A stretch of 64,000 nucleotides of DNA, from positions 1-64,000 of IMG/VR virus record IMGVR_UViG_3300020192_000008; one strand, written 5' to 3'. The notes beneath the pieces were generated by a model, which was not told the DNA's origin, did not search any database, and was given only the letters and a program-made list of their open reading frames with translations. Both the position numbers and the translations under genes were made by a program. This document shows positions 1 to 64,000 of the stretch, piece after piece. This stretch comes from a virus. Position 1 is the stretch's first letter. Each line of letters starts with the position of its first letter.

Positions 1-1
1 G

Positions 2-244
2 GGTGAGGTGTACCAGCGGGGGGTCCAAATGGGCTCACGACGATTCGCGGACGACATCGTCCGGTTGGTGGAGGCCTGTGTTGGGCCGTGCGCGACAGAT
101 GACGAGGTCGAGCTTGGGCTCGTGATCGTGCGCTCGGCTGGGTCGGAGAAGGCAGCGCGAGCACGCGCTGACCAGGTAGCGGTACGCCGCGTAACCATCA
201 GGGGTAATGGGGCGGGTTTCCTCGGGTTAGGTTCCTCGGGTTAG
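2..244 (+). CDS. hypothetical protein, probably 5'-truncated by the window edge; may end at in-frame TTA 227-229
   Basis: Open frame from the window start; TTA lies five codons before TAG; 13-bp direct repeat TTCCTCGGGTTAG at the 3' end. Confidence 0.45.
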   Translation, partial: GEVYQRGVQMGSRRFADDIVRLVEACVGPCATDDEVELGLVIVRSAGSEKAARARADQVAVRRVTIRGNGAGFLGLGSSG

Positions 245-375
245 CGACCCGTGACGTCGCTCGTGCGCTCCTACGAAGAAGTGGAGAAGCCTTCAATCGA
301 TGAAGGTTCTAGCGATAGGCTTGCGATGCACGAACTCGTGCCCAGCGCCGCTAGAACAACTTCGAGCGAAGTGAA

Positions 376-410
376 AGAAAGAGGGTGGGTTCGCCCCTCT
401 TTTCTTAGCA
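376..410 (+). terminator. hairpin + T-tract + TAGC terminator
   Basis: AAAGAGGG...CCCTCTTT stem followed by TCTTAGC; the same architecture recurs 8 times. Confidence 0.75.
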
Positions 411-416
411 CCAACT

Positions 417-752
417 CTACGTGGGAATGAAGGCTGAACCAGCTGTCATAGCCATGTTCGCCTTGTTCCCCGTCCTGGCCATGTTCTGGAAGTGCCCCAG
501 GGCCCCCTTGGCCACCAGGCTGATGGGCCCTTCCTGATGCAGGCTGCTACCCCCCATCCCTGCCAGGGCATGCGAAGCGATCGAGTTGGCGTGGTAGTTC
601 AAGCTTCGCGCTGCAGGGGCCACTTTCGCCCCGACGGTCTTCATGGTGTCCATGAAGCCCGCATCTTTCTCTTGGGCGGCGATCTTCTCGAGCTCGTCGC
701 TGAAAGCGGCGTACATGGCGGGGGACATGGTCATGGTGAGCTCAAGATACAT
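417..752 (-). CDS. putative virion-associated protein (K-x-A motif family)
   Basis: AAFSDELEKIAA and EKDAG motifs like those of head-region proteins; the start may be a downstream ATG. Confidence 0.6.
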   Translation of the reverse strand: MYLELTMTMSPAMYAAFSDELEKIAAQEKDAGFMDTMKTVGAKVAPAARSLNYHANSIASHALAGMGGSSLHQEGPISLVAKGALGHFQNMARTGNKANMAMTAGSAFIPT

Positions 753-790
753 CTTCCACCCCTAAACAGGCAAAAACAGGGCCTTTTAGG

Positions 791-804
791 GCATAAGAAC
801 AATG
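791..804 (+). promoter_or_regulatory. ATAAG-N5-TG phage promoter-like motif
   Basis: GCATAAGAACAATG upstream of the plus-strand gene at 866. Confidence 0.7.
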
Positions 805-865
805 GAAGGAAACTCAACTCCTACATTGTGTAGGCGGTTGGCGAGGTACTTCCCCACGGGTCACC

Positions 866-1102
866 ATGGATTACCGCGAAGTCGCGGTTCGGGTTCTGTT
901 TGCGGTCGTGCGCGTGGCCACGTGGATCAACACGCGTCTGGTCAACGTGTACGGGATGTTCGGGTACTTCCACCTGGCCGTCAAGCTTGCCGGGAAGATG
1001 GAGCAGCTGAAGGAGAGGATCTCGGCGAGGCTGACGCCCGCCTTCCACGCGGCGTGCCAGAGAGAGATGGTGCGGGGGGTGGACATCGACTGGGAGAACT
1101 AG
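866..1102 (+). CDS. hypothetical protein (early cassette)
   Basis: 78 aa, GC3-rich, lies between promoter motif and terminator. Confidence 0.7.
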   Translation: MDYREVAVRVLFAVVRVATWINTRLVNVYGMFGYFHLAVKLAGKMEQLKERISARLTPAFHAACQREMVRGVDIDWEN

Positions 1103-1138
1103 AAGAAGGGGGACTAGTCTCCCTCCTTTTTCTTAGCT
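1102..1138 (+). terminator. hairpin + T-tract + TAGC terminator
   Basis: GGGGAC-TA-GTCTCC stem followed by TTTTTCTTAGC. Confidence 0.7.
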
Positions 1139-1167
1139 CTAGAACAGCAAAGAGATGGCGCTTCAAG

Positions 1168-1182
1168 GTATAAGAGTAGTGA
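1168..1182 (+). promoter_or_regulatory. ATAAG-N5-TG phage promoter-like motif
   Basis: GTATAAGAGTAGTGA, near-identical to 1470-1484 including the downstream AAGGGAA. Confidence 0.7.
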
Positions 1183-1191
1183 AGGGAACTC

Positions 1192-1225
1192 TAGAAGTGT
1201 CTTTAGAAGTGTCTTTAGTTGTGTC
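1192..1225 (+). repeat. 12-bp tandem repeat TAGAAGTGTCTT x2 plus a degenerate third copy
   Basis: Directly visible. Confidence 0.8.
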
Positions 1226-1397
1226 GGAGCGTGCTGTGTGTCGTTTTGCCTGATAGATCGAAGTAGGTTGCCACTACTTAGATTGGCGGATGCAGAGCAG
1301 GAGTAAAGCCTACTCCTGGGTAGGAGATGTTTGGGTATCCACGTCCCTGCATTGCCGTGGAAAAGGGTCCTGAGAGCTACCTCAGGGAATGACGGGC

Positions 1398-1430
1398 AGA
1401 GGGAATCCTCGCTCCCCTTTTTCTTAGCTC
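1398..1430 (+). terminator. hairpin + T-tract + TAGC terminator
   Basis: GAGGGAATCCTC followed by GCTCCCCTTTTTTCTTAGCTC. Confidence 0.6.
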
Positions 1431-1469
1431 CCGAATACATCTTCCACCTCAAAGAGTGGGGTAAAGGGG

Positions 1470-1484
1470 GGATAAGAGTAGTGA
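1470..1484 (+). promoter_or_regulatory. ATAAG-N5-TG phage promoter-like motif
   Basis: GGATAAGAGTAGTGA upstream of the gene at 1547. Confidence 0.7.
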
Positions 1485-1546
1485 AGGGAAACTCAACTTC
1501 TGCAATCTCGCAGATGGTGAGGAGGTACCTTTCACGGTGATTACCA

Positions 1547-2170
1547 TTGAAGACGCTCCAGGAACGCCTGGTTGCGATTCGTACGGCGTCCTCGATGGAG
1601 GAGCTCGCCGGCATCTGGGCCTACCTCAAGGCCATGCCGTCGAGCCGTGCGCACGGGTTTACGCCGGAGGGGCAAGCGATGCTTGAGCATATTGAGTGCC
1701 CTCCCGAGGCGCTCCTTGTGCTCACGCGCGCTGCTCCTCAGTGGGTGGCTCTCCACCCGCGATGGGAGCTGTACTGCTTCACGATGCCTGAGCTTGTAGA
1801 GGCTTGGGACTTCGCGACAGGGTGGCCCATCAAAGACCATCTCGTTCGGCTGCAAGCCGATCGAAAAGTGGCGTATCGCTGCAAGGCGAAGATCCTAGAG
1901 GCTGCTGCCCGATACGTCGGGAAGAGGTGCCCAGATCTGACCCCGGAGCTGACATGGAGGTTCACGCAGAACCTCAACAGCTTTCGCGCCCATCTCGACG
2001 AGTTCGAGAAGGCGGCCCAGGCGGGGCAGCGACACAAGTTCTGGGAGCACCTCTACAAGGTGTACGCCCAGTACAAGGACATCCCCTGCACCTCCAGCAA
2101 GGAGGTGTGGGAGAGAGTCACTTACGACGACGGCATCGACCTGGGTGACGACCCGGATGATGACGACTAG
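1547..2170 (+). CDS. hypothetical protein (early cassette), acidic C-terminus
   Basis: 207 aa, GC3-rich, followed by terminator; start codon uncertain. Confidence 0.75.
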   Translation: MKTLQERLVAIRTASSMEELAGIWAYLKAMPSSRAHGFTPEGQAMLEHIECPPEALLVLTRAAPQWVALHPRWELYCFTMPELVEAWDFATGWPIKDHLVRLQADRKVAYRCKAKILEAAARYVGKRCPDLTPELTWRFTQNLNSFRAHLDEFEKAAQAGQRHKFWEHLYKVYAQYKDIPCTSSKEVWERVTYDDGIDLGDDPDDDD

Positions 2171-2185
2171 CGGATCGAGGCCCCT

Positions 2186-2213
2186 CGGGAGGGGGCCTCT
2201 CCTCTTTTTAGCT
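2186..2213 (+). terminator. hairpin + T-tract + TAGC terminator between convergent genes
   Basis: GGGAGGGGGCCTCTCC followed by TCTTTTTAGC. Confidence 0.65.
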
Positions 2214-2218
2214 CCTGG

Positions 2219-2485
2219 TTAGATGACCAAGGATTGCGACTTGATCAAAAAGTCCTTTACGTCCCTGGGCACCTGCCTGCCCATGTAGGGCTCGCCCTGC
2301 TGGATGGCGAAGGCCGCTGCCTTGACCTGCACCAGGTAGGGGTCTTCGACCACGATCTTGTCTCGCATCGTGAGCGTGTAAAGCCGCCCGTCCTTAGCGA
2401 AGGTGACCTTCGTCTCCGTCCTGCACGGACCACAAGAGGGGGGCTCTGCGAGGATCTGACCTGGTTGAAACAAGAGTGACTTCAT
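2219..2485 (-). CDS. hypothetical protein
   Basis: 88 aa, SD-like GGAGGAAAG, downstream of the tape-measure-like gene. Confidence 0.7.
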   Translation of the reverse strand: MKSLLFQPGQILAEPPSCGPCRTETKVTFAKDGRLYTLTMRDKIVVEDPYLVQVKAAAFAIQQGEPYMGRQVPRDVKDFLIKSQSLVI

Positions 2486-2517
2486 TACTTCTTTCCTCCA
2501 GCCGCGTCTGGCTAATA

Positions 2518-5500
2518 CTACGGGGTAGTCACCTTTTTCTTGGCCTCACCCTTGGTACCCGCCACAGCATCACCGATCTCCGCAGCAGAGGCCGTTTTTC
2601 CTGCGATTAGAGCCAAAAGCTTCATAGAACCTTCCGCTGCCTTGGCCGTAGCAGCTGTGTTCTGTTTGATGGCGGCCGACTGGGGATCGTCCTTCTCCTG
2701 CTTCTTGAGCTTGGCTTCCTTGAGTGCATCGGAACCGCCGAGGTTTGCAGCAAGACGAGCAGCTCCTGCCTTATCACCACCCTTGAACTTCTCGGTGATG
2801 TTCTGCAAGTCTTCCATGTACGCCTGACCAGACTTGCTCTTGGTGTCGATACCCTGAGCCTGGGCAAGCTGTTTGGCAGCATCACCAGAGCCACCAGCGA
2901 ACAGCTTGTTAGCGCTCTGCTGGTCCATGCTGATACCGAGGGCATCTGCCAGGCCCTTGTTGCCTCCGGAGCTCATCTTCTTCTGAAGACCAGCCACGTA
3001 GTTGAGCTCGTCAGCCTGGTCTCCCAGGCCTTTCTTACGCATGATGGTAGCCGTAGCGAGCTTCTGCTGGACGGTCATGTTGTCCCCCTGCTCACCGGCC
3101 ATCTTGCGAGAGGCACGGCCCTTGTCGCTGTACTCCTCATCGCCGGCGCCGCCGTGCATCTTGCTCTCAGCCTGGGTGGCCTCGAGGATAGATGCGACGT
3201 AGCCCTGACCAGCCGCACCACCCTTGGCAGTCAGCTCATCGGCCGTCTTGGAGTCGAGCTCCATCTCCCCTTGATCGTTCCAGGTAGCCAGGCCCGAAGT
3301 CCTGACGTTATCCATCGTGTCAGCAGCGATCTTCCCGTACTTCTTGGTAGCGCCGTAGAACTCTTCCTTGTTCTTGCTATCGACGAGGCCAAACACGCCC
3401 TTGGCCCGCTGCTCGAAGGCTTCAGGGGACAAGCCGTGCTTCTTTGCCAGTCCAGCAATCTTGTCCGGGTCCTTGGCAGCGTCGCCGTACTCCTGGGCCA
3501 TGGTGGTCATTTCAAGGAAGTCTCGCTCACCCTTTTCATCGTCGGTGAGAGAGTCCTTGCGGTTGAGGTCCGCCATCCTCTTGGAGGTCTTCTTCAGGGC
3601 ATCTTCGCGGCTCTCGGCGTTGCGGCCGATCATGTCTCGAGCGGCGTTGATGCCCTCGTCACTGTCCGCGAACTTACCCAGGCCCCTACGAGCTCCAGTA
3701 CCAGATCCACCCTCCTTGCTGGTGAAGTAGTCATCCATGGAGCCCCTCAGAGAGTCCTGCTGGGCACCAAAACCAAACAGGTCGTCGCTAAGGCCAAGGG
3801 CTTTGGCTCCTGCACCGATGCCTTCAAGAGGAGCCGTACCGGCCAGGACCAAAGCTCGAGCCCCACCGCTAATCATGCGACCCTTACTGGCCTTGCCCGT
3901 GGCGTAGTCGGTAATAGACTCACCATCCCTCTTCTTCTGTAGATCCTGGGCCTCATTGGACCCATAGAGGTAGTCGCTGATCTTGTCTGCGCGATCACCT
4001 TCACTGGCCCCCATAGAGGCGCTGAAGAGGTTGGTGACATCAGGTGCAAGGTACTTCTGTCTCTCTTCCTTGCCCTGTCCAATGACGTCAGCGGCGGCAG
4101 TGATCAAGCCCACCTTGTTTCCAAGAGAGTCCGCATTGTTTCCAATCTCGCCCTGATGCCGCAGCTCCTTGAGAATGCTGTTGGATTCATCACCACCCTT
4201 CTTCTTCAAGTACTTGGTGATGCTATCGATACGCTTTTCACCGCTGCCCTGGATGGACTTGTCGGCGAACATCTCTGTGAAGAAGTTCTCGTGCTTCTTG
4301 GCGAACTGAAGGTTCTCGATCTTCGCGTCTTGGGTAGCTGCCTTGTGAGCTCCCATGTTCCGCTTCATCTCGTAATCGAAGGTCTTCTCGTCCGTGTGTG
4401 CTTTTGCACTGAACGAATATCCAGCCTTCTGGAAGCGGTCTGAGTCGCTCGAGAGAAGACCCAGCTTCGTAGCTGCGTCTCCCGTCATTCCGCCTTTGTC
4501 TCCGAAGAAACGCTGCTGAGCACTGGGGCCGCTGAGCAAACCACCGCCCCCAGTCTTGCCGCCACCAAGCACGCGGTTGTAGGCATCGTTACTCACAGCT
4601 CCTGAACCCCTCGAGGTACGCCACGCCCGGTCAGCCTGCTCGCTGAAGTGCTGGACGTACTGACCTGAGACCTTGTTCGACCAGGCCTCCAGGGTGTCCG
4701 AGCCAGCCGAGAACATGTCTGCGCCGATCTGCTGCAGCTTGCCCTGCAGACCTTCGCGGGCCTTCTCGAAGTTCTTCGAGAGACCAGAAAGGCCTTGGCC
4801 CTTCTTGTAGTCCTGCACCCTCTGGTTGTGCTTGTCGTCCTGACCCGAGCGGGACATCGTCCGCATCATCTCGGGCAGGTTGTCCACCATCTTGATGGCT
4901 GCGTCTGCCTCATCACGGCCCAGGCCAGAGAAGCGCTGGAAGGCGAGCATGGACCTGTCGTCCATGTTGCCGGGCTTGTGGCCACGGGATTCGAGCCACT
5001 GGCTGTACGCCATCGTGGGGGCCATCATCCCAAACTTCTCAAGAGCCCCTCCTCTCAACCTTCCTTCATTACGTATGAAGTTTGCACGGCCTACGCCGTT
5101 GAGGTTCTGACCGGCGAGCTCCATCGTTCGCCCCGTAGACATACCCCCACCCATCCACTCGGCGACCGCATCCTCATTGAGGTTGCCGTCTTTACCCGCA
5201 ACAGAGGCAAGGAACCTGCGCCCACGTCCGGACTTCAAGAAGTCAGCAGACTTGCCCATCATGTTAGAGGTGAACGCTTGGCGACCTTCAGCCCCCGTCT
5301 GACCCGTGGCGTTGTAAATGTCCTCCTCGGACAGCGCCCCGTTCTTCATCGCGGTCCCAACCTGACCGATGGCCAGCATGCCGCCAAAGGCGCCGCTTCT
5401 GCCCAGTCCGCCTACGGACCGGGAGATCTGCGAACCGATGGATGCCATGCCGGTGACTTCGCTCATCGCAAGCCCGCCCGCAGCAGCCATCCCTCGTACC

Positions 5501-6207
5501 CCGGCGCTCATCCGGAGCTGGTCTGCCTTCTGGAAGACACCTGCCCCCTTTACCGAGTGGATGAACTTCTGGGCCTCCTCGAGCGAGGAACCCATGTCGG
5601 TCGCGACCTTCTTCAAGGTGTCGACCATCTGTTTGAACTTGTCCTTGAACTCCGTGACTGAGGTGACGCCCTGCGCCATCCCCATCTTGCCCATGTTGCC
5701 GGCAAGCTTGGTGAGCTCAGCGAACCCGGTGATCTCCCCACCGGGTCCGGAGTCATGCGTCATCCCGCGCATGTGCTGACCGATCGAGGCTGACTGCTGG
5801 TTGGTGAAGCCACGGCCGCCTAGCTGGTTGGTGAAGTTGAAGTTCGACCGCATGGTCTGGTTCAACATCCCCTGCTGCTGACCGCCTTGGTACATCTGGC
5901 TGCCGATGTACTGACCCCCGGCCATCAAGGCCCCGGCCCCACCAGCGACACCCATGCCGACGGCGCCGGCGCCCATGACGCCCATCCCCATCTTGCCGTA
6001 CACGCTTGAAGCGGCACGCAAGCCAAGGCTCATCGGGTCCATGCCGAAGGCGCCCATAGCGCCTTGAAGCATGGGTGCACCTGCGGCCATCCCGCGGGCC
6101 ATCATCCCGCCCATGGCCGTATCCATGCCGGCCTGCTGGCCGCCAGCACCCATGATTTGGCCCATGAAGCCACCCCACGGGATGCCCCCAGGCGAGAGGT
6201 TCATCAT
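2518..6207 (-). CDS. putative tail tape measure protein
   Basis: 1229 aa, Gly/Ala/Met/Lys-rich and helical-looking with a hydrophobic N-terminal stretch; phage context with sheath and tube genes. Confidence 0.6.
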   Translation of the reverse strand: MMNLSPGGIPWGGFMGQIMGAGGQQAGMDTAMGGMMARGMAAGAPMLQGAMGAFGMDPMSLGLRAASSVYGKMGMGVMGAGAVGMGVAGGAGALMAGGQYIGSQMYQGGQQQGMLNQTMRSNFNFTNQLGGRGFTNQQSASIGQHMRGMTHDSGPGGEITGFAELTKLAGNMGKMGMAQGVTSVTEFKDKFKQMVDTLKKVATDMGSSLEEAQKFIHSVKGAGVFQKADQLRMSAGVRGMAAAGGLAMSEVTGMASIGSQISRSVGGLGRSGAFGGMLAIGQVGTAMKNGALSEEDIYNATGQTGAEGRQAFTSNMMGKSADFLKSGRGRRFLASVAGKDGNLNEDAVAEWMGGGMSTGRTMELAGQNLNGVGRANFIRNEGRLRGGALEKFGMMAPTMAYSQWLESRGHKPGNMDDRSMLAFQRFSGLGRDEADAAIKMVDNLPEMMRTMSRSGQDDKHNQRVQDYKKGQGLSGLSKNFEKAREGLQGKLQQIGADMFSAGSDTLEAWSNKVSGQYVQHFSEQADRAWRTSRGSGAVSNDAYNRVLGGGKTGGGGLLSGPSAQQRFFGDKGGMTGDAATKLGLLSSDSDRFQKAGYSFSAKAHTDEKTFDYEMKRNMGAHKAATQDAKIENLQFAKKHENFFTEMFADKSIQGSGEKRIDSITKYLKKKGGDESNSILKELRHQGEIGNNADSLGNKVGLITAAADVIGQGKEERQKYLAPDVTNLFSASMGASEGDRADKISDYLYGSNEAQDLQKKRDGESITDYATGKASKGRMISGGARALVLAGTAPLEGIGAGAKALGLSDDLFGFGAQQDSLRGSMDDYFTSKEGGSGTGARRGLGKFADSDEGINAARDMIGRNAESREDALKKTSKRMADLNRKDSLTDDEKGERDFLEMTTMAQEYGDAAKDPDKIAGLAKKHGLSPEAFEQRAKGVFGLVDSKNKEEFYGATKKYGKIAADTMDNVRTSGLATWNDQGEMELDSKTADELTAKGGAAGQGYVASILEATQAESKMHGGAGDEEYSDKGRASRKMAGEQGDNMTVQQKLATATIMRKKGLGDQADELNYVAGLQKKMSSGGNKGLADALGISMDQQSANKLFAGGSGDAAKQLAQAQGIDTKSKSGQAYMEDLQNITEKFKGGDKAGAARLAANLGGSDALKEAKLKKQEKDDPQSAAIKQNTAATAKAAEGSMKLLALIAGKTASAAEIGDAVAGTKGEAKKKVTTP

Positions 6208-6214
6208 GCCCGAA

Positions 6215-6223
6215 AGGGTAGCA
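6215..6223 (-). promoter_or_regulatory. sigma70-type extended -10 (TGnTAnnnT), leaderless spacing
   Basis: TGCTACCCT 7 nt before ATG 6207. Confidence 0.5.
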
Positions 6224-6267
6224 CGCCCCTTGACCTAGTTGACGGCTCAACTTCTGACCCCTTTCGG

Positions 6268-6282
6268 GGATAAGAACAATGA
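6268..6282 (+). promoter_or_regulatory. ATAAG-N5-TG phage promoter-like motif
   Basis: GGATAAGAACAATGA. Confidence 0.7.
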
Positions 6283-6312
6283 CAGCCCCTCAGCTGCTGC
6301 AAGGAGGTAGAG

Positions 6313-6645
6313 GTGTTCGTAGTTCTTCTGGGGCTAGTCGCCCTGCGCGGCGCCGTTCGCGGTGTGGCTAACAGGGTGTTCGAGCACAACCTCACCCAGA
6401 TGCTGGGTGATGTTAGTCATCAAAAGGTCTGTGGTCGTCATGACGTTCTCCTGACTATCGAAGAGCAGGTGGAGTTCCTGGTGGCCGGGGAGAACAAGAA
6501 GAAGGAAATCTTCGGGCTGGGCGTTGACCGCTGGGAGGCCTTCTCCCGCATGTACAAGGACCAGCCGGAGGAGCTGGCCAAAGTCGACTGCTTCAACTGC
6601 AGTACCTGTGGCAGGGTTCATCCCAAGAGGGACCATGCCGCGTAA
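6313..6645 (+). CDS. hypothetical protein with C-terminal CxxC
   Basis: SD AAGGAGG before GTG; CSTCGRVH motif. Confidence 0.7.
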   Translation: MFVVLLGLVALRGAVRGVANRVFEHNLTQMLGDVSHQKVCGRHDVLLTIEEQVEFLVAGENKKKEIFGLGVDRWEAFSRMYKDQPEELAKVDCFNCSTCGRVHPKRDHAA

Positions 6646-6730
6646 CGACATCACAAGAGGGACCATTGCTCATGAACTGTTCAGTCACCCTTGGTGAGGT
6701 TCGCGGGGGGCAAAAGCTCCGCGAAATGCG

Positions 6731-6745
6731 GGATAAGAAGAATGA
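6731..6745 (+). promoter_or_regulatory. ATAAG-N5-TG phage promoter-like motif
   Basis: GGATAAGAAGAATGA. Confidence 0.7.
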
Positions 6746-6794
6746 GGGAAGCTCTACTACATCTTCCCAATCAACGCCCGAGAAGGAATCCACC

Positions 6795-7181
6795 ATGGCC
6801 CAGCCCACCGTCGACCTCAACACCGTTCCTGCCACCAACGGCAGCAAGAAGGAAAAGACCATGACTCAGCAGGATGTCACCGACCACCTCTACCAGAAGC
6901 TCGTCGAGCTCGAGAGGAAGGTGAGCGCGTTCGACACGCTCTCCAAGGCCAAGGAGAAGGAAGTGGAGGCGCTCGAGAGCAAGCTCAAGGCCGAGACCGA
7001 GGCCAAGGAGAAGGCCGCAACAGAGGCCAAGGAGAAGGCCGAGGCCAAGGAGAAGGCCGAGACCGCGTGGGGGTCGCTCAAGAAGCGACCCGGTCTGACG
7101 ACAGCTGTGCTTGGTATAGGGGCGGTGATTGGGGTCGGTGGCACCCTCCTGGTGCAGCACTACACCATCGATCCGATCTGA
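6795..7181 (+). CDS. coiled-coil protein with C-terminal membrane anchor
   Basis: SD AAGGA before ATG 6795; EAKEKA repeats; hydrophobic segment AVLGIGAVIGVGGTLLV. Confidence 0.75.
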   Translation: MAQPTVDLNTVPATNGSKKEKTMTQQDVTDHLYQKLVELERKVSAFDTLSKAKEKEVEALESKLKAETEAKEKAATEAKEKAEAKEKAETAWGSLKKRPGLTTAVLGIGAVIGVGGTLLVQHYTIDPI

Positions 7182-7198
7182 GCAGCCGGGGGGCAAGG

Positions 7199-7231
7199 AG
7201 AAAGGGCGCCTGTGGCCCTTTCTTTTTAGCA
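7199..7231 (+). terminator. hairpin + T-tract + TAGC terminator
   Basis: AGAAAGGGC...GCCCTTTCT followed by TTTTAGC. Confidence 0.75.
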
Positions 7232-7275
7232 CCTAAATACATCTTCCACTCTGTAGCAAAGGGCTCTTCTTCTAG

Positions 7276-7290
7276 GGATAAGAACAATGG
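7276..7290 (+). promoter_or_regulatory. ATAAG-N5-TG phage promoter-like motif
   Basis: GGATAAGAACAATGG. Confidence 0.7.
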
Positions 7291-7320
7291 AGGGCTACCA
7301 ACCTCCAGGAGAAGAGAGCC

Positions 7321-7992
7321 ATGAAAGCTTTCACTGTTACAGAGCAAGCGACGAAGGGGATTCAGATTCCAGTTCTGTTGGGCAACGACAACGCCTTCTT
7401 CGGCATGCGTGTCGGGGGAGGGCTGTTGGGCGACCTGAAGAAGGCACTCGAGGTTGAACTCGAGATGGCCAACAAGGAGGATGAGCTCAAAGAGCTGACT
7501 CAGTACATCGATACTCTAGAGAGCATGCTCGGCGGCAGGGCTGTTGCTCCGATGCTGCTGCAGTCCTTGGACATGAACAAGGACAGGACGCACATCATGC
7601 GAGAGAACTCGGTGGGCAACAGGGACGCGCTCATCCACCTGGTCACAAAGACAGGGGATGGGGGCAAGATCAACCTGTATGCGAACACCGTTGATGAAGT
7701 TGAGGACGCAGATGGAGTGCTGCGCATCCCCCGACCGTTCCCTCCTCCAGGTGTGCAGCTCGTGGGGGAAACGGATACGGATACGGGTAAAGAGTGGCTC
7801 ATCAAGATGAGGCCACGCAGCAGCTTCAAGATCATCAGGTCAGGGGACCTGCAGGGTGCCCCACCCGAGCTTGTGGTGCTGTGGACGGGGAGGTGGCAGA
7901 GCCGTGTCTTCGAGAACTCTCGAAGCTTCCACGACCCGAGTGAATGGGGCCTGCGGGTCTTCCACCGCGACAGGGGGCCTCACCGCAGGTAA
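7321..7992 (+). CDS. hypothetical protein (early cassette)
   Basis: 223 aa, SD AGGAG; its TAA is the exact complement of the TTA ending the convergent gene. Confidence 0.8.
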   Translation: MKAFTVTEQATKGIQIPVLLGNDNAFFGMRVGGGLLGDLKKALEVELEMANKEDELKELTQYIDTLESMLGGRAVAPMLLQSLDMNKDRTHIMRENSVGNRDALIHLVTKTGDGGKINLYANTVDEVEDADGVLRIPRPFPPPGVQLVGETDTDTGKEWLIKMRPRSSFKIIRSGDLQGAPPELVVLWTGRWQSRVFENSRSFHDPSEWGLRVFHRDRGPHRR

Positions 7993-8202
7993 GGGGAGAG
8001 GGGCGTCAAGCCCCTCTTTCTTAGCCGCTATCTTGAGCTTGTAGTAGAGGTACGTCTTGATGATGGCGAACTCGCTGGGGGTGAGCGGCACCTTGTCTAC
8101 GGTGGTGAGGAACCACACCTCGAAGTCTCGGATGTCTTCGTCCACAAAGGCTTCGAGCTTATCTTCCGTAGGTTCACTGAGCTTGACTTCAACACGCTTC
8201 AT
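7990..8202 (-). CDS. hypothetical protein, 70 aa, TTA-terminated
   Basis: In-frame TTA at 7992-7990; extended -10 TGGTAACTT (8209-8217) lies 6 nt upstream. Confidence 0.65.
7996..8026 (+). terminator. hairpin + T-tract + TAGC terminator
   Basis: AGAGGGGC-GTCAA-GCCCCTCT followed by TTCTTAGC. Confidence 0.75.
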
Positions 8203-8232
8203 GCCGCGAAGTTACCACGAAGAAAGAGATCT

Positions 8233-8640
8233 ATGTTTCTGATAACTGACCTTCAGGAAAGCAACCTTGAGGACCTGGCAACCCTCGACGAAGAGGTCTT
8301 CGAGGACTTCTGCCTCCCCATCGGTACGCTGCGCAAGGAGTGGCGGGCAGGGGCTGTGCCCATGGTCGTCGACCTCGATGTAGACAAGCTAGCGGCCTAC
8401 GCTGTGTGCCGGTATGAAGACGGCATCGTCGACATCCTGCGTCTGGGTGTAGGCAAGAGGTACAGGGGGCATGGCCTTGCAAGGGGTCTGCTCGACGACA
8501 TTACCTGGAGGTACCCAGGCAAGCCTCAGATGCTCTGCGTCCGTAAGGAGAACGCCAGAGCACGGGGCATCTACCTCAAGGCAGGCTTTAGAATCGTGAG
8601 CCAGATAGACCTCTCCTGGGTGATGCGTCGCGACTGTTAG
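8233..8640 (+). CDS. GNAT family (RimI-like) N-acetyltransferase
   Basis: Motif A LGVGKRYRGHGLAR and motif B LCVRKENARARGIYLKAGF. Confidence 0.85.
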   Translation: MFLITDLQESNLEDLATLDEEVFEDFCLPIGTLRKEWRAGAVPMVVDLDVDKLAAYAVCRYEDGIVDILRLGVGKRYRGHGLARGLLDDITWRYPGKPQMLCVRKENARARGIYLKAGFRIVSQIDLSWVMRRDC

Positions 8641-8650
8641 ACTCAGCCCC

Positions 8651-9115
8651 ATGGTCCCAGAGAAGGCTTACCAGGCGTTCTTCAAGTTCGCGAAAGAACA
8701 GAAGGAGATCTATCGGCAGGTGGGCAACGTCCTACTTGATCGAGACATCCCCATCATCCCCCGCCTGCCCAGCGACAAGGGCAAGGCCCGAGCTCTGCTC
8801 GAGAACCACATCAGGGCAGCTGAGAGTGAGAACTGGACACACCCCCAGGTAGCCGTTCGCAAGCTCGACCTCAAGGGCATGGGCTTTGAGCCGACGCGAG
8901 CAGCCATCCCCCTGCCTGGGGAGAAATGGTTCACGCCTTCGTACCGTTCAGGGAAGATGCACGCCCACAAGATGGGGCCGTTCTACCTGGTGCATGAGGA
9001 TGAGTCAGCCCCCAAGGGCTTCGCTGACACCGTCTCGCACCTGATCAAAGACACGCCCAAACCCCTGCTGAAACGCATCTTCGAGAAGATCCCCCCGCCC
9101 GTGGTCAACCGGTGA
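8651..9115 (+). CDS. hypothetical protein (K-x-A motif, late-type promoter)
   Basis: AFFKFAKE motif; extended -10 TGTTAGACT 7 nt before ATG. Confidence 0.7.
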   Translation: MVPEKAYQAFFKFAKEQKEIYRQVGNVLLDRDIPIIPRLPSDKGKARALLENHIRAAESENWTHPQVAVRKLDLKGMGFEPTRAAIPLPGEKWFTPSYRSGKMHAHKMGPFYLVHEDESAPKGFADTVSHLIKDTPKPLLKRIFEKIPPPVVNR

Positions 9116-9134
9116 TAAGGAGCCATCATTTCGG

Positions 9135-9149
9135 GGATAAGAAGAGTGA
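9135..9149 (+). promoter_or_regulatory. ATAAG-N5-TG phage promoter-like motif
   Basis: GGATAAGAAGAGTGA. Confidence 0.65.
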
Positions 9150-9808
9150 TGGCAATCATTACCAAGCAGACCGGACTCGAGAAGTTGGCCCATGACATCC
9201 GTGAGGGTGCAGAGCTGAGGGTGTACCGTTCACCCGAGGAGAAGAAGAGGCTCGAGGAGAAGTTGCTGGAGATCTCTCAGGGTAAGCTCTTCGACATCAA
9301 CGAGGGGCTCTGGGTCATGCTGCACGATCTCGTCGCCAAGCACTCGCCCTCGGCAGCGAAGTACCTGAGGAGAGTCAGGCACGTGGATGACCGGCACACG
9401 TACGTCATCGTGATGCGTGGAGATTTCGGTGCGTTGGCTAGAGATGGAGGAGATCAAGACGCCCGCATGTTCATCAGCATGCATCCGGGGCTGCTTGAGG
9501 TGGCTGACGTCGTGGCTGGGAGCGGGCACTACACCGCGATGGTGAACCTCTCGATGGAGGAGGAGCTCGAAGAGCAGGTGGAGTTCCTAGTGTCTGACTT
9601 CGAGGAGCTCTGGCTTCTGCGAGGGCCTGTGTGCCCCAACCAAGATGAGGTCCTCGACACGGACCTGTTCTGGGTAGCGCAGACCTTGGAGCTCGAGCAC
9701 TCCTACTGCGACGTGTGCCGCGAGTGCACGAGAGGCGTGCAGAAGAGGCCGCTGCCATCCAAGGCAGACATGCTCCGCCTGCAGAAGGAAGACAAGAAGC
9801 GGAACTGA
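9149..9808 (+). CDS. hypothetical protein, C-terminal Cys cluster
   Basis: 219 aa, CDVCREC motif, followed by terminator. Confidence 0.75.
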   Translation: MAIITKQTGLEKLAHDIREGAELRVYRSPEEKKRLEEKLLEISQGKLFDINEGLWVMLHDLVAKHSPSAAKYLRRVRHVDDRHTYVIVMRGDFGALARDGGDQDARMFISMHPGLLEVADVVAGSGHYTAMVNLSMEEELEEQVEFLVSDFEELWLLRGPVCPNQDEVLDTDLFWVAQTLELEHSYCDVCRECTRGVQKRPLPSKADMLRLQKEDKKRN

Positions 9809-9812
9809 AGCT

Positions 9813-9847
9813 GAGCCCCCTTGCCGGGGGCTCTCTTCTTTTCTAGC
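9813..9847 (+). terminator. hairpin + T-tract + TAGC terminator
   Basis: GAGCCCCC-TTGCC-GGGGGCTC followed by TCTTCTTTTCTAGC. Confidence 0.8.
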
Positions 9848-9850
9848 TCC

Positions 9851-10279
9851 TCAGTCGCCGAAGTAGATGGGCTCGGGACGAAGGTCCTCGTCACTGACCT
9901 CGCCGGCGGCCAGCTTGAGAGCACGCTCATTGGCATCGAGCTCCTTGAAGGGGGTGTTCTCAAGGCGCCATGCCTTGTACGCCTGCATGAACTCGATGAG
10001 CCCGTGCATGACCCAGAGCTCCCCCTCGAGGGTCTGAAGGTAGCCGTCCACCTGGCCTGAGGGATCTCTCTCGAAGGAGTGAACGTTGTTCACGAAGTCC
10101 CTGGCGAGTAGCCCACGAGTAGCCCTGTTCTGGATGTTCGAGCGCACCTCCAGGAAGAAGATGCTCTCGTGGAAGGCCTGGGTGTTCTGGTCGTGCGTGC
10201 GTGCGAGGAGCTCGTAGTTACGCTCCAGGGTCGCCAGACGCATCTCCGTCGTCGTCGGGGTGTGCGATTCGCTTGACAT
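9851..10279 (-). CDS. hypothetical protein
   Basis: ATG 10279 with SD GAGGAAAG (alternative start 10243); the longer track ORF has an in-frame TTA at 10409 in its spurious 5' extension. Confidence 0.7.
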   Translation of the reverse strand: MSSESHTPTTTEMRLATLERNYELLARTHDQNTQAFHESIFFLEVRSNIQNRATRGLLARDFVNNVHSFERDPSGQVDGYLQTLEGELWVMHGLIEFMQAYKAWRLENTPFKELDANERALKLAAGEVSDEDLRPEPIYFGD

Positions 10280-10520
10280 CTTTCCTCGTGTGGTCGAACT
10301 GAGCGAGCTCAAGGCCGAGTCTTCGGTCTTCTTCTTCAAGGCGGAGGAGCGTTTCTGCGAGGGCATCTTGAGGGATCTCGCTGAGCGCACGCGGGGCTTC
10401 GTCACAGATAAGCTTCTCTTTCGGGTTGCCATCATGCTCGATGTACTTCTCCAACAGGTGCCGCTTGAGAGCGGCAAAGATGGAGCGTTGGTAGGCAAGG
10501 GCGAGGTACTCGGAGTTCAT
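10218..10520 (-). CDS. hypothetical protein
   Basis: ATGA overlap with the upstream gene. Confidence 0.7.
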   Translation of the reverse strand: MNSEYLALAYQRSIFAALKRHLLEKYIEHDGNPKEKLICDEAPRALSEIPQDALAETLLRLEEEDRRLGLELAQFDHTRKDVKRIAHPDDDGDASGDPGA

Positions 10521-11182
10521 GCTGTAAGAAAAGCATAGAACCGTTTGAGAAGGTCCGCCCCCGCTGCAGTGTCTTTGATGATGTTCCGAAGAGGGTAGAC
10601 ATTGGGGATTCGGGCAGCCCGGCTCTTCGCCAGCTTCTCCCCACCCCGGTCGCGCTCCTGCTCGAGGTGAGCGGCATAGCGGATGTCATCGGGAGCGTAC
10701 TTCAGAGAGATGTCCGAGTTCAGCCCCAGCCGGGTGTAGTACATGAACACTAGGCGTGCCCAGTCGTTCATCGAATGCCGGCCAAGAACCTCACCGATGA
10801 CGTCGCCGCCCTGCCACGTGGTCTGGCAAGAAGGGCACACCAGAAAGCCGTAGGCATTCATAGCGAAGGGGATGATCGCCTCGCAGGTGCCCCGCTTGAG
10901 CTGCTTGCTTGGGCAGAAGTACACCTTCGCATCTCCACCACCGTGGAGCATGGAGCCCGACTCCCAGAACGACAGGCACCCAGGGATGGGGTACTTGTTG
11001 GAGCGGGCCTTACCGAAGAAGAGCTCGATGCGGTACTTGGCCCGTTGCTCCTGGGTCAAGATCTTGTCGAGAGCAGCGATGCGCTGCTGCATCCCATGCT
11101 TGTCTTCTTCAGTCAGCTCGGGGGCCGACTCGATGGGGTTGTCTTCCCCGTACTTGATTTCCTGCGCCGATGCTTTTGGCAT
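10517..11182 (-). CDS. putative zinc-ribbon protein
   Basis: FCP..C and CPSC motifs; operonic position. Confidence 0.7.
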   Translation of the reverse strand: MPKASAQEIKYGEDNPIESAPELTEEDKHGMQQRIAALDKILTQEQRAKYRIELFFGKARSNKYPIPGCLSFWESGSMLHGGGDAKVYFCPSKQLKRGTCEAIIPFAMNAYGFLVCPSCQTTWQGGDVIGEVLGRHSMNDWARLVFMYYTRLGLNSDISLKYAPDDIRYAAHLEQERDRGGEKLAKSRAARIPNVYPLRNIIKDTAAGADLLKRFYAFLTA

Positions 11183-11185
11183 GAC

Positions 11186-11629
11186 TTACCTTCCCAGCTT
11201 TCGGGACAAGATCTCCGGCACCCCACCATCACCCATGATGTTGGTTGCCCCCTTGCCGTTCGCGTTGTGTGTTCGTGCGCCGGCGAGAGGGAACTCGCTG
11301 ATCTCCACGCGGTTGGGCTTGGGAGAGTTCATCAGGGACTCGATGATGGAGGCGATCTGGTTGTTCATGGCAGGGGCCTGAAAGATGAGCCTCCAGGCGT
11401 AGATCATCTTGTGGTCTTGGTCACGCAAGAAGTACTTCTTGGAAGCATCAAGCTTCCACTGCATGCGCTCGCTGTCATGCAGAAGCCTCTGCAGAACCAG
11501 GACCCACTGGTTGCTGGCGTTCGGCGGCACCCGGCCCAGGATGCGGATCTGCCCCTCGCTCGCGTTCGTATCGAGCGTCTGGAAGCCCGTCTTCTGCATC
11601 AGCGCGGTCTTGAGTTCAGCAACGCTCAT
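11186..11629 (-). CDS. hypothetical protein
   Basis: TGATG coupling, GC3 bias. Confidence 0.75.
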   Translation of the reverse strand: MSVAELKTALMQKTGFQTLDTNASEGQIRILGRVPPNASNQWVLVLQRLLHDSERMQWKLDASKKYFLRDQDHKMIYAWRLIFQAPAMNNQIASIIESLMNSPKPNRVEISEFPLAGARTHNANGKGATNIMGDGGVPEILSRKLGR

Positions 11630-12114
11630 CAGGCCCTCGACCGCGTGCAGACGATGAAGGCCTTGTTCTTCCCGTAGTAGTGCTCACGTAGCGAGGAGAA
11701 GTAGATCTTGTCCCCTTCCGACTCGAGGAAGCTCTCGCCGTTGGTCAGCACGTCCGTGATGTCCTCAGGCTTGCTCCACGCGATGATGTACTCACCGCTT
11801 GGCGTCATGCCGTAGAACGTCGGGTAGCTGCCCTCCTGGTCTTCGTACTTCAGGTGAATGTCACCATTACGAATCGAGGCGATGTACTGAGGGATGAGGT
11901 CGAGGTCTGTCTCCCTGGTGAGAAGGTAACCCTCCTCCTGGATGGCCTTCTCGATGGCCTGACAGAAGAGCTCCGGCTTGTAGACCTGAAGACCCGCTTC
12001 AGTCTCTTCAGACTCTTCTCGCGGGGGTAGAGGCGCACCCCAGCGAAGCATCTCCTGAAGCACCGACTCTTCGAGAATCCCCGAGCCGATCATGATCTCC
12101 GTGAGCGTCTTCAT
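11629..12114 (-). CDS. hypothetical protein
   Basis: ATGA coupling, GC3 bias. Confidence 0.75.
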   Translation of the reverse strand: MKTLTEIMIGSGILEESVLQEMLRWGAPLPPREESEETEAGLQVYKPELFCQAIEKAIQEEGYLLTRETDLDLIPQYIASIRNGDIHLKYEDQEGSYPTFYGMTPSGEYIIAWSKPEDITDVLTNGESFLESEGDKIYFSSLREHYYGKNKAFIVCTRSRA

Positions 12115-12728
12115 GGCATTACCTTTGCGAAGTCCTTACCAGCGCCAACATCAACCTCAAAGCCACCAACAGGAGGGGCGCTGACCTTCCCCTTCTCCGG
12201 CATCACCGCCTTGTAGGACTTCTGCACATCCACCATCCCAGACCCAGGACCAAACGCCGCGCACAGGAAGAGGGCTGAGTCCTCGAGGATGGCGTCCCTG
12301 TAGAACGGCAGCCCGTAGACCAGGTCCTTGTGGAACTTCACCCCGCACGTATCGCTGTGCCACTCATGGAAGACCGACTTCGTCCCCGACACGAACGCTA
12401 CCGGGTAAAGCCCGTCATCCTGCATGGCCTGGAACATACGGGCCACCACGATAGAGGCGGAGCTCGCATCACCCTCAGGCACCTCGTCGATCTGCCCGTT
12501 ACGCAAGATCGCTGAGGGGGTGAGCGTCTTCATCTCGACGTCCACGTGCCGGCCGTCTTCCCCCGGCCGGACGTACCTCTTGTAAGAGAGCTGACCGCGG
12601 GAGTCGATGTTCAGGTTCATCAGCCGAGGAAGAACAAGAAGCTTCCGCAGCAGGACCATGAAGCCATCTACCCCAAGGTGCTTGGGCACCTGGATAGTCT
12701 CCTCGAACAGCTCTAGCTCTTGGTTCAT
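12111..12728 (-). CDS. hypothetical protein
   Basis: ATGA coupling, GC3 bias. Confidence 0.75.
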   Translation of the reverse strand: MNQELELFEETIQVPKHLGVDGFMVLLRKLLVLPRLMNLNIDSRGQLSYKRYVRPGEDGRHVDVEMKTLTPSAILRNGQIDEVPEGDASSASIVVARMFQAMQDDGLYPVAFVSGTKSVFHEWHSDTCGVKFHKDLVYGLPFYRDAILEDSALFLCAAFGPGSGMVDVQKSYKAVMPEKGKVSAPPVGGFEVDVGAGKDFAKVMP

Positions 12729-12910
12729 GCCTGCTCCACTCCTAGCTCTTCATCTGTCTTGGGCCGGGTCTCATCCTCTTTCCGTACGAGCTCGATGAAG
12801 AACATCTCAGCAAGCTTCGTGACGGTAAGGTTTCTGCTCTGAGCAATCTCAGTCACCCTCTTCTTGAGGTTTCGATCTACGCGCAGATGGATGCGTTCGT
12901 CCTTGGACAT
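12725..12910 (-). CDS. ribbon-helix-helix (CopG/Arc-like) DNA-binding protein
   Basis: RIHLRVD beta-strand followed by two helices (LKKRVTEIAQSRNLTVTKLAEMFF); 61 aa. Confidence 0.7.
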   Translation of the reverse strand: MSKDERIHLRVDRNLKKRVTEIAQSRNLTVTKLAEMFFIELVRKEDETRPKTDEELGVEQA

Positions 12911-13164
12911 AACAGCTCGAGATACTTGAGAGCGTCGATCTGCTCCCTCAGACCTTTGATCTTCGGGAACCTCTCCTCGAGGTAGTCGACGACGATGTCG
13001 TGGGCCTGCTGAAGACCCTCCTCGTTGATTGGCAGACCCTCGATCTTGGCTGCGAGCTGACCCTCCATCTCCTTCTTCAAGATCGTATTGATACCGATCC
13101 AGGTGGGGAGATGAAGCCAGTTGAGCTCGAGCGTACCGATGTCAGTCGGGACTACGGCGTGCAC
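12910..13164 (-). CDS. hypothetical protein, TTA-terminated
   Basis: In-frame TTA overlaps the next ATG (TTATG). Confidence 0.65.
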
Positions 13165-13819
13165 GGATCTTCTCTTTCGCCTGGTTCACCAGGTCCTTGA
13201 GGATGGCCTTCCCCTCTTCATGCAGAGACTGAAGGAAGAGAGAGGCGCGGTGCTTCACGAAGCTGACCCTCTGCTCGATGGTCGGTTCAGGCTCTGGAGC
13301 AGGAGGGGGCGGAGGTGGCATGACCTTGCCCATGAGCGCATCAAGCAGTTCTTGCTCGAGGCTAGAGAGGCTGTCTACGTGGTTGTCTCGCATGTACCTA
13401 TCGAACTCCCTCTGCAGCTCTCGCCTCACTTCAGGGGCACGCCGGTTGGAGCGGATGCCCGAGAGAGGGAACTCGACAACCTCATGCATGGGGTCATCCA
13501 TGTGGTCATCGAGGGGGATCTTCCATCCCTCAGGAGCCGTCAGGCAGTAGAGCGGGACCTTGCGCTCGGGCTTGGTGAACCTCTTGGGGCCGAACTTGCG
13601 CTCCTTGAGGATGCGCAGAGACTCGAGCACCACGTTCTCGACCTCGTGCTGGTCATCGAAGTTCAGAAGCAGTTGCCTGGCAGCGGCATCGAACTTCGTG
13701 AACTTCTCTTCGGTGGTGAGCTCAGGGGGGAGGGTAGTACCAGCAGCGGCGTCTTCATGCTCGAGGCGTTCTTTGAACGGCCTTGGCTTGGCTGTCTTAG
13801 AAGTAGGGAGCCTACCCAT
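13142..13819 (-). CDS. hypothetical protein with Pro-rich linker
   Basis: Its ATG overlaps the TTA ending GroES. Confidence 0.75.
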   Translation of the reverse strand: MGRLPTSKTAKPRPFKERLEHEDAAAGTTLPPELTTEEKFTKFDAAARQLLLNFDDQHEVENVVLESLRILKERKFGPKRFTKPERKVPLYCLTAPEGWKIPLDDHMDDPMHEVVEFPLSGIRSNRRAPEVRRELQREFDRYMRDNHVDSLSSLEQELLDALMGKVMPPPPPPAPEPEPTIEQRVSFVKHRASLFLQSLHEEGKAILKDLVNQAKEKIRARRSPD

Positions 13820-14130
13820 AAGACGTCCACCCGCACATCACCATCGTAGGCAAAGAGAATGTCGGCCACGCGGATGGTGGCGACGTCCTTGCCGTGCTCA
13901 TCGCTGAGCTCACGGATGGCCTTGATGGTCTGCTTGCCGGGGCGGTGCTCCTCGTGCCAGCGGATGTAGGCCACCTTCTCGCCGACCTTGAGGTCCTTGA
14001 CCTTGGGGCCGACGGCGATGACAACGCCCTTGCGAACGTTCGTCTCGTTGATGACGAACTCGATGATGGAGCTCTTCTGATCGAACTGCTCCACCTCTAC
14101 GAGAATCCAGTCGTGCAGGGGGCGGATCAT
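13819..14130 (-). CDS. groES: co-chaperonin GroES (103 aa when TTA is read as stop)
   Basis: MIRPLHDWILVE, GVVIAVGP, LKVGEKV and DILF motifs; the domain ends right at TTATG. Confidence 0.85.
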
Positions 14131-14131
14131 C

Positions 14132-14458
14132 TCAGACCTCCACGTCGTCCTTCGAGGGGACGGCAGGGCCAGCAGCGCCGGCGCCCTTGCGAGCCTTGAG
14201 CTCGTTGACGATGGAGTCGCTCATCTCCTGGCGGAAGGGCTTGAGGGCGCTCGTCCACTGCTCAGCGTTGGGGGCGAGCCATGCCTTGCCGCCGCAGACC
14301 ACGATGACAGCGGTGTGCTTGCGACCCGACTCATCCCCCCACTCGACGAGCGCGTGCTCGACGGAGGTGATGTTCGTGATGGTGTTGACCGGCGCCTGCT
14401 CGGTCGACTGGTTCTCGGGGATGCGGACGCCTTGGTGACGGATGCCGTTGTTATCCAT
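14132..14458 (-). CDS. hypothetical protein
   Basis: GC3 bias, operonic position. Confidence 0.75.
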   Translation of the reverse strand: MDNNGIRHQGVRIPENQSTEQAPVNTITNITSVEHALVEWGDESGRKHTAVIVVCGGKAWLAPNAEQWTSALKPFRQEMSDSIVNELKARKGAGAAGPAVPSKDDVEV

Positions 14459-14834
14459 GGATGCTCTCTTTCTCTTTCAGGTACTTGTCGAACAGATGCC
14501 CGAGCTCATTGTGGGGAATCCAGATCCCAAAAGGGTTCCAAGGGCGGGGCAGGAAGTAGGACTGGGTGCCCTCAGCAAGCACGTCGTACGTGCTCACGCC
14601 TGCCCAAGAAGACTTCTCGTTGTGGTCAGCGATACGCATCGATGACCCGCACTTCGGGTTGGAGCAGAAGTAGCTGTCCTGCCGAACGGGACACCAACGA
14701 CCGCAACACACGCACTCAACCTCTTCGCCGTTCTTACGCACCCTGCGCTTGATGTAGACGTTGTCACCGAAGGACTCGGAGAGCGTGGCGTAGCCAGCGC
14801 GGAGGGTCGGGGGGTTAGGGGCTTCGTTCGTCAT
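14451..14834 (-). CDS. zinc-ribbon protein
   Basis: CVCC...CSNPKC motifs. Confidence 0.7.
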   Translation of the reverse strand: MTNEAPNPPTLRAGYATLSESFGDNVYIKRRVRKNGEEVECVCCGRWCPVRQDSYFCSNPKCGSSMRIADHNEKSSWAGVSTYDVLAEGTQSYFLPRPWNPFGIWIPHNELGHLFDKYLKEKESIHG

Positions 14835-15285
14835 GACTCTTCACGTAGGAGTGAGGCTTGGTGATGCGGTAAACGACAGCACCTTCGGGGGCCGAGGCCA
14901 CGTAAAGGCGGCTGCCATCTACGAACTCGAAGTACTCGATACACGATCGGGTGGTGCCGCCAAGGTTCTTGACGGCGATGTTCTTGAGCTTCTTCTTGAA
15001 CTGCTCTTGAACAGCGGCTGATGTGCAGTCGGTTTCTTCGGGGGTGCCGAAGCCGTGCTGCGCTGCAAGCATCTCGGTTGGAGACAGGTCTCGTACCCTG
15101 AACTTCGCCAGGTCCAGGACACTGAGGCTCTCCTCCACCAGACCGGCGCAGTTCTTCTCACACTCGATGCAGGTGTACTTGTCTGGCCAGAAGTCAGAGC
15201 CTTGGCCAATCAGGGAGGAGACCTCCATCTCCTCTCCCATCACTCGCACAGCCAGAAGGCAAGAGAAGCAGGGGACGAGGATCAT
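14815..15285 (-). CDS. zinc-binding protein
   Basis: CFSC...CIEC motifs. Confidence 0.7.
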   Translation of the reverse strand: MILVPCFSCLLAVRVMGEEMEVSSLIGQGSDFWPDKYTCIECEKNCAGLVEESLSVLDLAKFRVRDLSPTEMLAAQHGFGTPEETDCTSAAVQEQFKKKLKNIAVKNLGGTTRSCIEYFEFVDGSRLYVASAPEGAVVYRITKPHSYVKSHDERSP

Positions 15286-15860
15286 GCCTGACCTACGCCG
15301 TCTTCATCTGCGTCGCCACTGGTGCCGCCCACAACGCTGGCCGGGTCTACCCCGCCGTTGTTTGGCACGATGGGGTAGCCGTGCGAGTCCATGGGCACGT
15401 TGACCATGCGGGTGGGCTGCTTGCTGCGCTTCTTCTTCTTCTGCTTCTCAGCCTCACGGTAGGCGCGGGCCTGGGCATCAGCGCCCATGGCCTCGTGGTG
15501 AGGAACGGGCTCTTCAGCTTCATCCTCTTCCACACGTGGAGGGGCAGAGCCTGGGGGGCCTATCCAGCCGCTGGCCTCTTCGCCCACATCGCCACCGAAC
15601 TCGATGGCCATCGAGCCATCGTTCTGGGCCCGTGGCTCTTCACGCCGGCGCTGAGGCTGTTGCTGACGGGGCTCTTCCCTCTCCATGGGAGGAGGGGGAG
15701 GGGACCCGTTCAGGGCTGCAGCCACCGAGCGTGCAGAGTCTTCGGAGATGAGCGCCTTGACGATGCCCCCGTTGGGCAGCCTGAAGATCAAGAAGTTGGT
15801 GATGGACCCATCCTCGAGGGACAGGTCCTGGCTGATGGTCAGCAGGTCCGCTTTCATCAT
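15282..15860 (-). CDS. hypothetical protein, low-complexity
   Basis: ATGA coupling at both ends. Confidence 0.7.
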   Translation of the reverse strand: MMKADLLTISQDLSLEDGSITNFLIFRLPNGGIVKALISEDSARSVAAALNGSPPPPPMEREEPRQQQPQRRREEPRAQNDGSMAIEFGGDVGEEASGWIGPPGSAPPRVEEDEAEEPVPHHEAMGADAQARAYREAEKQKKKKRSKQPTRMVNVPMDSHGYPIVPNNGGVDPASVVGGTSGDADEDGVGQA

Positions 15861-16144
15861 CGCCTCAGGGAGGGGTCGAGAGGCGGGCGGGCACCACGTG
15901 CAGCGTCAGCTGTCGCGTTCTGCTTGGACGTAGCCAGAACAACCAGGTGCTTGGCCATCTTGTGGGCGCTGGTCAGCACCATGCAGTGAGCCCACTGCTG
16001 GCTCTCATAGTCCCGCCCATCAGGTACAGGGGTCTGAAACGCCATGCACTCAGCCGTACAAGGCCTCGAGCCATCGATGAAGCAGAACTTCTCCGACCCA
16101 ACGAGGCGTACATCCTCCGGTGTGAAAGGCTCTTCAGGAGGCAT
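15857..16144 (-). CDS. small Cys-containing protein
   Basis: C-x7-CxxxC...C pattern. Confidence 0.65.
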   Translation of the reverse strand: MPPEEPFTPEDVRLVGSEKFCFIDGSRPCTAECMAFQTPVPDGRDYESQQWAHCMVLTSAHKMAKHLVVLATSKQNATADAARGARPPLDPSLRR

Positions 16145-16508
16145 TCTTCCTCTTCTCTTCTTCGATCTTCACGCGCTCTACAAAGAGAGCCTGAAGCGTG
16201 GCTGCAGCTGAGACCCGCAGGTAGCGCTCGAGCTCCTTGGTATGATCCAAGAACCCGAAGTCCTTGAGCATCTTGCCCAGAGGCAGGGCCATATGTTGCG
16301 CCATGCAGAGCAGCAGCTGCCGTCCGAACACCCGCACGATCTCCTCCGGAGACCCCGCGTTGTTCTCGAACTGATGAGCTGTCATCTGCTCCTTCTGGCC
16401 CTTCCAATCGCACGACTGACAGCTAGCTGCCCCACCAGCAAGACTCGAGTAGGTAACCCGAGGGCTCATGCAGTCTGGACAAAAGTATGCAACGTCGACT
16501 GCCATCAC
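16134..16508 (-). CDS. zinc-ribbon protein
   Basis: CPDC...CQSC motifs. Confidence 0.7.
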   Translation of the reverse strand: MMAVDVAYFCPDCMSPRVTYSSLAGGAASCQSCDWKGQKEQMTAHQFENNAGSPEEIVRVFGRQLLLCMAQHMALPLGKMLKDFGFLDHTKELERYLRVSAAATLQALFVERVKIEEEKRKNAS

Positions 16509-16945
16509 TTCTTCCTGTTGTTGAAAGCTAGCCGACTGAAGAGCTCTTCTTGGCTCTTCCTGTCAGCCGGAGTCATAGGCTTACTCGGCTGTACCTTCTT
16601 GAGACGACTACGCACAGTCTGTGGCCCCATGCTGCGAACAGACATGGGACCCCTCTGGGTTTCCCTCTCGAGCATGTCCTTGATGTCCTTGTCCTGCCTC
16701 TTCTTGGAGGTCTCGATCCAAGGAAACATAAGCTTGCGGTAGTCCTCGAACTTCTTCACACCCGTGTCCTTGTCAATCGCTATCTGTGCCATCGCCAAGT
16801 CACGCATGTATTCCCGTTCCTCGATCTTGAGCACGTACAACATCATCAGAGACTCCCGAAGCGACCCCTTACGAGGCGGCTCCTTTAGGGTCGAGAACAG
16901 GATCGTTGTTCTCGCCCATCCCTCGGGAGTCTCTAGCCATTTCCC
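16505..16945 (-). CDS. -1 frameshift extension of the upstream tail-assembly-chaperone-like protein (gpGT-like)
   Basis: Frame is open from the slippery site G GGA AAT (16945-16939) through KWLETPEGWAR... into the 16505-16846 ORF. Confidence 0.65.
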   Translation of the reverse strand, partial: GKWLETPEGWARTTILFSTLKEPPRKGSLRESLMMLYVLKIEEREYMRDLAMAQIAIDKDTGVKKFEDYRKLMFPWIETSKKRQDKDIKDMLERETQRGPMSVRSMGPQTVRSRLKKVQPSKPMTPADRKSQEELFSRLAFNNRKK

Positions 16946-18138
16946 AGGCGTTTGGCCTGGACAAGCTTCCGCACCCTGATGTCGAACCAGTAGAAGTGCA
17001 CAGCCAGCGAGGCAACGAGGTGGAAGCCGAGCTTCACCGTGAGGTTGAACTTCTTCCAGAACATACCGTCGTCGAAGTTGCCCTCCTTGTCCAGGTGGTC
17101 TGGCAGGATGTTCCGGTTGAGACGCGACAGCCCGAGGGCCACACCCATGACCGAGTACTTGTCGAGGAAGTACCGGTTGGGAGCATCCGTGAAGTTCTTC
17201 CTCTCTAGTACCAAAAGGCGCTTGAGAGCAAGATCTTCTTCCTGGTTGTACGACTGGAACACCGGCTCGTACTTGCCCGGGATGATTGGCACAGTCTGAC
17301 GGACGCGCCCCGTCATGATGTACTCGTCCAGGTCGAGCGGATCGAGACGTTCCTCCACCAACTGACGCTGCTCGTCGTTGTTGAGGATGTCCTTCATCGT
17401 CATCTCGGCGAAGGTGTTCATGTCGAAGTCGTCGAGATTGCGCATGGCTTTCTCGAACTCCTTCCGCTCTTCGCTGGTGACAGGCTTCTCGGTACCGCCG
17501 GCGATCTTCGCAGCAGCTCCACCGATAGACTCACCCGCCTCCTCAACCGCCTTCTTGTCATCCTGCGACTGGGCAACCTGCTCAGCCTGGTCCTGCAGGT
17601 CCTTGAGAACCTTCAGTCCCTCCTGCGTCTTCTGGCTCAGACCAGGCTTACCGCTTTGCAGCTGCTGTGGAGCCATGAACTTCCCGTTGCGGACGACCCC
17701 GTACTTCATCGCCAGGTGCGGCTGGCTCGACGCGTTCATAGAACCCATGCCGCCCTGATACGAGGGGTCATCTTTGGCCATCTCCGGCAGCAGGTCACCT
17801 GCCATCAGTGCGCTCAGCGGCGACTGAGACGGCGCTGCCTGGTAGCCAGGCGCCAGCGGCTGAGGCTGCGTCGGAGGGGGCGGACCAAAGATACCTCGCT
17901 GCGACATCGGTGAACTCCTCTCGGCCTCTTGTCTCATCGCACGGGCCTGATCGGCCATCGTCATCCCATCACGGTGTGTCCCATCCAGAGGCGGCGTCGG
18001 GGGCGGAGGCCCGCCTGCCACCGGCTGGCTGTACCTGCGCTGCTGGAACCGCTCGGCATACCGAGCAGCTTGCGGGTTGAGGGCAGCTACTTGAGGGTCC
18101 ACATGGGGCCCCTTGTCGTCTGGTCCGCGTCGAGTCAC
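16933..18138 (-). CDS. putative tail assembly chaperone (gpG-like) with long disordered N-terminus
   Basis: GTG 18138 with SD GGAGG and -10 TACACT; ends GGA AAT GGC TAG at a slippery heptamer. Confidence 0.55.
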   Translation of the reverse strand: MTRRGPDDKGPHVDPQVAALNPQAARYAERFQQRRYSQPVAGGPPPPTPPLDGTHRDGMTMADQARAMRQEAERSSPMSQRGIFGPPPPTQPQPLAPGYQAAPSQSPLSALMAGDLLPEMAKDDPSYQGGMGSMNASSQPHLAMKYGVVRNGKFMAPQQLQSGKPGLSQKTQEGLKVLKDLQDQAEQVAQSQDDKKAVEEAGESIGGAAAKIAGGTEKPVTSEERKEFEKAMRNLDDFDMNTFAEMTMKDILNNDEQRQLVEERLDPLDLDEYIMTGRVRQTVPIIPGKYEPVFQSYNQEEDLALKRLLVLERKNFTDAPNRYFLDKYSVMGVALGLSRLNRNILPDHLDKEGNFDDGMFWKKFNLTVKLGFHLVASLAVHFYWFDIRVRKLVQAKRLGNG

Positions 18139-18204
18139 TGATCCTCCGAGAGTGTACGCACGTTGGGCGTACAAGTAGTGGGTATCACGAGAAGAACGAG
18201 GGGG

Positions 18205-18579
18205 TCAACTTACCCCAGCTTCGATCAGAACAATACTGCTGAGTAGGTTCTGGAAGTCTGAGGCGAGCTGGCCGGGCTGCTGGCGCACGAAGACAACCTT
18301 CGCCAACCGCAGCGGCGACCGGTAAGGAACAAGGGGGGTCGAGTAAACCAGGTGGTAAAAAGAAGGGTCTCTGGTGCCCTTCTCCTCCACGAAGACCTGT
18401 CCCAAGATCTCTCGCAGGGATGCCCCCGCAAGAAGCCTTAGGCCAGACTTGTGGCTGAGATGAAGCTGGTGAAACTCGATGCGGTCGATGACCACATCGG
18501 ATGCCTCCCTCTCTTCCGTCTCGAACCTGGATGCTGAAGCCACAACCTCCGAAGAGGAGAACGAAGGGTACAGGTTCAT
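18205..18579 (-). CDS. hypothetical protein
   Basis: ATGA overlap at 18576-18579. Confidence 0.55.
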   Translation of the reverse strand: MNLYPSFSSSEVVASASRFETEEREASDVVIDRIEFHQLHLSHKSGLRLLAGASLREILGQVFVEEKGTRDPSFYHLVYSTPLVPYRSPLRLAKVVFVRQQPGQLASDFQNLLSSIVLIEAGVS

Positions 18580-18824
18580 GTCGAGGGGATCTTGTCGAAG
18601 CCGACGGGCTTCTTCACCACGTCGGCAGCAGGGGCCTTGGTGATCTCCAGCGAGTGGCACTTGCACAGGTGACACTTGCCGAACTCAGGCACGGAGGGGT
18701 CGTAAGGGACGCGCGTCCCAGCCTTCCACCCCGTCGATGTCGAGACGCGAAGCTTGGCCGTACCAGGGCAGCCATCCGTCGTGCACTTCGCTTCGTAGTA
18801 CCCAAGCAAGGGGTCGCGCATCAT
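18576..18824 (-). CDS. zinc-ribbon protein
   Basis: CTTDGC...CHLC motifs. Confidence 0.7.
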   Translation of the reverse strand: MMRDPLLGYYEAKCTTDGCPGTAKLRVSTSTGWKAGTRVPYDPSVPEFGKCHLCKCHSLEITKAPAADVVKKPVGFDKIPST

Positions 18825-19105
18825 GACTTGTTGTCCTGCATCTGCATGATGGCCTGGAGCACCTGGCTCTTGGTCGGCTCGATGTCTTGACCCTCGGCAA
18901 AGCTCAGCTTGCCCTGCACAAGGGCAATGCGGACCGTCTCCTTGAGCATGAAGAGCATGCGCTTGAGCTCTGCCTCCCCACGGTTATACGTTCTCTCAGC
19001 TAGAGAAAAACAGAGGGGGCAAACGAACACGCCGGCGAATGCCTTCGCTTCCGAAGACTTCACCGGCGTCCTGCAGTTCATACAGTCGAGTAGGTTTTCT
19101 TCCAT
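18821..19105 (-). CDS. zinc-finger protein
   Basis: CMNC...CPLC motifs. Confidence 0.7.
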   Translation of the reverse strand: MEENLLDCMNCRTPVKSSEAKAFAGVFVCPLCFSLAERTYNRGEAELKRMLFMLKETVRIALVQGKLSFAEGQDIEPTKSQVLQAIMQMQDNKS

Positions 19106-19305
19106 CGTTCGAGACCGTCAATGTAGACGGTCTTGATTCGACGGGTAGGAATAATCAGGCAGGCTTCTGCCTCATTCACCAGGGTCACGTTCTCCTGGGT
19201 GGGGTCCCAGGAGCAGACCAGGCGCTCGGCAATGGCAGCATCTACGTCCGGGAACGTGTACGTCTTGCCGAGCTCGGTGAGGAGGCGTACTTCTACGAGT
19301 TTCAC
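19078..19305 (-). CDS. hypothetical protein
   Basis: GTG 19305 lies 7 nt after extended -10 TGTTACCTT (19313-19321). Confidence 0.6.
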   Translation of the reverse strand: MKLVEVRLLTELGKTYTFPDVDAAIAERLVCSWDPTQENVTLVNEAEACLIIPTRRIKTVYIDGLERWKKTYSTV

Positions 19306-19330
19306 CCGCAGGAAGGTAACACTACCTCTC

Positions 19331-19705
19331 TCACCCTGTGAAGAAAGAGTCGATGAGCACGAAGCCAAGCACCCCGCCAGGGTCTCTCGACACCATCAAG
19401 TTGGCCGGCTTACGCCCCTTCTTGTTCGCGAAGTCGACCACGTCCTGCTTGGTGATCGGCCTGTCGTACCGGGTCATCAACATCTTCTGGCTGGGCGGCC
19501 AGGTCTCAGGGAAACGCGCTGCAATGGGGGGCACCGTGCCCGTCTCCACCCACGCTACGTAAAGCGTGTAGCGCTTGATGTCGTTCTCATCTTCGATGGC
19601 CCGAAGATAGACGTCGAGTTCACGCTGACTGTCTGGTGTGGTCGACCCCTTGCGGGCAAGGCTTGCGAGGGCGGCGTACTGCTCGTCAGTCAGCGTGAGG
19701 GGCAT
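19331..19705 (-). CDS. hypothetical protein
   Basis: GC3 bias, operonic position. Confidence 0.75.
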   Translation of the reverse strand: MPLTLTDEQYAALASLARKGSTTPDSQRELDVYLRAIEDENDIKRYTLYVAWVETGTVPPIAARFPETWPPSQKMLMTRYDRPITKQDVVDFANKKGRKPANLMVSRDPGGVLGFVLIDSFFTG

Positions 19706-19707
19706 GT

Positions 19708-20715
19708 CTACTTCTTCCTGAGATGCGGAGGGATGTCCTCCTGGGCAGCGTCGTAAGGCAAGATCTTACCAGCCTCGACGTCCTTCTGCCTCTGGCCCAG
19801 CAGGTCCGACAAGAGCTCCTGATCTTTCGTCACACCAGCGGGGATGATCTGACTGCCATCATCGAGCGTGGTCGTGGCCTCAGGAAGAACCACCTCTTCC
19901 TCCTCGTAGGGGCGCGTCTTCTCGAGCTTACGAAGACCCTTGAGGTTGGCCACGGCCAGAGCCACATCAGGGAACTTGCGGCTGAGGAAGTCGTCGGTGA
20001 GCAGCGTCTTGCTACCCACAGGCGACAGGCTGGATGATTTGATGGTGGGGTCATTGAACCCCTCCATCATCTCCTTCACCATCGCCTCGAGCTGCTCAAG
20101 CGAGCCCACGTTCTCGATGACGCAGTCGAAGTAGCTGTCTGGCACCTCATCCTGCTCCGCCTCCGAAGCGTGCTGGCCAGCTGCACCACCAAGCCCTGCC
20201 TCGGGGCGCCTGATACGAACGACCTTGCCCCCTGCTTCGCGGATGGCGTCCATCTCGTTCTTGAACCGAACGTCAGGGACGCACACACCCACGGGGTCAT
20301 CTCCTATCCAGCCCATGCGGTTGAGGCCACGGTCCATGCTGTAGCCGTACTTCTTCTCGAGAATGGTCTTGGCCGTACGCAGCATGTAGTTGACCCACAC
20401 CATGTCGTAGCAGTCACGGCCCCACTCAGTGCCGAGCTGCTGAAGGGCGTAGCGGGGGGTGAGGAAGGAAGAGTGGTCGGGACTATCGGGGTGAAGCCTG
20501 TCAGCACACCTCAACGTTCTCGGGTAGCGCTCGTCGGGCTTGTTCCTCTCCTCGCTAGGCCCCCAGAGCTGTTCGTCAGAGAAGTCGAAGACCTCTTTAC
20601 AGATGCGTTTGAGGGGGTCAGCCAACGCCACGCGAACGAACAGGTGGTACTTGACCAGCAGGTCAGAGACGGTGTCCTTGCCTGCGCCTGCCTTGCCTGA
20701 GATGCCGATGATCAT
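19708..20715 (-). CDS. deoxynucleoside monophosphate kinase (T4 gp1-like) with C-terminal extension
   Basis: P-loop GKAGAGKDT, LADPLK, TPRYALQQLGTEWGR, DVRFKNE and HASE motifs. Confidence 0.9.
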   Translation of the reverse strand: MIIGISGKAGAGKDTVSDLLVKYHLFVRVALADPLKRICKEVFDFSDEQLWGPSEERNKPDERYPRTLRCADRLHPDSPDHSSFLTPRYALQQLGTEWGRDCYDMVWVNYMLRTAKTILEKKYGYSMDRGLNRMGWIGDDPVGVCVPDVRFKNEMDAIREAGGKVVRIRRPEAGLGGAAGQHASEAEQDEVPDSYFDCVIENVGSLEQLEAMVKEMMEGFNDPTIKSSSLSPVGSKTLLTDDFLSRKFPDVALAVANLKGLRKLEKTRPYEEEEVVLPEATTTLDDGSQIIPAGVTKDQELLSDLLGQRQKDVEAGKILPYDAAQEDIPPHLRKK

Positions 20716-20724
20716 GATGTTCTC

Positions 20725-21147
20725 CTACCTCACTCCGAACACAGCCAAGACTTCTTTGTAGACGGCCATAGAGAAGAAGGCTTTGTCTTCATCAGACATG
20801 GCCATGAACTCCGTGATCATCCGCTCCACGTTCGGTGTGGGAGCAGCAGGCTGCTCTTTCACCGCTGTCTTCATGGCCCTGTAGATCTCCACTGCCTTTT
20901 TACGGGCGGCTACATGGCCGTGAAGCTTGTCTTCTTCAACAACGCTCAGAGCCACCTCCTTAGGGACGACAAGGTTTCTCTCCAGAAGAACCTTCTCATT
21001 CTTGATCGAAGGGGGTCCCTGGCTCAGGAGGTTCTTCAGCACGATCTGACCCCCCGTACGAACGCTTTCTACGCACCCGACGATCAAGTCCCCGTTGTCA
21101 CCCTCGTACTTGCAGATAACGAACTGGCCCTTCCTGTACGTCCTCAT
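20725..21147 (-). CDS. hypothetical protein
   Basis: ATG 21147 after SD GAGGAG. Confidence 0.65.
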   Translation of the reverse strand: MRTYRKGQFVICKYEGDNGDLIVGCVESVRTGGQIVLKNLLSQGPPSIKNEKVLLERNLVVPKEVALSVVEEDKLHGHVAARKKAVEIYRAMKTAVKEQPAAPTPNVERMITEFMAMSDEDKAFFSMAVYKEVLAVFGVR

Positions 21148-21148
21148 G

Positions 21149-21454
21149 TCAGACTCCTCGCTGCTCCAGGACTTCTCGTACAACATCACGCGCGTATTCA
21201 CAGGCCTTCTTCTGAACCGACCATGCAGCGGGGCTCAGGGAGAACGATGAACCAAACACAACGGCTCTGGAGAAGTACTTCTCGTACGTCTTCTCCCTGC
21301 CATCGCTGTAGATCCACTTCATCTTCACGGTGAACTCACCACCCTCACCGGGCGTAATCAAGATCTCCGTGGGGTGCAACGACCTTTTCCAGTAGGTGAC
21401 CCACTGTAGTAGTTGCGCTTTCAGCCCTTGCAGAAGAACAGCTCCTCGGTCCAT
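21149..21454 (-). CDS. hypothetical protein
   Basis: 101-aa ORF, operonic position. Confidence 0.65.
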   Translation of the reverse strand: MDRGAVLLQGLKAQLLQWVTYWKRSLHPTEILITPGEGGEFTVKMKWIYSDGREKTYEKYFSRAVVFGSSFSLSPAAWSVQKKACEYARDVVREVLEQRGV

Positions 21455-21463
21455 CCTCTGATC

Positions 21464-21916
21464 GTGTCAGAGAAATCGATAATAGACCCTGAGAAGGCGA
21501 TCTGGGCGGAGCTCATCATCAAGGGGCAGATGGCTGCCGAAAGGGTACGGGAGATCTGGGCCAAGGAGCGGACCGTGGGGAACATGGTCATGTCCTGGGT
21601 GAGGGAGGTCATCTACGACCGCCAAGGCAAGCCCATCAACGACACGGTGGTTCTCGAGCTGCCGACAGGGGCCGTCTCGAAGAACATCCTTGCCCGCTTC
21701 GTGGCCAAGACCAAGGCGTTCGCCTTCCTCGTGGTGGAGCGGCGAGACAAGGAGGTCAGGCTCACCCTCGAGTCAGAGCACGGTTGCGTCATCTGGGTCA
21801 TGCCCATCGAACGCCACGGTGACATCTGGGTTCTCGGCAACGAGAAGGCAAAAAGAAACCCCACTGCCGGGGGGGAGGCAGTGGGGCTTCTCTGGAGACC
21901 GTCGCAGGCAAACTAA
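21464..21916 (+). CDS. hypothetical protein
   Basis: GC3 bias; start uncertain; its TAA is complementary to the TTA of the convergent gene. Confidence 0.65.
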   Translation: MSEKSIIDPEKAIWAELIIKGQMAAERVREIWAKERTVGNMVMSWVREVIYDRQGKPINDTVVLELPTGAVSKNILARFVAKTKAFAFLVVERRDKEVRLTLESEHGCVIWVMPIERHGDIWVLGNEKAKRNPTAGGEAVGLLWRPSQAN

Positions 21917-22537
21917 CGCCTGGGGCTGGCTCTCGTTGAAGAGCTGCTCGGCGCTCTTGAGACCGTTGGCCAGGGGCTTGTCCGTGGCGATGTGGGTCTT
22001 GGCGTCCTGGTTGACGATGCGCTTGAAGATGCCGATGGCGCCGGCGATCGTGGTCGCGGCATCCTGCAGGTCTTCAGAGACATCGACGCCGTTGTTGAGC
22101 GCCTGGATGGTGTTGAGCGCCTGGACGCCCTGCGAGACCGAGTTGATCGTGCGCTCGGCCATCTCAATGTCCGTGTACTCGCTCGAGGCGCTGAGCAGGG
22201 CAGCCTTGCGGCCCCCCTTGCCCTTCGGCTTGGCGGCAGGCGCCTTGGCCTTGGGAGCGGGCGTGGCCTTGACGGGCTTCTCCGCCTTCTCCTTCTTGGC
22301 CGTGGTCGTCTTGACCGTGGCCTTGGTGGCCTTGGCAGGCTTCGATGCGGCCATCTTCATCGGCGTGGCGGCCTTGGACGAACCGAAGTGTTTGTCGATC
22401 ACCCCGCGAGCATCGTTCTTGTCCTGGTCGGTAAGCGTCGACGCCTTGCCGACAGCACGGCGGGCGCCCGTGGCGTCCTTGTACTTGCCAGCCTTGAGTG
22501 CGGTCTTGAACGAGTCGAGTGAGAGCTTGTCGTACAT
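21914..22537 (-). CDS. histone H1-like Lys/Ala-rich DNA-binding protein, TTA-terminated (207 aa)
   Basis: KPAKATKA/KAKAPAAKPK tract; in-frame TTA at 21916-21914. Confidence 0.7.
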
Positions 22538-22621
22538 AGCTTTATCCCTTGGCCATCAGCTGTTAGCGAGGCCTGGCAACGCCTTCTTCAGGCGCGTCTT
22601 GTTGATGAACTAGAAGGAGTA

Positions 22622-23038
22622 CTAATCCTCGTTCTTCGGAAGCACAAGACGATTCTTCTCAGCGGGGAAAGAAATCTTCATCAGACTCTCGGAGACTGAC
22701 GTAGGAAGCTCACGGCCGATGCCTGCTTGCGGACGGTAATACGCACCAGGAGGTATCTGCTGCATCTTCTCGGCGTTGTACCGAAGCTCTTGCCGACGAA
22801 CAACGCCGCCCACAGTCTGGTCTTCGACCTCTTCGATCTTCACATAGCCGAAGATCTCATCGTCCATCGAGAACCAGAGGAAGTCCCCGGCAGAGATCGA
22901 CTTGAAGGGGTAGCGGGTGACGATGAAGGAGTCGCCCTGGACGCACCACTTGTAGAAGCGAAACCAAGAAGAGGTGTCGCCGTCACCGGCCGGGGCCGGG
23001 TCTTTAGCGATCATGGCGTAAACGTAGTGCCTGGGCAT
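22622..23038 (-). CDS. hypothetical protein, possibly EVE/PUA-like
   Basis: W...ISAGDFLWF...IFGYVKI pattern; weak similarity only. Confidence 0.55.
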   Translation of the reverse strand: MPRHYVYAMIAKDPAPAGDGDTSSWFRFYKWCVQGDSFIVTRYPFKSISAGDFLWFSMDDEIFGYVKIEEVEDQTVGGVVRRQELRYNAEKMQQIPPGAYYRPQAGIGRELPTSVSESLMKISFPAEKNRLVLPKNED

Positions 23039-23096
23039 CGATGCTCTTGTACCTGCCTTCCTCCGCTCTTTTCAAGAGGGACTGTACCATCGCGGT

Positions 23097-23756
23097 ATGA
23101 GCACCTCTCGAGAACGCATCTGTGAAATCGCCACCCTCTATGACAAGACGGGGGTGGATTACCCAACGACCACCGAGTTCTACCTCGACCTGGTTGCCCC
23201 CACGAGCGTCGATACGGACCAGACCCGCAGCGAGATGAAGCGGCAGTACGGCTGTTCGCTGTTCGTCCGGGGCATGTGGCGAGAGATGGGCTGCGATCAT
23301 CGCCTTCTGCTCGAGCCCTACCGCAATGGTAAGGGGCCGGCGGATGTTCTGGAGATCGCTACTGAGCGTGGGGCCAAGGTGAAGCTGACGGGCAAGCGTG
23401 GCCCCAAGCCCCGGGCAGGCGATGCCTACTACTGCCTCATCCCGAGCAACGGGGCCCGAGAGCACTTCGGTCTCATCATCGACGTGTTGCCCAACAAGGC
23501 GGACGGCAGCTGGGTCTTCCGTACCGTGGAGGGGGGCCAGGGTACCCATGGGTCAAACGTGCTCATGAAGATCCGTGAGATGCGGGTCGACGCCAGCCGG
23601 GTGTGGGTGGGTGACAGGCAGGTCCTGTTCTTCTTCGACCTGAACAAGGTGCTCAAGGAAGATGTTTCCCCGACGGACGTGGGTGAGGTGGTTGCCGAGG
23701 AAGCAGTTGAAGAGCTCGCTGAAGAAGCGGTAGTCGAAGACAAGATCGAAGAGTAA
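23097..23756 (+). CDS. CHAP-like peptidoglycan hydrolase (putative endolysin)
   Basis: GCSLFV...PRAGD...HFGLI...TVEGG gives a Cys/His/Glu pattern; -10 TACCAT 6 nt upstream. Confidence 0.65.
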   Translation: MSTSRERICEIATLYDKTGVDYPTTTEFYLDLVAPTSVDTDQTRSEMKRQYGCSLFVRGMWREMGCDHRLLLEPYRNGKGPADVLEIATERGAKVKLTGKRGPKPRAGDAYYCLIPSNGAREHFGLIIDVLPNKADGSWVFRTVEGGQGTHGSNVLMKIREMRVDASRVWVGDRQVLFFFDLNKVLKEDVSPTDVGEVVAEEAVEELAEEAVVEDKIEE

Positions 23757-23765
23757 GCTCGAAAG

Positions 23766-24368
23766 GTGTCGGTTCAGACCAAGCGCCCCCGGCTAACGCT
23801 ACCCGATCAGATCTGGTCACTGCTTGAGCAGTTCCAGGCGGTGTTGATTCACCAGTCGGGTAAGCGGGCTGAGGAGATACCCCTCTCTCTGGTCATCGAA
23901 GGCGTCCTTCAGAAGTTCGCGATCGAACATGCAGAAGAAGTCCTCTCCAAGCACGGTGACGCCAGATCTGCTGAGCTATCAGCTCGGGCTAGTGCCCTTC
24001 TCGGCCATGACGTCCGTCCTGCCCTTGGCCTCGCCCCGCTTCCCGACGATGGCCGACCTACTGAAAGAGCAGGCGCCGCCGGCACCGTCCGAAGACGGAA
24101 GCGACCTGTTCAGGTCACTGCTCAGGGACGACCCGCACGAGCTGTACCAGGACAGCCTCAACAACCCGTCCAAGTACGACCCGGTGCAAGCGTCCCTGCT
24201 GGCAGACCTGGTGAGCTCGACCCGGTCACCAACATCCTCGGAGAGGCAGGTGCTCAATACCTGCGTGAACGCCTGGCTCGAGGAGACTCGTTTGCCGACT
24301 TCCACGCCGAAGTCGAAGCCTGGTTCAACGGCAGTGGGACCCTCCCGTCAGTACCGCCAGGGAAGTAG
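23766..24368 (+). CDS. hypothetical protein, N-terminus RHH-like
   Basis: RPRLTLPDQIW...LSLVIEGVL; overlaps a second ORF. Confidence 0.55.
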   Translation: MSVQTKRPRLTLPDQIWSLLEQFQAVLIHQSGKRAEEIPLSLVIEGVLQKFAIEHAEEVLSKHGDARSAELSARASALLGHDVRPALGLAPLPDDGRPTERAGAAGTVRRRKRPVQVTAQGRPARAVPGQPQQPVQVRPGASVPAGRPGELDPVTNILGEAGAQYLRERLARGDSFADFHAEVEAWFNGSGTLPSVPPGK

Positions 24369-24420
24369 TAGCGAAGGGGAAGAAGCGCCGTCTGTTCCCA
24401 AAGCGTTCTCCTGGTTGTAA
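24049..24420 (+). CDS. overlapping hypothetical protein (+1 frame)
   Basis: Strong GC3 bias; ends 9 nt before the next gene. Confidence 0.5.
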   Translation: MADLLKEQAPPAPSEDGSDLFRSLLRDDPHELYQDSLNNPSKYDPVQASLLADLVSSTRSPTSSERQVLNTCVNAWLEETRLPTSTPKSKPGSTAVGPSRQYRQGSSSEGEEAPSVPKAFSWL

Positions 24421-24429
24421 AACTAGGGG

Positions 24430-24708
24430 ATGCACGCCTTCCTCATCATCCTGTTTCTGCTGGTAGTGAGCTGTCAGCCAGCAGAACGACGTCCTGTCGG
24501 ACCTGTCTACGAGCCCGTTGATACGGCTGCTTGCCATGATGCTGAAGCAAACCTGAAGAAGCTCAACTGCCGGGAGGCAACGCTCCCCAGTGGCAAACCC
24601 TTCAACCAGTTCTGCTTCGAGAAGATGGTGGCAGGCATCCCGCTCGCCCCTCGTTGTCTCTCGAAGATCACCTCGTGCGATCAGGTGGAGTCAGTATGCA
24701 ACCCGTGA
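24430..24708 (+). CDS. Cys-rich lipoprotein
   Basis: Hydrophobic signal ending LLVVS-C, plus six further Cys. Confidence 0.75.
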   Translation: MHAFLIILFLLVVSCQPAERRPVGPVYEPVDTAACHDAEANLKKLNCREATLPSGKPFNQFCFEKMVAGIPLAPRCLSKITSCDQVESVCNP

Positions 24709-25535
24709 AGCTTGCTTGGCATCCAGACCCTCGGATTGATGATGATGGCAAGATCATCATCGACCCTGACTTCTCGTCCCTCAGTGCAGACCTGATGACC
24801 AACGAGGTTCGCTTCAAGCTGGCGACATCTCCGAGGGTGATGCTCGAAGAGGAGACGCCCGTCAGTGATCAGGGAGGCATCGGGTCGTGCGTGGCCAACG
24901 CTACGTGTGATGCCCTGGAGATCTTGCTTGGGCTTGAGAAGGCCAAAGTTGTGCAGCTCTCTCGCCTGTTCCTCTACTGGAACGCGAGGAACTACAACAG
25001 CGACACGCTCAACGACAACGGGACATACATTCGCTTCGCCTTCCAGGCCATCAAGGAGCACGGGGTCTGCTCTGAGAGTGAGTGGCCGTACTCGGATGGC
25101 AACGATCGCAAGGGCGTCGCCTGGTACAAGAAGCGTCCGTCCCTGCGTTGCTACGAGAACTCCGACAGCAACAAGATCACCGAGGCCTACCGCATTGATG
25201 AGTCGGGGCACAAGCGGCTCAACGCCATCGACATCGCTCTGCATGCCGGTCACCCCGTGGTCTTCGGCACTCCCGTGGGCAAGCAGCTGCAGGCCTACCG
25301 CGGCGAAGAGATGGACCTGACACCCCCTTCGAGCTCCATCGGTGGCCACTGCATGGTCATCGTCGGGATGGAGAACCTGCCTGATGGGCGCCGGCGTTAC
25401 CGCATCCGCAACAGCTGGGGTACCAGCTGGGGTCAGAGCGGTCGGTGCTGGTTCGACGAGAGCTACATCGCCTGGGACCAGACAAACGATCTCTGGGTAC
25501 CGACCCGAGTGCAGTCTGTCATCGTCCACGACTGA
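24696..25535 (+). CDS. papain-family (C1A) cysteine peptidase
   Basis: DQGGIGSCVANA, GGHCMVIVG and IRNSWG motifs. Confidence 0.92.
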   Translation: MQPVKLAWHPDPRIDDDGKIIIDPDFSSLSADLMTNEVRFKLATSPRVMLEEETPVSDQGGIGSCVANATCDALEILLGLEKAKVVQLSRLFLYWNARNYNSDTLNDNGTYIRFAFQAIKEHGVCSESEWPYSDGNDRKGVAWYKKRPSLRCYENSDSNKITEAYRIDESGHKRLNAIDIALHAGHPVVFGTPVGKQLQAYRGEEMDLTPPSSSIGGHCMVIVGMENLPDGRRRYRIRNSWGTSWGQSGRCWFDESYIAWDQTNDLWVPTRVQSVIVHD

Positions 25536-25536
25536 G

Positions 25537-25565
25537 AAGAGGGGGGCCATAGGCCCCCCTCTAGC
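25537..25565. terminator. hairpin between convergent genes
   Basis: AGAGGGGGGCC-ATA-GGCCCCCCTCT followed by AGC. Confidence 0.75.
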
Positions 25566-25572
25566 ACAGAGC

Positions 25573-26280
25573 TAAGCCGTCGGTCTCGGTCGAGGCGTCG
25601 TACTCGTAGTAGAGCGCATAGTCCTTGGCACCATCGAGGGCTGACGCCGGCGAGTAGCTGCCGTTGGGCGGGCTGGTCGCCGCACTGACGAAGGTACCCG
25701 TGGTGACGACCGCGCCGACGGCGATCTCCTTGATGGGCGCGGAAAGACCGGCGCGGGGCTTGAGCTTCTTCCCCAGACCGAGGACTGAACCATAGCCGAT
25801 GGCCACGGTAGCAGCAGTACCCTCAGCTGCCGCGAAGACAACCGAAGTCACGGTCTTGAAGGCCTTCACGCCCTCCGAGATGGTAGCCGTCTGCGCGACC
25901 GTGATGGTCTCGGTCTGGGCATTGCCATTGACATCCGTGCCCGTAACGAGCGCACTCGCCGGGGCGTCAGCCGGGGTCACACCAGCTGTGGTGAGCGTGA
26001 CATTGCGAGGGAAGGCAGCGAGAGCCGTCACGCCGCCGGCGAGGAACGAGCTCACCGTCAGAGGGGCAACTGTGGTCGCAGCAGCAACCTCGAGGCCAGC
26101 AGCTGCAGCGGCACCCGGGCCCGTGAACTCCTCGACCACGACGGCCGCAAGAGGCGTGAGCGACTTGAGGATGTCGGCGCGCAGGTTGTGAATGGCACCG
26201 GACAGACCCGGGCCGGGTTTGATGAGGTGGACGAACTTCTCGACCATCGTGCTGAACAGACCTGAACCAATAGATGACAT
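25573..26280 (-). CDS. putative virion structural/decoration protein (235 aa), TTA-terminated
   Basis: Thr/Ala/Val-rich (PRNVTLT, VTGTDVNGNAQTETI); own ATG at 26280; in-frame TTA four codons before TAG. Confidence 0.7.
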
Positions 26281-26316
26281 GTGAGAACCCTCAGATAGTT
26301 GAAGTGACGCGCCCCC

Positions 26317-27507
26317 TAACTGGGGCTGTCCGAACTCGTTGATGCCCCTGGCTGGGCCTACTGCCCCGTTGCCATAGATCGGGCTCTCGTCGGCCTCTTG
26401 CCCCATGACCCCGAGGCCCTTCTTCAGAGCCCGGTACCCGCCGTAAACACCCAGCCCACCAGCAACCATAGCAGGCAGCTTCCCCTTCCACTTGCCGTCT
26501 GCGAGACCTGTTCCTTGCCAAGCCTTCTCAGCTTTGGCAAGCATATCTTCTTCAGGAACTGCCGCTGCTTCTTGGGCCCCTGCCTGATGTTGAGCTGCTG
26601 GCTGAGCGGCAGGCTGGGGGGCCGGTGGTTGAACCTGCCCTGCCTGTTGAGGGGCAACAGACGGCTGTGCCTGAGGAGGATGTACCGTGCCTGCCGGAGC
26701 TTGAGCTGGTGCTGCCTGCTGCTGAGCAGGGGGCTGAACAGTCGCTGCAGGAGAAGCCGCCGGAGCAGGTGCTCCTTGAGCCGGAGCTGCTTGAGGAGCT
26801 GCCTGCTGGGGGGCATGGGCAGGTTCTGCCTGAGGGGGGTGAACCGTACCTGCTGCTTGGGGTGCTGGCTGAGACTGCGGAGCAGCTGGCTCCCTGTAAG
26901 GGGACGCGTTCTTAGGGGGATGAACAACCGCAGGTGCGGGCTTGGGAATGGGGGCCTGACCCATGCCCGCACGCTCGATGTTCGTACCAGCGCGATCGAC
27001 AGACTGGTTGACTCCAGAGGCTGCGTTGTTCAGATGACCTGTTACCGCATCGGTCTTCTGCTCAACGTAGTTCTTGGCAGCATCAACCTTCTGACCAGCG
27101 TAGTTCTTGGCAGCATCAACTTTGCCCGACATGAAGGCCTTGGCTTCATCGGTCTTGCGACTGAGAAGACCTGCGCCACTCTGACCTGCGGCAGTCGCCT
27201 TGATCTTGATGGTGGTGGGAAGAGCTGCCGCGCCACGACCCACACTACCGAGAAGCCTTCCAGGAGCAGAAAGAACAGCGCCGCCCAACCCCTTCGCTGC
27301 CGCACCCATCTGCTTGAACGTCGCGGCATCCTTCTCCATGTAGAAGATGTCTGCGCCGATCTGCTCAGCAAGCTTCACAGCCAGGTCTTCCTGAGGAGCA
27401 AGGATGAGATCGGCCACCTGTACAGAGATAGGTCTAGCATCAGCCAGCTTCTCTCGGAGAAGGTTGCCGGTGCCGTAGGCATCACTGAGCGAGAGAGTCG
27501 GGTTCAT
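26317..27507 (-). CDS. putative virion internal protein (396 aa, Pro/Gln/Ala-rich), TTA-terminated
   Basis: K-x-A motifs, KVDAAKNY repeats; in-frame TTA at 26319-26317 followed by a 36-nt intergenic-like spacer. Confidence 0.7.
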
Positions 27508-27633
27508 CTCTTCCTTGTAACAGCTTGGGGGGAAACAACATCAGAATCATGTCGGCCCTGGCTTGAGCTCGACGCTGTTGAGTACGGAGTCTCTTCTGCT
27601 CCTCCTCGAGTTCAAAGAGAGCAAGACCAAGGT

Positions 27634-28113
27634 TTACTTCTTCATAGGCGGGAAGTGCCCACTCTCCGAGGTGTTCTTCTTGGAGATCATCCCCTTGAGG
27701 AAGCCCTCGATCTGTCCCAGGGTCCGATGTACGGTGTTCCATTGTTCTTGCTGTTCCTGGATGTGGTGCTTCAAAGAGGTGGTGATTCCAACGATACCCT
27801 CTTCAGCCTGCGCGAGACGAGCCTCAAGACCGATGAGCCGCTCGGACAGCCCGGCGGTCTCTTTCTTCGAGGCACGTGAACGAATGGAGCCATCGAACTG
27901 ATCGAGCTCATCGCGCAGTTCCTTCACTTCCTTTCGCAAGGAAGCTACTTCTGCATCAAGCCTGGTAGGAAGGGGGGCCACGGCCGCCTCGAGCTTTTCC
28001 AGCCGGGACATGACCCCCGACCCGAATCGCCAGAGAGACAGCGCGGCAGTTCCCAGGCCCGTGATAGCGGCGGGAACAACCTTCTCTGCGATAGTTGAAA
28101 GCTCGAAAGACAT
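27634..28113 (-). CDS. membrane-anchored coiled-coil protein (holin/i-spanin-like)
   Basis: N-terminal hydrophobic segment followed by heptad-rich region; SD AAGGAG. Confidence 0.6.
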   Translation of the reverse strand: MSFELSTIAEKVVPAAITGLGTAALSLWRFGSGVMSRLEKLEAAVAPLPTRLDAEVASLRKEVKELRDELDQFDGSIRSRASKKETAGLSERLIGLEARLAQAEEGIVGITTSLKHHIQEQQEQWNTVHRTLGQIEGFLKGMISKKNTSESGHFPPMKK

Positions 28114-28145
28114 TGTGGTTCTCCTTCTAAGACCGAGTACATGAC

Positions 28146-28192
28146 AAAGAAAAAGGCTGGTGATGGGGACCTAGTTGACCCACCACCAGCCC
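28146..28192 (-). terminator. intrinsic terminator after the tail tube gene
   Basis: GGCTGGTG...CACCAGCC stem with TTTTTCTTT on the minus strand. Confidence 0.7.
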
Positions 28193-28206
28193 TCTCCCGC
28201 ATTGTA

Positions 28207-28953
28207 TCAGGCGTTCTGGTCGAAGGTCAGATCTGAACCAGTGGCATTGTTGGCCGAGCTGTCGATGAGCGAGACGTTGGTGATGGCCACCGGGACGACG
28301 CGCTCGAACTGCAGCGAGACCTGCTCCTGGTGGAGGACGCCTTGGCTGTCTGTCGACCACGAGTGGTTCGGCAGGTAGCAGCTCTCGGCGTACACCGCGC
28401 CCAGCGTGTTCTGGTTGGTGTCACGGATGTACACCAGCAGACCGATGGGCTGAGCGAAGAGATCGCTCGCCAGGTTCATGTAGATGTTCTCATACCCCGG
28501 GGGGATGATCACATTGTGCTTGTTCGGCATGCTGTCCGAGCCATCGTTGGAGAACATGCTCGGCACGAGCGTCGGGGAGAGCAGGTCCGAGTAGTAGGCG
28601 TACAGGATGCGGAGCAGCGAAGCCCCGTGGTAGTACACCCGACCCAAACCGATCTGCCCCATCGTCCGACCGGCGATGAAGTAGCTGCGCTCCGAACCGA
28701 TCTCGTAGATGCGCGAGAAGTTGCGGTTGTGCGAGAGGCTGAAGTTCTGCACGACACCGATCGGGAAGACGATGCTGTCAGCCTTGCCGTCCGAGAGGGA
28801 GCCCTTGAACGCTGCCGCACCACCGATGTTGTTGAGGCGCGGGGGGCCAGCCGCAATGAGCGTGCACCCCGCGTTGGCGTAGTTGCCATCCACCAGCCCC
28901 GCCTGAACGAAGGCGGAGTGGGGAGACCATTCACTGAAGCTGCCGTTACCCAT
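28207..28953 (-). CDS. tail tube protein
   Basis: Directly after the sheath gene; IGVVQNFSLS, RIYEIGS and EQVSLQFERV motifs. Confidence 0.8.
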   Translation of the reverse strand: MGNGSFSEWSPHSAFVQAGLVDGNYANAGCTLIAAGPPRLNNIGGAAAFKGSLSDGKADSIVFPIGVVQNFSLSHNRNFSRIYEIGSERSYFIAGRTMGQIGLGRVYYHGASLLRILYAYYSDLLSPTLVPSMFSNDGSDSMPNKHNVIIPPGYENIYMNLASDLFAQPIGLLVYIRDTNQNTLGAVYAESCYLPNHSWSTDSQGVLHQEQVSLQFERVVPVAITNVSLIDSSANNATGSDLTFDQNA

Positions 28954-28980
28954 CTGGTTTCTCCTTCTTCTCGCTCACGA

Positions 28981-31900
28981 TCAAACTTCGAGCGTGACCC
29001 TGATGTAGTTGCAGGGGAACGTCGGCTGTACTTGGATGACCACCAGGACAGAGTCCGGGGCCGCCGGGTCCTGAATGAGCTCCGACAGGCTCGCGCCGTT
29101 GAGGAAGCCGTTGTCGACGAGGAAGGAGAGCAGGCCCTGGATGACCTGACCCAGGCTGTCGATGAAGCCGGTCGTGATGTTGAACCGACCGATGAAGCTC
29201 CGCAGACCCCGTCGCACGAACTTCGCGGCGTAGTCGATCTGCTTGTTGATCGAGTCAGTGCGCGTCTCGACCGAGGTCATGTCCGTGGTGAGTGCCATCC
29301 GAGAGATGACCGGGGCGCCCTGGGCTTCCTGAACCTGGATGTCCACACCACCAGCGGCCATCTGGTTGAGATGCTTGGTCGAGTAGGTGTCGTTCGAGCC
29401 GATGACCCGGGTGAACCCGGCCACCGGGAAGTTCGTGAACGACGTGCTCGGCGACTGCTTGCCGATCATGCCCACGCGAGCCGCTGCCATGTAGAACCCA
29501 TCGAGGACCTGCTCGAGACCGTTGACGGTCGCGGCGCAGGAGTCGGGGAAGAGCCTGGTCAGGCGGCGGTTGAGGTAGCTCTCGGCCACCGCAGCGACAG
29601 TCTCAACCACGCCGTCCTTGTCGACCGCCCCGTTGGTGAGCGTCAGTGCCGCGCCGCGGATGCGGACAGCAAAGGTCTCATTGATGAGGGCGCTCGGCAG
29701 GGGCGAGTCGTTGAGGTCCGTCTCAGCGTAGAAGTCATCGTCATTCGCACCAGCCGAGAAGGCCGTACGGATGGTGACGACCGAACCCGAGATGCTCTCG
29801 ATCGAGTAGTGCTTGGTGTTGCTGGCGATGTCGAGGAACAGGCCCGTGGATTCAGCGAAGGTCCCGACAGGGTTGACGCCGGCCGACAGCAGAAGCTGTG
29901 CGAGACCGACAACACCCGTGTCGAAGAGCATCCCTGTAGAACCCTGGCTGTTACCCGAACCGGAGCACACCAGCTCGTCGAGCTTCTTGGTGGGGACCGC
30001 CGGGCAGGTCACCGCGCAGCGCTCGCCCTTCTGGTCAGCCGCGCTCATCGCCTTCACGTGCTCCGACAAGATACCGATGACAGTCTCGTCATTGGTGAGC
30101 GGCGCGATGGCGTAGACCTCGTTGTTCTCGAGGAGCTCGAAGGCCCGCGTGAACGCTTCGACCGTACCGAAGGGTGCGTCCGCAGCGATCTCGTCGATGC
30201 CAAGAGCAGTGATCTGCCCCCCGGGTGCGTTGATCAGCGCGAGCTGTGACGCCAGGCCCAAGGGGTTGAGGCTCGTCCGAGGAGAGATGAGCGAGTCAAC
30301 CTCATCGAGGCTCGAGAAGCGCAGCAGCGCAGGCGTTGTAGCACTCGCCGAGACGTCCTTACGGACGGCATGGTACGAGAGGTACACCGAGGTCTTCGCA
30401 CCCGACAGCACATTGCCGTTCGTGTCGCGAAGCACGTTGTGCTTGATCGTGACCTGGCCATCACCCTCGACGATGAGCTCAGGGGTCGGGCGTGTGGAGC
30501 TCGACACCGAGAGGTTCTTCGCCTGGATGAGGTAGAAGTCACCGAGGTGCGTGTTCAGGGGCAGCTGCTTGGAGAGCTTCAGCACTGAAGCGTTGCCCGC
30601 CACAGCCACCTGCGTGATGCGACCGACCAGCACGCCATCGACGTACAGGTCGTCTCCCGACACCGGCTTGTAAGGCGTGCCAGTGAACCTCTCGAAAGAA
30701 GCCTCCTGGCCAACCGTCAGACCGAGGTAGGTCGCCGCTTCCGTACCAGACGCTGCAACGATGAGCAGCTTCACGCCCTTGCCACCCGTGAGCGCACGGA
30801 TGGAGAGCTTGTCGCCAGTCGCAACTTCAGCCACCGCGATGGCAGCGAAGGCCACGTTCAGGTTGAGCTTGCCGACGATCGTCGCAGCAGAAGAACCGCT
30901 GAGCAGACCCGTGAAGGTCGTCTCCACCTGCACGCCGCCGACATCGATCTTCAGGCTCTTGTTGTTCAGGACCGTGGGGTCCGGAGCCAGACCGGCCGTC
31001 AGGCTCACCGTACCGGTCAGCGAAGGGACCAGGCCAAGGGCGCCAAGAGCCGTACCGCCGACGATCTCGATGACCGCCTCTTCCCCGAGAGGAAGAAGAG
31101 AGTCCGTCTCGAGCAAGAGCTTGCCGCCCGAGGTCGAAGCGTTGAGACCCATGCCCGTGGTGAAGGCATCAAGCAAGGTGTGAACCGTGCCGGGTACCGT
31201 CGAGTTAGGGAACGTGAAGGTCTGCTCCTCGTAGCCGTTCGCCTTGAGGGTGACCGTCTTGTCGATGAAGTCAGCGGGGAAGAACGACCCAAGAGTCGTC
31301 AGACCCAGGCAGCTTGCAACCGTCGCGGCAGCCGTGAAGTTCGCCCCCGTCACCTTGACGAGGGGGGACAGTGCGTCCCCGTTGCCATCATCGATGATCT
31401 GAACGCTGGCTTCACCAGTGCCCAGGGAGTTGCCCGCGCCAAAGCCCAGGGCCGTTCGCGCATCGTTTGAAGGCGCAACATCAGCCACCACTTCGATGCT
31501 CGAGGCAAAGCCAGTGGTTCGCGAGGTGAGACGAAGACCACCATCGTTGGTGGCGACCATCTCGCCAAGCCCCTGGTTGATCATCTGCAGCAGGTCTACT
31601 GCGTCCACCGGCGTACCGAGGATGACCTGGATGGGGTCATCCCCATCGATCGAGACGTTCAGGTTCTTGCCGGAAAGAGTACCGCCGCCGCCGTAGAGAC
31701 CTACGTCCGACAGAAGAGTCGTACCCTCGACACTTCCAGCCGAGCCCGTGCCACCAGTATGCAGAACCGACTCCGTGCGAGACAGCTCCTTCAGGTTCGT
31801 GGCCGCGCCGAGTGCCAGGAAGGCCCTGACGCTGTCGGCCTCGATGGCCACCTGAGAGAGGTTGCCGCGGGGATCAGGGAAGCTTGCCGTCGGCACCACG

Positions 31901-32442
31901 CACTTGAGCTGCGAGTACGCCGAGCTACCCGTGTAGAGGAAGCCTGCCGTCAGACCAAGGGCCGACAGCACGCTCAAACCCGTGCCAGTCATCACTTCGA
32001 TGGTCTGGAAGTCTCCCGTGCCCACCGTCTTGACGACGAAGGCAGTCGTACCGAAGACAACCGCCAGAGCTTCAGTCACGCCAGCCAGAGCGAACGCCCT
32101 GTTGATCTGCGCGACCATGGAAGCGGGGGTGATGCTCGAGCCCGACAGGGTCACCGTGACATCTGGCCCGTGGTTGATCGACAGCACCAGCGTCAGGCCG
32201 TCCAGACCGCCGTAGACGGGGGGCGAACCACCCGCTGCGTCAGCGCTGAACATAGCCGGAAGGCTGATGAGTGAGCTGCTGTTGAGTTGACTGCCGCCCG
32301 CCGAAGACGGGACAACAACATCAACGATCTGCCTGCACAGGCCAACGATGCAGGGCACCAGGGTGGGTACCACAATAGTCGGACTCGTGGTCCTGAACTT
32401 CTGAGTAACCTCTACCCCAGGGCGTGCGAGTTCTGCCGCCAT
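28981..32442 (-). CDS. contractile tail sheath protein with large insertions
   Basis: N-terminal RPGVEV; C-terminal sheath motifs (LNQMAAGGV, DYAAKFVR, PTFPCNYIRVTL). Confidence 0.85.
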   Translation of the reverse strand: MAAELARPGVEVTQKFRTTSPTIVVPTLVPCIVGLCRQIVDVVVPSSAGGSQLNSSSLISLPAMFSADAAGGSPPVYGGLDGLTLVLSINHGPDVTVTLSGSSITPASMVAQINRAFALAGVTEALAVVFGTTAFVVKTVGTGDFQTIEVMTGTGLSVLSALGLTAGFLYTGSSAYSQLKCVVPTASFPDPRGNLSQVAIEADSVRAFLALGAATNLKELSRTESVLHTGGTGSAGSVEGTTLLSDVGLYGGGGTLSGKNLNVSIDGDDPIQVILGTPVDAVDLLQMINQGLGEMVATNDGGLRLTSRTTGFASSIEVVADVAPSNDARTALGFGAGNSLGTGEASVQIIDDGNGDALSPLVKVTGANFTAAATVASCLGLTTLGSFFPADFIDKTVTLKANGYEEQTFTFPNSTVPGTVHTLLDAFTTGMGLNASTSGGKLLLETDSLLPLGEEAVIEIVGGTALGALGLVPSLTGTVSLTAGLAPDPTVLNNKSLKIDVGGVQVETTFTGLLSGSSAATIVGKLNLNVAFAAIAVAEVATGDKLSIRALTGGKGVKLLIVAASGTEAATYLGLTVGQEASFERFTGTPYKPVSGDDLYVDGVLVGRITQVAVAGNASVLKLSKQLPLNTHLGDFYLIQAKNLSVSSSTRPTPELIVEGDGQVTIKHNVLRDTNGNVLSGAKTSVYLSYHAVRKDVSASATTPALLRFSSLDEVDSLISPRTSLNPLGLASQLALINAPGGQITALGIDEIAADAPFGTVEAFTRAFELLENNEVYAIAPLTNDETVIGILSEHVKAMSAADQKGERCAVTCPAVPTKKLDELVCSGSGNSQGSTGMLFDTGVVGLAQLLLSAGVNPVGTFAESTGLFLDIASNTKHYSIESISGSVVTIRTAFSAGANDDDFYAETDLNDSPLPSALINETFAVRIRGAALTLTNGAVDKDGVVETVAAVAESYLNRRLTRLFPDSCAATVNGLEQVLDGFYMAAARVGMIGKQSPSTSFTNFPVAGFTRVIGSNDTYSTKHLNQMAAGGVDIQVQEAQGAPVISRMALTTDMTSVETRTDSINKQIDYAAKFVRRGLRSFIGRFNITTGFIDSLGQVIQGLLSFLVDNGFLNGASLSELIQDPAAPDSVLVVIQVQPTFPCNYIRVTLEV

Positions 32443-32458
32443 TGTGGTCTCCTTTTAG

Positions 32459-33382
32459 TCACACCTTGAACGTACCCGAGACAGAGTCCGACGAAGTCGA
32501 TTCTTCCACGGTCTCTTGCTCTATGGGAAGAACACCACCAGTCTTACGAGGCAGAACTAGACGAGAGTTCGGCCTCGCAGGACGTACGGTGAGTGTCTTT
32601 GCGGGGTTGCGTGGATCTGGAATCCTGCGCAAACCATCATCGTTAGAAGTACCCCTAAGGGTGGGATAGGTCTCGTTCTGTTGAAACGAGGGGTTGTGTA
32701 TCCCAGCCGGGTTGTATTCCTGTTGAACACTTTGTAGAGCAGCCCTTGCCGCTTGATCGAACTGGATGCCGATGTTCTGAAGGATCTGAGCGGCCAGCGG
32801 AGCGACCCTTGTCGTGCGCTGAAACTGGAAGGGGCTCTGGACAGAGGTAACGTACCACTCATCCGCTGAATCCCCAGCGACGACAGAGCCAGCAGGAGAA
32901 GGAGAAGACACTACAAAGTTTCTTCCTATCTCGAAGAAGCCGCTTTGCATGAGTAGATCTCGGTGCGCCCAGATCATCTCAGCAATGACCCATGCGAGTT
33001 GTTCACTCACCAGGTCAACGCGAGAACAACAGTTGATGCTCATCGTGCCAGGCACGAGGATCGTCTTCGTCTTCGCACCAGTGTTGAACTGGTACGAGAG
33101 CATGTCGTCGATCCCGAAGTTGTACGACTGCACGGGACCACGAGTGAAGTTGATGGCGGGGCGTGAGCCGATGCGCCTGAGATGGATCGGGTTCTCGTCT
33201 GTGATGACGACCTCGGTCCTCTCTTCATCCTCGTCCCAGTGATAGCCGCTGCCAACCGGAGCAGCCTTGAACAGCCCCTGAACGAACGCTGCGTACAACG
33301 TGCGTACATGCTGAAGGGGCGTGTACTTGAAGGTGCTAACCGGAAGTTCATCAACCTCGTTTCCTGGAATCTTCGAGGACAC
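32459..33382 (-). CDS. putative tail completion/terminator protein
   Basis: Position between neck and sheath genes; RPAINFTRG motif. Confidence 0.5.
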   Translation of the reverse strand: MSSKIPGNEVDELPVSTFKYTPLQHVRTLYAAFVQGLFKAAPVGSGYHWDEDEERTEVVITDENPIHLRRIGSRPAINFTRGPVQSYNFGIDDMLSYQFNTGAKTKTILVPGTMSINCCSRVDLVSEQLAWVIAEMIWAHRDLLMQSGFFEIGRNFVVSSPSPAGSVVAGDSADEWYVTSVQSPFQFQRTTRVAPLAAQILQNIGIQFDQAARAALQSVQQEYNPAGIHNPSFQQNETYPTLRGTSNDDGLRRIPDPRNPAKTLTVRPARPNSRLVLPRKTGGVLPIEQETVEESTSSDSVSGTFKV

Positions 33383-33689
33383 GTCTCATCTCCTCCGACT
33401 GCCGAGCCTGGTGCAGAGCGTACGCTAGTCCGCTCGCACCACCCAGCAGGGGGGCTGCGACCGACAAGTACTTCTTCGGGATGCCAGGGGTTTTGGTGAT
33501 GTGCCCGTACAGCTTATCAGCCAGATGTGCGCCTCCTGCACCGGCCAACGTACCGACAGCCATGCCCCCAAGACCCGCCCCAGCGACCTCCAGGTTCTTA
33601 CGCATGGGGGACTTCTCCTCCACGCCGGCGATCTTGAGCAAGGACTCTCCGTGTACTGGGAGGTAGTCGAGAAGAAAGGGCAGGCTCAT
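33351..33689 (-). CDS. small virion/membrane protein (K-x-A motif)
   Basis: LLKIAG motif; glycine-zipper hydrophobic segments. Confidence 0.65.
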   Translation of the reverse strand: MSLPFLLDYLPVHGESLLKIAGVEEKSPMRKNLEVAGAGLGGMAVGTLAGAGGAHLADKLYGHITKTPGIPKKYLSVAAPLLGGASGLAYALHQARQSEEMRRVLEDSRKRG

Positions 33690-34585
33690 TTGTCTGGGTC
33701 CGTGTACGTGGTGGGGTACAGGGAGAAGATACCGGGGATCTCTTCTCGCTCGAACGTCTCGAGGTTCATCGGGTTGGTGAAGTTCCTAGAGGGGCTAAGC
33801 GCCAGGTCCTTCAGCTCTTCCTGCAGGTTGATCGGGAAGGCGTACTCCACGTCTGAGGTGGGGATCTCATGGAGCTGTATCTCGTAGTGAACTGGGCTGC
33901 GGCCATGCTCAGTCTGGTTCACCGAGACCACACGCCACCGCTTGTTCTCCGCCTCGATGACCACATCCCTCGGCTTGAGCGGGCCGAAGTAAGCAACGCG
34001 GGCGTTGTTGTTCTGCTGCTGGGTGGGACCCGTGGCCGAGTTCTGTTCTCCCAGCATATCGTTGGTGTCGATCTGCATCCAGAGCTCGATGGGGCTCAGG
34101 TACCCACGGATGAAGCCCGTGTCGAAGCAGGTACGACAGCCTTGGCAGGTGCGCTTGGCCAGCGTCTTGTTCCACCGGGGGCAGCGCTGACCGAACGTAC
34201 GAACAGGTAGCAGCCACACCCTGCGCCCTGCAAACTCTCGCATCAGCAGCTGGAAGTGACGGCGGAGTTCGAGGGCCATGAGGTCAGCGTCTGGCTGAAC
34301 ATCAACGGGACCGAACTCCTCCGTCTCCTCCGTACTCTTCTTCGTGACGACGATCTTGTACTGGAGCTGGCGAGACGTGTGGAACGAGGGCTTCTGCCGG
34401 TCGAGGAAGAGGTACCTGTCCTCGAACGGAATGCTGATCGCCTCCCAAGGCCCGGCCATCGACTCCGACCTGAGGACTTGCAGGGTGTAGTCGAGGACAT
34501 CTTCAGAAGTGTCTTCGATCTCCCACGAGACCTCGTTGTAGTCGACGTCGAGTGACCGGACCTTGAGTTGGGCGATCTTGAGCAT
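33686..34585 (-). CDS. putative neck/head-closure protein with N-terminal FN3-like domain
   Basis: EVSW...YTLQVLRS...YKIVV; CxxC..GFIRGY; LKPRDVVIE motifs. Confidence 0.55.
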   Translation of the reverse strand: MLKIAQLKVRSLDVDYNEVSWEIEDTSEDVLDYTLQVLRSESMAGPWEAISIPFEDRYLFLDRQKPSFHTSRQLQYKIVVTKKSTEETEEFGPVDVQPDADLMALELRRHFQLLMREFAGRRVWLLPVRTFGQRCPRWNKTLAKRTCQGCRTCFDTGFIRGYLSPIELWMQIDTNDMLGEQNSATGPTQQQNNNARVAYFGPLKPRDVVIEAENKRWRVVSVNQTEHGRSPVHYEIQLHEIPTSDVEYAFPINLQEELKDLALSPSRNFTNPMNLETFEREEIPGIFSLYPTTYTDPDK

Positions 34586-36177
34586 CAGGCGCTCGCAGCC
34601 TCAGGCTGAGCGTGAATGCCCGTGCGCTTCACGTCCATGAGATGAGACGACAGGTCCTTGTTACTGAAGCCGGCTGCACGACCCGTGTCCTTGATGCGCT
34701 TGTTCACGCCTGCCTTGAGAGCCTCAGCCACGCTCAAGCCAGGGGCCTTCTTCGCAATCCGGCGGGCGTCATGCGCGATGTGCCCGCCCAGGCCGATGGC
34801 ACCACCAGCTGCACCACCAAGCAGGCCGTGACCGATCGCCTTGCCCACGCTGCCATCAGGACCCGACATGCCTTCAGCTGCCCCGCCTGCAGCACCAACA
34901 GCCGCCCCGATGAGGGCCGGCTTGTTCTTCAGCAGACCCTTACCCAAACCACCAGCGACTCCTCGCACAGTGGCCATGTCGAGGGCCATCTTCGCCATGT
35001 CGCTGCGGGCCATCATCCGGCCCATCTGGTCAGCCGATGCGAACTTCTCACGGCTCACCATGTTCAGCGCCATGCTGGCCTTGGCCATCTGCGGAACGCC
35101 GCCCATCATTCCGCCCATCGCCCCGGTCATCGCCTGACGAGCTCGGCCCCACAGGCCCTTTGCTGCGCCGGCGACTGCCTGACCCGCACCCTGCAGCATG
35201 CCTTGCTGAGGAGCTGGGCGTGCAGGTGCTGCGGCCGGTGCAGGAGCACCGCCACCACCGAAGAAGCTTGCTGCTGCGGGGTGAGGTGCCGGTGCCGGAC
35301 CCCCGCCGCCACCGAAGAAGCTCGCAGCCGCAGGGTGGCTAGCCGCCGGAGAAGACGGGGCGTTATGAAGAGCATCAGGACTGCGAGGCTGAGGAGCAGC
35401 CCCCAACCGACCCATGGTGCTGTCCATCTGCTTGGTGTAGTGGCTGTCTATCTTCGCTTGAAACTGCTGAGGGGAGACGTTGAAGACCGACTTGGCGTGG
35501 TCGAGCGCACTGTTGGCGGGTTGGAAGGGAGCTGTCCGTGATGCCGGAGCTGCCGCGGCTGCAGCAGGAGCTGCTGCCGGAGCTGCCTTTGCAACGCCCC
35601 TACCCGTAAAGCCTCCGCGACCCCCCATGCCGCCTACGCGGCTACCGAAGCTGGCTCCACCGAAACCGAAGGAGACCTTGTCCATCCCTGCAAGGATGTG
35701 GGCGATCTTCGGGTTGGCAGACATGCCTGGGTCACCGGCCGGAGGGGGCGGGGGCGGAGCACCCTGGTCTGGCGGCGGAGGCCCGCCGGGATCTTCACCG
35801 CCTTCACCACCACCCGACTCCATCTCCATGAGCTTGAGATCGAGCATCTTCTTCTGGAGACGAAGGCTGTCCATCGTCTTCCAGTGAGACTGAGTGTCTT
35901 CCATCTGCCTCTTCTGCAGGTCAGCCACGTCCGCCTCGAGCTCCTGACGCTCGAGCGCAATGGCCTCCTCGAAGAGAGGCGTGTCCTTGAACTTCTCGAT
36001 CCACTCGTGGCTGCCACTACCAGAGTCGCAGTTGAGCATCGACGAGAGCTTCAGCTGCCCTGAAGCGATCTTCTCGAGGGTGCCCACTGGGAGCCGCTTG
36101 ATGAGCGAGACGATCTGCTCGTCCTGCCCGGCCTGCATGCTTTGGTCGTATGCGACCTTCAGGAACTCGTTCAGCAT
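34585..36177 (-). CDS. putative virion internal protein (low complexity)
   Basis: Multiple K-x-A motifs, glycine zippers, HPAAASFFGGGG duplication. Confidence 0.65.
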   Translation of the reverse strand: MLNEFLKVAYDQSMQAGQDEQIVSLIKRLPVGTLEKIASGQLKLSSMLNCDSGSGSHEWIEKFKDTPLFEEAIALERQELEADVADLQKRQMEDTQSHWKTMDSLRLQKKMLDLKLMEMESGGGEGGEDPGGPPPPDQGAPPPPPPAGDPGMSANPKIAHILAGMDKVSFGFGGASFGSRVGGMGGRGGFTGRGVAKAAPAAAPAAAAAAPASRTAPFQPANSALDHAKSVFNVSPQQFQAKIDSHYTKQMDSTMGRLGAAPQPRSPDALHNAPSSPAASHPAAASFFGGGGGPAPAPHPAAASFFGGGGAPAPAAAPARPAPQQGMLQGAGQAVAGAAKGLWGRARQAMTGAMGGMMGGVPQMAKASMALNMVSREKFASADQMGRMMARSDMAKMALDMATVRGVAGGLGKGLLKNKPALIGAAVGAAGGAAEGMSGPDGSVGKAIGHGLLGGAAGGAIGLGGHIAHDARRIAKKAPGLSVAEALKAGVNKRIKDTGRAAGFSNKDLSSHLMDVKRTGIHAQPEAASA

Positions 36178-36184
36178 CTCGCCC

Positions 36185-37696
36185 TCACTTCTTTCCGCGA
36201 CCCAGGATGTTCATGACGTCTTTGCCGAAGTGACCTCCGGCAGCCCCACTAACCGCGCCCATTCCAGCACCAATGGCCGTCGAAGCACCAGGGTGCTGCT
36301 TCGAGAAGTCCGCCATCCCAAGCCTCGCCTTTGACTGGGCAAGACTCAGAGACTCGGCAAACGACCGACTATCACCCTTGCTTTCGAGACCTTTGACCTT
36401 GTTCTTCAGGTCATCACCACCGCTGAACTGCTGGGCGTAACCAAGCCCACCACCGGCAAGAGCACCCAAGGCACCCCCAAGCAACTGCTCCTTCGAGACG
36501 CTGCCCATCTTCTGCTCACCACCTGGGGGAGCTGCTGGAGGAGGCGCTGCGGGGGGCTGACCTTGAGAAGCATCCTGTGGCGGTGCTTCTGCAGGAGGTG
36601 CCGCCGCCGGCGGAGCCCCACCAGGTGGCGCACCTTCAGGGGGTGGCCCACCTTGCGATGGGTTCTGAGGAGGCTGCGCTGCTGCATCCGCCGGGGCTTG
36701 CTGGTCCTGAGCCCCTGACTCCACGCCAGCTTCCTGGGTCGTGGCTGGAGGGGGAGGCTGCTGAGCCAGCTGCATGAGCGACTGCCGCATGGCCTGCATC
36801 GAGTCACGCATCTGGGCGGTGAGGCCCTGCTGCTGAATGAGCTCGTTGGAAGAAGCGAGTGTGCGCTGCATGGCCGACGTAGCAGCGGCCTGCGCTGCTT
36901 GAGCCGACTGCATGGCCTGCTGCTGAACCTGCTGAGCCTGCTGCATGCTGCTGTCGACGGTCTGCTGCAGCTGCTGGCTCTGCTGCGTCACCTGGTCGAG
37001 CTGCTGCTGCATGCCTTGGATCTGCTGGTCCTTGGACTGAGCTTCCTGCGAGGCCTGCTGGAACTTCTCCTTGTAGAACTCGCTTTGAGCCTGCTCAGCC
37101 CCGTCCGAACCAGCCTGCTCAGCAGCGAGGTACTGGCTGATGTCGCCCTGGGCACCGCCGGTGAGCTCGTCGAAGGCGCGCTTGAGCATCGCCGACGCCT
37201 TCTCGTGGTTCTTCTTGTAGGCGTAGGCATCTGCTTCACCGCCCACGTCCTTGCCGGCCTTACCACCAAGGTGCTGACCAAGAGCCGCTGCGGCTACCGT
37301 CGACAGGGCTCCGCCCTTGCCATGCTTGTGAGCTGCGTAGCCAGCACCGGCGCCCCCACCCAGACGACCCACCATCTCGAGCGCACGTTCGGCCCGAGTG
37401 TGGTCGTGGTGCTCGAACTTGGCCGCAAGAGAAGCCGTAGCCCGGCGCTTGCCAGTCTCGTACTCCTCATCTGAGGCGAGCTTGGTTCCGAGCTGCGTGG
37501 TGTAGTCGACACCCTCAGGGGTGTACGTCTTGGCCGGCAGACCGTTGAGCATCTGCAGCATGCGCTCGGAGTGGTAGCCCTCTGTGCCAGGCAGAACCTT
37601 CTCTGCGTAGGCAGGGGCTGCCTGCTTGACCATCAAGAAGTAAGCGGCTGCTTCTTCGAGAGGCAGTCCTTTGGAGAACATGTCGTCGAAGGTCAT
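36185..37696 (-). CDS. putative virion internal protein (Gln-rich coiled coil)
   Basis: VKQAA/TKLAS motifs, glycine zippers. Confidence 0.65.
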   Translation of the reverse strand: MTFDDMFSKGLPLEEAAAYFLMVKQAAPAYAEKVLPGTEGYHSERMLQMLNGLPAKTYTPEGVDYTTQLGTKLASDEEYETGKRRATASLAAKFEHHDHTRAERALEMVGRLGGGAGAGYAAHKHGKGGALSTVAAAALGQHLGGKAGKDVGGEADAYAYKKNHEKASAMLKRAFDELTGGAQGDISQYLAAEQAGSDGAEQAQSEFYKEKFQQASQEAQSKDQQIQGMQQQLDQVTQQSQQLQQTVDSSMQQAQQVQQQAMQSAQAAQAAATSAMQRTLASSNELIQQQGLTAQMRDSMQAMRQSLMQLAQQPPPPATTQEAGVESGAQDQQAPADAAAQPPQNPSQGGPPPEGAPPGGAPPAAAPPAEAPPQDASQGQPPAAPPPAAPPGGEQKMGSVSKEQLLGGALGALAGGGLGYAQQFSGGDDLKNKVKGLESKGDSRSFAESLSLAQSKARLGMADFSKQHPGASTAIGAGMGAVSGAAGGHFGKDVMNILGRGKK

Positions 37697-37699
37697 CGA

Positions 37700-38164
37700 T
37701 CACTCCTGGCAGATGGCCACGTGGGCGTTGTCGGGGGTCGTGTAAGCCTGCACCAGGAAGGGGGCAGCAGGAGCCACATAGGCGTTGCCGTAGACCAGCC
37801 CCACCACATGCCCATCTGCTGCACCATCGAAGCCGAGGTAGGCGCGAGCTGGTTCAGCTACAGCTGACCCGATGTCGACCCCGTTGGTAGGAACCGCCTC
37901 CCTGATGACCAGACGTCCATGGATGAGAGAGACATTCAGGCCAGCAACAGCCGCTTCGATCTGCGCTTTGATCTCCCCAAAGGGAAGAATGCTGTCGCCG
38001 CTGGTGCTTGGAAGGAAGGTCACCGAGCCGGCGGGGGTCGTGAAGGTGGCCGTCAGGCCAACGAGCCCGGCCAGGCCAGCGCTGCCGACCTGGGCTCCAA
38101 CGATGGCGCCGTTCAGGTGCAGCTCCATCTCGGCGATCGACTGGAACTTGTAGATCTTCAGCAT
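37700..38164 (-). CDS. putative structural protein
   Basis: Position in the head-neck operon. Confidence 0.65.
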   Translation of the reverse strand: MLKIYKFQSIAEMELHLNGAIVGAQVGSAGLAGLVGLTATFTTPAGSVTFLPSTSGDSILPFGEIKAQIEAAVAGLNVSLIHGRLVIREAVPTNGVDIGSAVAEPARAYLGFDGAADGHVVGLVYGNAYVAPAAPFLVQAYTTPDNAHVAICQE

Positions 38165-38173
38165 GGCTTGTCC

Positions 38174-38686
38174 TCAGTAACCAAAGCTCGCGTAGCTCTG
38201 GTTCGTTGACCAGTACTCAGAGTGAACGCCAGAATAGGCCGAGTTGAACATGGCACCAATGTTCATGGCCACCTTGACCTTCAGCTTCATCTGCTCTGTC
38301 GTAGACTGGAACTTCTGCAACCATCCCATCAGTTGAGGCGTCTTGTCGTTGACCCCGACGGTGATGTTGCCGTTCGTGTAGTTGATCTGGTTGCGAGTCT
38401 GCAGAAGACCCACGCTCTCGATGAGAGAGCAGCAGGTCATGCGCAGAAGAAGGGCCTGCTGGTTCATCCCCAGCATCCCTTCCAAGGAAGTGGTTCCCAG
38501 GAAGGGGGGCGTGCCATTGAAGTCACTGAGGGCATCGAGAATGGCCCAGGCAATCTGCCTGTCTGTGTTCTCGACACCCGCTGTGAGCCGATTGAGCTCA
38601 GGGAAGTCTCGAAGGTAGTTGCGGGTCATCTGAATGAAGGCCCGCGACATCGCACTCATCCCCGGGATGCCCTGAAGCGTCTCCAT
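38174..38686 (-). CDS. putative head-tail adaptor
   Basis: Helical 170-aa protein downstream of the capsid gene (RNYLRD, ALSDFNGTPP). Confidence 0.55.
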   Translation of the reverse strand: METLQGIPGMSAMSRAFIQMTRNYLRDFPELNRLTAGVENTDRQIAWAILDALSDFNGTPPFLGTTSLEGMLGMNQQALLLRMTCCSLIESVGLLQTRNQINYTNGNITVGVNDKTPQLMGWLQKFQSTTEQMKLKVKVAMNIGAMFNSAYSGVHSEYWSTNQSYASFGY

Positions 38687-38687
38687 G

Positions 38688-38921
38688 TCAGCCCCTCTTC
38701 TTCTGTTCCTTCTTCACCACGTAGCTCGGTGGAAGGACGTTGACCGAGGCCATGCCGTCCTTCACGTACCCACGAAGAGCTCTTCGGACCTGGTCGGAGT
38801 CCTGCACCTCACAGCCCTCCCCTGGGTTGATGACCCAGCGGTGAACGATGATGGGCTGGTTCGACAGGCCTCGCTCCTTGAGCGCGGGCGTCTCGACGTC
38901 CGTCAGGTTGAAGATCTTCAC
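38688..38921 (-). CDS. hypothetical protein
   Basis: GTGA overlap with the upstream gene. Confidence 0.65.
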   Translation of the reverse strand: MKIFNLTDVETPALKERGLSNQPIIVHRWVINPGEGCEVQDSDQVRRALRGYVKDGMASVNVLPPSYVVKKEQKKRG

Positions 38922-39397
38922 CGGTTCTTCTTACCCTGGTGATGCTTGGGCAGGTCGTTCGTCGTCCTCTCGGACGGGAAGTCGATGGGAACGTCGATCG
39001 CAGCATCCGGAGGAGCCACGGGCATCGAGAAGTCGAAGGGTACCGGCTCGTCTTGGAGCAGAGGGCCCTTGAGCGTGGGCAGAACAGGATCGTTCTGGAC
39101 GCAGTCGACCTTCATGTCGGGAGCCTTGGGCTCGACAGAAGGGCTGGCTTCGAGTGTCTCGACATCGAAGGGGCGAAGGTCGAGGGTCGTGACCTCGAGT
39201 GTCCCACTCTTCACGCCGGCGCGGATCTCCTCGAGGTGAGTGAGAAGCATCTCCTCGTTGAGCTTCAGCGGCCTGCCACGGATGAGCCGGTGGTTGGCGT
39301 TGAGGACGTAGATACAGAGACCCTGGTGGGAGGCACGCGCTGCCCGGAGGTTGCGGTTAGCAATCGACCTGGAAGCATTATGCAGAAGTAGATCCAT
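38918..39397 (-). CDS. hypothetical protein
   Basis: ATG 39397 with SD AGGAG, downstream of the capsid terminator. Confidence 0.65.
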   Translation of the reverse strand: MDLLLHNASRSIANRNLRAARASHQGLCIYVLNANHRLIRGRPLKLNEEMLLTHLEEIRAGVKSGTLEVTTLDLRPFDVETLEASPSVEPKAPDMKVDCVQNDPVLPTLKGPLLQDEPVPFDFSMPVAPPDAAIDVPIDFPSERTTNDLPKHHQGKKNR

Positions 39398-39412
39398 GAG
39401 TTTTGTCTCCTG

Positions 39413-39453
39413 AAAGCCAAAGGGCGCCGGCACCACCCGGCACCGGCGCCCTT
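39413..39453 (-). terminator. hairpin after the major capsid gene
   Basis: AAGGGCGCCGG...CCGGCGCCCTT stem. Confidence 0.7.
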
Positions 39454-39481
39454 CGTCCTGGCTAGGACCAGCCTACCAGAC

Positions 39482-40603
39482 TCAGTAGGTCGTGATCTGC
39501 GGGAACCGCAGGCCCTGCTCGACCTTGTTGTTCACGGCGCCGATCGCATCCTCGGAGACCGGGATGAAGTTCTGCAGCAGCGAGTTGCTGTCCGTCACGG
39601 GGTTCGCATCGCCCGAGTACAGCTCGAGCTTGCGGACGGCCGCGATGTTGATCACGCCCATGCCGATGTCTTCCCAGGCCTGGAACGTGATGACGTTCGC
39701 GATCTTGTCGATGTAGAACTTCGTGTTGTTCAACACGTAGAACTTCCCGAAGAACTCAGGCTTGGTGAAGCAGTAGATGTTGCCCGGACGGAGGATGTCC
39801 GTCTTGATCGTGCGGATGTACGCACGGCCGAGCAGCGTGTTGTACTTGTAGCCATCGACCGTGGTCTCCGACTGCAGACGATCGCCGAAGTCCTCGACCG
39901 TCCACTGCAGGAGATCGTCCCAGTCGGTCTCCGTCATCAGCAGACGCTCAGCCCGCAGGCGGTTGCCGTCGAGCATCTTGAACAGGTTCACGATGTCGGG
40001 GCGCTGCACGGGGCGAACCACCGCGTTGTTGGCACCAGCCGTACGCGCGAGCTCACCCTTGCGGATCGAGAACTCGGCAACGGTGCCAGCGTTCGTGCTG
40101 GTGTAGTTGAGGGCAGTGGGGGTACCACCGTTGGCCTCGGTCTGAAGCGCTTGGCAAGCCGCCTCGATGTGGATCGTGAACTCGCGGTCCTCGATCTCCT
40201 GGATGTCCTTCACCGAGTTCTCCTCGATGATCTTCGTGATCGGCATCTCGTAGGCGAGCAGCTCCTGCTCGGTCTTCTGGAAGACCTCCGAGGCGATCGT
40301 GAAGAAGGCAATCTCTGCCTTCGGACCACGGATGAACCGTGCCGTGGGCTGGCCACGGAAGCTGATGCTCATGGCACGCGAGCGGGGCTCGACGTCCACG
40401 ATCTTCACCAGGGTGTCATGGTTGACGGACCGCTGACAGTCCGTGCGGGTGACCTGCTCCGGCGGCAGAACCTTGCGGGCGTAGCTGACTTCGCGCAGAC
40501 GGTCACGGATGTACGAACCGCCGTACTCCGCCACCTTCTCGCGACCTTCAGCCGACCCGAGCTTCGCCGTGAAGAGCTCATTCAGAACTCGTGCGGGGAC
40601 CAT
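39482..40603 (-). CDS. major capsid protein
   Basis: 373 aa, strong codon bias, follows protease/scaffold/decoration genes and precedes a terminator; REVSYARKVL and IQEIEDREF motifs. Confidence 0.8.
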   Translation of the reverse strand: MVPARVLNELFTAKLGSAEGREKVAEYGGSYIRDRLREVSYARKVLPPEQVTRTDCQRSVNHDTLVKIVDVEPRSRAMSISFRGQPTARFIRGPKAEIAFFTIASEVFQKTEQELLAYEMPITKIIEENSVKDIQEIEDREFTIHIEAACQALQTEANGGTPTALNYTSTNAGTVAEFSIRKGELARTAGANNAVVRPVQRPDIVNLFKMLDGNRLRAERLLMTETDWDDLLQWTVEDFGDRLQSETTVDGYKYNTLLGRAYIRTIKTDILRPGNIYCFTKPEFFGKFYVLNNTKFYIDKIANVITFQAWEDIGMGVINIAAVRKLELYSGDANPVTDSNSLLQNFIPVSEDAIGAVNNKVEQGLRFPQITTY

Positions 40604-40636
40604 ATTAGTTCTCCTTGTCCTTCTTCTTCTGGCAGC

Positions 40637-41194
40637 TCAGGTCGTGCCGTTACGGACGGCCCAACCCTGCATGAAACGCAGCTGACCGCTCGAGGGCAGC
40701 TTGGTGACGTATCCGACGACCGGGCCGTTGCTCGCGTAGCTCGAGCCGACGAGGCCCGAGAACTTGCGCGTGCCGCCCTCGGCCAGAGCGAGCGTGATGG
40801 TGCACACGCGCAGCGGCTGGAACAGCGTGGTGATGGCAGCGCCACCAGCCGCGCTCGACGCATCGTAGATGCGGGTGTTCCACTCGTACTGACCGAGCAT
40901 CAGCACGGGAACCTTCTTCTCGGCCGACGCCTGGATGTCGTACCGACCACGCTCAGCCCACAGGGGCATCGCGATGACAGTGGCCAGGGCGTCAGCAACG
41001 GTGACGTCGGTGGCGCGCTTGGCCTTGCCCTGCGAAGTACCCGGAGTCGAGTCGAGTGTGAGCCATTCGCCGTCGACAAGGCAAAGGGCGTTCATGGGGT
41101 TGACCAGCGTCGCATCAGCGAGCATCCAGTCACGACGGTGAGCCAGGTTGACGTCAGTCACAGGCTCGAAGTTGACCCTCTGGACAGTGGACAT
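40637..41194 (-). CDS. putative head decoration/cement protein
   Basis: Immediately upstream of the capsid gene; PVVGYVTK; SD AGGAG. Confidence 0.6.
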   Translation of the reverse strand: MSTVQRVNFEPVTDVNLAHRRDWMLADATLVNPMNALCLVDGEWLTLDSTPGTSQGKAKRATDVTVADALATVIAMPLWAERGRYDIQASAEKKVPVLMLGQYEWNTRIYDASSAAGGAAITTLFQPLRVCTITLALAEGGTRKFSGLVGSSYASNGPVVGYVTKLPSSGQLRFMQGWAVRNGTT

Positions 41195-41232
41195 AGTATC
41201 TCTCCTGTTGAACTAGGCTTGGCTTCGAGCCG

Positions 41233-41604
41233 TAAGCCGATGGTTCCGTGAAGGAACCGAATGAAGTCGGACGCCCCTTCGGGCGCCTGCGTGTCGTTGT
41301 TACCGCCGACCAGATGGCCGATCTTCTCGCCCATGTTCGGGCCCACGAGATCAACCGCCGCAGCGATCTTCTCGAGCTTGCCCTCCTCGGCCGCCTTCTC
41401 CATCTGGGCGACTAGGCTCTCGTAGGGGACATCCGACTGGATGCCCTTCTCGTGCATCGCCGAAGCGACCTTCTCGGCCTCTTCGTGACGCATGCGGGCC
41501 TGGGCTTCCTTCTTCCAGAAGTCCCTTTCCCCGGCGAGTTGGGTGATCGCGGAAGCGCTCTTGGTGAGGAGGTCCTGGACCTGCGCGCTGCTCAGCTTGT
41601 TCAT
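41233..41604 (-). CDS. putative scaffold-related protein (123 aa), TTA-terminated
   Basis: ATG 41604 after GGGGAG; in-frame TTA at 41235-41233, upstream of the next gene's SD. Confidence 0.65.
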
Positions 41605-41606
41605 GT

Positions 41607-43064
41607 TCAGCACTCCCCGCCGTCGAAGGCGTTCTTCTCGCGCCTGGGCGAATCTTTGCGCGTCTCTTTGTCCGCCTCGGAGGCGATCTTCTGGAGAAGC
41701 ATCTGGGCTGCCGCTTGCGCCGTCTGGTCAGAGGCGAGCTTGTGGCCAGCCTCTCCCGAGTGGGCGAACGCCTGCTGCAGCGTGGTGTCGGTGGCCTGCG
41801 TGAGAGCAGGCTCGTTGAAGTACTTGCCCAGCTCCGCTTTGCGGAGGCTGTAAGCCGAGTTGCGCTTGAGGTTGATGGCCGCCTCGTTCGAGGAGATCAT
41901 CGAGGTCTGGCTGCCGTAGCCGCCGGCGACAGGCTGACCGCCAGGCTCACCCGAGGCAGACGACTGGGGAGGCGTTGCCGCACCGCCGCCAGAGATCTGA
42001 GCCGGGTTGATGGCGTCTTCTGCCTGCTTGCGGAGACCGATGAGAGCATTGGCGAGAGACGCGCTCGCTGCCTTCTCCTCGGGCATCTCTTCATGGCGAG
42101 CGTTGAACGCCGTGTGGCCACCGAGAGCGCCAAGTGCGGTGTTGAGACCAACGCCGCCCTTGAGTGCGCCCATCGCAGCTTCACGAAGGTTGCCAGCACC
42201 CTGCATGCCCCGAAGAGCACCGATTGCCGAACCACCGAGAGCACCACGAGCAGCTGCGCCATCAGCCGAGTCAGCTCCGTAGCCGGCAAGAGCACCAGCC
42301 CCGCCGTATGCGAGACCCTTGCCGAGACCAGCAGCGGCACCACCGAGACCACCGAGTGCAGCTCCACCAGCTCCGCCCATGGCACCACGGCCAAGCATCG
42401 AAGCCTCGCTGCCCATCAGTCTCTCACCAAGAGCGCTGCCTGCTCCGCCCATGGCACCGAGGGCGCCACCTGCGAGAGCTCCACCACCAGCCCCGAGAGC
42501 GGCAGTCGTACCAGCTGAACGCATCACCGCGTTACGGAGACGCTCCGAGTCTTCCATCGCCTCTGGGTCTTCTTCCGCAACCTTCGACAGGGCGCGAGCA
42601 ACCTTCAGCTTCGCCGATGCGGTCTTGCCGCCACCGGAGAGAGCTGTCTGCTGCTGACCAGAACCGCCGGGGGGCGAGTCCATGGTGTTCTGCATCTGGT
42701 TGGCAGGGCCCGTGTTGGACGCCTGCATCCCCGGGTTCATCGGGGGCTGAGCGTGACCCTTGCCCTGGCCACCGGGGCCGGGGGGAGACTCACCACTCGT
42801 CGACTGGGAGACAGCGAGCGCGTTCGGGCCGGTACCAGGACCGATGTCCGAAGCCTGCTTGATCTGACCAGCCGCCCAGGCACATGCCTCCGCCAGCTTC
42901 TCAGCGTAGTCGGTGGGGATGCTCTGGTTGTCCTGCGTGTTGATGGGGGCAGCGGAAGCAGTCTTCTCGTGCCGAGCTGCCTCTGAGCGAACCATCCGCT
43001 CAGTAGCCCCTGCCATCGCTTCCTTGACGAGGTCTTGGAGCAGACCGCGATTGTGGGTTGGCAT
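41607..43064 (-). CDS. putative virion internal/scaffold protein
   Basis: Many K-x-A motifs, glycine zippers. Confidence 0.65.
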   Translation of the reverse strand: MPTHNRGLLQDLVKEAMAGATERMVRSEAARHEKTASAAPINTQDNQSIPTDYAEKLAEACAWAAGQIKQASDIGPGTGPNALAVSQSTSGESPPGPGGQGKGHAQPPMNPGMQASNTGPANQMQNTMDSPPGGSGQQQTALSGGGKTASAKLKVARALSKVAEEDPEAMEDSERLRNAVMRSAGTTAALGAGGGALAGGALGAMGGAGSALGERLMGSEASMLGRGAMGGAGGAALGGLGGAAAGLGKGLAYGGAGALAGYGADSADGAAARGALGGSAIGALRGMQGAGNLREAAMGALKGGVGLNTALGALGGHTAFNARHEEMPEEKAASASLANALIGLRKQAEDAINPAQISGGGAATPPQSSASGEPGGQPVAGGYGSQTSMISSNEAAINLKRNSAYSLRKAELGKYFNEPALTQATDTTLQQAFAHSGEAGHKLASDQTAQAAAQMLLQKIASEADKETRKDSPRREKNAFDGGEC

Positions 43065-43148
43065 TATTGATTCCTCTGAAGAAGTAGAGCGACGGTGGGG
43101 GGAGGTGGAGGAAGGGGCCGGGCTTTCACCCGGCCCCCTCCTGGTCGA

Positions 43149-44003
43149 TCACTCGTTCCAGGTGACCGGGTAGCCGGCAGCCTCGAGCAGCTCGATCGAG
43201 CGGACATCAACCGCCGACTCGAGGTCGGGAGCCGAAGCCACCTTCACGCTGTCGCTCTCCGAGACGCCGAGGGTCAGCACCGAGAAGACACGCTGAGCGG
43301 CCTCGTCGGCATCCCAACCAGCCGACGCGGCCTTCTCGACCGCCAGCTCACTGGCCAGATCGTCGAGAGCCGAGCCCTCTTTGACCTTGTCGTGAACCTT
43401 CTTCGCGCCGTAGGCCGCACCGCCAGCAGCTGCTGCACCAGCGGCGTGAATAGCTGCACCAACCGCCTTGGACTTGCCCTCACTCGCTTTCCAGCCGGCC
43501 TTGTGGGACGTGCGGTCGGCTGCGTTCATCGCACGGCGACCAGTGGCCTCCATGTGCGTGGAGACCCCCTCGCTGACCCTCTTGCCGATGTGGCTGAGAG
43601 GCGCCTTGAGGCGATCGATGAACTTCGATCCGTCTGCTGGGGCCTTGCCGGCGATCTTGGTGAGCTCCTGGACGTAGGCATGAGCCATCACGCGACCGAG
43701 GTAGTCGGCTTCGGCAACCTTCGCCATGGCCTCCTTCTTCTCCTCGTGCTCTTCCTTCGCCTTCTCGACCTTCTCCTCTTTCTCCTCTTTCTCGCCCTCG
43801 TCCTCGGCGAGCTTGTTCATGTTCTCGACCCACTGGCCGTAGATGCCACGAACCTGGGCATCGGGCATCGAGTTGAGGTCGAGGCCATTGGCCTCTGCCG
43901 TCTTGACGAAGAGGTCGACGGAAGCGTCCTTCTCGAAGGCTTCCTGCTGGGCGCTGGAGTTGCCGGTTCCGTAGTGGGCGGCGAGGAGTTCGTTCATGCT
44001 CAT
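43149..44003 (-). CDS. putative scaffolding protein
   Basis: Glu/Lys-rich helical protein with many K-x-A motifs, downstream of the protease. Confidence 0.6.
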   Translation of the reverse strand: MSMNELLAAHYGTGNSSAQQEAFEKDASVDLFVKTAEANGLDLNSMPDAQVRGIYGQWVENMNKLAEDEGEKEEKEEKVEKAKEEHEEKKEAMAKVAEADYLGRVMAHAYVQELTKIAGKAPADGSKFIDRLKAPLSHIGKRVSEGVSTHMEATGRRAMNAADRTSHKAGWKASEGKSKAVGAAIHAAGAAAAGGAAYGAKKVHDKVKEGSALDDLASELAVEKAASAGWDADEAAQRVFSVLTLGVSESDSVKVASAPDLESAVDVRSIELLEAAGYPVTWNE

Positions 44004-44093
44004 GGTGGTGTCCCTTGGTTCTTGATCAGTTGAGGATTACGCGCTGCGTGTTCCTCGAGGGGGAACCCCTCTCCACGCCGGCTTTCGCCCGAG

Positions 44094-45743
44094 TTACAGA
44101 AGGCCCCCGTAGATGTCAGCGCCCAACTCGTCCCAGAAAGCGTCCCGCAGATAGTGGACCGTGAGGGGAGTGAAGAGCTGATCAACTGGTGCCGACGCCA
44201 GCTTACTGAACTCACTACCCCTTGGGGCAGATGCGTTCAGAAGTCCTTGTGCGCCGCTCACCAGATCCATGAGAGTTGTTCGGTACCCGTTGTAGGCAGC
44301 TCCTATCTTACGCAGCACTTCTGAGGGATGGGAAGAAGAGGCCCTCTTCTCACCCCCGTCGCTCTTCTTCATCACAAGTACACGATGCTCAATCGCAGGC
44401 GCGAGAGCAGAGCGTGATTCCATGAGAGGGAGAAGAAGTCTTGCAAGTGAAGGAAGGAAGGAAGCGTGGCCGAGAGACATACTCTCAGTATCTTTCGATC
44501 TGGGGAAGACGATGTTCCGACGATCAAAGTCGTCAGCCATGTCTCTCCGTCCGATCTGAATCAAGACGATACGCTGAAACTCCCTGGGACGAAGAACGAT
44601 GCCCAAACCACCAGAAGTAGACAGGGAGCTGGGCAGGTCATGTTTCCCGAGTGCATCAAGCACATCATCAGGCAAATCTTCTTCTTCTCTCGACAGAGTG
44701 GCCACCGCCTTGCCAGCGAACTGGCTCGGCACAATGTCCTTGATGATCTCACTCTTCTTGAGCTTCGCGTCCTTGTATTGGAACGCTTCCTTGAAGATTG
44801 ACTCGTTGAGAGAAGCCGTCTTTTCCCCAACGGTCATCTCGTCGTAGCCGAGCTTCTCCGCCTCATAGGCAGAAGAGCCGAACGAATAGACGCGCCCCTC
44901 AGACGCGATCTTCATCATCGTCTTGGCTGTCTTGTCAGCCCCGATGAAGACGAAAGAGATGTCGAAGAACTTCGGGAAGTCGTTGTAGACGTACACCTTC
45001 CGGCCATCGGCCAGAATCTTGTTCATCTGATTGCGAGCGTGCTCGCAATAGTCCTTCCGAGTGATCGACACGCCCCGGATAGGGGTCTTCTTATGGATGG
45101 CGAGGATGGCCTGGCCCGGAGACGCGTGCTTCTTCGGGTCGAAGGTGGCAGCCGCCTCGTGGTACCGCTTCCAATCGAGGCAGATGGAGCACGTATCGAA
45201 GGGCACCTTGCAGCCCATCGAGACATCCGGAAACATGCCCTGGCTGAGCTTGTCCCAGACCTGCGTGCCCCCGTACTCCTGGCACTTGAGCTTATCGACC
45301 CGAGTAACGAGCTCGACGCGCTTGAGCCTCGGGTGCCAGACAGCCAGCTCCACCTCACCGAAGGCGCGGCCTGCGTCCTTGTTGCGATGGTGGGCGTAGG
45401 GGTGGGCTGAATAGAAGGTCGGGTAGCCGTACGCCCAATCCTTCGCCTTGATCTTGTCGAGCAAAGGGTTGCCCGTCCAATCATCAGGGCGATGGATCAG
45501 GGCAGCTTCTGGGAAGTGATCGCCGTTGACATTGGAGCCGAAGAACTCTCCGGCCCCCATGGCATTGACGAGGTTGTACGCTGCATCATTCCGGGGCCTG
45601 AGCGACTCGATATACTTGACGACGTCAGGAAGAAGTGTGGCTGATGCGGTCTTCTCGAAGTACGCATCAGACGCTTTGTTGAAGAGCGGGATGACCGTTG
45701 GGCCAGTCTCGCTCTCACCCCAGTATGTGCAGAGCTTGTACAT
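44094..45743 (-). CDS. prohead (capsid maturation) protease
   Basis: NVNGDHF, YAHH, DVSMGC and FFDISFV motifs typical of assemblin/HK97-type head proteases; position upstream of the capsid gene. Confidence 0.75.
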   Translation of the reverse strand: MYKLCTYWGESETGPTVIPLFNKASDAYFEKTASATLLPDVVKYIESLRPRNDAAYNLVNAMGAGEFFGSNVNGDHFPEAALIHRPDDWTGNPLLDKIKAKDWAYGYPTFYSAHPYAHHRNKDAGRAFGEVELAVWHPRLKRVELVTRVDKLKCQEYGGTQVWDKLSQGMFPDVSMGCKVPFDTCSICLDWKRYHEAAATFDPKKHASPGQAILAIHKKTPIRGVSITRKDYCEHARNQMNKILADGRKVYVYNDFPKFFDISFVFIGADKTAKTMMKIASEGRVYSFGSSAYEAEKLGYDEMTVGEKTASLNESIFKEAFQYKDAKLKKSEIIKDIVPSQFAGKAVATLSREEEDLPDDVLDALGKHDLPSSLSTSGGLGIVLRPREFQRIVLIQIGRRDMADDFDRRNIVFPRSKDTESMSLGHASFLPSLARLLLPLMESRSALAPAIEHRVLVMKKSDGGEKRASSSHPSEVLRKIGAAYNGYRTTLMDLVSGAQGLLNASAPRGSEFSKLASAPVDQLFTPLTVHYLRDAFWDELGADIYGGLL

Positions 45744-46282
45744 AAGGGGCCCTGACCGCCCTTGTTGTTGCGGCGCTGGTAGGGCTTGGCGACGACCTTG
45801 GGCTTGAGCGACTCGGCGAACGAGTTACCTGCGTGCTCACCACCCCTACGCCACGAATCAGCCATGGGGGACTTGAACTTGTCGGAGGCCGACAGGCTCT
45901 CGGTGAGGATGCCACCGGCTGACATGGGGTTGTCGGCCATGCGGCGCAGATAGGTCCCGGCGACGATCGGGTCCTTGGCGAAGTTCGGATTCATGTTCCG
46001 AAGCGACGAGTACATCTGGTTGAACATCTTCGGGTCGCGCTCGTGATGCTCATGCAGGTCCGGGTTCAGTTCCAAGATCTGCTTGAAGTCGTGCGACTTG
46101 GTGGCCGCATCGTAGATCTTGCCAGCGGCCATGCCGGCGCCGGCGAAGGCAACTCCGGCAGCAGCCATCCCAAGACCCTGCGTCATCGCATGGCCGAAGC
46201 CCTTGGCAGCTTCACCACCGAAGGCGACCTTCTCCTGGGGCTCGCCGTACTGGGCGTAGAAGTCATCGAGGGGGTTAGACAT
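45743..46282 (-). CDS. hypothetical virion protein (179 aa), TTA-terminated
   Basis: EKVAF motif; in-frame TTA overlaps the protease ATG (TTATG). Confidence 0.7.
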
Positions 46283-47478
46283 CAGCCGCCTCCGCTCTGG
46301 AGCATCTGCTCGAGGTAGTTGTGCTCTTGCGTCCCAGGGATGGCGGCCAGCGTTTGGTACTTCGCCTTCTGGAACGTGGGGTCGTACTTGAGGTTCCGGC
46401 GGTAGGCCTCGTGGGCCAAGACAGCGGGGGCAGCGACAGCGCCGACTTGGGCTGCAGTGCCGAAGCCCTGGCCTTTGCCCTTACCCATGAGCACTTCACC
46501 GACAGCCCTGCCCCCCTTGCCCGCGTACTCGACGCCCTTCTTGGCAGCGTTGACGCCCTTCATGAGCAGGCCTTCACTGGCTGCTCGCTTCACGAAGGAG
46601 GTGAGCACGTCGAGGTTGTCCTTGACGTAGTCGCGCTCTGTTCGGAGGGAGGCCACCTTGGTCAGCACTTCGCAGTAGTCCTGGAAGTCTTTGATCAGAG
46701 GGTGCTCGGGGTTGGGGTTACCAACCGAGGCCGTCTTCTCGATCGACTCGACCATGTCTACCTGCGAGCGGAAGACACCGTTCTCCATCAGCTCCGGGAG
46801 GACCTGACGGAAGGCGACCTTCACGTACTCACCCGTAGGCGCGAAGTTCTCCCAGATCTGAGCGACCTCGCCGAGGCTGTGACCAGAGAGGGCAGCCTGC
46901 TTGACGTTGTAGAAGTTCCTCGTTCGGAGGTCGTCGTACATCGTCTCGAGGCCGGAGATATGAGCGGTCAGGCTCTCGTAGGAGGAGGCGAGCTTGTCGC
47001 GCAGGGCAATAGCATCACCGAGGGGGTTCTCGTCTGGCAGGGCACTGGCCTCCTTGCCGAACATGTCCTCGAGCTCTCGCTCATGAAAACGCGATGCCTT
47101 CTTCTCCTTGGCAGGAGGGGGCTGGCTGTAGTCGCTCGAGCCACGGCTGAAGTGGGCAACGCCGGCGCTCTTGTTGAGCTCCTGCAGAACGTACCCAGGG
47201 CTCGCCGGCTCCTGGCCGCCGAAGTCCACGACCTTGTGGCCAGCCTCGCCGGCTTTGGAGAACTCGGTGAGGTAGGCGTCCGTGTTGGCGAACTCAACAA
47301 CACGCTTGATCTGTTCGGCCGACAGACTCGCTGTCTTCACGGTCTGTACGACCGCCTCGTTGAGAGTGGAGTATCGCCCCTCGGACCAGCGCGCAGCCGC
47401 GTGCTTGCCCAGAACCTGGAGCTGCTCGCCGTCCATTCGGCGAGCCTTCATCTGCTGCAGCAAACCGTGGTCTGACAT
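46282..47478 (-). CDS. putative head-associated protein
   Basis: K-x-A motifs; QIKRVVEFAN; TGATG coupling. Confidence 0.7.
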   Translation of the reverse strand: MSDHGLLQQMKARRMDGEQLQVLGKHAAARWSEGRYSTLNEAVVQTVKTASLSAEQIKRVVEFANTDAYLTEFSKAGEAGHKVVDFGGQEPASPGYVLQELNKSAGVAHFSRGSSDYSQPPPAKEKKASRFHERELEDMFGKEASALPDENPLGDAIALRDKLASSYESLTAHISGLETMYDDLRTRNFYNVKQAALSGHSLGEVAQIWENFAPTGEYVKVAFRQVLPELMENGVFRSQVDMVESIEKTASVGNPNPEHPLIKDFQDYCEVLTKVASLRTERDYVKDNLDVLTSFVKRAASEGLLMKGVNAAKKGVEYAGKGGRAVGEVLMGKGKGQGFGTAAQVGAVAAPAVLAHEAYRRNLKYDPTFQKAKYQTLAAIPGTQEHNYLEQMLQSGGG

Positions 47479-47514
47479 TCACTGCTCCTTCAAGAATCCG
47501 TTACAAGAAGTACC

Positions 47515-48210
47515 ATGGATAAAAAACTCATGGGAAGCTGGCCCCGGCTGGTCTCCGTGCTGGAAGCAGCCGAGATGCTTTCGGTTTCTGTCGATCAAGT
47601 CCATCGCTGGAACCGGGATGGTCTACTAGAGGCTGAGTACCCAGAGGGAAGAAGAGGGGGGAAGTACTTCCAGACGGAAGACATCCAGACCCTCATAGAA
47701 GCTCGGGCCAGCAAGACGCTCTCTGACCATGATGTGAAGATTCTAGCCCTTCAGTCTCTGGTCTCCTCCAAGAGGGCAGAACGAAAACTCGATGAGCTGC
47801 TTGGGATGCTCGGTGTTTCGGACGTGAAGCTCGGTACCTCGAGGGAGGAGGTCTTGGCTTTCTTCGTCGAGGTAGAGGACGAGATCAAGGAGGGTGAGCC
47901 GCTCCTACCCGAGGAGGCGATCGGCTGGGCCAAGCGGATGCTGGGCATCACCGAGGAGTACCTGGAGCTAGTGAAGGAGCACACGTTCATGCTCGAGCCC
48001 TGGGTCCCGTACATGCAGCTCTCCAAGAAGCTGCACGACAAGTTCCCAGCAGGGCAGGCAGGGGCCTACCTCTCTCACGCCATCCGTAATCTTCGGCACA
48101 CGGCGTACTTCTACGTGCGTCGGGCGGATGGGGTGAGAGAGGCGACGAAGCGCTTTCCCGAGGGTGGCGTGACGAGCCAGCTCCTCGGGATCATGTTTCC
48201 GAAGAGCTAA
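47515..48210 (+). CDS. MerR/Xis-type helix-turn-helix DNA-binding protein
   Basis: VSVLEAAEMLSVSVDQVHRWNRDGLL...KYFQTEDI. Confidence 0.75.
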   Translation: MDKKLMGSWPRLVSVLEAAEMLSVSVDQVHRWNRDGLLEAEYPEGRRGGKYFQTEDIQTLIEARASKTLSDHDVKILALQSLVSSKRAERKLDELLGMLGVSDVKLGTSREEVLAFFVEVEDEIKEGEPLLPEEAIGWAKRMLGITEEYLELVKEHTFMLEPWVPYMQLSKKLHDKFPAGQAGAYLSHAIRNLRHTAYFYVRRADGVREATKRFPEGGVTSQLLGIMFPKS

Positions 48211-51108
48211 CCCTTGGTTCGTTGGCCCCGAGTAACCGCCGAGGTTGGGGCCACCGCTCCGAGCGTTCTCTTTCTTCGGGGTGATGATGTCCGGCCTGGG
48301 GTGGATGATCATCGAGCCAACGAAGCAGTAGATGATAGAGTGCAACGCATCATCAGGCCGATCGGGCCTGTGCTGGTACTGGATCATGTGAAGAGACTGG
48401 TTGTACTCTGTGAAGATGTTCAGGATGTCTTGCCCGAACGGCTCACGGAACTCTTCCCACCTGGGGAACATGATCTGCTTGCGCTTGATGGCCGTGAAGA
48501 CATCGCTCACGACTTCCGTCTTGTGCACCTTCCAACGCTGCAGCTTACCGTCCCACTCGACCTTCTTCTTGTTACGGGCCATGTACTGGAAGCGGTGCAC
48601 GCGCTGGGTGCCGAAGCGACGGATCAAGTAGGCGTTGTTGTTGAAGCCACCGCCGTAGTCGCACCCGATGATGCGGACGTTGTACGCATGCAGGATGCGC
48701 TTGATCTTCTCGAGCTGGATCTCAGGGTCCGTGTCTTCACCCGTGAAGCGGTGGATGAAGAAGATCTTGAACTTCATCCCGTCGTAGTAGCCGAGACTCA
48801 TGACCGTGTAGCTGTTCTCGCCCGTGTTACCTTGGTACGCGATGCTTCCGTTACGCTCTGTGACGATGTACCCCGAAGGCACGGCGCAGCAGTACACCTT
48901 GCCCGCATAGGGGACGTGCTTCACCGCCGTGGAGGGGGTGTTGAACTGGTAGTCTCGGCCCTCCGACCACAAGGCTCTCCAGCGCGTCTTCCGGTTCCCC
49001 TCCGCAGGCTTGTGCAGCTTCACGGAGCACCGAAGACCGAGCTTTATGCAGATCTCCTGGAAGTCCTCGCACAGCCCTTTTGACGTCGAATAGAAGGCCC
49101 CTCCTGTGCAGCCCTCCCGAGGGTCCGTGTAACCGTCTCCGTCTACCAGGGCCTGAAACAAGATCCGAAGCTGCCTTTGGCCGAGGCCGAGGAACTCCCG
49201 TGGGATACGCTTCTCGTCCCCTTCGACCCCTACGTTCTGGGCGTACCACGCCCAGTACTGCTTGCCGTAAATGGTCCAGTTGACGTCCCCAGTCTTTGGG
49301 TTCGGGAACGCCTTGAACGAGACCCCCACCCGGTCGAGAGACGCCTGCATCTTGAGGTAGGTCTCGTGGTTGACCGTCTCCCTCTGCGACATCTTGAGGC
49401 AGGACGGGCGGCCCCCATCAAAGCAGACCCCGCCCTCTGTCACGAGATAGCCGAGTAGCTCCAACCAGTCGTCCATGGGGACGGTCTTGTCCTCAGAGCC
49501 CTTGTACCCAGGGCTCGTCGGCAGCCCCGGCAGCGTGAAGGCCTGCTTCTCCTCTCCTTGCCAGTCGACGTAGCCCACGAACTTGACGTTGCCGCCCCGT
49601 TCTACGAGTTCGCCCGCCGACTCGGTGAGCCACCGCTCTCCCTGGGAAGTCCCGACACGCATGCGGTGCGTATGGGTGATCATCAGATCGAGCCCCCCCT
49701 TGGTCTCGAAGTGTAGAAGTGGCTGGTCCCAGTCGCGTACCGTACGAACCTTCGGAGCCACGAAGGTCATCGCACGCGTTTCTGGATCCCACTGGGCTAC
49801 CTTGTCTTCGTCGGTGAGATCACAGAAGTACTTGAAGCCAGACTGCGTAAGAATGCGTGTCTTGTCATCGTGACAGCCCCAGTCGATGCCAGCGAAGATG
49901 TTGCCGGCGGTAGCCGTCTTGCGGATCTTCTCGAGGGCCGTGGGGTGCATCGTCAGCTTGGGGTCGCATGACTCCTTCAGCTGGCCCATGGTGATGGGCC
50001 GGAGGCCTGAGTCGTAAGACATCCCCAAGACTTCGTTGTAGAACTTGTCGCGGGGGTACCGCTCGTAGTCGAGCAGGATTTCCTCCCACGACCGCCAAGG
50101 CACCATCAGCTGGGGGATGCGGTAGCTCTCGAAGACCCCGTCACGGACCTGGTTGATCCACTTCGAGTCCTTGTGCATGGGGTCGATCTTCCCCCCGCAC
50201 TTCTCGCAGATGAGGCTCTTCTTACCGATGTTCTTCTCGCAGAGGATGTTCCAGTGCCGGCCAGCACCGCCACCAACGGAGGACCCGCAGTGGTCGCACG
50301 GCACCATCCACTCACCCTGCGTCGACATCGGGCGGCCCTTGGCCACGCCTGACCGGTAGAACTCGATGGGGTTGTCGAGCCCTTTGGGTGTGCCGGCGTA
50401 GATGAAGCGCTTGAACTTCTCCGGAGCGTGGCTTGTGCACTGCTCGATGACGGGGATGTTGTCGGCGAGAATGTCTTGGAGCTCGTCGAGGGTGAGCAGC
50501 CAGGCTGGGATGCCTCGGGTACGGTCGGCGTTGAGGAACGCATACCTCAAGGTGATCTTCGCCCGGTTGACGAACTGCTTCTCGAAGATGTTCTGCGACA
50601 GCATGGTCGTCGTGAACGTCTTCAAGACCTGGCTCGTCTCGATGGGCTCCTTGATACGGTCGACCGAGAAGACCTTCGTCTGCGTGGCTGACGGGCTCAC
50701 GTACAGCGTCTTGTACGCCGGCACGACGCACGAGTACGAGAGCATGATGTTGCCGATCATGGTCGACTTCTCGACCTGCCGGCCACAGAACAGGAGCACG
50801 CGCCTGGCTGGGGTGTTGTAGGGGCGGCGCATGTGCCGACGCCCCTCAAACGTGAAGTTCTCGTACCCCATACCGTCCTGCCGAGGCATCCGGAAGGCGA
50901 ACTCGGTGAACTGGCTGGGCAGGACAGCGGGGATCTTGACCGCTGCCCTGCGCTTCTCCTCTATCTCCCAGAAGTCCTCGAAGGGCTCTGGCTCAGGGAG
51001 CCAGGGCTTGCCGTTGTGCATCCTTCGGAGTTCTTCGTCTGTGAACTCTTCAGGCTCGAGGTCCTCTTCAGAAGGGACCGTGACGGGGTCAGGCTGGAAG
51101 CTGCTCAC
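48208..51108 (-). CDS. terminase large subunit (lambda GpA-like), intein-containing, TTA-terminated (966-aa precursor)
   Basis: Walker A GRQVEKST, Walker B LTLDE, coupling motif AGTP, CxxC pair, FYNEVLG, nuclease motifs GIDWG and DDALHS. Confidence 0.88.
48826..49875 (-). mobile_element. intein (350 aa) with LAGLIDADG homing endonuclease
   Basis: Starts CHDDKTRILT after GIDWG; block B THTH; LLGYLVTEGG and FQALVDGDG; ends VYCCAVP..YIVTERNG...QGN followed by Thr. Confidence 0.9.
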
Positions 51109-51527
51109 AGGCTCTTGATCTTCGCTTCGATGGCTTCGTCGAGCTTCTCGAGGAACTTGTCAGCGTAAGCATCGAGGTCGAGGATGTGCCCGAAGCCATC
51201 AGCCTGAAACCACCAAGAGTCGACTTCTTGCGTGTAGGCCGCACGCAGCCGTGGGTAGGCTGCGTTGAAGAACTCCATGGACGCATCCGAGAGCACCTCG
51301 GGGAAGAGGTACCTCCAGTAGTACCCCACCCTCGCGCCCAGATGCTGGATGTCTTTCACCTGGTAGAAGTGGAAGATAAGGCTTCCCTCGTGGATGCAGA
51401 CTTCTCCGATGAAGGTCGTGTAGTCCTCGACCTTACGGAAGGTCTTCGCCCTCACCCCCTGCTCCTCCTCCATCGAGAGGCGACCCTTCGCTTCCGTCTC
51501 CGTCATCTGCTCCGGCTGGTAGTTCAT
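51105..51527 (-). CDS. hypothetical protein
   Basis: SD GAGGA; GTGA overlap with the terminase gene. Confidence 0.7.
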   Translation of the reverse strand: MNYQPEQMTETEAKGRLSMEEEQGVRAKTFRKVEDYTTFIGEVCIHEGSLIFHFYQVKDIQHLGARVGYYWRYLFPEVLSDASMEFFNAAYPRLRAAYTQEVDSWWFQADGFGHILDLDAYADKFLEKLDEAIEAKIKSL

Positions 51528-52443
51528 GGTGTTCCTCGAGGAGGTTCATATCCATCGTGTGGTTGCCCTGCGTCACGTCATCGACGAAGGGCAGCTCAGC
51601 CGTGTCGTTACGAAGGGCGATGGAAGCAAGCTGCTCCCTGAGATCCTCGTCTGGCTTGACGATGGCTTCCAACGTGTCGGTGATCTTGGCGACACCGTTG
51701 GTGTAGTTGATGTACTTTTCCGAATCCTTCGGACCGTTGTTGTACGCCGACTCGAACGCTCTGAGGGCACCGATGTACCTGCCTGCTTCAAGAATCTTGG
51801 CCAAGTCGAGCTTGGAAGGCATCGTCCCAAGACGCATCTGGGACAGCAGGGCTGATAGAGGCGAGAAGGGCAGGTCAGCTGCAGTCCTTCTGGCATCTGT
51901 GTAGAACGCGCGCTTGAGCGAGTCGTGCTGGCTGCGAATGCCCTCTTCAGTGTGGCTGGCTACCTGGTCTACCTCGAACTGCAGAAGAGCTCGCATCTCG
52001 GTAGAGTCGAGCAGGTCCACATCCCAGAAGAAGAACTTGTAGCGGGCTACCTCCTGCTCGGTGCAGGCGAAGCCCTTCTGCCTGGTGAGGGCGTGGGCGA
52101 TAGCAGCAGGCGGGGCCGATGAGAGAATCATCGCCTCGGTGAACTCTTTGATCCTCGGCGACTTGAGGATGCCCATGGCACCCATCACCGACTGGTCTGG
52201 ATGGAAGAGCGTGTAGAGCCCGTTCTTCAGTAGCCACCGCACAGACAAGGGATGGTTCTTGTCGTGCGGGAAGAACTGAGGAGGAGGCTTGAGCTCTCCA
52301 CGCAGACGATCGAGGTACCAGAAGCCCAGACTGGAGATCTGAGCGAACTGGCACATCACGATGATCTGATCGTTCGTGTACTTCTTGCCATGGCAGAGCA
52401 GGTACTTGAGGTACCTCTCTGCCGGCGAGCGCCTGATGATCAC
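51433..52443 (-). CDS. hypothetical protein (small-terminase candidate by position)
   Basis: 336 aa, two genes upstream of TerL. Confidence 0.65.
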   Translation of the reverse strand: MIIRRSPAERYLKYLLCHGKKYTNDQIIVMCQFAQISSLGFWYLDRLRGELKPPPQFFPHDKNHPLSVRWLLKNGLYTLFHPDQSVMGAMGILKSPRIKEFTEAMILSSAPPAAIAHALTRQKGFACTEQEVARYKFFFWDVDLLDSTEMRALLQFEVDQVASHTEEGIRSQHDSLKRAFYTDARRTAADLPFSPLSALLSQMRLGTMPSKLDLAKILEAGRYIGALRAFESAYNNGPKDSEKYINYTNGVAKITDTLEAIVKPDEDLREQLASIALRNDTAELPFVDDVTQGNHTMDMNLLEEHHELPAGADDGDGSEGSPLDGGGAGGEGEDLP

Positions 52444-52450
52444 CTAAGGC

Positions 52451-54628
52451 TAACGCCTGCTGGAACGCCAGCGTCTTGAGACCCTCGATGACATCCTCGA
52501 GGTACTTCACGCACTTCTCGAGAGGGCCCTGGGGGATTTTCGAGAGCCCGAGCCTCGACGACATCAGCAGCTCACAGAGCTTCGCCTGCGTGCTGTTGAT
52601 CTCCGGCAGGTAGGAGACGAACGTGTGGATGTTCTCGGGGTTCACGAAGCCGATGGAGAGGATCGTGTCGACCGAGGTGGGGTCGGGGATGAAGGCCGCC
52701 TCCTTGAAGAGGTTGCGCTTGAGGTCGAAGGCGGGGCTCGAAGCGAGCTTCTCCTGGGACTTCCTGCGCGAGGCCATCTTCACCGACTCGGCAGGCTGGA
52801 TGTGCCGGCCCACCCGGACGTCGACCGGCATGCCATGGGCAATCGCCTGGGCAAGCTTCGTCTGGGCGTAGCCGAGGTCTGTACCCAGGCCACCCAACAG
52901 GAAGAGCGAGTCGTCGAACGACAGGAAGTGCTTCTCGTCAGACGCCAGCTTGTCGATGGGGAAGCCCTCGAACGAGAAGCTGTTGACGCCCCCCGCCCTC
53001 ACGGTCACCGAAGCAAGCTTCCGCTGGGCGTGCGCCACCTTGTTCCCGCCCTCAGGGGCGCTCACCAGGACAACGCTTTCGGCCTTGCCCATGCCCATCC
53101 ACTTGTAGTCCTTGGGCAGGAGGAACGTACCCTCATCAGCCTGGGTGGGCTTCTGGATGTTGGGCTGCAGAGAGACTGTGCACTCGCGACCATCGTAGGT
53201 CTCGACGTGCAGCTTCTGCTCCCCGTCCGTGACCTTCCCCTTGATGGTCATGGGGATGGTCGCCTCTGTCTCGTCACCACTCTGACGAACGAACACGCCG
53301 GTGCCCGTGGGGGAACCGAACATGAGCTCGCCGTTGGTGCTCTGCAGGCTACCGGCGATCTCCGGCTGCACAGCCGCCGCCGACCCGTTCGTGAACAGGG
53401 CGATGGGCAGAACTGTGCCGTCGAGGTCAGTCAGGTTGGGGAATACGAGCCCCATCATCTCGGTGCCCTCCTCGTTCTGCACCTTGTACGTGCCGAACTC
53501 GGTGATGGGCTTGAGGTCTGCCAGCGGGGCGCCTTCACCCACGGCATCGTCAGTGACGGTGACCGAGCCATGCTCATCGGCATCCTGGGCGAGCTTCACC
53601 CCGAAGTGCTTGATGATGTCGCCTCGGCTGACGGAGTGAGCCTCCTTGACCTGCCAGTACTTGTGGTTCGCCTCCTTGACCCGGTAGCCCACGTTCTCCT
53701 TCGAGACCTGGATGACCGAGGGGCGGATGGCGCTCTCCATCGAGGAAGCCACCTTCTCGCTGGTCACCTGGTTGGTGTTCCAGATCTTGTTGATGGAGGG
53801 GAGGGTGGCGTGGGCGTTCTTCACGTACGCCTGTTGAACCCCAACGTCCTTCATCTCGTGGGCGAAGGAAGTAAGGTCGGAGCTCAGTGCTGTCGGAAGG
53901 ATGGCCTCGAGCAGAGAGGCTGACTTCTCCACACCAGTCAGGTCATGACCCGAGGTCTTGAGGTCAGACTCGTTCGGGTCCTTCTTGAAGCCCTTGAGCT
54001 TCTTGGCATCGACACCAAGCACCTTCGACAGGCGCTCTGCGAACTGCGCCTTGTTCTTGTCTTCGGCCGTCTTGGTCTCAACGTGCAGCTGCTCACGCAG
54101 GTAGTACTCGAGATCTGAGCTGGTCTTGCCCATCATCCCGCCGGCGCCACCCATGCCGCTGCCATCCCGGTGGGGCGGGTAGATCTGACTGGCCATCGAC
54201 GTGTCACCTGGCGTCTTGCTGGTGACATCGAAGGTCTGTGGGCGGAAGAGGGCTTCCTTCAGACGCCGCTCGGTGAGGGGAAGAACCTTCGAGTCACCAG
54301 TAACGATGAGGTCGAGGGGCTGAAGCTTCTTGTCCTTGACCACCACCGGGATGCGAACCGACTTCACGCCCACGGCGTCCTTGGCCTGGTCGCTTGCGCC
54401 TTGCTGCAGCTCGGTCTTGTTGGAGATCTCAATGTGGCCGAATGCAAAGCCACGCTCACCATCGATTCGATCCATCACCGTGTGAGGCTCGAAGTCCGAG
54501 ATGAAGGGGATCTGCTTGTACGCTTCCTGCAAGATCTCCTGCGACCACTGGTTCGGGTCTTCAGGAAGAACAGTCTCAGCGGCCGTCTTCTGGATCGGCA
54601 GGATGGAGTCGAGGTAGAGGTTCGTCAT
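52451..54628 (-). CDS. putative virion protein (725 aa), TTA-terminated
   Basis: K-x-A motifs; tandem in-frame TTA GCC TTA immediately before the next GTG. Confidence 0.7.
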
Positions 54629-54638
54629 CGTTCTTCTC

Positions 54639-55292
54639 TCAGGTTCCTGTCGCCAGGGTGGCCTTCATGGCTGCCCATGCGGTTGGGCTCTTAGTAACGA
54701 GAATAATACCGGAGCATACCTCGGTAGGGGCAATGCTGTACGGGCCGTAAGAAAGGCCTCCGGTGAAGCTACCGCTGATCGACGAGCCAGCTGAAGACAG
54801 CATTACGTCCTCGAACGAGAGCAAGAACACCGGTCCTGCGCTCAGGCTTGCGGCCAGTTGAGCTGCAAAAGACACGGCCGGAAGCTTCACTGCAAGAGAG
54901 CCCTGGATGAGTGCTTCAAGTCCGCCGATCTGAATGGCAAGAGCTGCAGCCAGGGAAGCCATGGCGGAGATCTGCCCAGTGGCTTCAACAGAGATGGTCG
55001 GGATAGCGCCCGATAGAGCCAGGGCAATCTGAGCTTGTAGAGCTGCGATGCCAGCGAGAGCAATCTGAAACCCGAGGAACGGGTTGGAGATGTTCAAGCC
55101 GATGTCAAAGCTTGCCTGCAGGGCTGCTGAGAGCTGCGCCTGGAAGTTGGCCTGCAGGGCCCCAAGACCCAGTGAGCCAAACAGGGCGAAGTCGATCTGA
55201 GCAAGCAACGGGTTCAGGGCCAGGAGAGATGCCTGGGCTGACACGTTGATGGAGCCCAAGGGGGCAGCGAATATGACGCCGTTGTAAGCCAT
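54639..55292 (-). CDS. putative baseplate-associated Ala/Leu-rich protein
   Basis: Follows the spike-like gene. Confidence 0.55.
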   Translation of the reverse strand: MAYNGVIFAAPLGSINVSAQASLLALNPLLAQIDFALFGSLGLGALQANFQAQLSAALQASFDIGLNISNPFLGFQIALAGIAALQAQIALALSGAIPTISVEATGQISAMASLAAALAIQIGGLEALIQGSLAVKLPAVSFAAQLAASLSAGPVFLLSFEDVMLSSAGSSISGSFTGGLSYGPYSIAPTEVCSGIILVTKSPTAWAAMKATLATGT

Positions 55293-55295
55293 GGT

Positions 55296-56492
55296 TCAAA
55301 CGAGGCACGATGCTTCGCCCGTGAGGATCATCCCGAAGAGAACAAGGGGAGGACTTCCAGGAACGGGTACTGGCGTAAAGGGGAAAGTGAGTTGCACCAA
55401 TGCCCCCTGAGCAGCCACGGGCTTGGAGCCCTTGCCCAGGCGAACAATGCTTCCCTTGACGTGGGCCAGAGCTCCGCCATCGAGAACCATACCGTTCTTG
55501 GCCTTCATCAAGATCTGATTCTCGCTCTCGAGAGTCAGGTCTTCTTTGCTCTTGATGTAGATCTTCTTCTTCGAGGTGAGAGCCACGTTGCCCTGCGCCC
55601 TGAGGAAGACGCCACCAGCCTTGTCGAAGAAGAACCTCATGACAACCTTGTCACGGGTCTTGTTGTCGATGGGGTCCCCTGTGTCTGCGTTGAATCCCTT
55701 GGGGGCTATCACGCACTCAACCACGATCTGCTCCTTACCGATGCTGAGCAAGTCGAGCAGGCCCTGCTCACCACCATCACCCGATGGCTCGATGATGGGG
55801 TCATGAATCTTGCCCACCTTCACCCGAACATCTGCCTCTTCATCATTGGCCAGGATGCGAAAGGTGTGGGTGTACTCGCTGGGTAGGTCCTGGTAAGCCG
55901 GGCCTTCTTGGATGCCCCAAAGAACAGACCCACCGTGGTTGTGGTGGGCATAGTTCTTCGTCATCTGCATCAACGTATCGGTGAGCGGGATGTAGATGCT
56001 CTGGCAGATCTCCGAGCAGCCGATCTGCAATACACCGCCCCGATGAAGGATAACGAAGTTGCCATCCCTCGTACGGAACCAGATGTCACCCGGCTTGGCC
56101 TTGGGCCTACCCCCTGAGAAAGTCGCGCTAGTCGAGCTCTTGTTCGGCTGGTTGTTCGACTGCGTTCCCTTGGGCGCGTCCGGAGCTGCCTGGTCGTTGT
56201 ACTCAACCGGCATGATGAACGAGCTCACGTAAGGGGGTGAGCTGTCGGAGGGGACGGTGACCATGCACTTGGCACCAACCTCGGGGAAGACGTAAGCGCC
56301 CTCCCCGTTGTTGTAGTGCAAGTACATGCTGCCTACTTGGATGCCAGCAAACCTATGCCGGTCGAACTGGCTGATGACATCCACCGTCCAGTTCGCCAGG
56401 TTGACGCCGACGATCTTCCCTTGAAGAACGTACGACTCAACGTTCCCCTCCATGAAGGTGAACGAGGTGCGGAAGCGTTGGATGCCTTGCAT
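55296..56492 (-). CDS. baseplate central spike-like protein (gp5/gpV OB-fold N-terminus)
   Basis: GKIVGV...YVFPEVGAKCMV motif and beta-repeat C-terminus. Confidence 0.6.
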   Translation of the reverse strand: MQGIQRFRTSFTFMEGNVESYVLQGKIVGVNLANWTVDVISQFDRHRFAGIQVGSMYLHYNNGEGAYVFPEVGAKCMVTVPSDSSPPYVSSFIMPVEYNDQAAPDAPKGTQSNNQPNKSSTSATFSGGRPKAKPGDIWFRTRDGNFVILHRGGVLQIGCSEICQSIYIPLTDTLMQMTKNYAHHNHGGSVLWGIQEGPAYQDLPSEYTHTFRILANDEEADVRVKVGKIHDPIIEPSGDGGEQGLLDLLSIGKEQIVVECVIAPKGFNADTGDPIDNKTRDKVVMRFFFDKAGGVFLRAQGNVALTSKKKIYIKSKEDLTLESENQILMKAKNGMVLDGGALAHVKGSIVRLGKGSKPVAAQGALVQLTFPFTPVPVPGSPPLVLFGMILTGEASCLV

Positions 56493-59400
56493 CAGTAGCT
56501 GTGCTCCGACACGTTCTCGAGGTGCTTGTAGCCAGGCAGCTTCGACTGGTTCTTGTTCAGACCAAACTCAGCGCCGTAGGCAATCGCGGGGATCGGGTGG
56601 CTGCCGTGCAAGTTGCTCTTCGACCGCATGGCTGCGCCCTCGGCGATGGTGTCGCGGAGGTTGCGGTGCTGCAGCTTCGCCATCCAGTCTTCCTGCAGTT
56701 CGAGGGGCATCATGTTGACGCCCTTCAGAACAGGGGTGTGCTCGATGGGCTTCTTGCCCGCTTTGGCCAGGTCGTTGTTCATCTTCTGCACCATGCTCAG
56801 GGGCTGGAACTCGCCGCGCAGAATGCCCTCTGAGTCCCCAGGATGCACGACCTTCGTGAGGTTTGACATGGCTTTGACGACTACTTCGACATGGCGGCGC
56901 TTGATGCCCTCGTCCTTGTAGAGGGAGTACATCTCGCTTACGAGGTGGTTCTGCACCTTGTCGATGGAGCCAGTGGCCTTGTAGAGGTCGTGCGGGTTGA
57001 GCACGGTTCGGTGGGGGTCGGACAGAGACTGCCCAGCCTCGATGTGGTCACCGATCTTGGGGGGCGCCCAGCTGAGCAGGTTCTCCTGGCCTGGCAGCAG
57101 GTGGTGCAGAGGCATGCCTGTCTGGTCCTTGCCGACATGGTGAGGGCGCTTGCCGACCCACACGTTCACGCCCGTCGCTGTGTTCTCCACCTTCTCCACC
57201 TTGCCCGAGACCATGGCCAGGGAGGCCGCGTTGGGGATCTTCTGGGGGAGCATGGCGAGCTGCTCGAAGCGGCCGAAGCCCGACACAGCGGCTGAGGCAC
57301 CACCGGCGACACCGCCAGTGTGGAACTCCTTCATGGTGAGCTGCACGGCTCGCTCACCGAGCGTGTGGCTTGAGAGCACCCCGATGTTGTCGCCGATGTT
57401 GTGCATGTGGCCAGTTGAAGACAGGCCTACGCACTTCTGGCAGATGCCCTTCTCATGCTCACACCGCAGCGGGCTACGCACCACGATCTTGGCATTCTTA
57501 TCGGCGGCCTTGATCTGCGCGACCTTGTCGGGGGTGAGCAGCTCCCCGGCCTTGATGTGTACGTGCCCAGCCTTGAAGTCGGAAGCCAGCAGGCGATCGT
57601 GTACATCCTTCTCGTTGATGTGCAGAGAGATGCCCCTGGTCGTCCCGCAGTCGGGCTGGGTCACGAGGATGTCCATCGTGTTGTTCTGCAGCAGCTTGGA
57701 CATGTAGCCAGGTTCCTGGGTCTCCTGAACCTTCATGACCGAGCCCCTGCGAGCTCCGTGCATCTGCGTCCAGTACCCGGCCATATCGAGGCCTTCGGAG
57801 TAGCTCTTCGTAACAGGCAGCGGGATGACCCTGTTGTTCGCGTCCGTGAGCAGCATGGGCGCAATCTTCATCTGCTTGTACTGAGCCCACGACGGCTTAG
57901 CCCCAGCCTTGTACATGATGTACAAGTTGTCCATCTTCTTGTCGGCTTCGATCTTGTGGGCGTCGCCGATCTCCTTGTCGGCCTTCATGTAGATGTCAAC
58001 GATACGACGCTCCTTGTCGTTCTTGTTGACCCTACTAGCCCGAACAGCATCCGCCTCCTTGTGAGCGCCGACGAGCACCTTGTCTCGACCGATCTTGTCC
58101 GTCTGGAAGTCGGCAAGAGAGAGCGTGTGCATGCCCGTGGGTACGAAGATGTTCTTCTTCGGATCGTTGATGTTGTGAACACCAACGTTAGGCATGGGCA
58201 CGGTCACCGTGCCGAAAGCCGAGTGGTTGCCCACGTCCTTCAACATGTTGACTGACTTGTCGAACTGATCCTTGTGGTCTTTGCCGAGCTTGGTGAGCAG
58301 TGACTCAAGGCCCTTCTTATCGATACGCATCTCCAGGTTGTGGAGAAGGTCTGCTTGCATGCCGAGCGGCATGGTAGTAGCGAGAAGAACCCGGCCAGCG
58401 GTCGTCTTCTTACCGTTGAGAGAGACCACGTCGTTGTAGTGGAACTTGCCCCCTCGCACGGCGTCAAGGATGTCGCCAGGAGTCTTGAACGTATGGCTCG
58501 TTTCTTTACCAACCATCGAAAGCTTGTAGAGCCCGATGGCCGAGTCGAGGGTGGGGATGAACGCCACCCGCCCCGTGTTCTCCATGAAGATATTGTTCGA
58601 CGGCTTCATGCGGTGCGCTTCGGCAACCGCGTCCCTGTGGATGGGGACGAAGACGCTCATGGTGTCTCCGTCGAAGTCGGCGTTGAACCCACCGCAGACA
58701 AGCGGATGGATCTTGATGGCGTTGCCCTCTACACGCTTAGCCTGAAATCCCTGCACGTTGTACTTGTGAAGGGCGGGGTCACGCTTGAGCAGGATAGGTC
58801 GCTCTTCCATCACGGAGTCGAGGGCCTTGATGACGCTGGGATGATCTTTCTTCGTAAGGAGCTTCTGCGCGTCGAGAGGGTTCGATGCCGCACCCATCTC
58901 CTGAAGCTTCTTGACGATGAAGGGGCGAAACAGATCAAGCGCGTGGTCCTTCGGGAGACCGACCTCATCAAGCCCCAGCGAGGGCTCTGGGACGATGGTC
59001 GAGCGCATGGTCAGGTCCTGCCGCTTCTGGACGACGGACTTCTGGAAGTACCCGTTCTTCGGGGAGGCACCGGAAATCTGATGAAGGAGCCCCTTGTGCT
59101 TTGCCTGAGCGTAGGGGACGTGTATCCCGATGACAGCCTTGACGCCGTCGTAGTAGTTCTGACGAAGCTCCTTCTTCATCTCGTCGGTCAAGTGCCGCGC
59201 CAGCGTCGGGTCCTTGAGCTTATCGTTGACAAGGGCGAACTCCGAGTACAGCTGGTTGATGTCGGCGTACTTGATGTTGCCATCAGCCATCGGGGACGCC
59301 GGCCGAAGGACTGGTGGGATGATGGGCATCTTCGTCATTACGTAGGCTTCTGATGCGCCTACGCCCAACTGATCGAGAGCCCTGAGGTACTTCACCTTCT

Positions 59401-62400
59401 TCAAGACCGGGTCAACCTTGGCCATGGGAACGGAGTTGAGCTCCTTCATCCCGGCGGCCAGGTCCTTCTTCACGTCGACCTTCGAGAGCAGGTGCTGGAT
59501 GGCCCGACCACCGGTGTGGGCTGCGTCCTTGAGCTCGACGATCTTCCCCTGGTGGTTGATGCCCGACTCGCCGTGAACGATGGCGTCGAAGTCCTTCTGG
59601 GTCAGGCCCGTGAGACTGCGGATGGGGGCCTCGAACACTGGGTTCGGCACCGGCTCTGCGAGATCGATGTGGCTCCACTTGATGCCGCCGTGCCCACCGG
59701 TGAGCTTCTCATCAAAGAGACCACCAGGCCTGGGCTTGAGCTCACCGGACTTGTCGACCTTGGCTTCGAGGCGTTCAGCTGGCTTGGGCAGGGCCCTGCC
59801 AGCCGAGAGCTCCATCACATGCTTGTCCGTCAGGGGCGAGAGGATGAGCTCGTGGCCCTTCTTCTCGATGTTCACCCCTGAGCCCTTGAGCATGTCCTCG
59901 AACTTCTTGAAGGCGAAGGTGCTCTTGGGCGTGGGCAGAGGAGCGCCTGTCTGGATGGCGTTCCACACCTGCAGGTGCTGGCTTGGCCACTTCTTGCTCT
60001 CGTTGGTCTGGGGGTCTTCACCCTCCCCCTTCCACGTCTGCATCTCCCGGATGTTCGCCTTCGCCCCGTGGGCAAGCAGGGCGTACATACCGAGTGAACC
60101 GATGCGCTGACCTGAGCCGGGCTGCAGGTTCTGGTCATAGCGGTCACGGTTGGGTTGACCTGGAAGGCCCATGCCCGAAGCCACGGTGACCTTCTTGTCG
60201 ACCTGGTGAACCAGCTTGAGGATGTGCTGGTGACCCGTCATGGCATGCCCCAGTGATTGCCCCGTGACCGGGTCGATGAGCTCCTCGGTGTCGTGCAGGC
60301 CGTGGCTCTTCAGCTCCGCCTGCACCTTCGCCACCATGTCGACGTCCTTCTGAAAGGCCTGAACGACGTAGGGCTTACCCGTCTTGATGGCGATCTTCGA
60401 CGCTGCCGTCTCGAGCAGTTGGCTCACATTCATACGACCAGGCACGCCCGTGGGGTTGAGCGCTACCTCGATGGGCTTGCCATCCTTGCTGTGGGGCATC
60501 TCATGGTCGGGCAGAACCATGGTGACAATGCCCTTGTTGCCGTACCGACCGGCGAGCTTGTCGCCTGACTGCATGGGCTCGTGCGTCTTGACGTGTACCT
60601 GCAGGCCACCCTTGCCATTGGTGACAGAGACAACTTCCCCCTCAACCTCTCCCTCCCAGCGCAGGGACTTGTCGGCATGGCTGCCGGCCAGAGACTTGCG
60701 GATGGCCGAGACACCCGTCCTGTCCTTGAGCTCGAAGGGCTTCATGGCCAGGGCCAGGGGATCTCCAGGGGTGACCTTGGAGCCAACCTTGATGACGCCG
60801 TCGTCACCGAAGTTGACCAGCTGCTCCTTCTTGTAGACCCCGGGGTGTTGGATCTGAAACTTGCGGGTGCTCAGGATGGTGTCGGTGTCGACGGGCACCG
60901 TGTGCTTGTGCAAGTGCATCGAGGCGAGCTTCTTGGAAGCCGTCTCGCTGATGACAACGCCGTCCTCGAAGTTGTACCCCTTGAAGGGGATGAAGGCGAC
61001 GCGCAGGTTTGAGCCAAGCGCGAGAACGCCATCCTTCGAGTAGTTGGTGTCAGCGACTGTCTCGCCCTTCTTCACCTTGTCACCCACCTTCACAAGAGCG
61101 CTCGAGTGGAGCACGCTCTTCGTGTCATTGGTCGGGTAGTGGTTGTAGAGAGGGACGTCGTGCTTGTCGCCGTTCTTGTCCTTGATGACGATGTTGTCAG
61201 CGTGGATTGAATGCACGACACCATCAGCCGTTGCTTGGTGCGAAGCCTGGCTGCCAAGCACGGCCTCGAAGCTCTGAAGGCCTGGCGTGTAGACGCCGGT
61301 GCCCACCTGAACGAGAGGCGCTTCTCGGTTGACGAGGGAGATAGACTGCTCGATGTGGCGGGTGGCCATCGACACGCGGTTGCCCGAGCAGTTGTTCATG
61401 AACGGCACGAGGTTCGATGTCATGTTGAACACCTGGCTCGAGTGCTTCATGACGTAGTGGGCATCCTTGAAGGGGATGGGGCCCATGTCGTTGTCGTCTT
61501 GGGCGGCCTGCACCGTCTTGCTCAGTGGGACCGGCTTGCCGTTCTCCCACTTCACCTGGTCTGCCAGCACCACGCTTGACTTCATGAACAGAGCAGGGGG
61601 GACCAAGTCCATCTTGCCCGTCTTGAGGTTGTACAGGGGGACAACAGGATCGTTACCCAGCTTCCGTACACCGAGAGGCAAGCGCAACGTCACGCCAGTC
61701 TTCGAGCCTTCGGGCGTGTTCACGGGATCGAGAAAGCCGAAGTGGCTCTTGTTGAGCATCTTCGCTTCGTTGGTGACAGCCTGCTCACTCTGGATGCCGC
61801 CCGAACCCATGATGGTAGTCTGCATTGCAGAGCTCATCATCTCGACCGGGTTGATCTGAGAAGCCACACGAGCTGCAGAGTTCTTGTGGAACGACTGCTT
61901 GATCGGCTCGTTGAACATCTCGAGCTTTACGATCTCCCTGATGTCGCTCTTCGAGTTGATGTTCCTCGATGCCTTCATGGCGATGGTTCGACCAGCCGCC
62001 TTGATCTTGTCGTGGGCGAAGTCTCCAGCTGAACGCAGGTCCTTGAAGATGAGGCTGTCCCGGTCATCCTCTGGGTGACCCGCCTGCACCTTGAGCATCT
62101 TCTGCGTCGCCAGGTGCAAGGCCTCACCACTCACGTGATCGATGGGCTTGCCCAGCGTGACGGACGTAGCGTCAGTACGCATCTTCGAGTTCTGCATCGC
62201 CTCGAAGAAGTGCGTCTCAGCAACCTCCTTCGAGATAGGTGCCTCTTTGCGGTCTGACTTGTAGAAGCGCTCGAGCGTACCGGCGGCACCACGGGCATTC
62301 TTGTTGGCCGCGAAGATCTCTTTGCCCCAGCTCTTCTCGAGATCGTCGTCAGAGATGCCCATCGTCTTGATGAGCGGATAGAGCGGCAGTTTGCTCTTGT

Positions 62401-62872
62401 TGTACTCCATGTAGAACTGCTTCGACTTCTCATCGAAGAGCACATCGAATGGAGCCTTGCCCTGAACGTTGAAGCGTGTCTCGAGCTCACCGTTCTGACG
62501 ACGACGCGTGTAGGCACCGGGCTTGAGTTGCCACTGATTGTCGACCTGGTACTCCTGCCCATCCATGATGTAGGAGTAGCGCTGAGTCTGACGGGGGATC
62601 TCCGCGATGCGTACGCGGCGTTGATCCACCACTTTGCCAGTGGCGTTATCAACGAGACGCATGTGCCCGTAGACTGGAGCAGAGAAGCTGCCGCCGTTGA
62701 TCTTCGCCTTGTGTTGGACCCTCAAGTCATCGGGGTGTAGCTCATCCTTTACTTCAAGCTTGTCAAGGTGAAGGGTCTGCACCTTCCCCTTCATAGGGAA
62801 GTTCGTCTGGATGCCTTCCAGCGTTCTATCGCGGAAGTGCTCGAACGCTTCTTGAGGGTCTAGATGAGCCAT
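56492..62872 (-). CDS. rpoBC: fused beta-beta' multisubunit-type DNA-directed RNA polymerase
   Basis: Beta motifs TPEG, GYNFEDG, GDKLAGRYGNKG and GQRIG; beta' motifs LLKRDPALHK, NADFDGD (58664-58684), ICQKC and GERAVQLTMKEFHTGG. Confidence 0.95.
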   Translation of the reverse strand: MAHLDPQEAFEHFRDRTLEGIQTNFPMKGKVQTLHLDKLEVKDELHPDDLRVQHKAKINGGSFSAPVYGHMRLVDNATGKVVDQRRVRIAEIPRQTQRYSYIMDGQEYQVDNQWQLKPGAYTRRRQNGELETRFNVQGKAPFDVLFDEKSKQFYMEYNKSKLPLYPLIKTMGISDDDLEKSWGKEIFAANKNARGAAGTLERFYKSDRKEAPISKEVAETHFFEAMQNSKMRTDATSVTLGKPIDHVSGEALHLATQKMLKVQAGHPEDDRDSLIFKDLRSAGDFAHDKIKAAGRTIAMKASRNINSKSDIREIVKLEMFNEPIKQSFHKNSAARVASQINPVEMMSSAMQTTIMGSGGIQSEQAVTNEAKMLNKSHFGFLDPVNTPEGSKTGVTLRLPLGVRKLGNDPVVPLYNLKTGKMDLVPPALFMKSSVVLADQVKWENGKPVPLSKTVQAAQDDNDMGPIPFKDAHYVMKHSSQVFNMTSNLVPFMNNCSGNRVSMATRHIEQSISLVNREAPLVQVGTGVYTPGLQSFEAVLGSQASHQATADGVVHSIHADNIVIKDKNGDKHDVPLYNHYPTNDTKSVLHSSALVKVGDKVKKGETVADTNYSKDGVLALGSNLRVAFIPFKGYNFEDGVVISETASKKLASMHLHKHTVPVDTDTILSTRKFQIQHPGVYKKEQLVNFGDDGVIKVGSKVTPGDPLALAMKPFELKDRTGVSAIRKSLAGSHADKSLRWEGEVEGEVVSVTNGKGGLQVHVKTHEPMQSGDKLAGRYGNKGIVTMVLPDHEMPHSKDGKPIEVALNPTGVPGRMNVSQLLETAASKIAIKTGKPYVVQAFQKDVDMVAKVQAELKSHGLHDTEELIDPVTGQSLGHAMTGHQHILKLVHQVDKKVTVASGMGLPGQPNRDRYDQNLQPGSGQRIGSLGMYALLAHGAKANIREMQTWKGEGEDPQTNESKKWPSQHLQVWNAIQTGAPLPTPKSTFAFKKFEDMLKGSGVNIEKKGHELILSPLTDKHVMELSAGRALPKPAERLEAKVDKSGELKPRPGGLFDEKLTGGHGGIKWSHIDLAEPVPNPVFEAPIRSLTGLTQKDFDAIVHGESGINHQGKIVELKDAAHTGGRAIQHLLSKVDVKKDLAAGMKELNSVPMAKVDPVLKKVKYLRALDQLGVGASEAYVMTKMPIIPPVLRPASPMADGNIKYADINQLYSEFALVNDKLKDPTLARHLTDEMKKELRQNYYDGVKAVIGIHVPYAQAKHKGLLHQISGASPKNGYFQKSVVQKRQDLTMRSTIVPEPSLGLDEVGLPKDHALDLFRPFIVKKLQEMGAASNPLDAQKLLTKKDHPSVIKALDSVMEERPILLKRDPALHKYNVQGFQAKRVEGNAIKIHPLVCGGFNADFDGDTMSVFVPIHRDAVAEAHRMKPSNNIFMENTGRVAFIPTLDSAIGLYKLSMVGKETSHTFKTPGDILDAVRGGKFHYNDVVSLNGKKTTAGRVLLATTMPLGMQADLLHNLEMRIDKKGLESLLTKLGKDHKDQFDKSVNMLKDVGNHSAFGTVTVPMPNVGVHNINDPKKNIFVPTGMHTLSLADFQTDKIGRDKVLVGAHKEADAVRASRVNKNDKERRIVDIYMKADKEIGDAHKIEADKKMDNLYIMYKAGAKPSWAQYKQMKIAPMLLTDANNRVIPLPVTKSYSEGLDMAGYWTQMHGARRGSVMKVQETQEPGYMSKLLQNNTMDILVTQPDCGTTRGISLHINEKDVHDRLLASDFKAGHVHIKAGELLTPDKVAQIKAADKNAKIVVRSPLRCEHEKGICQKCVGLSSTGHMHNIGDNIGVLSSHTLGERAVQLTMKEFHTGGVAGGASAAVSGFGRFEQLAMLPQKIPNAASLAMVSGKVEKVENTATGVNVWVGKRPHHVGKDQTGMPLHHLLPGQENLLSWAPPKIGDHIEAGQSLSDPHRTVLNPHDLYKATGSIDKVQNHLVSEMYSLYKDEGIKRRHVEVVVKAMSNLTKVVHPGDSEGILRGEFQPLSMVQKMNNDLAKAGKKPIEHTPVLKGVNMMPLELQEDWMAKLQHRNLRDTIAEGAAMRSKSNLHGSHPIPAIAYGAEFGLNKNQSKLPGYKHLENVSEHSY

Positions 62873-62935
62873 CTTTGTGTCTCTGGTGAGGGTACTCCAC
62901 GCGCAAGAGTCGGTGCAAGGTACGCTTTTTCAGCG

Positions 62936-62950
62936 GCATAAGGACTTTGA
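62936..62950 (+). promoter_or_regulatory. ATAAG-N5-TG phage promoter-like motif
   Basis: GCATAAGGACTTTGA, divergent from the RNAP gene. Confidence 0.55.
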
Positions 62951-62987
62951 TTGGGCACTAGCGCTCAGTCTCAAGGAGATGCGAAGC

Positions 62988-63080
62988 ATGAGCGACAAGA
63001 AAGAGCCAACCAAGGGAAAGTCCTTCGAGAAGAAGGTCGAAGAACTCTACGGAAGCGCAGGAGCAAAGAAGAAGACCTGA
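62988..63080 (+). CDS. small basic protein (30 aa)
   Basis: SD AAGGAG; TGATG coupling to the next gene. Confidence 0.5.
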   Translation: MSDKKEPTKGKSFEKKVEELYGSAGAKKKT

Positions 63081-63259
63081 TGTTCGCGGTCTTCCTAACC
63101 GGGGCCATCGCCGGCTTCTTCAACGGCGTGTACCTGTGGGCGACCACGAAACTTCGTTATGCTGATTCACCCATTCCTGCAGAAAGAGAAGCTGAGGGTA
63201 CACCAGGGAACGAGGCTCCTCCAGGAGACTCTGGGCCTGGTCGGCAGGGCCCTGTTTGA
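63080..63259 (+). CDS. small membrane protein
   Basis: MFAVFLTGAIAGFFNGVYLWA hydrophobic segment. Confidence 0.5.
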   Translation: MFAVFLTGAIAGFFNGVYLWATTKLRYADSPIPAEREAEGTPGNEAPPGDSGPGRQGPV

Positions 63260-63752
63260 TCCGCTAGAGAAGTCGAGACTCTGGCAGATAGAAGCCCTGT
63301 TCGCCCCTATCGCCGGCCGTACTTTGGGGGGAGTACGTGCCAAACTAGTTGATGAAAAGAACTTCGTCACCTTCATCAACCAAATGGATCTAGAGGTACT
63401 CCTTGGGCTAGTGAAGCCTGGGATGAAGTGCCACTGGTCTGGCAGATCGTACTCAGGCCCAGGTGACCGGGACTGGTACGGCTTGTGTGTCGACGATGAC
63501 GACCTGATCGACGATCTCTACGGCCGTGAACTCATGCTCAGATCTGAATACAACTATCAGAGGCTGCCTGAGGGTCTAGAGATATACCGCCGAGTACACC
63601 ACGAAGAGAAGGTCGACAAAGAAGAACTCCATCTTCTCATCGGCGATTACGACAGAGAGACAGGCGTCTGCCCCGATCCTCGGATGGAGACCATCGAGAA
63701 CCGGTGGGTTCGGGCAGACAGCACGAGGGTCATATGGGAGGCCATTTTCTAA
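63159..63752 (+). CDS. hypothetical protein
   Basis: 197-aa ORF. Confidence 0.7.
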   Translation: MLIHPFLQKEKLRVHQGTRLLQETLGLVGRALFDPLEKSRLWQIEALFAPIAGRTLGGVRAKLVDEKNFVTFINQMDLEVLLGLVKPGMKCHWSGRSYSGPGDRDWYGLCVDDDDLIDDLYGRELMLRSEYNYQRLPEGLEIYRRVHHEEKVDKEELHLLIGDYDRETGVCPDPRMETIENRWVRADSTRVIWEAIF

Positions 63753-64000
63753 GGCTTCTCCCGGGTGCACAGGACGACGAGGAAGAGACCGTCAGTGACG
63801 CTGAGCCTGAGTTCGACTCAGGCCAGCGTTGCTCTATCTGCGGCGAAGCCCTCCTCCTCACCGAGGAGGTCTTCTGTCTTGAGCTCAGGCAAGCCTGGGT
63901 TGAAGGCGGCGAGCTGCAGACCTTCCCCCTTCTTGACGCCGACGGAGAACCGGAGTTCACCTCGTACATCTTTCACTTCGAGTGCTGGGAGAGCGCTACG
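63734..64000 (+). CDS. zinc-finger protein, 3'-truncated by the window edge
   Basis: Open frame from ATG 63734 with CSIC...HFEC; absent from the ORF track because no stop falls in the window. Confidence 0.65.
   Translation, partial: MGGHFLRLLPGAQDDEEETVSDAEPEFDSGQRCSICGEALLLTEEVFCLELRQAWVEGGELQTFPLLDADGEPEFTSYIFHFECWESAT

Follow-up and report, generated by a model that had tools for sequence, protein, structure and literature searches.

Can a single phage polypeptide carry the entire catalytic core of a bacterial-type RNA polymerase and, if so, which factors direct it to its promoters and at which time of the infection does it work? These questions are raised by a gene located on the minus strand (56492..62872) of the stretch of DNA analysed here, hereafter called the window, which makes up the initial 64 kb of a virus record of 107 kb. 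The record is about 58% complete and originates from an uncultured tailed phage of a microbial mat, with a genome of about 190 kb. The original prediction suggested an early polymerase that travels in the virion, and implied that the injected single chain would be self-sufficient and need no sigma. Taken as a whole, the results are probably best explained by a single-chain bacterial-type phage core associated with separate phage sigma factors. No description of this single-chain family was found in the literature on fused phage rpoB-rpoC genes.

A search of sequencing runs identified the gene in five DNA runs from microbial mat metagenomes; no RNA run holding the gene occurs among the runs listed, which has no bearing on its expression. 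According to a synteny map, the 107-kb record is collinear with the 82-182 kb segment of G002, a complete relative of 195.6 kb, and the polymerase gene is present as a single copy per genome in the five complete relatives that were examined.

Structural organization of the single-chain polymerase

The open reading frame starts with an ATG, is devoid of any internal stop and encodes a fused β-β′ RNA polymerase of 2126 amino acids, as indicated by the ORF list, the translation and Pfam (the coordinates given below refer to the minus strand unless otherwise specified). Along the chain, the Pfam domains Rpb2_3 and Rpb2_6 (aa 336-897) are followed by Rpb1_1, Rpb1_2, Rpb1_4 and Rpb1_5 (aa 1143-2017), and the closest solved structures are the β′ (4e-108) and β (8e-73) subunits of Thermus. 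The β module (aa 1 to ~1003; 59864..62872), delimited by a MAFFT alignment with Salmonella rpoB, retains the catalytic GDK..GNKG motif with its lysines, and the β′ module (aa ~1004-2126; 56495..59863), aligned with Salmonella rpoC, retains the clamp helices, the bridge helix and the trigger loop. The translation and the family alignment locate the NADFDGD motif, which binds the catalytic Mg, at aa 1397-1403 (58664..58684), and the cysteines of the second zinc site (Cys 1742/1804/1811/1814; 57431..57649) are invariant in the family. With its intact reading frame and all of the catalytic motifs, the locus agrees with the earlier claim that both catalytic subunits reside in one chain, and the gene encodes all of the catalytic core as a single polypeptide, the C-terminus of β being directly joined to β′.

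The junction (..GVNIE-KKGHE..; 59855..59872) consists of a direct join without any linker. In the alignment with Salmonella rpoB and rpoC, which bears out the position near 59860 proposed beforehand, the β C-terminus GINIELEDE aligns with GVNIEKKGH (aa ~997-1005), and β′ resumes past the junction from about its residue 17. The junction is kept in the 22 family members aligned, and a probe laid across it was recovered as one continuous stretch in about 1,000 (1,022) clusters at 50% identity. Natural rpoB-rpoC fusions, with β and β′ in the same order as here, occur in Helicobacter and Wolbachia, and their existence shows that a joined β-β′ chain can be functional; these cellular enzymes have retained their alpha and omega subunits together with the zinc-binding domain and the lineage inserts.

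The chain is shorter than the β and β′ subunits of Salmonella taken together (2126 versus 1342+1407 residues). Its streamlined character corresponds for the most part to the lack of SI1, SI2 and SI3, lineage-specific inserts which many bacteria also lack. The alignment with Salmonella rpoB shows that the β module is devoid of the E. coli inserts SI1 (215-364) and SI2 (946-1049), and SI3 and parts of the jaw are missing from the aligned β′ module. The N-terminal zinc-binding segment of β′ (residues 64-99 in E. coli, with four Cys), whose absence had been foreseen, is indeed deleted in the alignments; a GGHGG sequence (aa 1059-1063; 59684..59698), invariant in 22 family members, occupies the site of the bacterial four-Cys domain. 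Phages Arash and D69 exhibit GGPEG/GGPDG at the same site, and the phage β′ proteins of RHph_TM30, YerA41 and Carin-5 keep the zinc-domain cysteines. The loss is common to the fused family and to Arash/D69, but not to the other phage β′ proteins compared. In addition, the residues at the rifampicin-contact positions are substituted in the β module (alignment with Salmonella rpoB), so that the enzyme is predicted to be insensitive to rifampicin.

Distribution and relationships of the family

The relatives of the polymerase make up at least 120 clusters at 56-69% identity and all consist of about 2120-2160 amino acids. Family members were identified on 314 IMG/VR contigs by an alignment-based scan, which proved necessary since a scan with a single protein gave only two loci. 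The polymerase is one continuous open reading frame here and in about 80 related loci, and the fused single-chain form is common in metagenomes. It falls within a very large clade of uncultured contractile-tailed phages of ~185-200 kb, whose cultured but distant relatives are the Salmonella phage Arash and the Vibrio phages D69, D148 and D181. The habitats of the family comprise mats, sediments, soils and waters. In a β′ tree, the fused family and Arash/D69 form a clade (SH-aLRT 100) as sister groups, and this clade is set apart from 16 bacteria with a support of 94 that is not starred, the tree being a quick and unrooted one with a biased bacterial sampling.

The polymerases of Arash (gp206 + gp216) and of the Vibrio phages D69, D148 and D181 possess the β-to-β′ junction found here and have similarly lost the zinc-binding domain. 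The phages of this type also share with the family a genome of comparable size (~180-187 kb), a contractile tail, a portal gene near the polymerase gene, and a gp10-like sigma. They differ by an identity of only ~31-32%, by the genes that come after the polymerase, and by an interruption of β′ near residue 1490, the C-terminal part being a protein of its own (~606 aa) whose gene is set off by two to nine genes or by homing endonucleases, whereas the chain is continuous here. Other large single-chain enzymes, the giant RNA polymerase of crAss-like phages and the virion RNA polymerase of coliphage N4, are packaged and injected and could by analogy serve as a functional model for a packaged polymerase. 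The N4 enzyme is a member of the T7-like single-subunit family; the crAss enzyme is not known to display any detectable sequence likeness to bacterial β/β′, and neither of the two is known to use a sigma70-family factor.

The jumbo phages of the phiKZ/AR9 type package one set of polymerase subunits for early transcription (PMC7598289, PMC13282480). Their polymerases are phage-encoded two-barrel enzymes without alpha and omega, as here, but consist of four or five polypeptides in two paralogous sets instead of one chain in one copy, and have no sigma70-family factor, in contrast to the sigma-family partners occurring in the complete relatives. They match the present enzyme far more weakly (5e-21) than the bacterial enzymes (about 1e-73 to 1e-108). 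The multisubunit-RNAP-encoding Caudovirales (mReC) identified in metagenomes by Weinheimer and Aylward in 2020 (PMC7481178) resemble the present phage as tailed phages with β/β′ detectable by cellular profiles, and perhaps also by a branching outside bacteria; that paper mentions the fusion of the crAss polymerase, and does not describe fusion, zinc-domain loss or sigma partners for the mReC enzymes. Their capsid (PF07068) and terminase (PF03237) also differ from those found here, since the TerL belongs to PF05876 and the major capsid protein gives no Pfam match, PF07068 included. Two source metagenomes, but no contig name, are common to the mReC contig list and the related loci, whose IMG sample numbers were not found in the mReC supplement (PMC7481178).

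Sigma factors and missing subunits

Domain searches of the window and of the whole 107-kb record detected neither sigma region 2/region 4 domains nor alpha, PF01000 being absent from the record, in agreement with the prediction that no alpha or sigma gene is recognisable in the window. The domains of alpha and omega (PF01000, PF01193, PF01192) are equally absent from five complete relatives, in searches that included positive controls, which supports the claim that both subunits are missing; the covalent linkage of β to β′ would replace the assembly role of the alpha dimer.

The prediction also implied that sigma is dispensable, which the comparison with complete genomes does not support. The sigmas of Arash, D69 and G002 have no BLAST match in the 107-kb record, as expected from the synteny map: G002 contains two sigma-family genes, at 9 kb and 70 kb, both outside the part covered by the contig. 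One of them (G002 9314-9871) encodes a region-2/region-4 sigma, of the small type found in many family members as well. The other (G002 70058-70819) encodes a protein with a Sigma70_r3 match at 1.3e-9 and a homology (E 9e-19) to gp10, the sigma found in Arash particles; this gp10-like sigma is present in all six complete relatives searched. Because the contig omits the regions where the relatives carry their sigma genes, the lack of a sigma here is no evidence of sigma independence.

The association of residues 1035-1480 of the G002 β′ with the G002 gp10-like sigma was predicted together with three controls, and gave a score of 0.62, the best control scoring 0.00. Among solved complexes, 58 of 80 attain this mark, and among mismatched pairs 2 of 110, counts which are only approximate because our own alignments were used. 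Agreement between runs concerned at least 35% of the contacts, with a partner pLDDT of at least 72. In the predicted interface, the clamp helices (1209-1241) face the sigma residues 37-80. Since complexes of sigma with the β′ clamp helices have already been solved, the result may reflect likeness only, and the predicted docking would fit the phage core or the host core alike as a partner. Being conserved and predicted to bind, the gp10-like sigma points to a likely dependence on a separately encoded factor, which the original prediction had named as its own refutation. Promoter recognition would be ensured by separately encoded phage sigma70-family factors, with this region-2/3/4 protein of ~250 aa as the leading candidate. 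As the contig has no sigma gene, the partnership is deduced from relatives at 45-60% identity, and the enzyme probably works with phage-encoded sigma factors whose genes would be situated beyond the incomplete contig.

Genomic environment and promoters

The polymerase gene sits among morphogenesis genes, with the portal upstream and, downstream on the same strand, the spike, TerL, major capsid and sheath genes, in keeping with the proposed location in a virion operon. The gene located directly downstream (55296..56492), in an arrangement kept across the family, encodes a 398-aa central-spike-like protein (gpV/VgrG-like fold). This protein has no match by PHROG, Pfam or tblastn against 50,697 phage records and was identified by fold search alone. 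Its AlphaFold model (pLDDT 72.5) matches central spikes in Foldseek with a probability of ~1.0 and E-values of 2.5e-5 and below, namely VgrG-like proteins, the R2 pyocin spike, P2 gpV, phi92 gp138 and Mu, so that the label of spike-like protein holds. The two genes overlap by a TGATG stop/start (56490..56494), as previously noticed, and this coupling is conserved in the family.

A sigma70-like promoter candidate for the polymerase operon, read directly from the sequence, consists of TTGCAC, an 18-nt spacer and TACCCT (62889..62918), the -10 element ending 16 nt before the ATG. Of 34 relatives, 25 display this architecture and 24 of these 25 have an 18-nt spacer, against 1.6% in shuffles. The gene would appear, from its layout, to come first in a minus-strand operon with a conserved promoter of its own and a translational coupling to the central tail spike. 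This type of promoter has a single occurrence in the contig; its consideration as a general late promoter was abandoned, a genome-wide search having given no further copies. A divergent candidate of another class, tGCAA-N17-GGSATAAGAR, represented here by GGCATAAGGA (62913..62944, plus strand), faces a plus-strand gene starting near 62990. The exact motif occurs six times in the window, for 0.21 expected, always on the plus strand, and the class heads other operons, including the G002 operon that holds the region-2/region-4 sigma. A k-mer enrichment was uninformative, the promoter motif being absorbed by the maximal-order background. The resemblance of the polymerase promoter to host housekeeping promoters suggests that a host-driven early expression, following a T7-like logic, fits at least as well as a late one; the attribution of each promoter to a given polymerase is tentative.

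Origin of the gene and time of action of the enzyme

Several close copies of the gene occur in MAGs labelled as bacteria, as would be expected if faulty assembly or a frameshift error had joined a host rpoB-rpoC pair, or if bacterial DNA had contaminated the viral bin. These MAG contigs nevertheless have the size of phage genomes (92-204 kb) and are collinear. The gene is surrounded by portal, spike, TerL, capsid and sheath genes, true bacterial rpoBC genes are just 25-30% identical, and the same in-frame junction is found on hundreds of independent contigs. Both host contamination and an assembly chimera were rejected because the junction recurs in independent assemblies, and the probability of an artefact is considered as negligible. 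The polymerase postulated by the original prediction, packaged and working without sigma, is a different matter, although an improbable one. It would account for the absence of alpha, omega and sigma from the window and the 107-kb record, for the location among virion genes with a coupling to the spike, and for the abundance of the Arash polymerase in particle preparations, and the loss of the zinc domain shows that the upstream-DNA and RNA-exit region is altered. It hardly accommodates the gp10-like sigma found in all six complete genomes, the detection of its homologue with the polymerase in the same Arash preparation, and the retention of clamp helices predicted to bind it, the regions with the relatives' sigma genes not being covered by the contig.

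A core associated with phage sigmas, our preferred reading, leaves the time of action to be considered, and its packaging into the particle for early transcription has slightly less than an even chance. Packaging is plausible because the gene lies between the portal and the spike, TerL, capsid and sheath genes, because the spike coupling is conserved, and because the proteomics of purified Arash particles revealed gp10 and both polymerase halves, the halves with the highest spectral counts of all particle proteins (PMC10585845). Carry-over from the lysate is a real possibility, since 116 of the ~270 Arash proteins were listed, including metabolic enzymes such as ribonucleotide reductases and kinases, and the authors consider it possible in their preparation (PMC10585845). 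A non-packaged middle/late polymerase is a solution less probable than not: the host enzyme, with its housekeeping sigma, would read TTGCnn-N18-TAC(G/C)CT early, the phage core and its sigmas would then take over from phage-specific promoters such as GCAA-N17-GGSATAAGAR, and the adjacency to virion genes would reflect gene-order history only. The housekeeping -35/-10 geometry of the promoter (including A at -11 and T at -7), its conservation in the relatives and uniqueness in the contig, the distinct recurrent class heading other operons such as the G002 sigma operon, the single polymerase per genome versus the virion/non-virion pairs of phiKZ-type phages, and the apparent contamination of the Arash proteome are consistent with this sequence of events. 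Against it, the polymerase would share its transcript with the spike and probably with further morphogenesis genes as far as TerL, whose expression is normally late, the Arash halves head the spectral counts, and such a promoter could be recognised just as well by a sigma70-family factor of the phage.

Significance and possible applications

The phage multisubunit RNA polymerases studied so far either consist of many pieces working without sigma (phiKZ, AR9) or have diverged beyond the reach of alignment (crAss). The present family combines a clear bacterial sequence and a probably sigma-dependent initiation with the loss of alpha and omega, of the zinc-binding domain and of every lineage insert; these losses, together with the tied large subunits, would make it a natural minimal holoenzyme. 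Such an enzyme may help to define the functions that require alpha, omega or the zinc domain. It may also provide an orthogonal transcription system of only two genes, for which candidate promoters are defined. Owing to the ~1,000 clusters and the cultured relatives (Arash, Vibrio D69), the predictions are testable at the bench now. It is conceivable, although rather doubtful, that the single-chain core and its ~250-aa sigma form a two-protein transcription machine packaged with the tail-spike module, injected, and transcribing from the first minute without the host polymerase. If true, this machine would add an independent third kind to the virion RNA polymerases, and no sigma-dependent holoenzyme found in nature would be smaller.

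Architecture of the fused RNA polymerase

The polymerase gene (window 56492-62872, minus strand) opens with an ATG and runs for 2126 codons free of internal stops, according to the list of open reading frames and the translation. The encoded protein displays Pfam matches to Rpb2 domains 3 and 6 (residues 336-897) followed by Rpb1 domains 1, 2, 4 and 5 (residues 1143-2017) and, therefore, a single chain combines the two large subunits of a multisubunit RNA polymerase, in the bacterial order β then β'. The nearest solved structures are Thermus β' for the β' half (4e-108) and Thermus β for the β half (8e-73), a jumbo-phage polymerase chain being retrieved at 5e-21 only.

In an alignment of the window polymerase and six family members with the RpoB and RpoC sequences of an annotated Salmonella record, the stretch GVNIEKKGH (residues ~997-1005, near window 59860) corresponds to the C-terminal end of β (GINIELEDE in Salmonella), and β' resumes at about its residue 17 directly after it, without any linker. 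The chain is devoid of the E. coli lineage inserts SI1 (β 215-364), SI2 (β 946-1049) and SI3 (β' ~948-1100), of short parts of the jaw and of the C-terminal tail, and GGHGG stands in place of the β' zinc-binding domain (64-99) and its four cysteines. The NADFDGD motif, the bridge helix, the trigger loop, the clamp helices, the flap tip region, the lysines of the β GDK..GNKG motif and the four cysteines of the second zinc site are all retained, and mostly invariant among 22 family members. The stop codon and the start codon of the downstream gene overlap by a single A (TGATG). The original prediction of a single chain, joined near 59860, lacking the zinc domain and coupled through TGATG, thus holds in all its parts according to the reading frame, the Pfam matches and the alignment. 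Five rifampicin-contact positions are substituted (Q513R, D516S, H526S, R529Q and S531T, E. coli numbering), and for this reason the enzyme is likely insensitive to rifampicin.

Many orthologous polymerases, 2,400-3,700 residues long, harbor inteins or LAGLIDADG domains (PF14528, PF14890), e.g., those of the related locus L006 (IMGVR_UViG_3300045922_001133), P0003, P0027, P0041, P0058 and others. The window copy contains none.

Distribution of the fused family

Relatives of the polymerase form at least 120 clusters in a large protein collection (56-69% identity), nearly all of 2120-2160 residues, on contigs of up to 200 kb and with inteins in some of them. In IMG/VR, 314 contigs carry relatives and, among the best 80, nearly all encode a single fused reading frame (37-64% identity); many family contigs, at 183-199 kb, are rated complete, two of them with terminal repeats. 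A probe of 181 residues restricted to the junction, scored against 1.84 billion representatives, matched 1,022 clusters, of which 873 reached an E-value of 1e-10 or better. Among the 150 best matches, nearly all consist of one unbroken stretch over the junction, near residue 930-1115, in proteins of 2,000-3,700 residues. This continuity across clusters identifies the β-β' fusion, at the sequence level, as a stable and widespread trait, and an assembly error was rejected as its source on the same ground.

Close copies were also found in a genome collection, on phage-sized contigs inside metagenome-assembled genomes labelled Myxococcales (69%), Deltaproteobacteria, Anaerolineales and others. True bacterial rpoBC genes share only 25-30% identity with the window polymerase. 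The related loci L110-L118 are whole family phage genomes, on contigs of 92-204 kb, placed under various labels which further include Desulfatibacillum, Leptolyngbyaceae and Bacteroidales. This placement probably results from mis-binning, and the labels offer at most a weak hint of the host.

Relationship to other phage polymerases

Phage multisubunit polymerases are already known, as are the fused polymerases of crAss-like phages. The nearest annotated phages are the Vibrio phages D69, D148 and D181 (187 kb) and the Salmonella phage Arash (181 kb), at 31-32% identity. They possess the same junction and have equally lost the zinc domain, with GGPEG or GGPDG at its site, but their polymerase is split into a ~1525-residue protein comprising β and the N-terminal part of β', and a separate ~606-residue C-terminal β', in contrast to the single chain of the window phage. 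Arash has been published, its two polymerase proteins being annotated just as β and β'. Unlike the window enzyme, the polymerases of Rhizobium phage RHph_TM30, Yersinia phage YerA41 and Cobetia phage Carin-5 retain the β' zinc cysteines, and in YerA41 and Carin-5 the gene order is reversed (β' then β).

In an unrooted β'-core tree of 36 rows (IQ-TREE quick search), the fused family forms a single clade with the Arash/D69 phages (SH-aLRT 100). A branch with a support of 94 sets all 16 sampled bacteria apart, and the remaining phage enzymes stay unresolved on the phage side. Since the bacteria were chosen by peptide pattern and the tree is unrooted, no conclusion on origin is drawn from it.

The mReC phages, metagenomic tailed phages encoding a multisubunit polymerase, represent a deep-branching clade of these enzymes (PMC7481178). 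Their reported capsid and terminase families differ from those of the window phage, and the mReC list has no contig name in common with the relatives of the window polymerase. No paper describing these fused bacterial-type enzymes, the loss of their zinc domain, their conserved candidate sigma or their promoters was found in a literature search.

Genome context and candidate promoters

The window covers bases 1-64,000 of an IMG/VR record of 107,272 bases, 58% complete according to CheckV, and the DNA originates from microbial mat metagenomes. On the minus strand, the portal gene (67111-69132 of the record) is followed, after a short block of plus-strand genes, by the polymerase, a gene of 398 codons, further genes lacking a family assignment, and the large terminase (TerL), major capsid protein and tail sheath genes. 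The 398-residue protein has no family match; its AlphaFold model, built from 23 orthologues (pLDDT 72.5), resembles central spike proteins of contractile systems (Foldseek probability ~1.0; E-values from 2.5e-5), including VgrG-like spikes from extracellular injection systems and the spikes of R2 pyocin, P2 (gpV), phi92 (gp138) and Mu. At about 50 related loci, a reading frame of similar size starts within a few bases of the polymerase stop codon.

The 115 bases upstream of the polymerase ATG form a divergent intergenic region strikingly conserved across 34 family loci. A TTGCnn box followed by a TAC(G/C)CT-like box occurs in 25 of them, with a spacer of exactly 18 bases at 24 of these loci and the second box 6-28 bases before the start codon; shuffled sequences match the same search at 1.6%. 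The window candidate, TTGCAC-N18-TACCCT (62889-62918), matches a housekeeping promoter in geometry and in the key bases, and the element has no further copy elsewhere in the contig. At the related loci L006, L110 and L028, only 6 nt separate the end of the -10-like box from the polymerase ATG, which would yield a leaderless polymerase mRNA.

The other conserved box of this region, tGCAA-N17-GGSATAAGAR, lies on the opposite strand (window 62935-62944, plus strand, one mismatch). Copies of this promoter-like motif are found 25-45 bases upstream of ribosome-binding sites in the record as well as in G002, a complete relative, and in the window they precede small plus-strand genes. Six exact copies occur in the window, all on the plus strand (790, 1469, 6267, 6730, 7275 and 9134), compared with 0.21 expected; the motif occurs about 16 times in G002, where one copy heads the operon with the small region-2 and region-4 sigma gene. 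A second divergent intergenic region (~6208-6300), upstream of the minus-strand gene at 2518-6207, has the same layout as that preceding the polymerase, with a GGGATAAGAA box directed toward the plus strand and a ..GCTACCCT box ending 7 nt before the ATG of this 1229-residue minus-strand gene.

Across the record, the codon TTA occurs in frame once among ~17,000 codons within orthologue alignments, in an antisense shadow reading frame, compared with 44 CTA and 102 TTG. In-frame TTAs are found just where several orthologue alignments stop: the 893-residue reading frame at 51947-54628 has TTA at codons 726 and 728, where its 745-residue G002 orthologue ends, and, read past them, runs ~500 nt into the next gene; in TerL, codon 967 is a TTA. 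From these patterns, TTA may act as a stop codon in the window phage. The reading of the polymerase is independent of this question, since its gene contains no in-frame TTA. The large terminase (window 47968-51108, minus strand) comprises 1046 residues versus 636 in G002, and its extra ~350 residues (~410-763) are probably an intein or homing-endonuclease insert, in view of a weak LAGLIDADG_3 match.

Candidate sigma partner, possible virion packaging and proposed function

The window contains no recognisable sigma, alpha or omega gene, as originally reported, and profiles for sigma region 2, sigma region 4 and alpha have no match anywhere in the whole record. Collinearity places the record at 82-182 kb of G002 (195,580 bases, terminally repeated), whose sigma-family genes fall outside this stretch: a region-2 and region-4 protein of 185 residues (G002 9314-9871), and a 253-residue homologue of the Arash sigma-family protein gp10 (G002 70058-70819; E 9e-19) with Sigma70_r3 above the Pfam threshold. 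All six family genomes tested, each complete or nearly so, encode the gp10-like protein (34-67% identity). Neither alpha (two profiles) nor omega has a match in five complete relatives, and all control genomes score.

Complex prediction with β' residues 1035-1480 and the gp10-like protein, both from G002, gave 0.62 versus 0.00 for the best of three controls. Of 80 solved complexes, 58 attain this mark, as do 2 of 110 mismatched pairs; both counts are only rough, because custom alignments were used. Contact agreement between runs was at least 35% and partner pLDDT at least 72, the confident interface linking the clamp helices (1209-1241) to sigma residues 37-80. The prediction supports binding of G002 β' to the gp10-like sigma and fits a phage or a host core alike. 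Sigma/clamp-helix complexes have been solved before, and the pass may accordingly reflect likeness only.

Packaging of the polymerase in the virion, suggested by the original prediction, is about an even bet. The location of the gene among morphogenesis genes and its conserved coupling to the spike argue for it, together with the detection of gp10 and both polymerase proteins in purified Arash particles (PMC10585845). However, the 116 particle proteins listed in that study include metabolic enzymes, and the authors themselves bring up carry-over (PMC10585845). A dedicated housekeeping-like promoter would, in addition, suit early synthesis driven by the host, and the single polymerase per genome also speaks against packaging: phiKZ-type phages possess paired virion and non-virion polymerases, whereas each complete relative has exactly one polymerase gene.

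In the preferred reading, the single chain would constitute a complete catalytic core that needs neither alpha nor omega. The covalent linkage of β to β' plausibly substitutes for the assembly platform, a reading supported by the existence of cellular rpoB-rpoC fusions, and initiation would rely on phage sigma70-family factors, chiefly the conserved gp10-like one.
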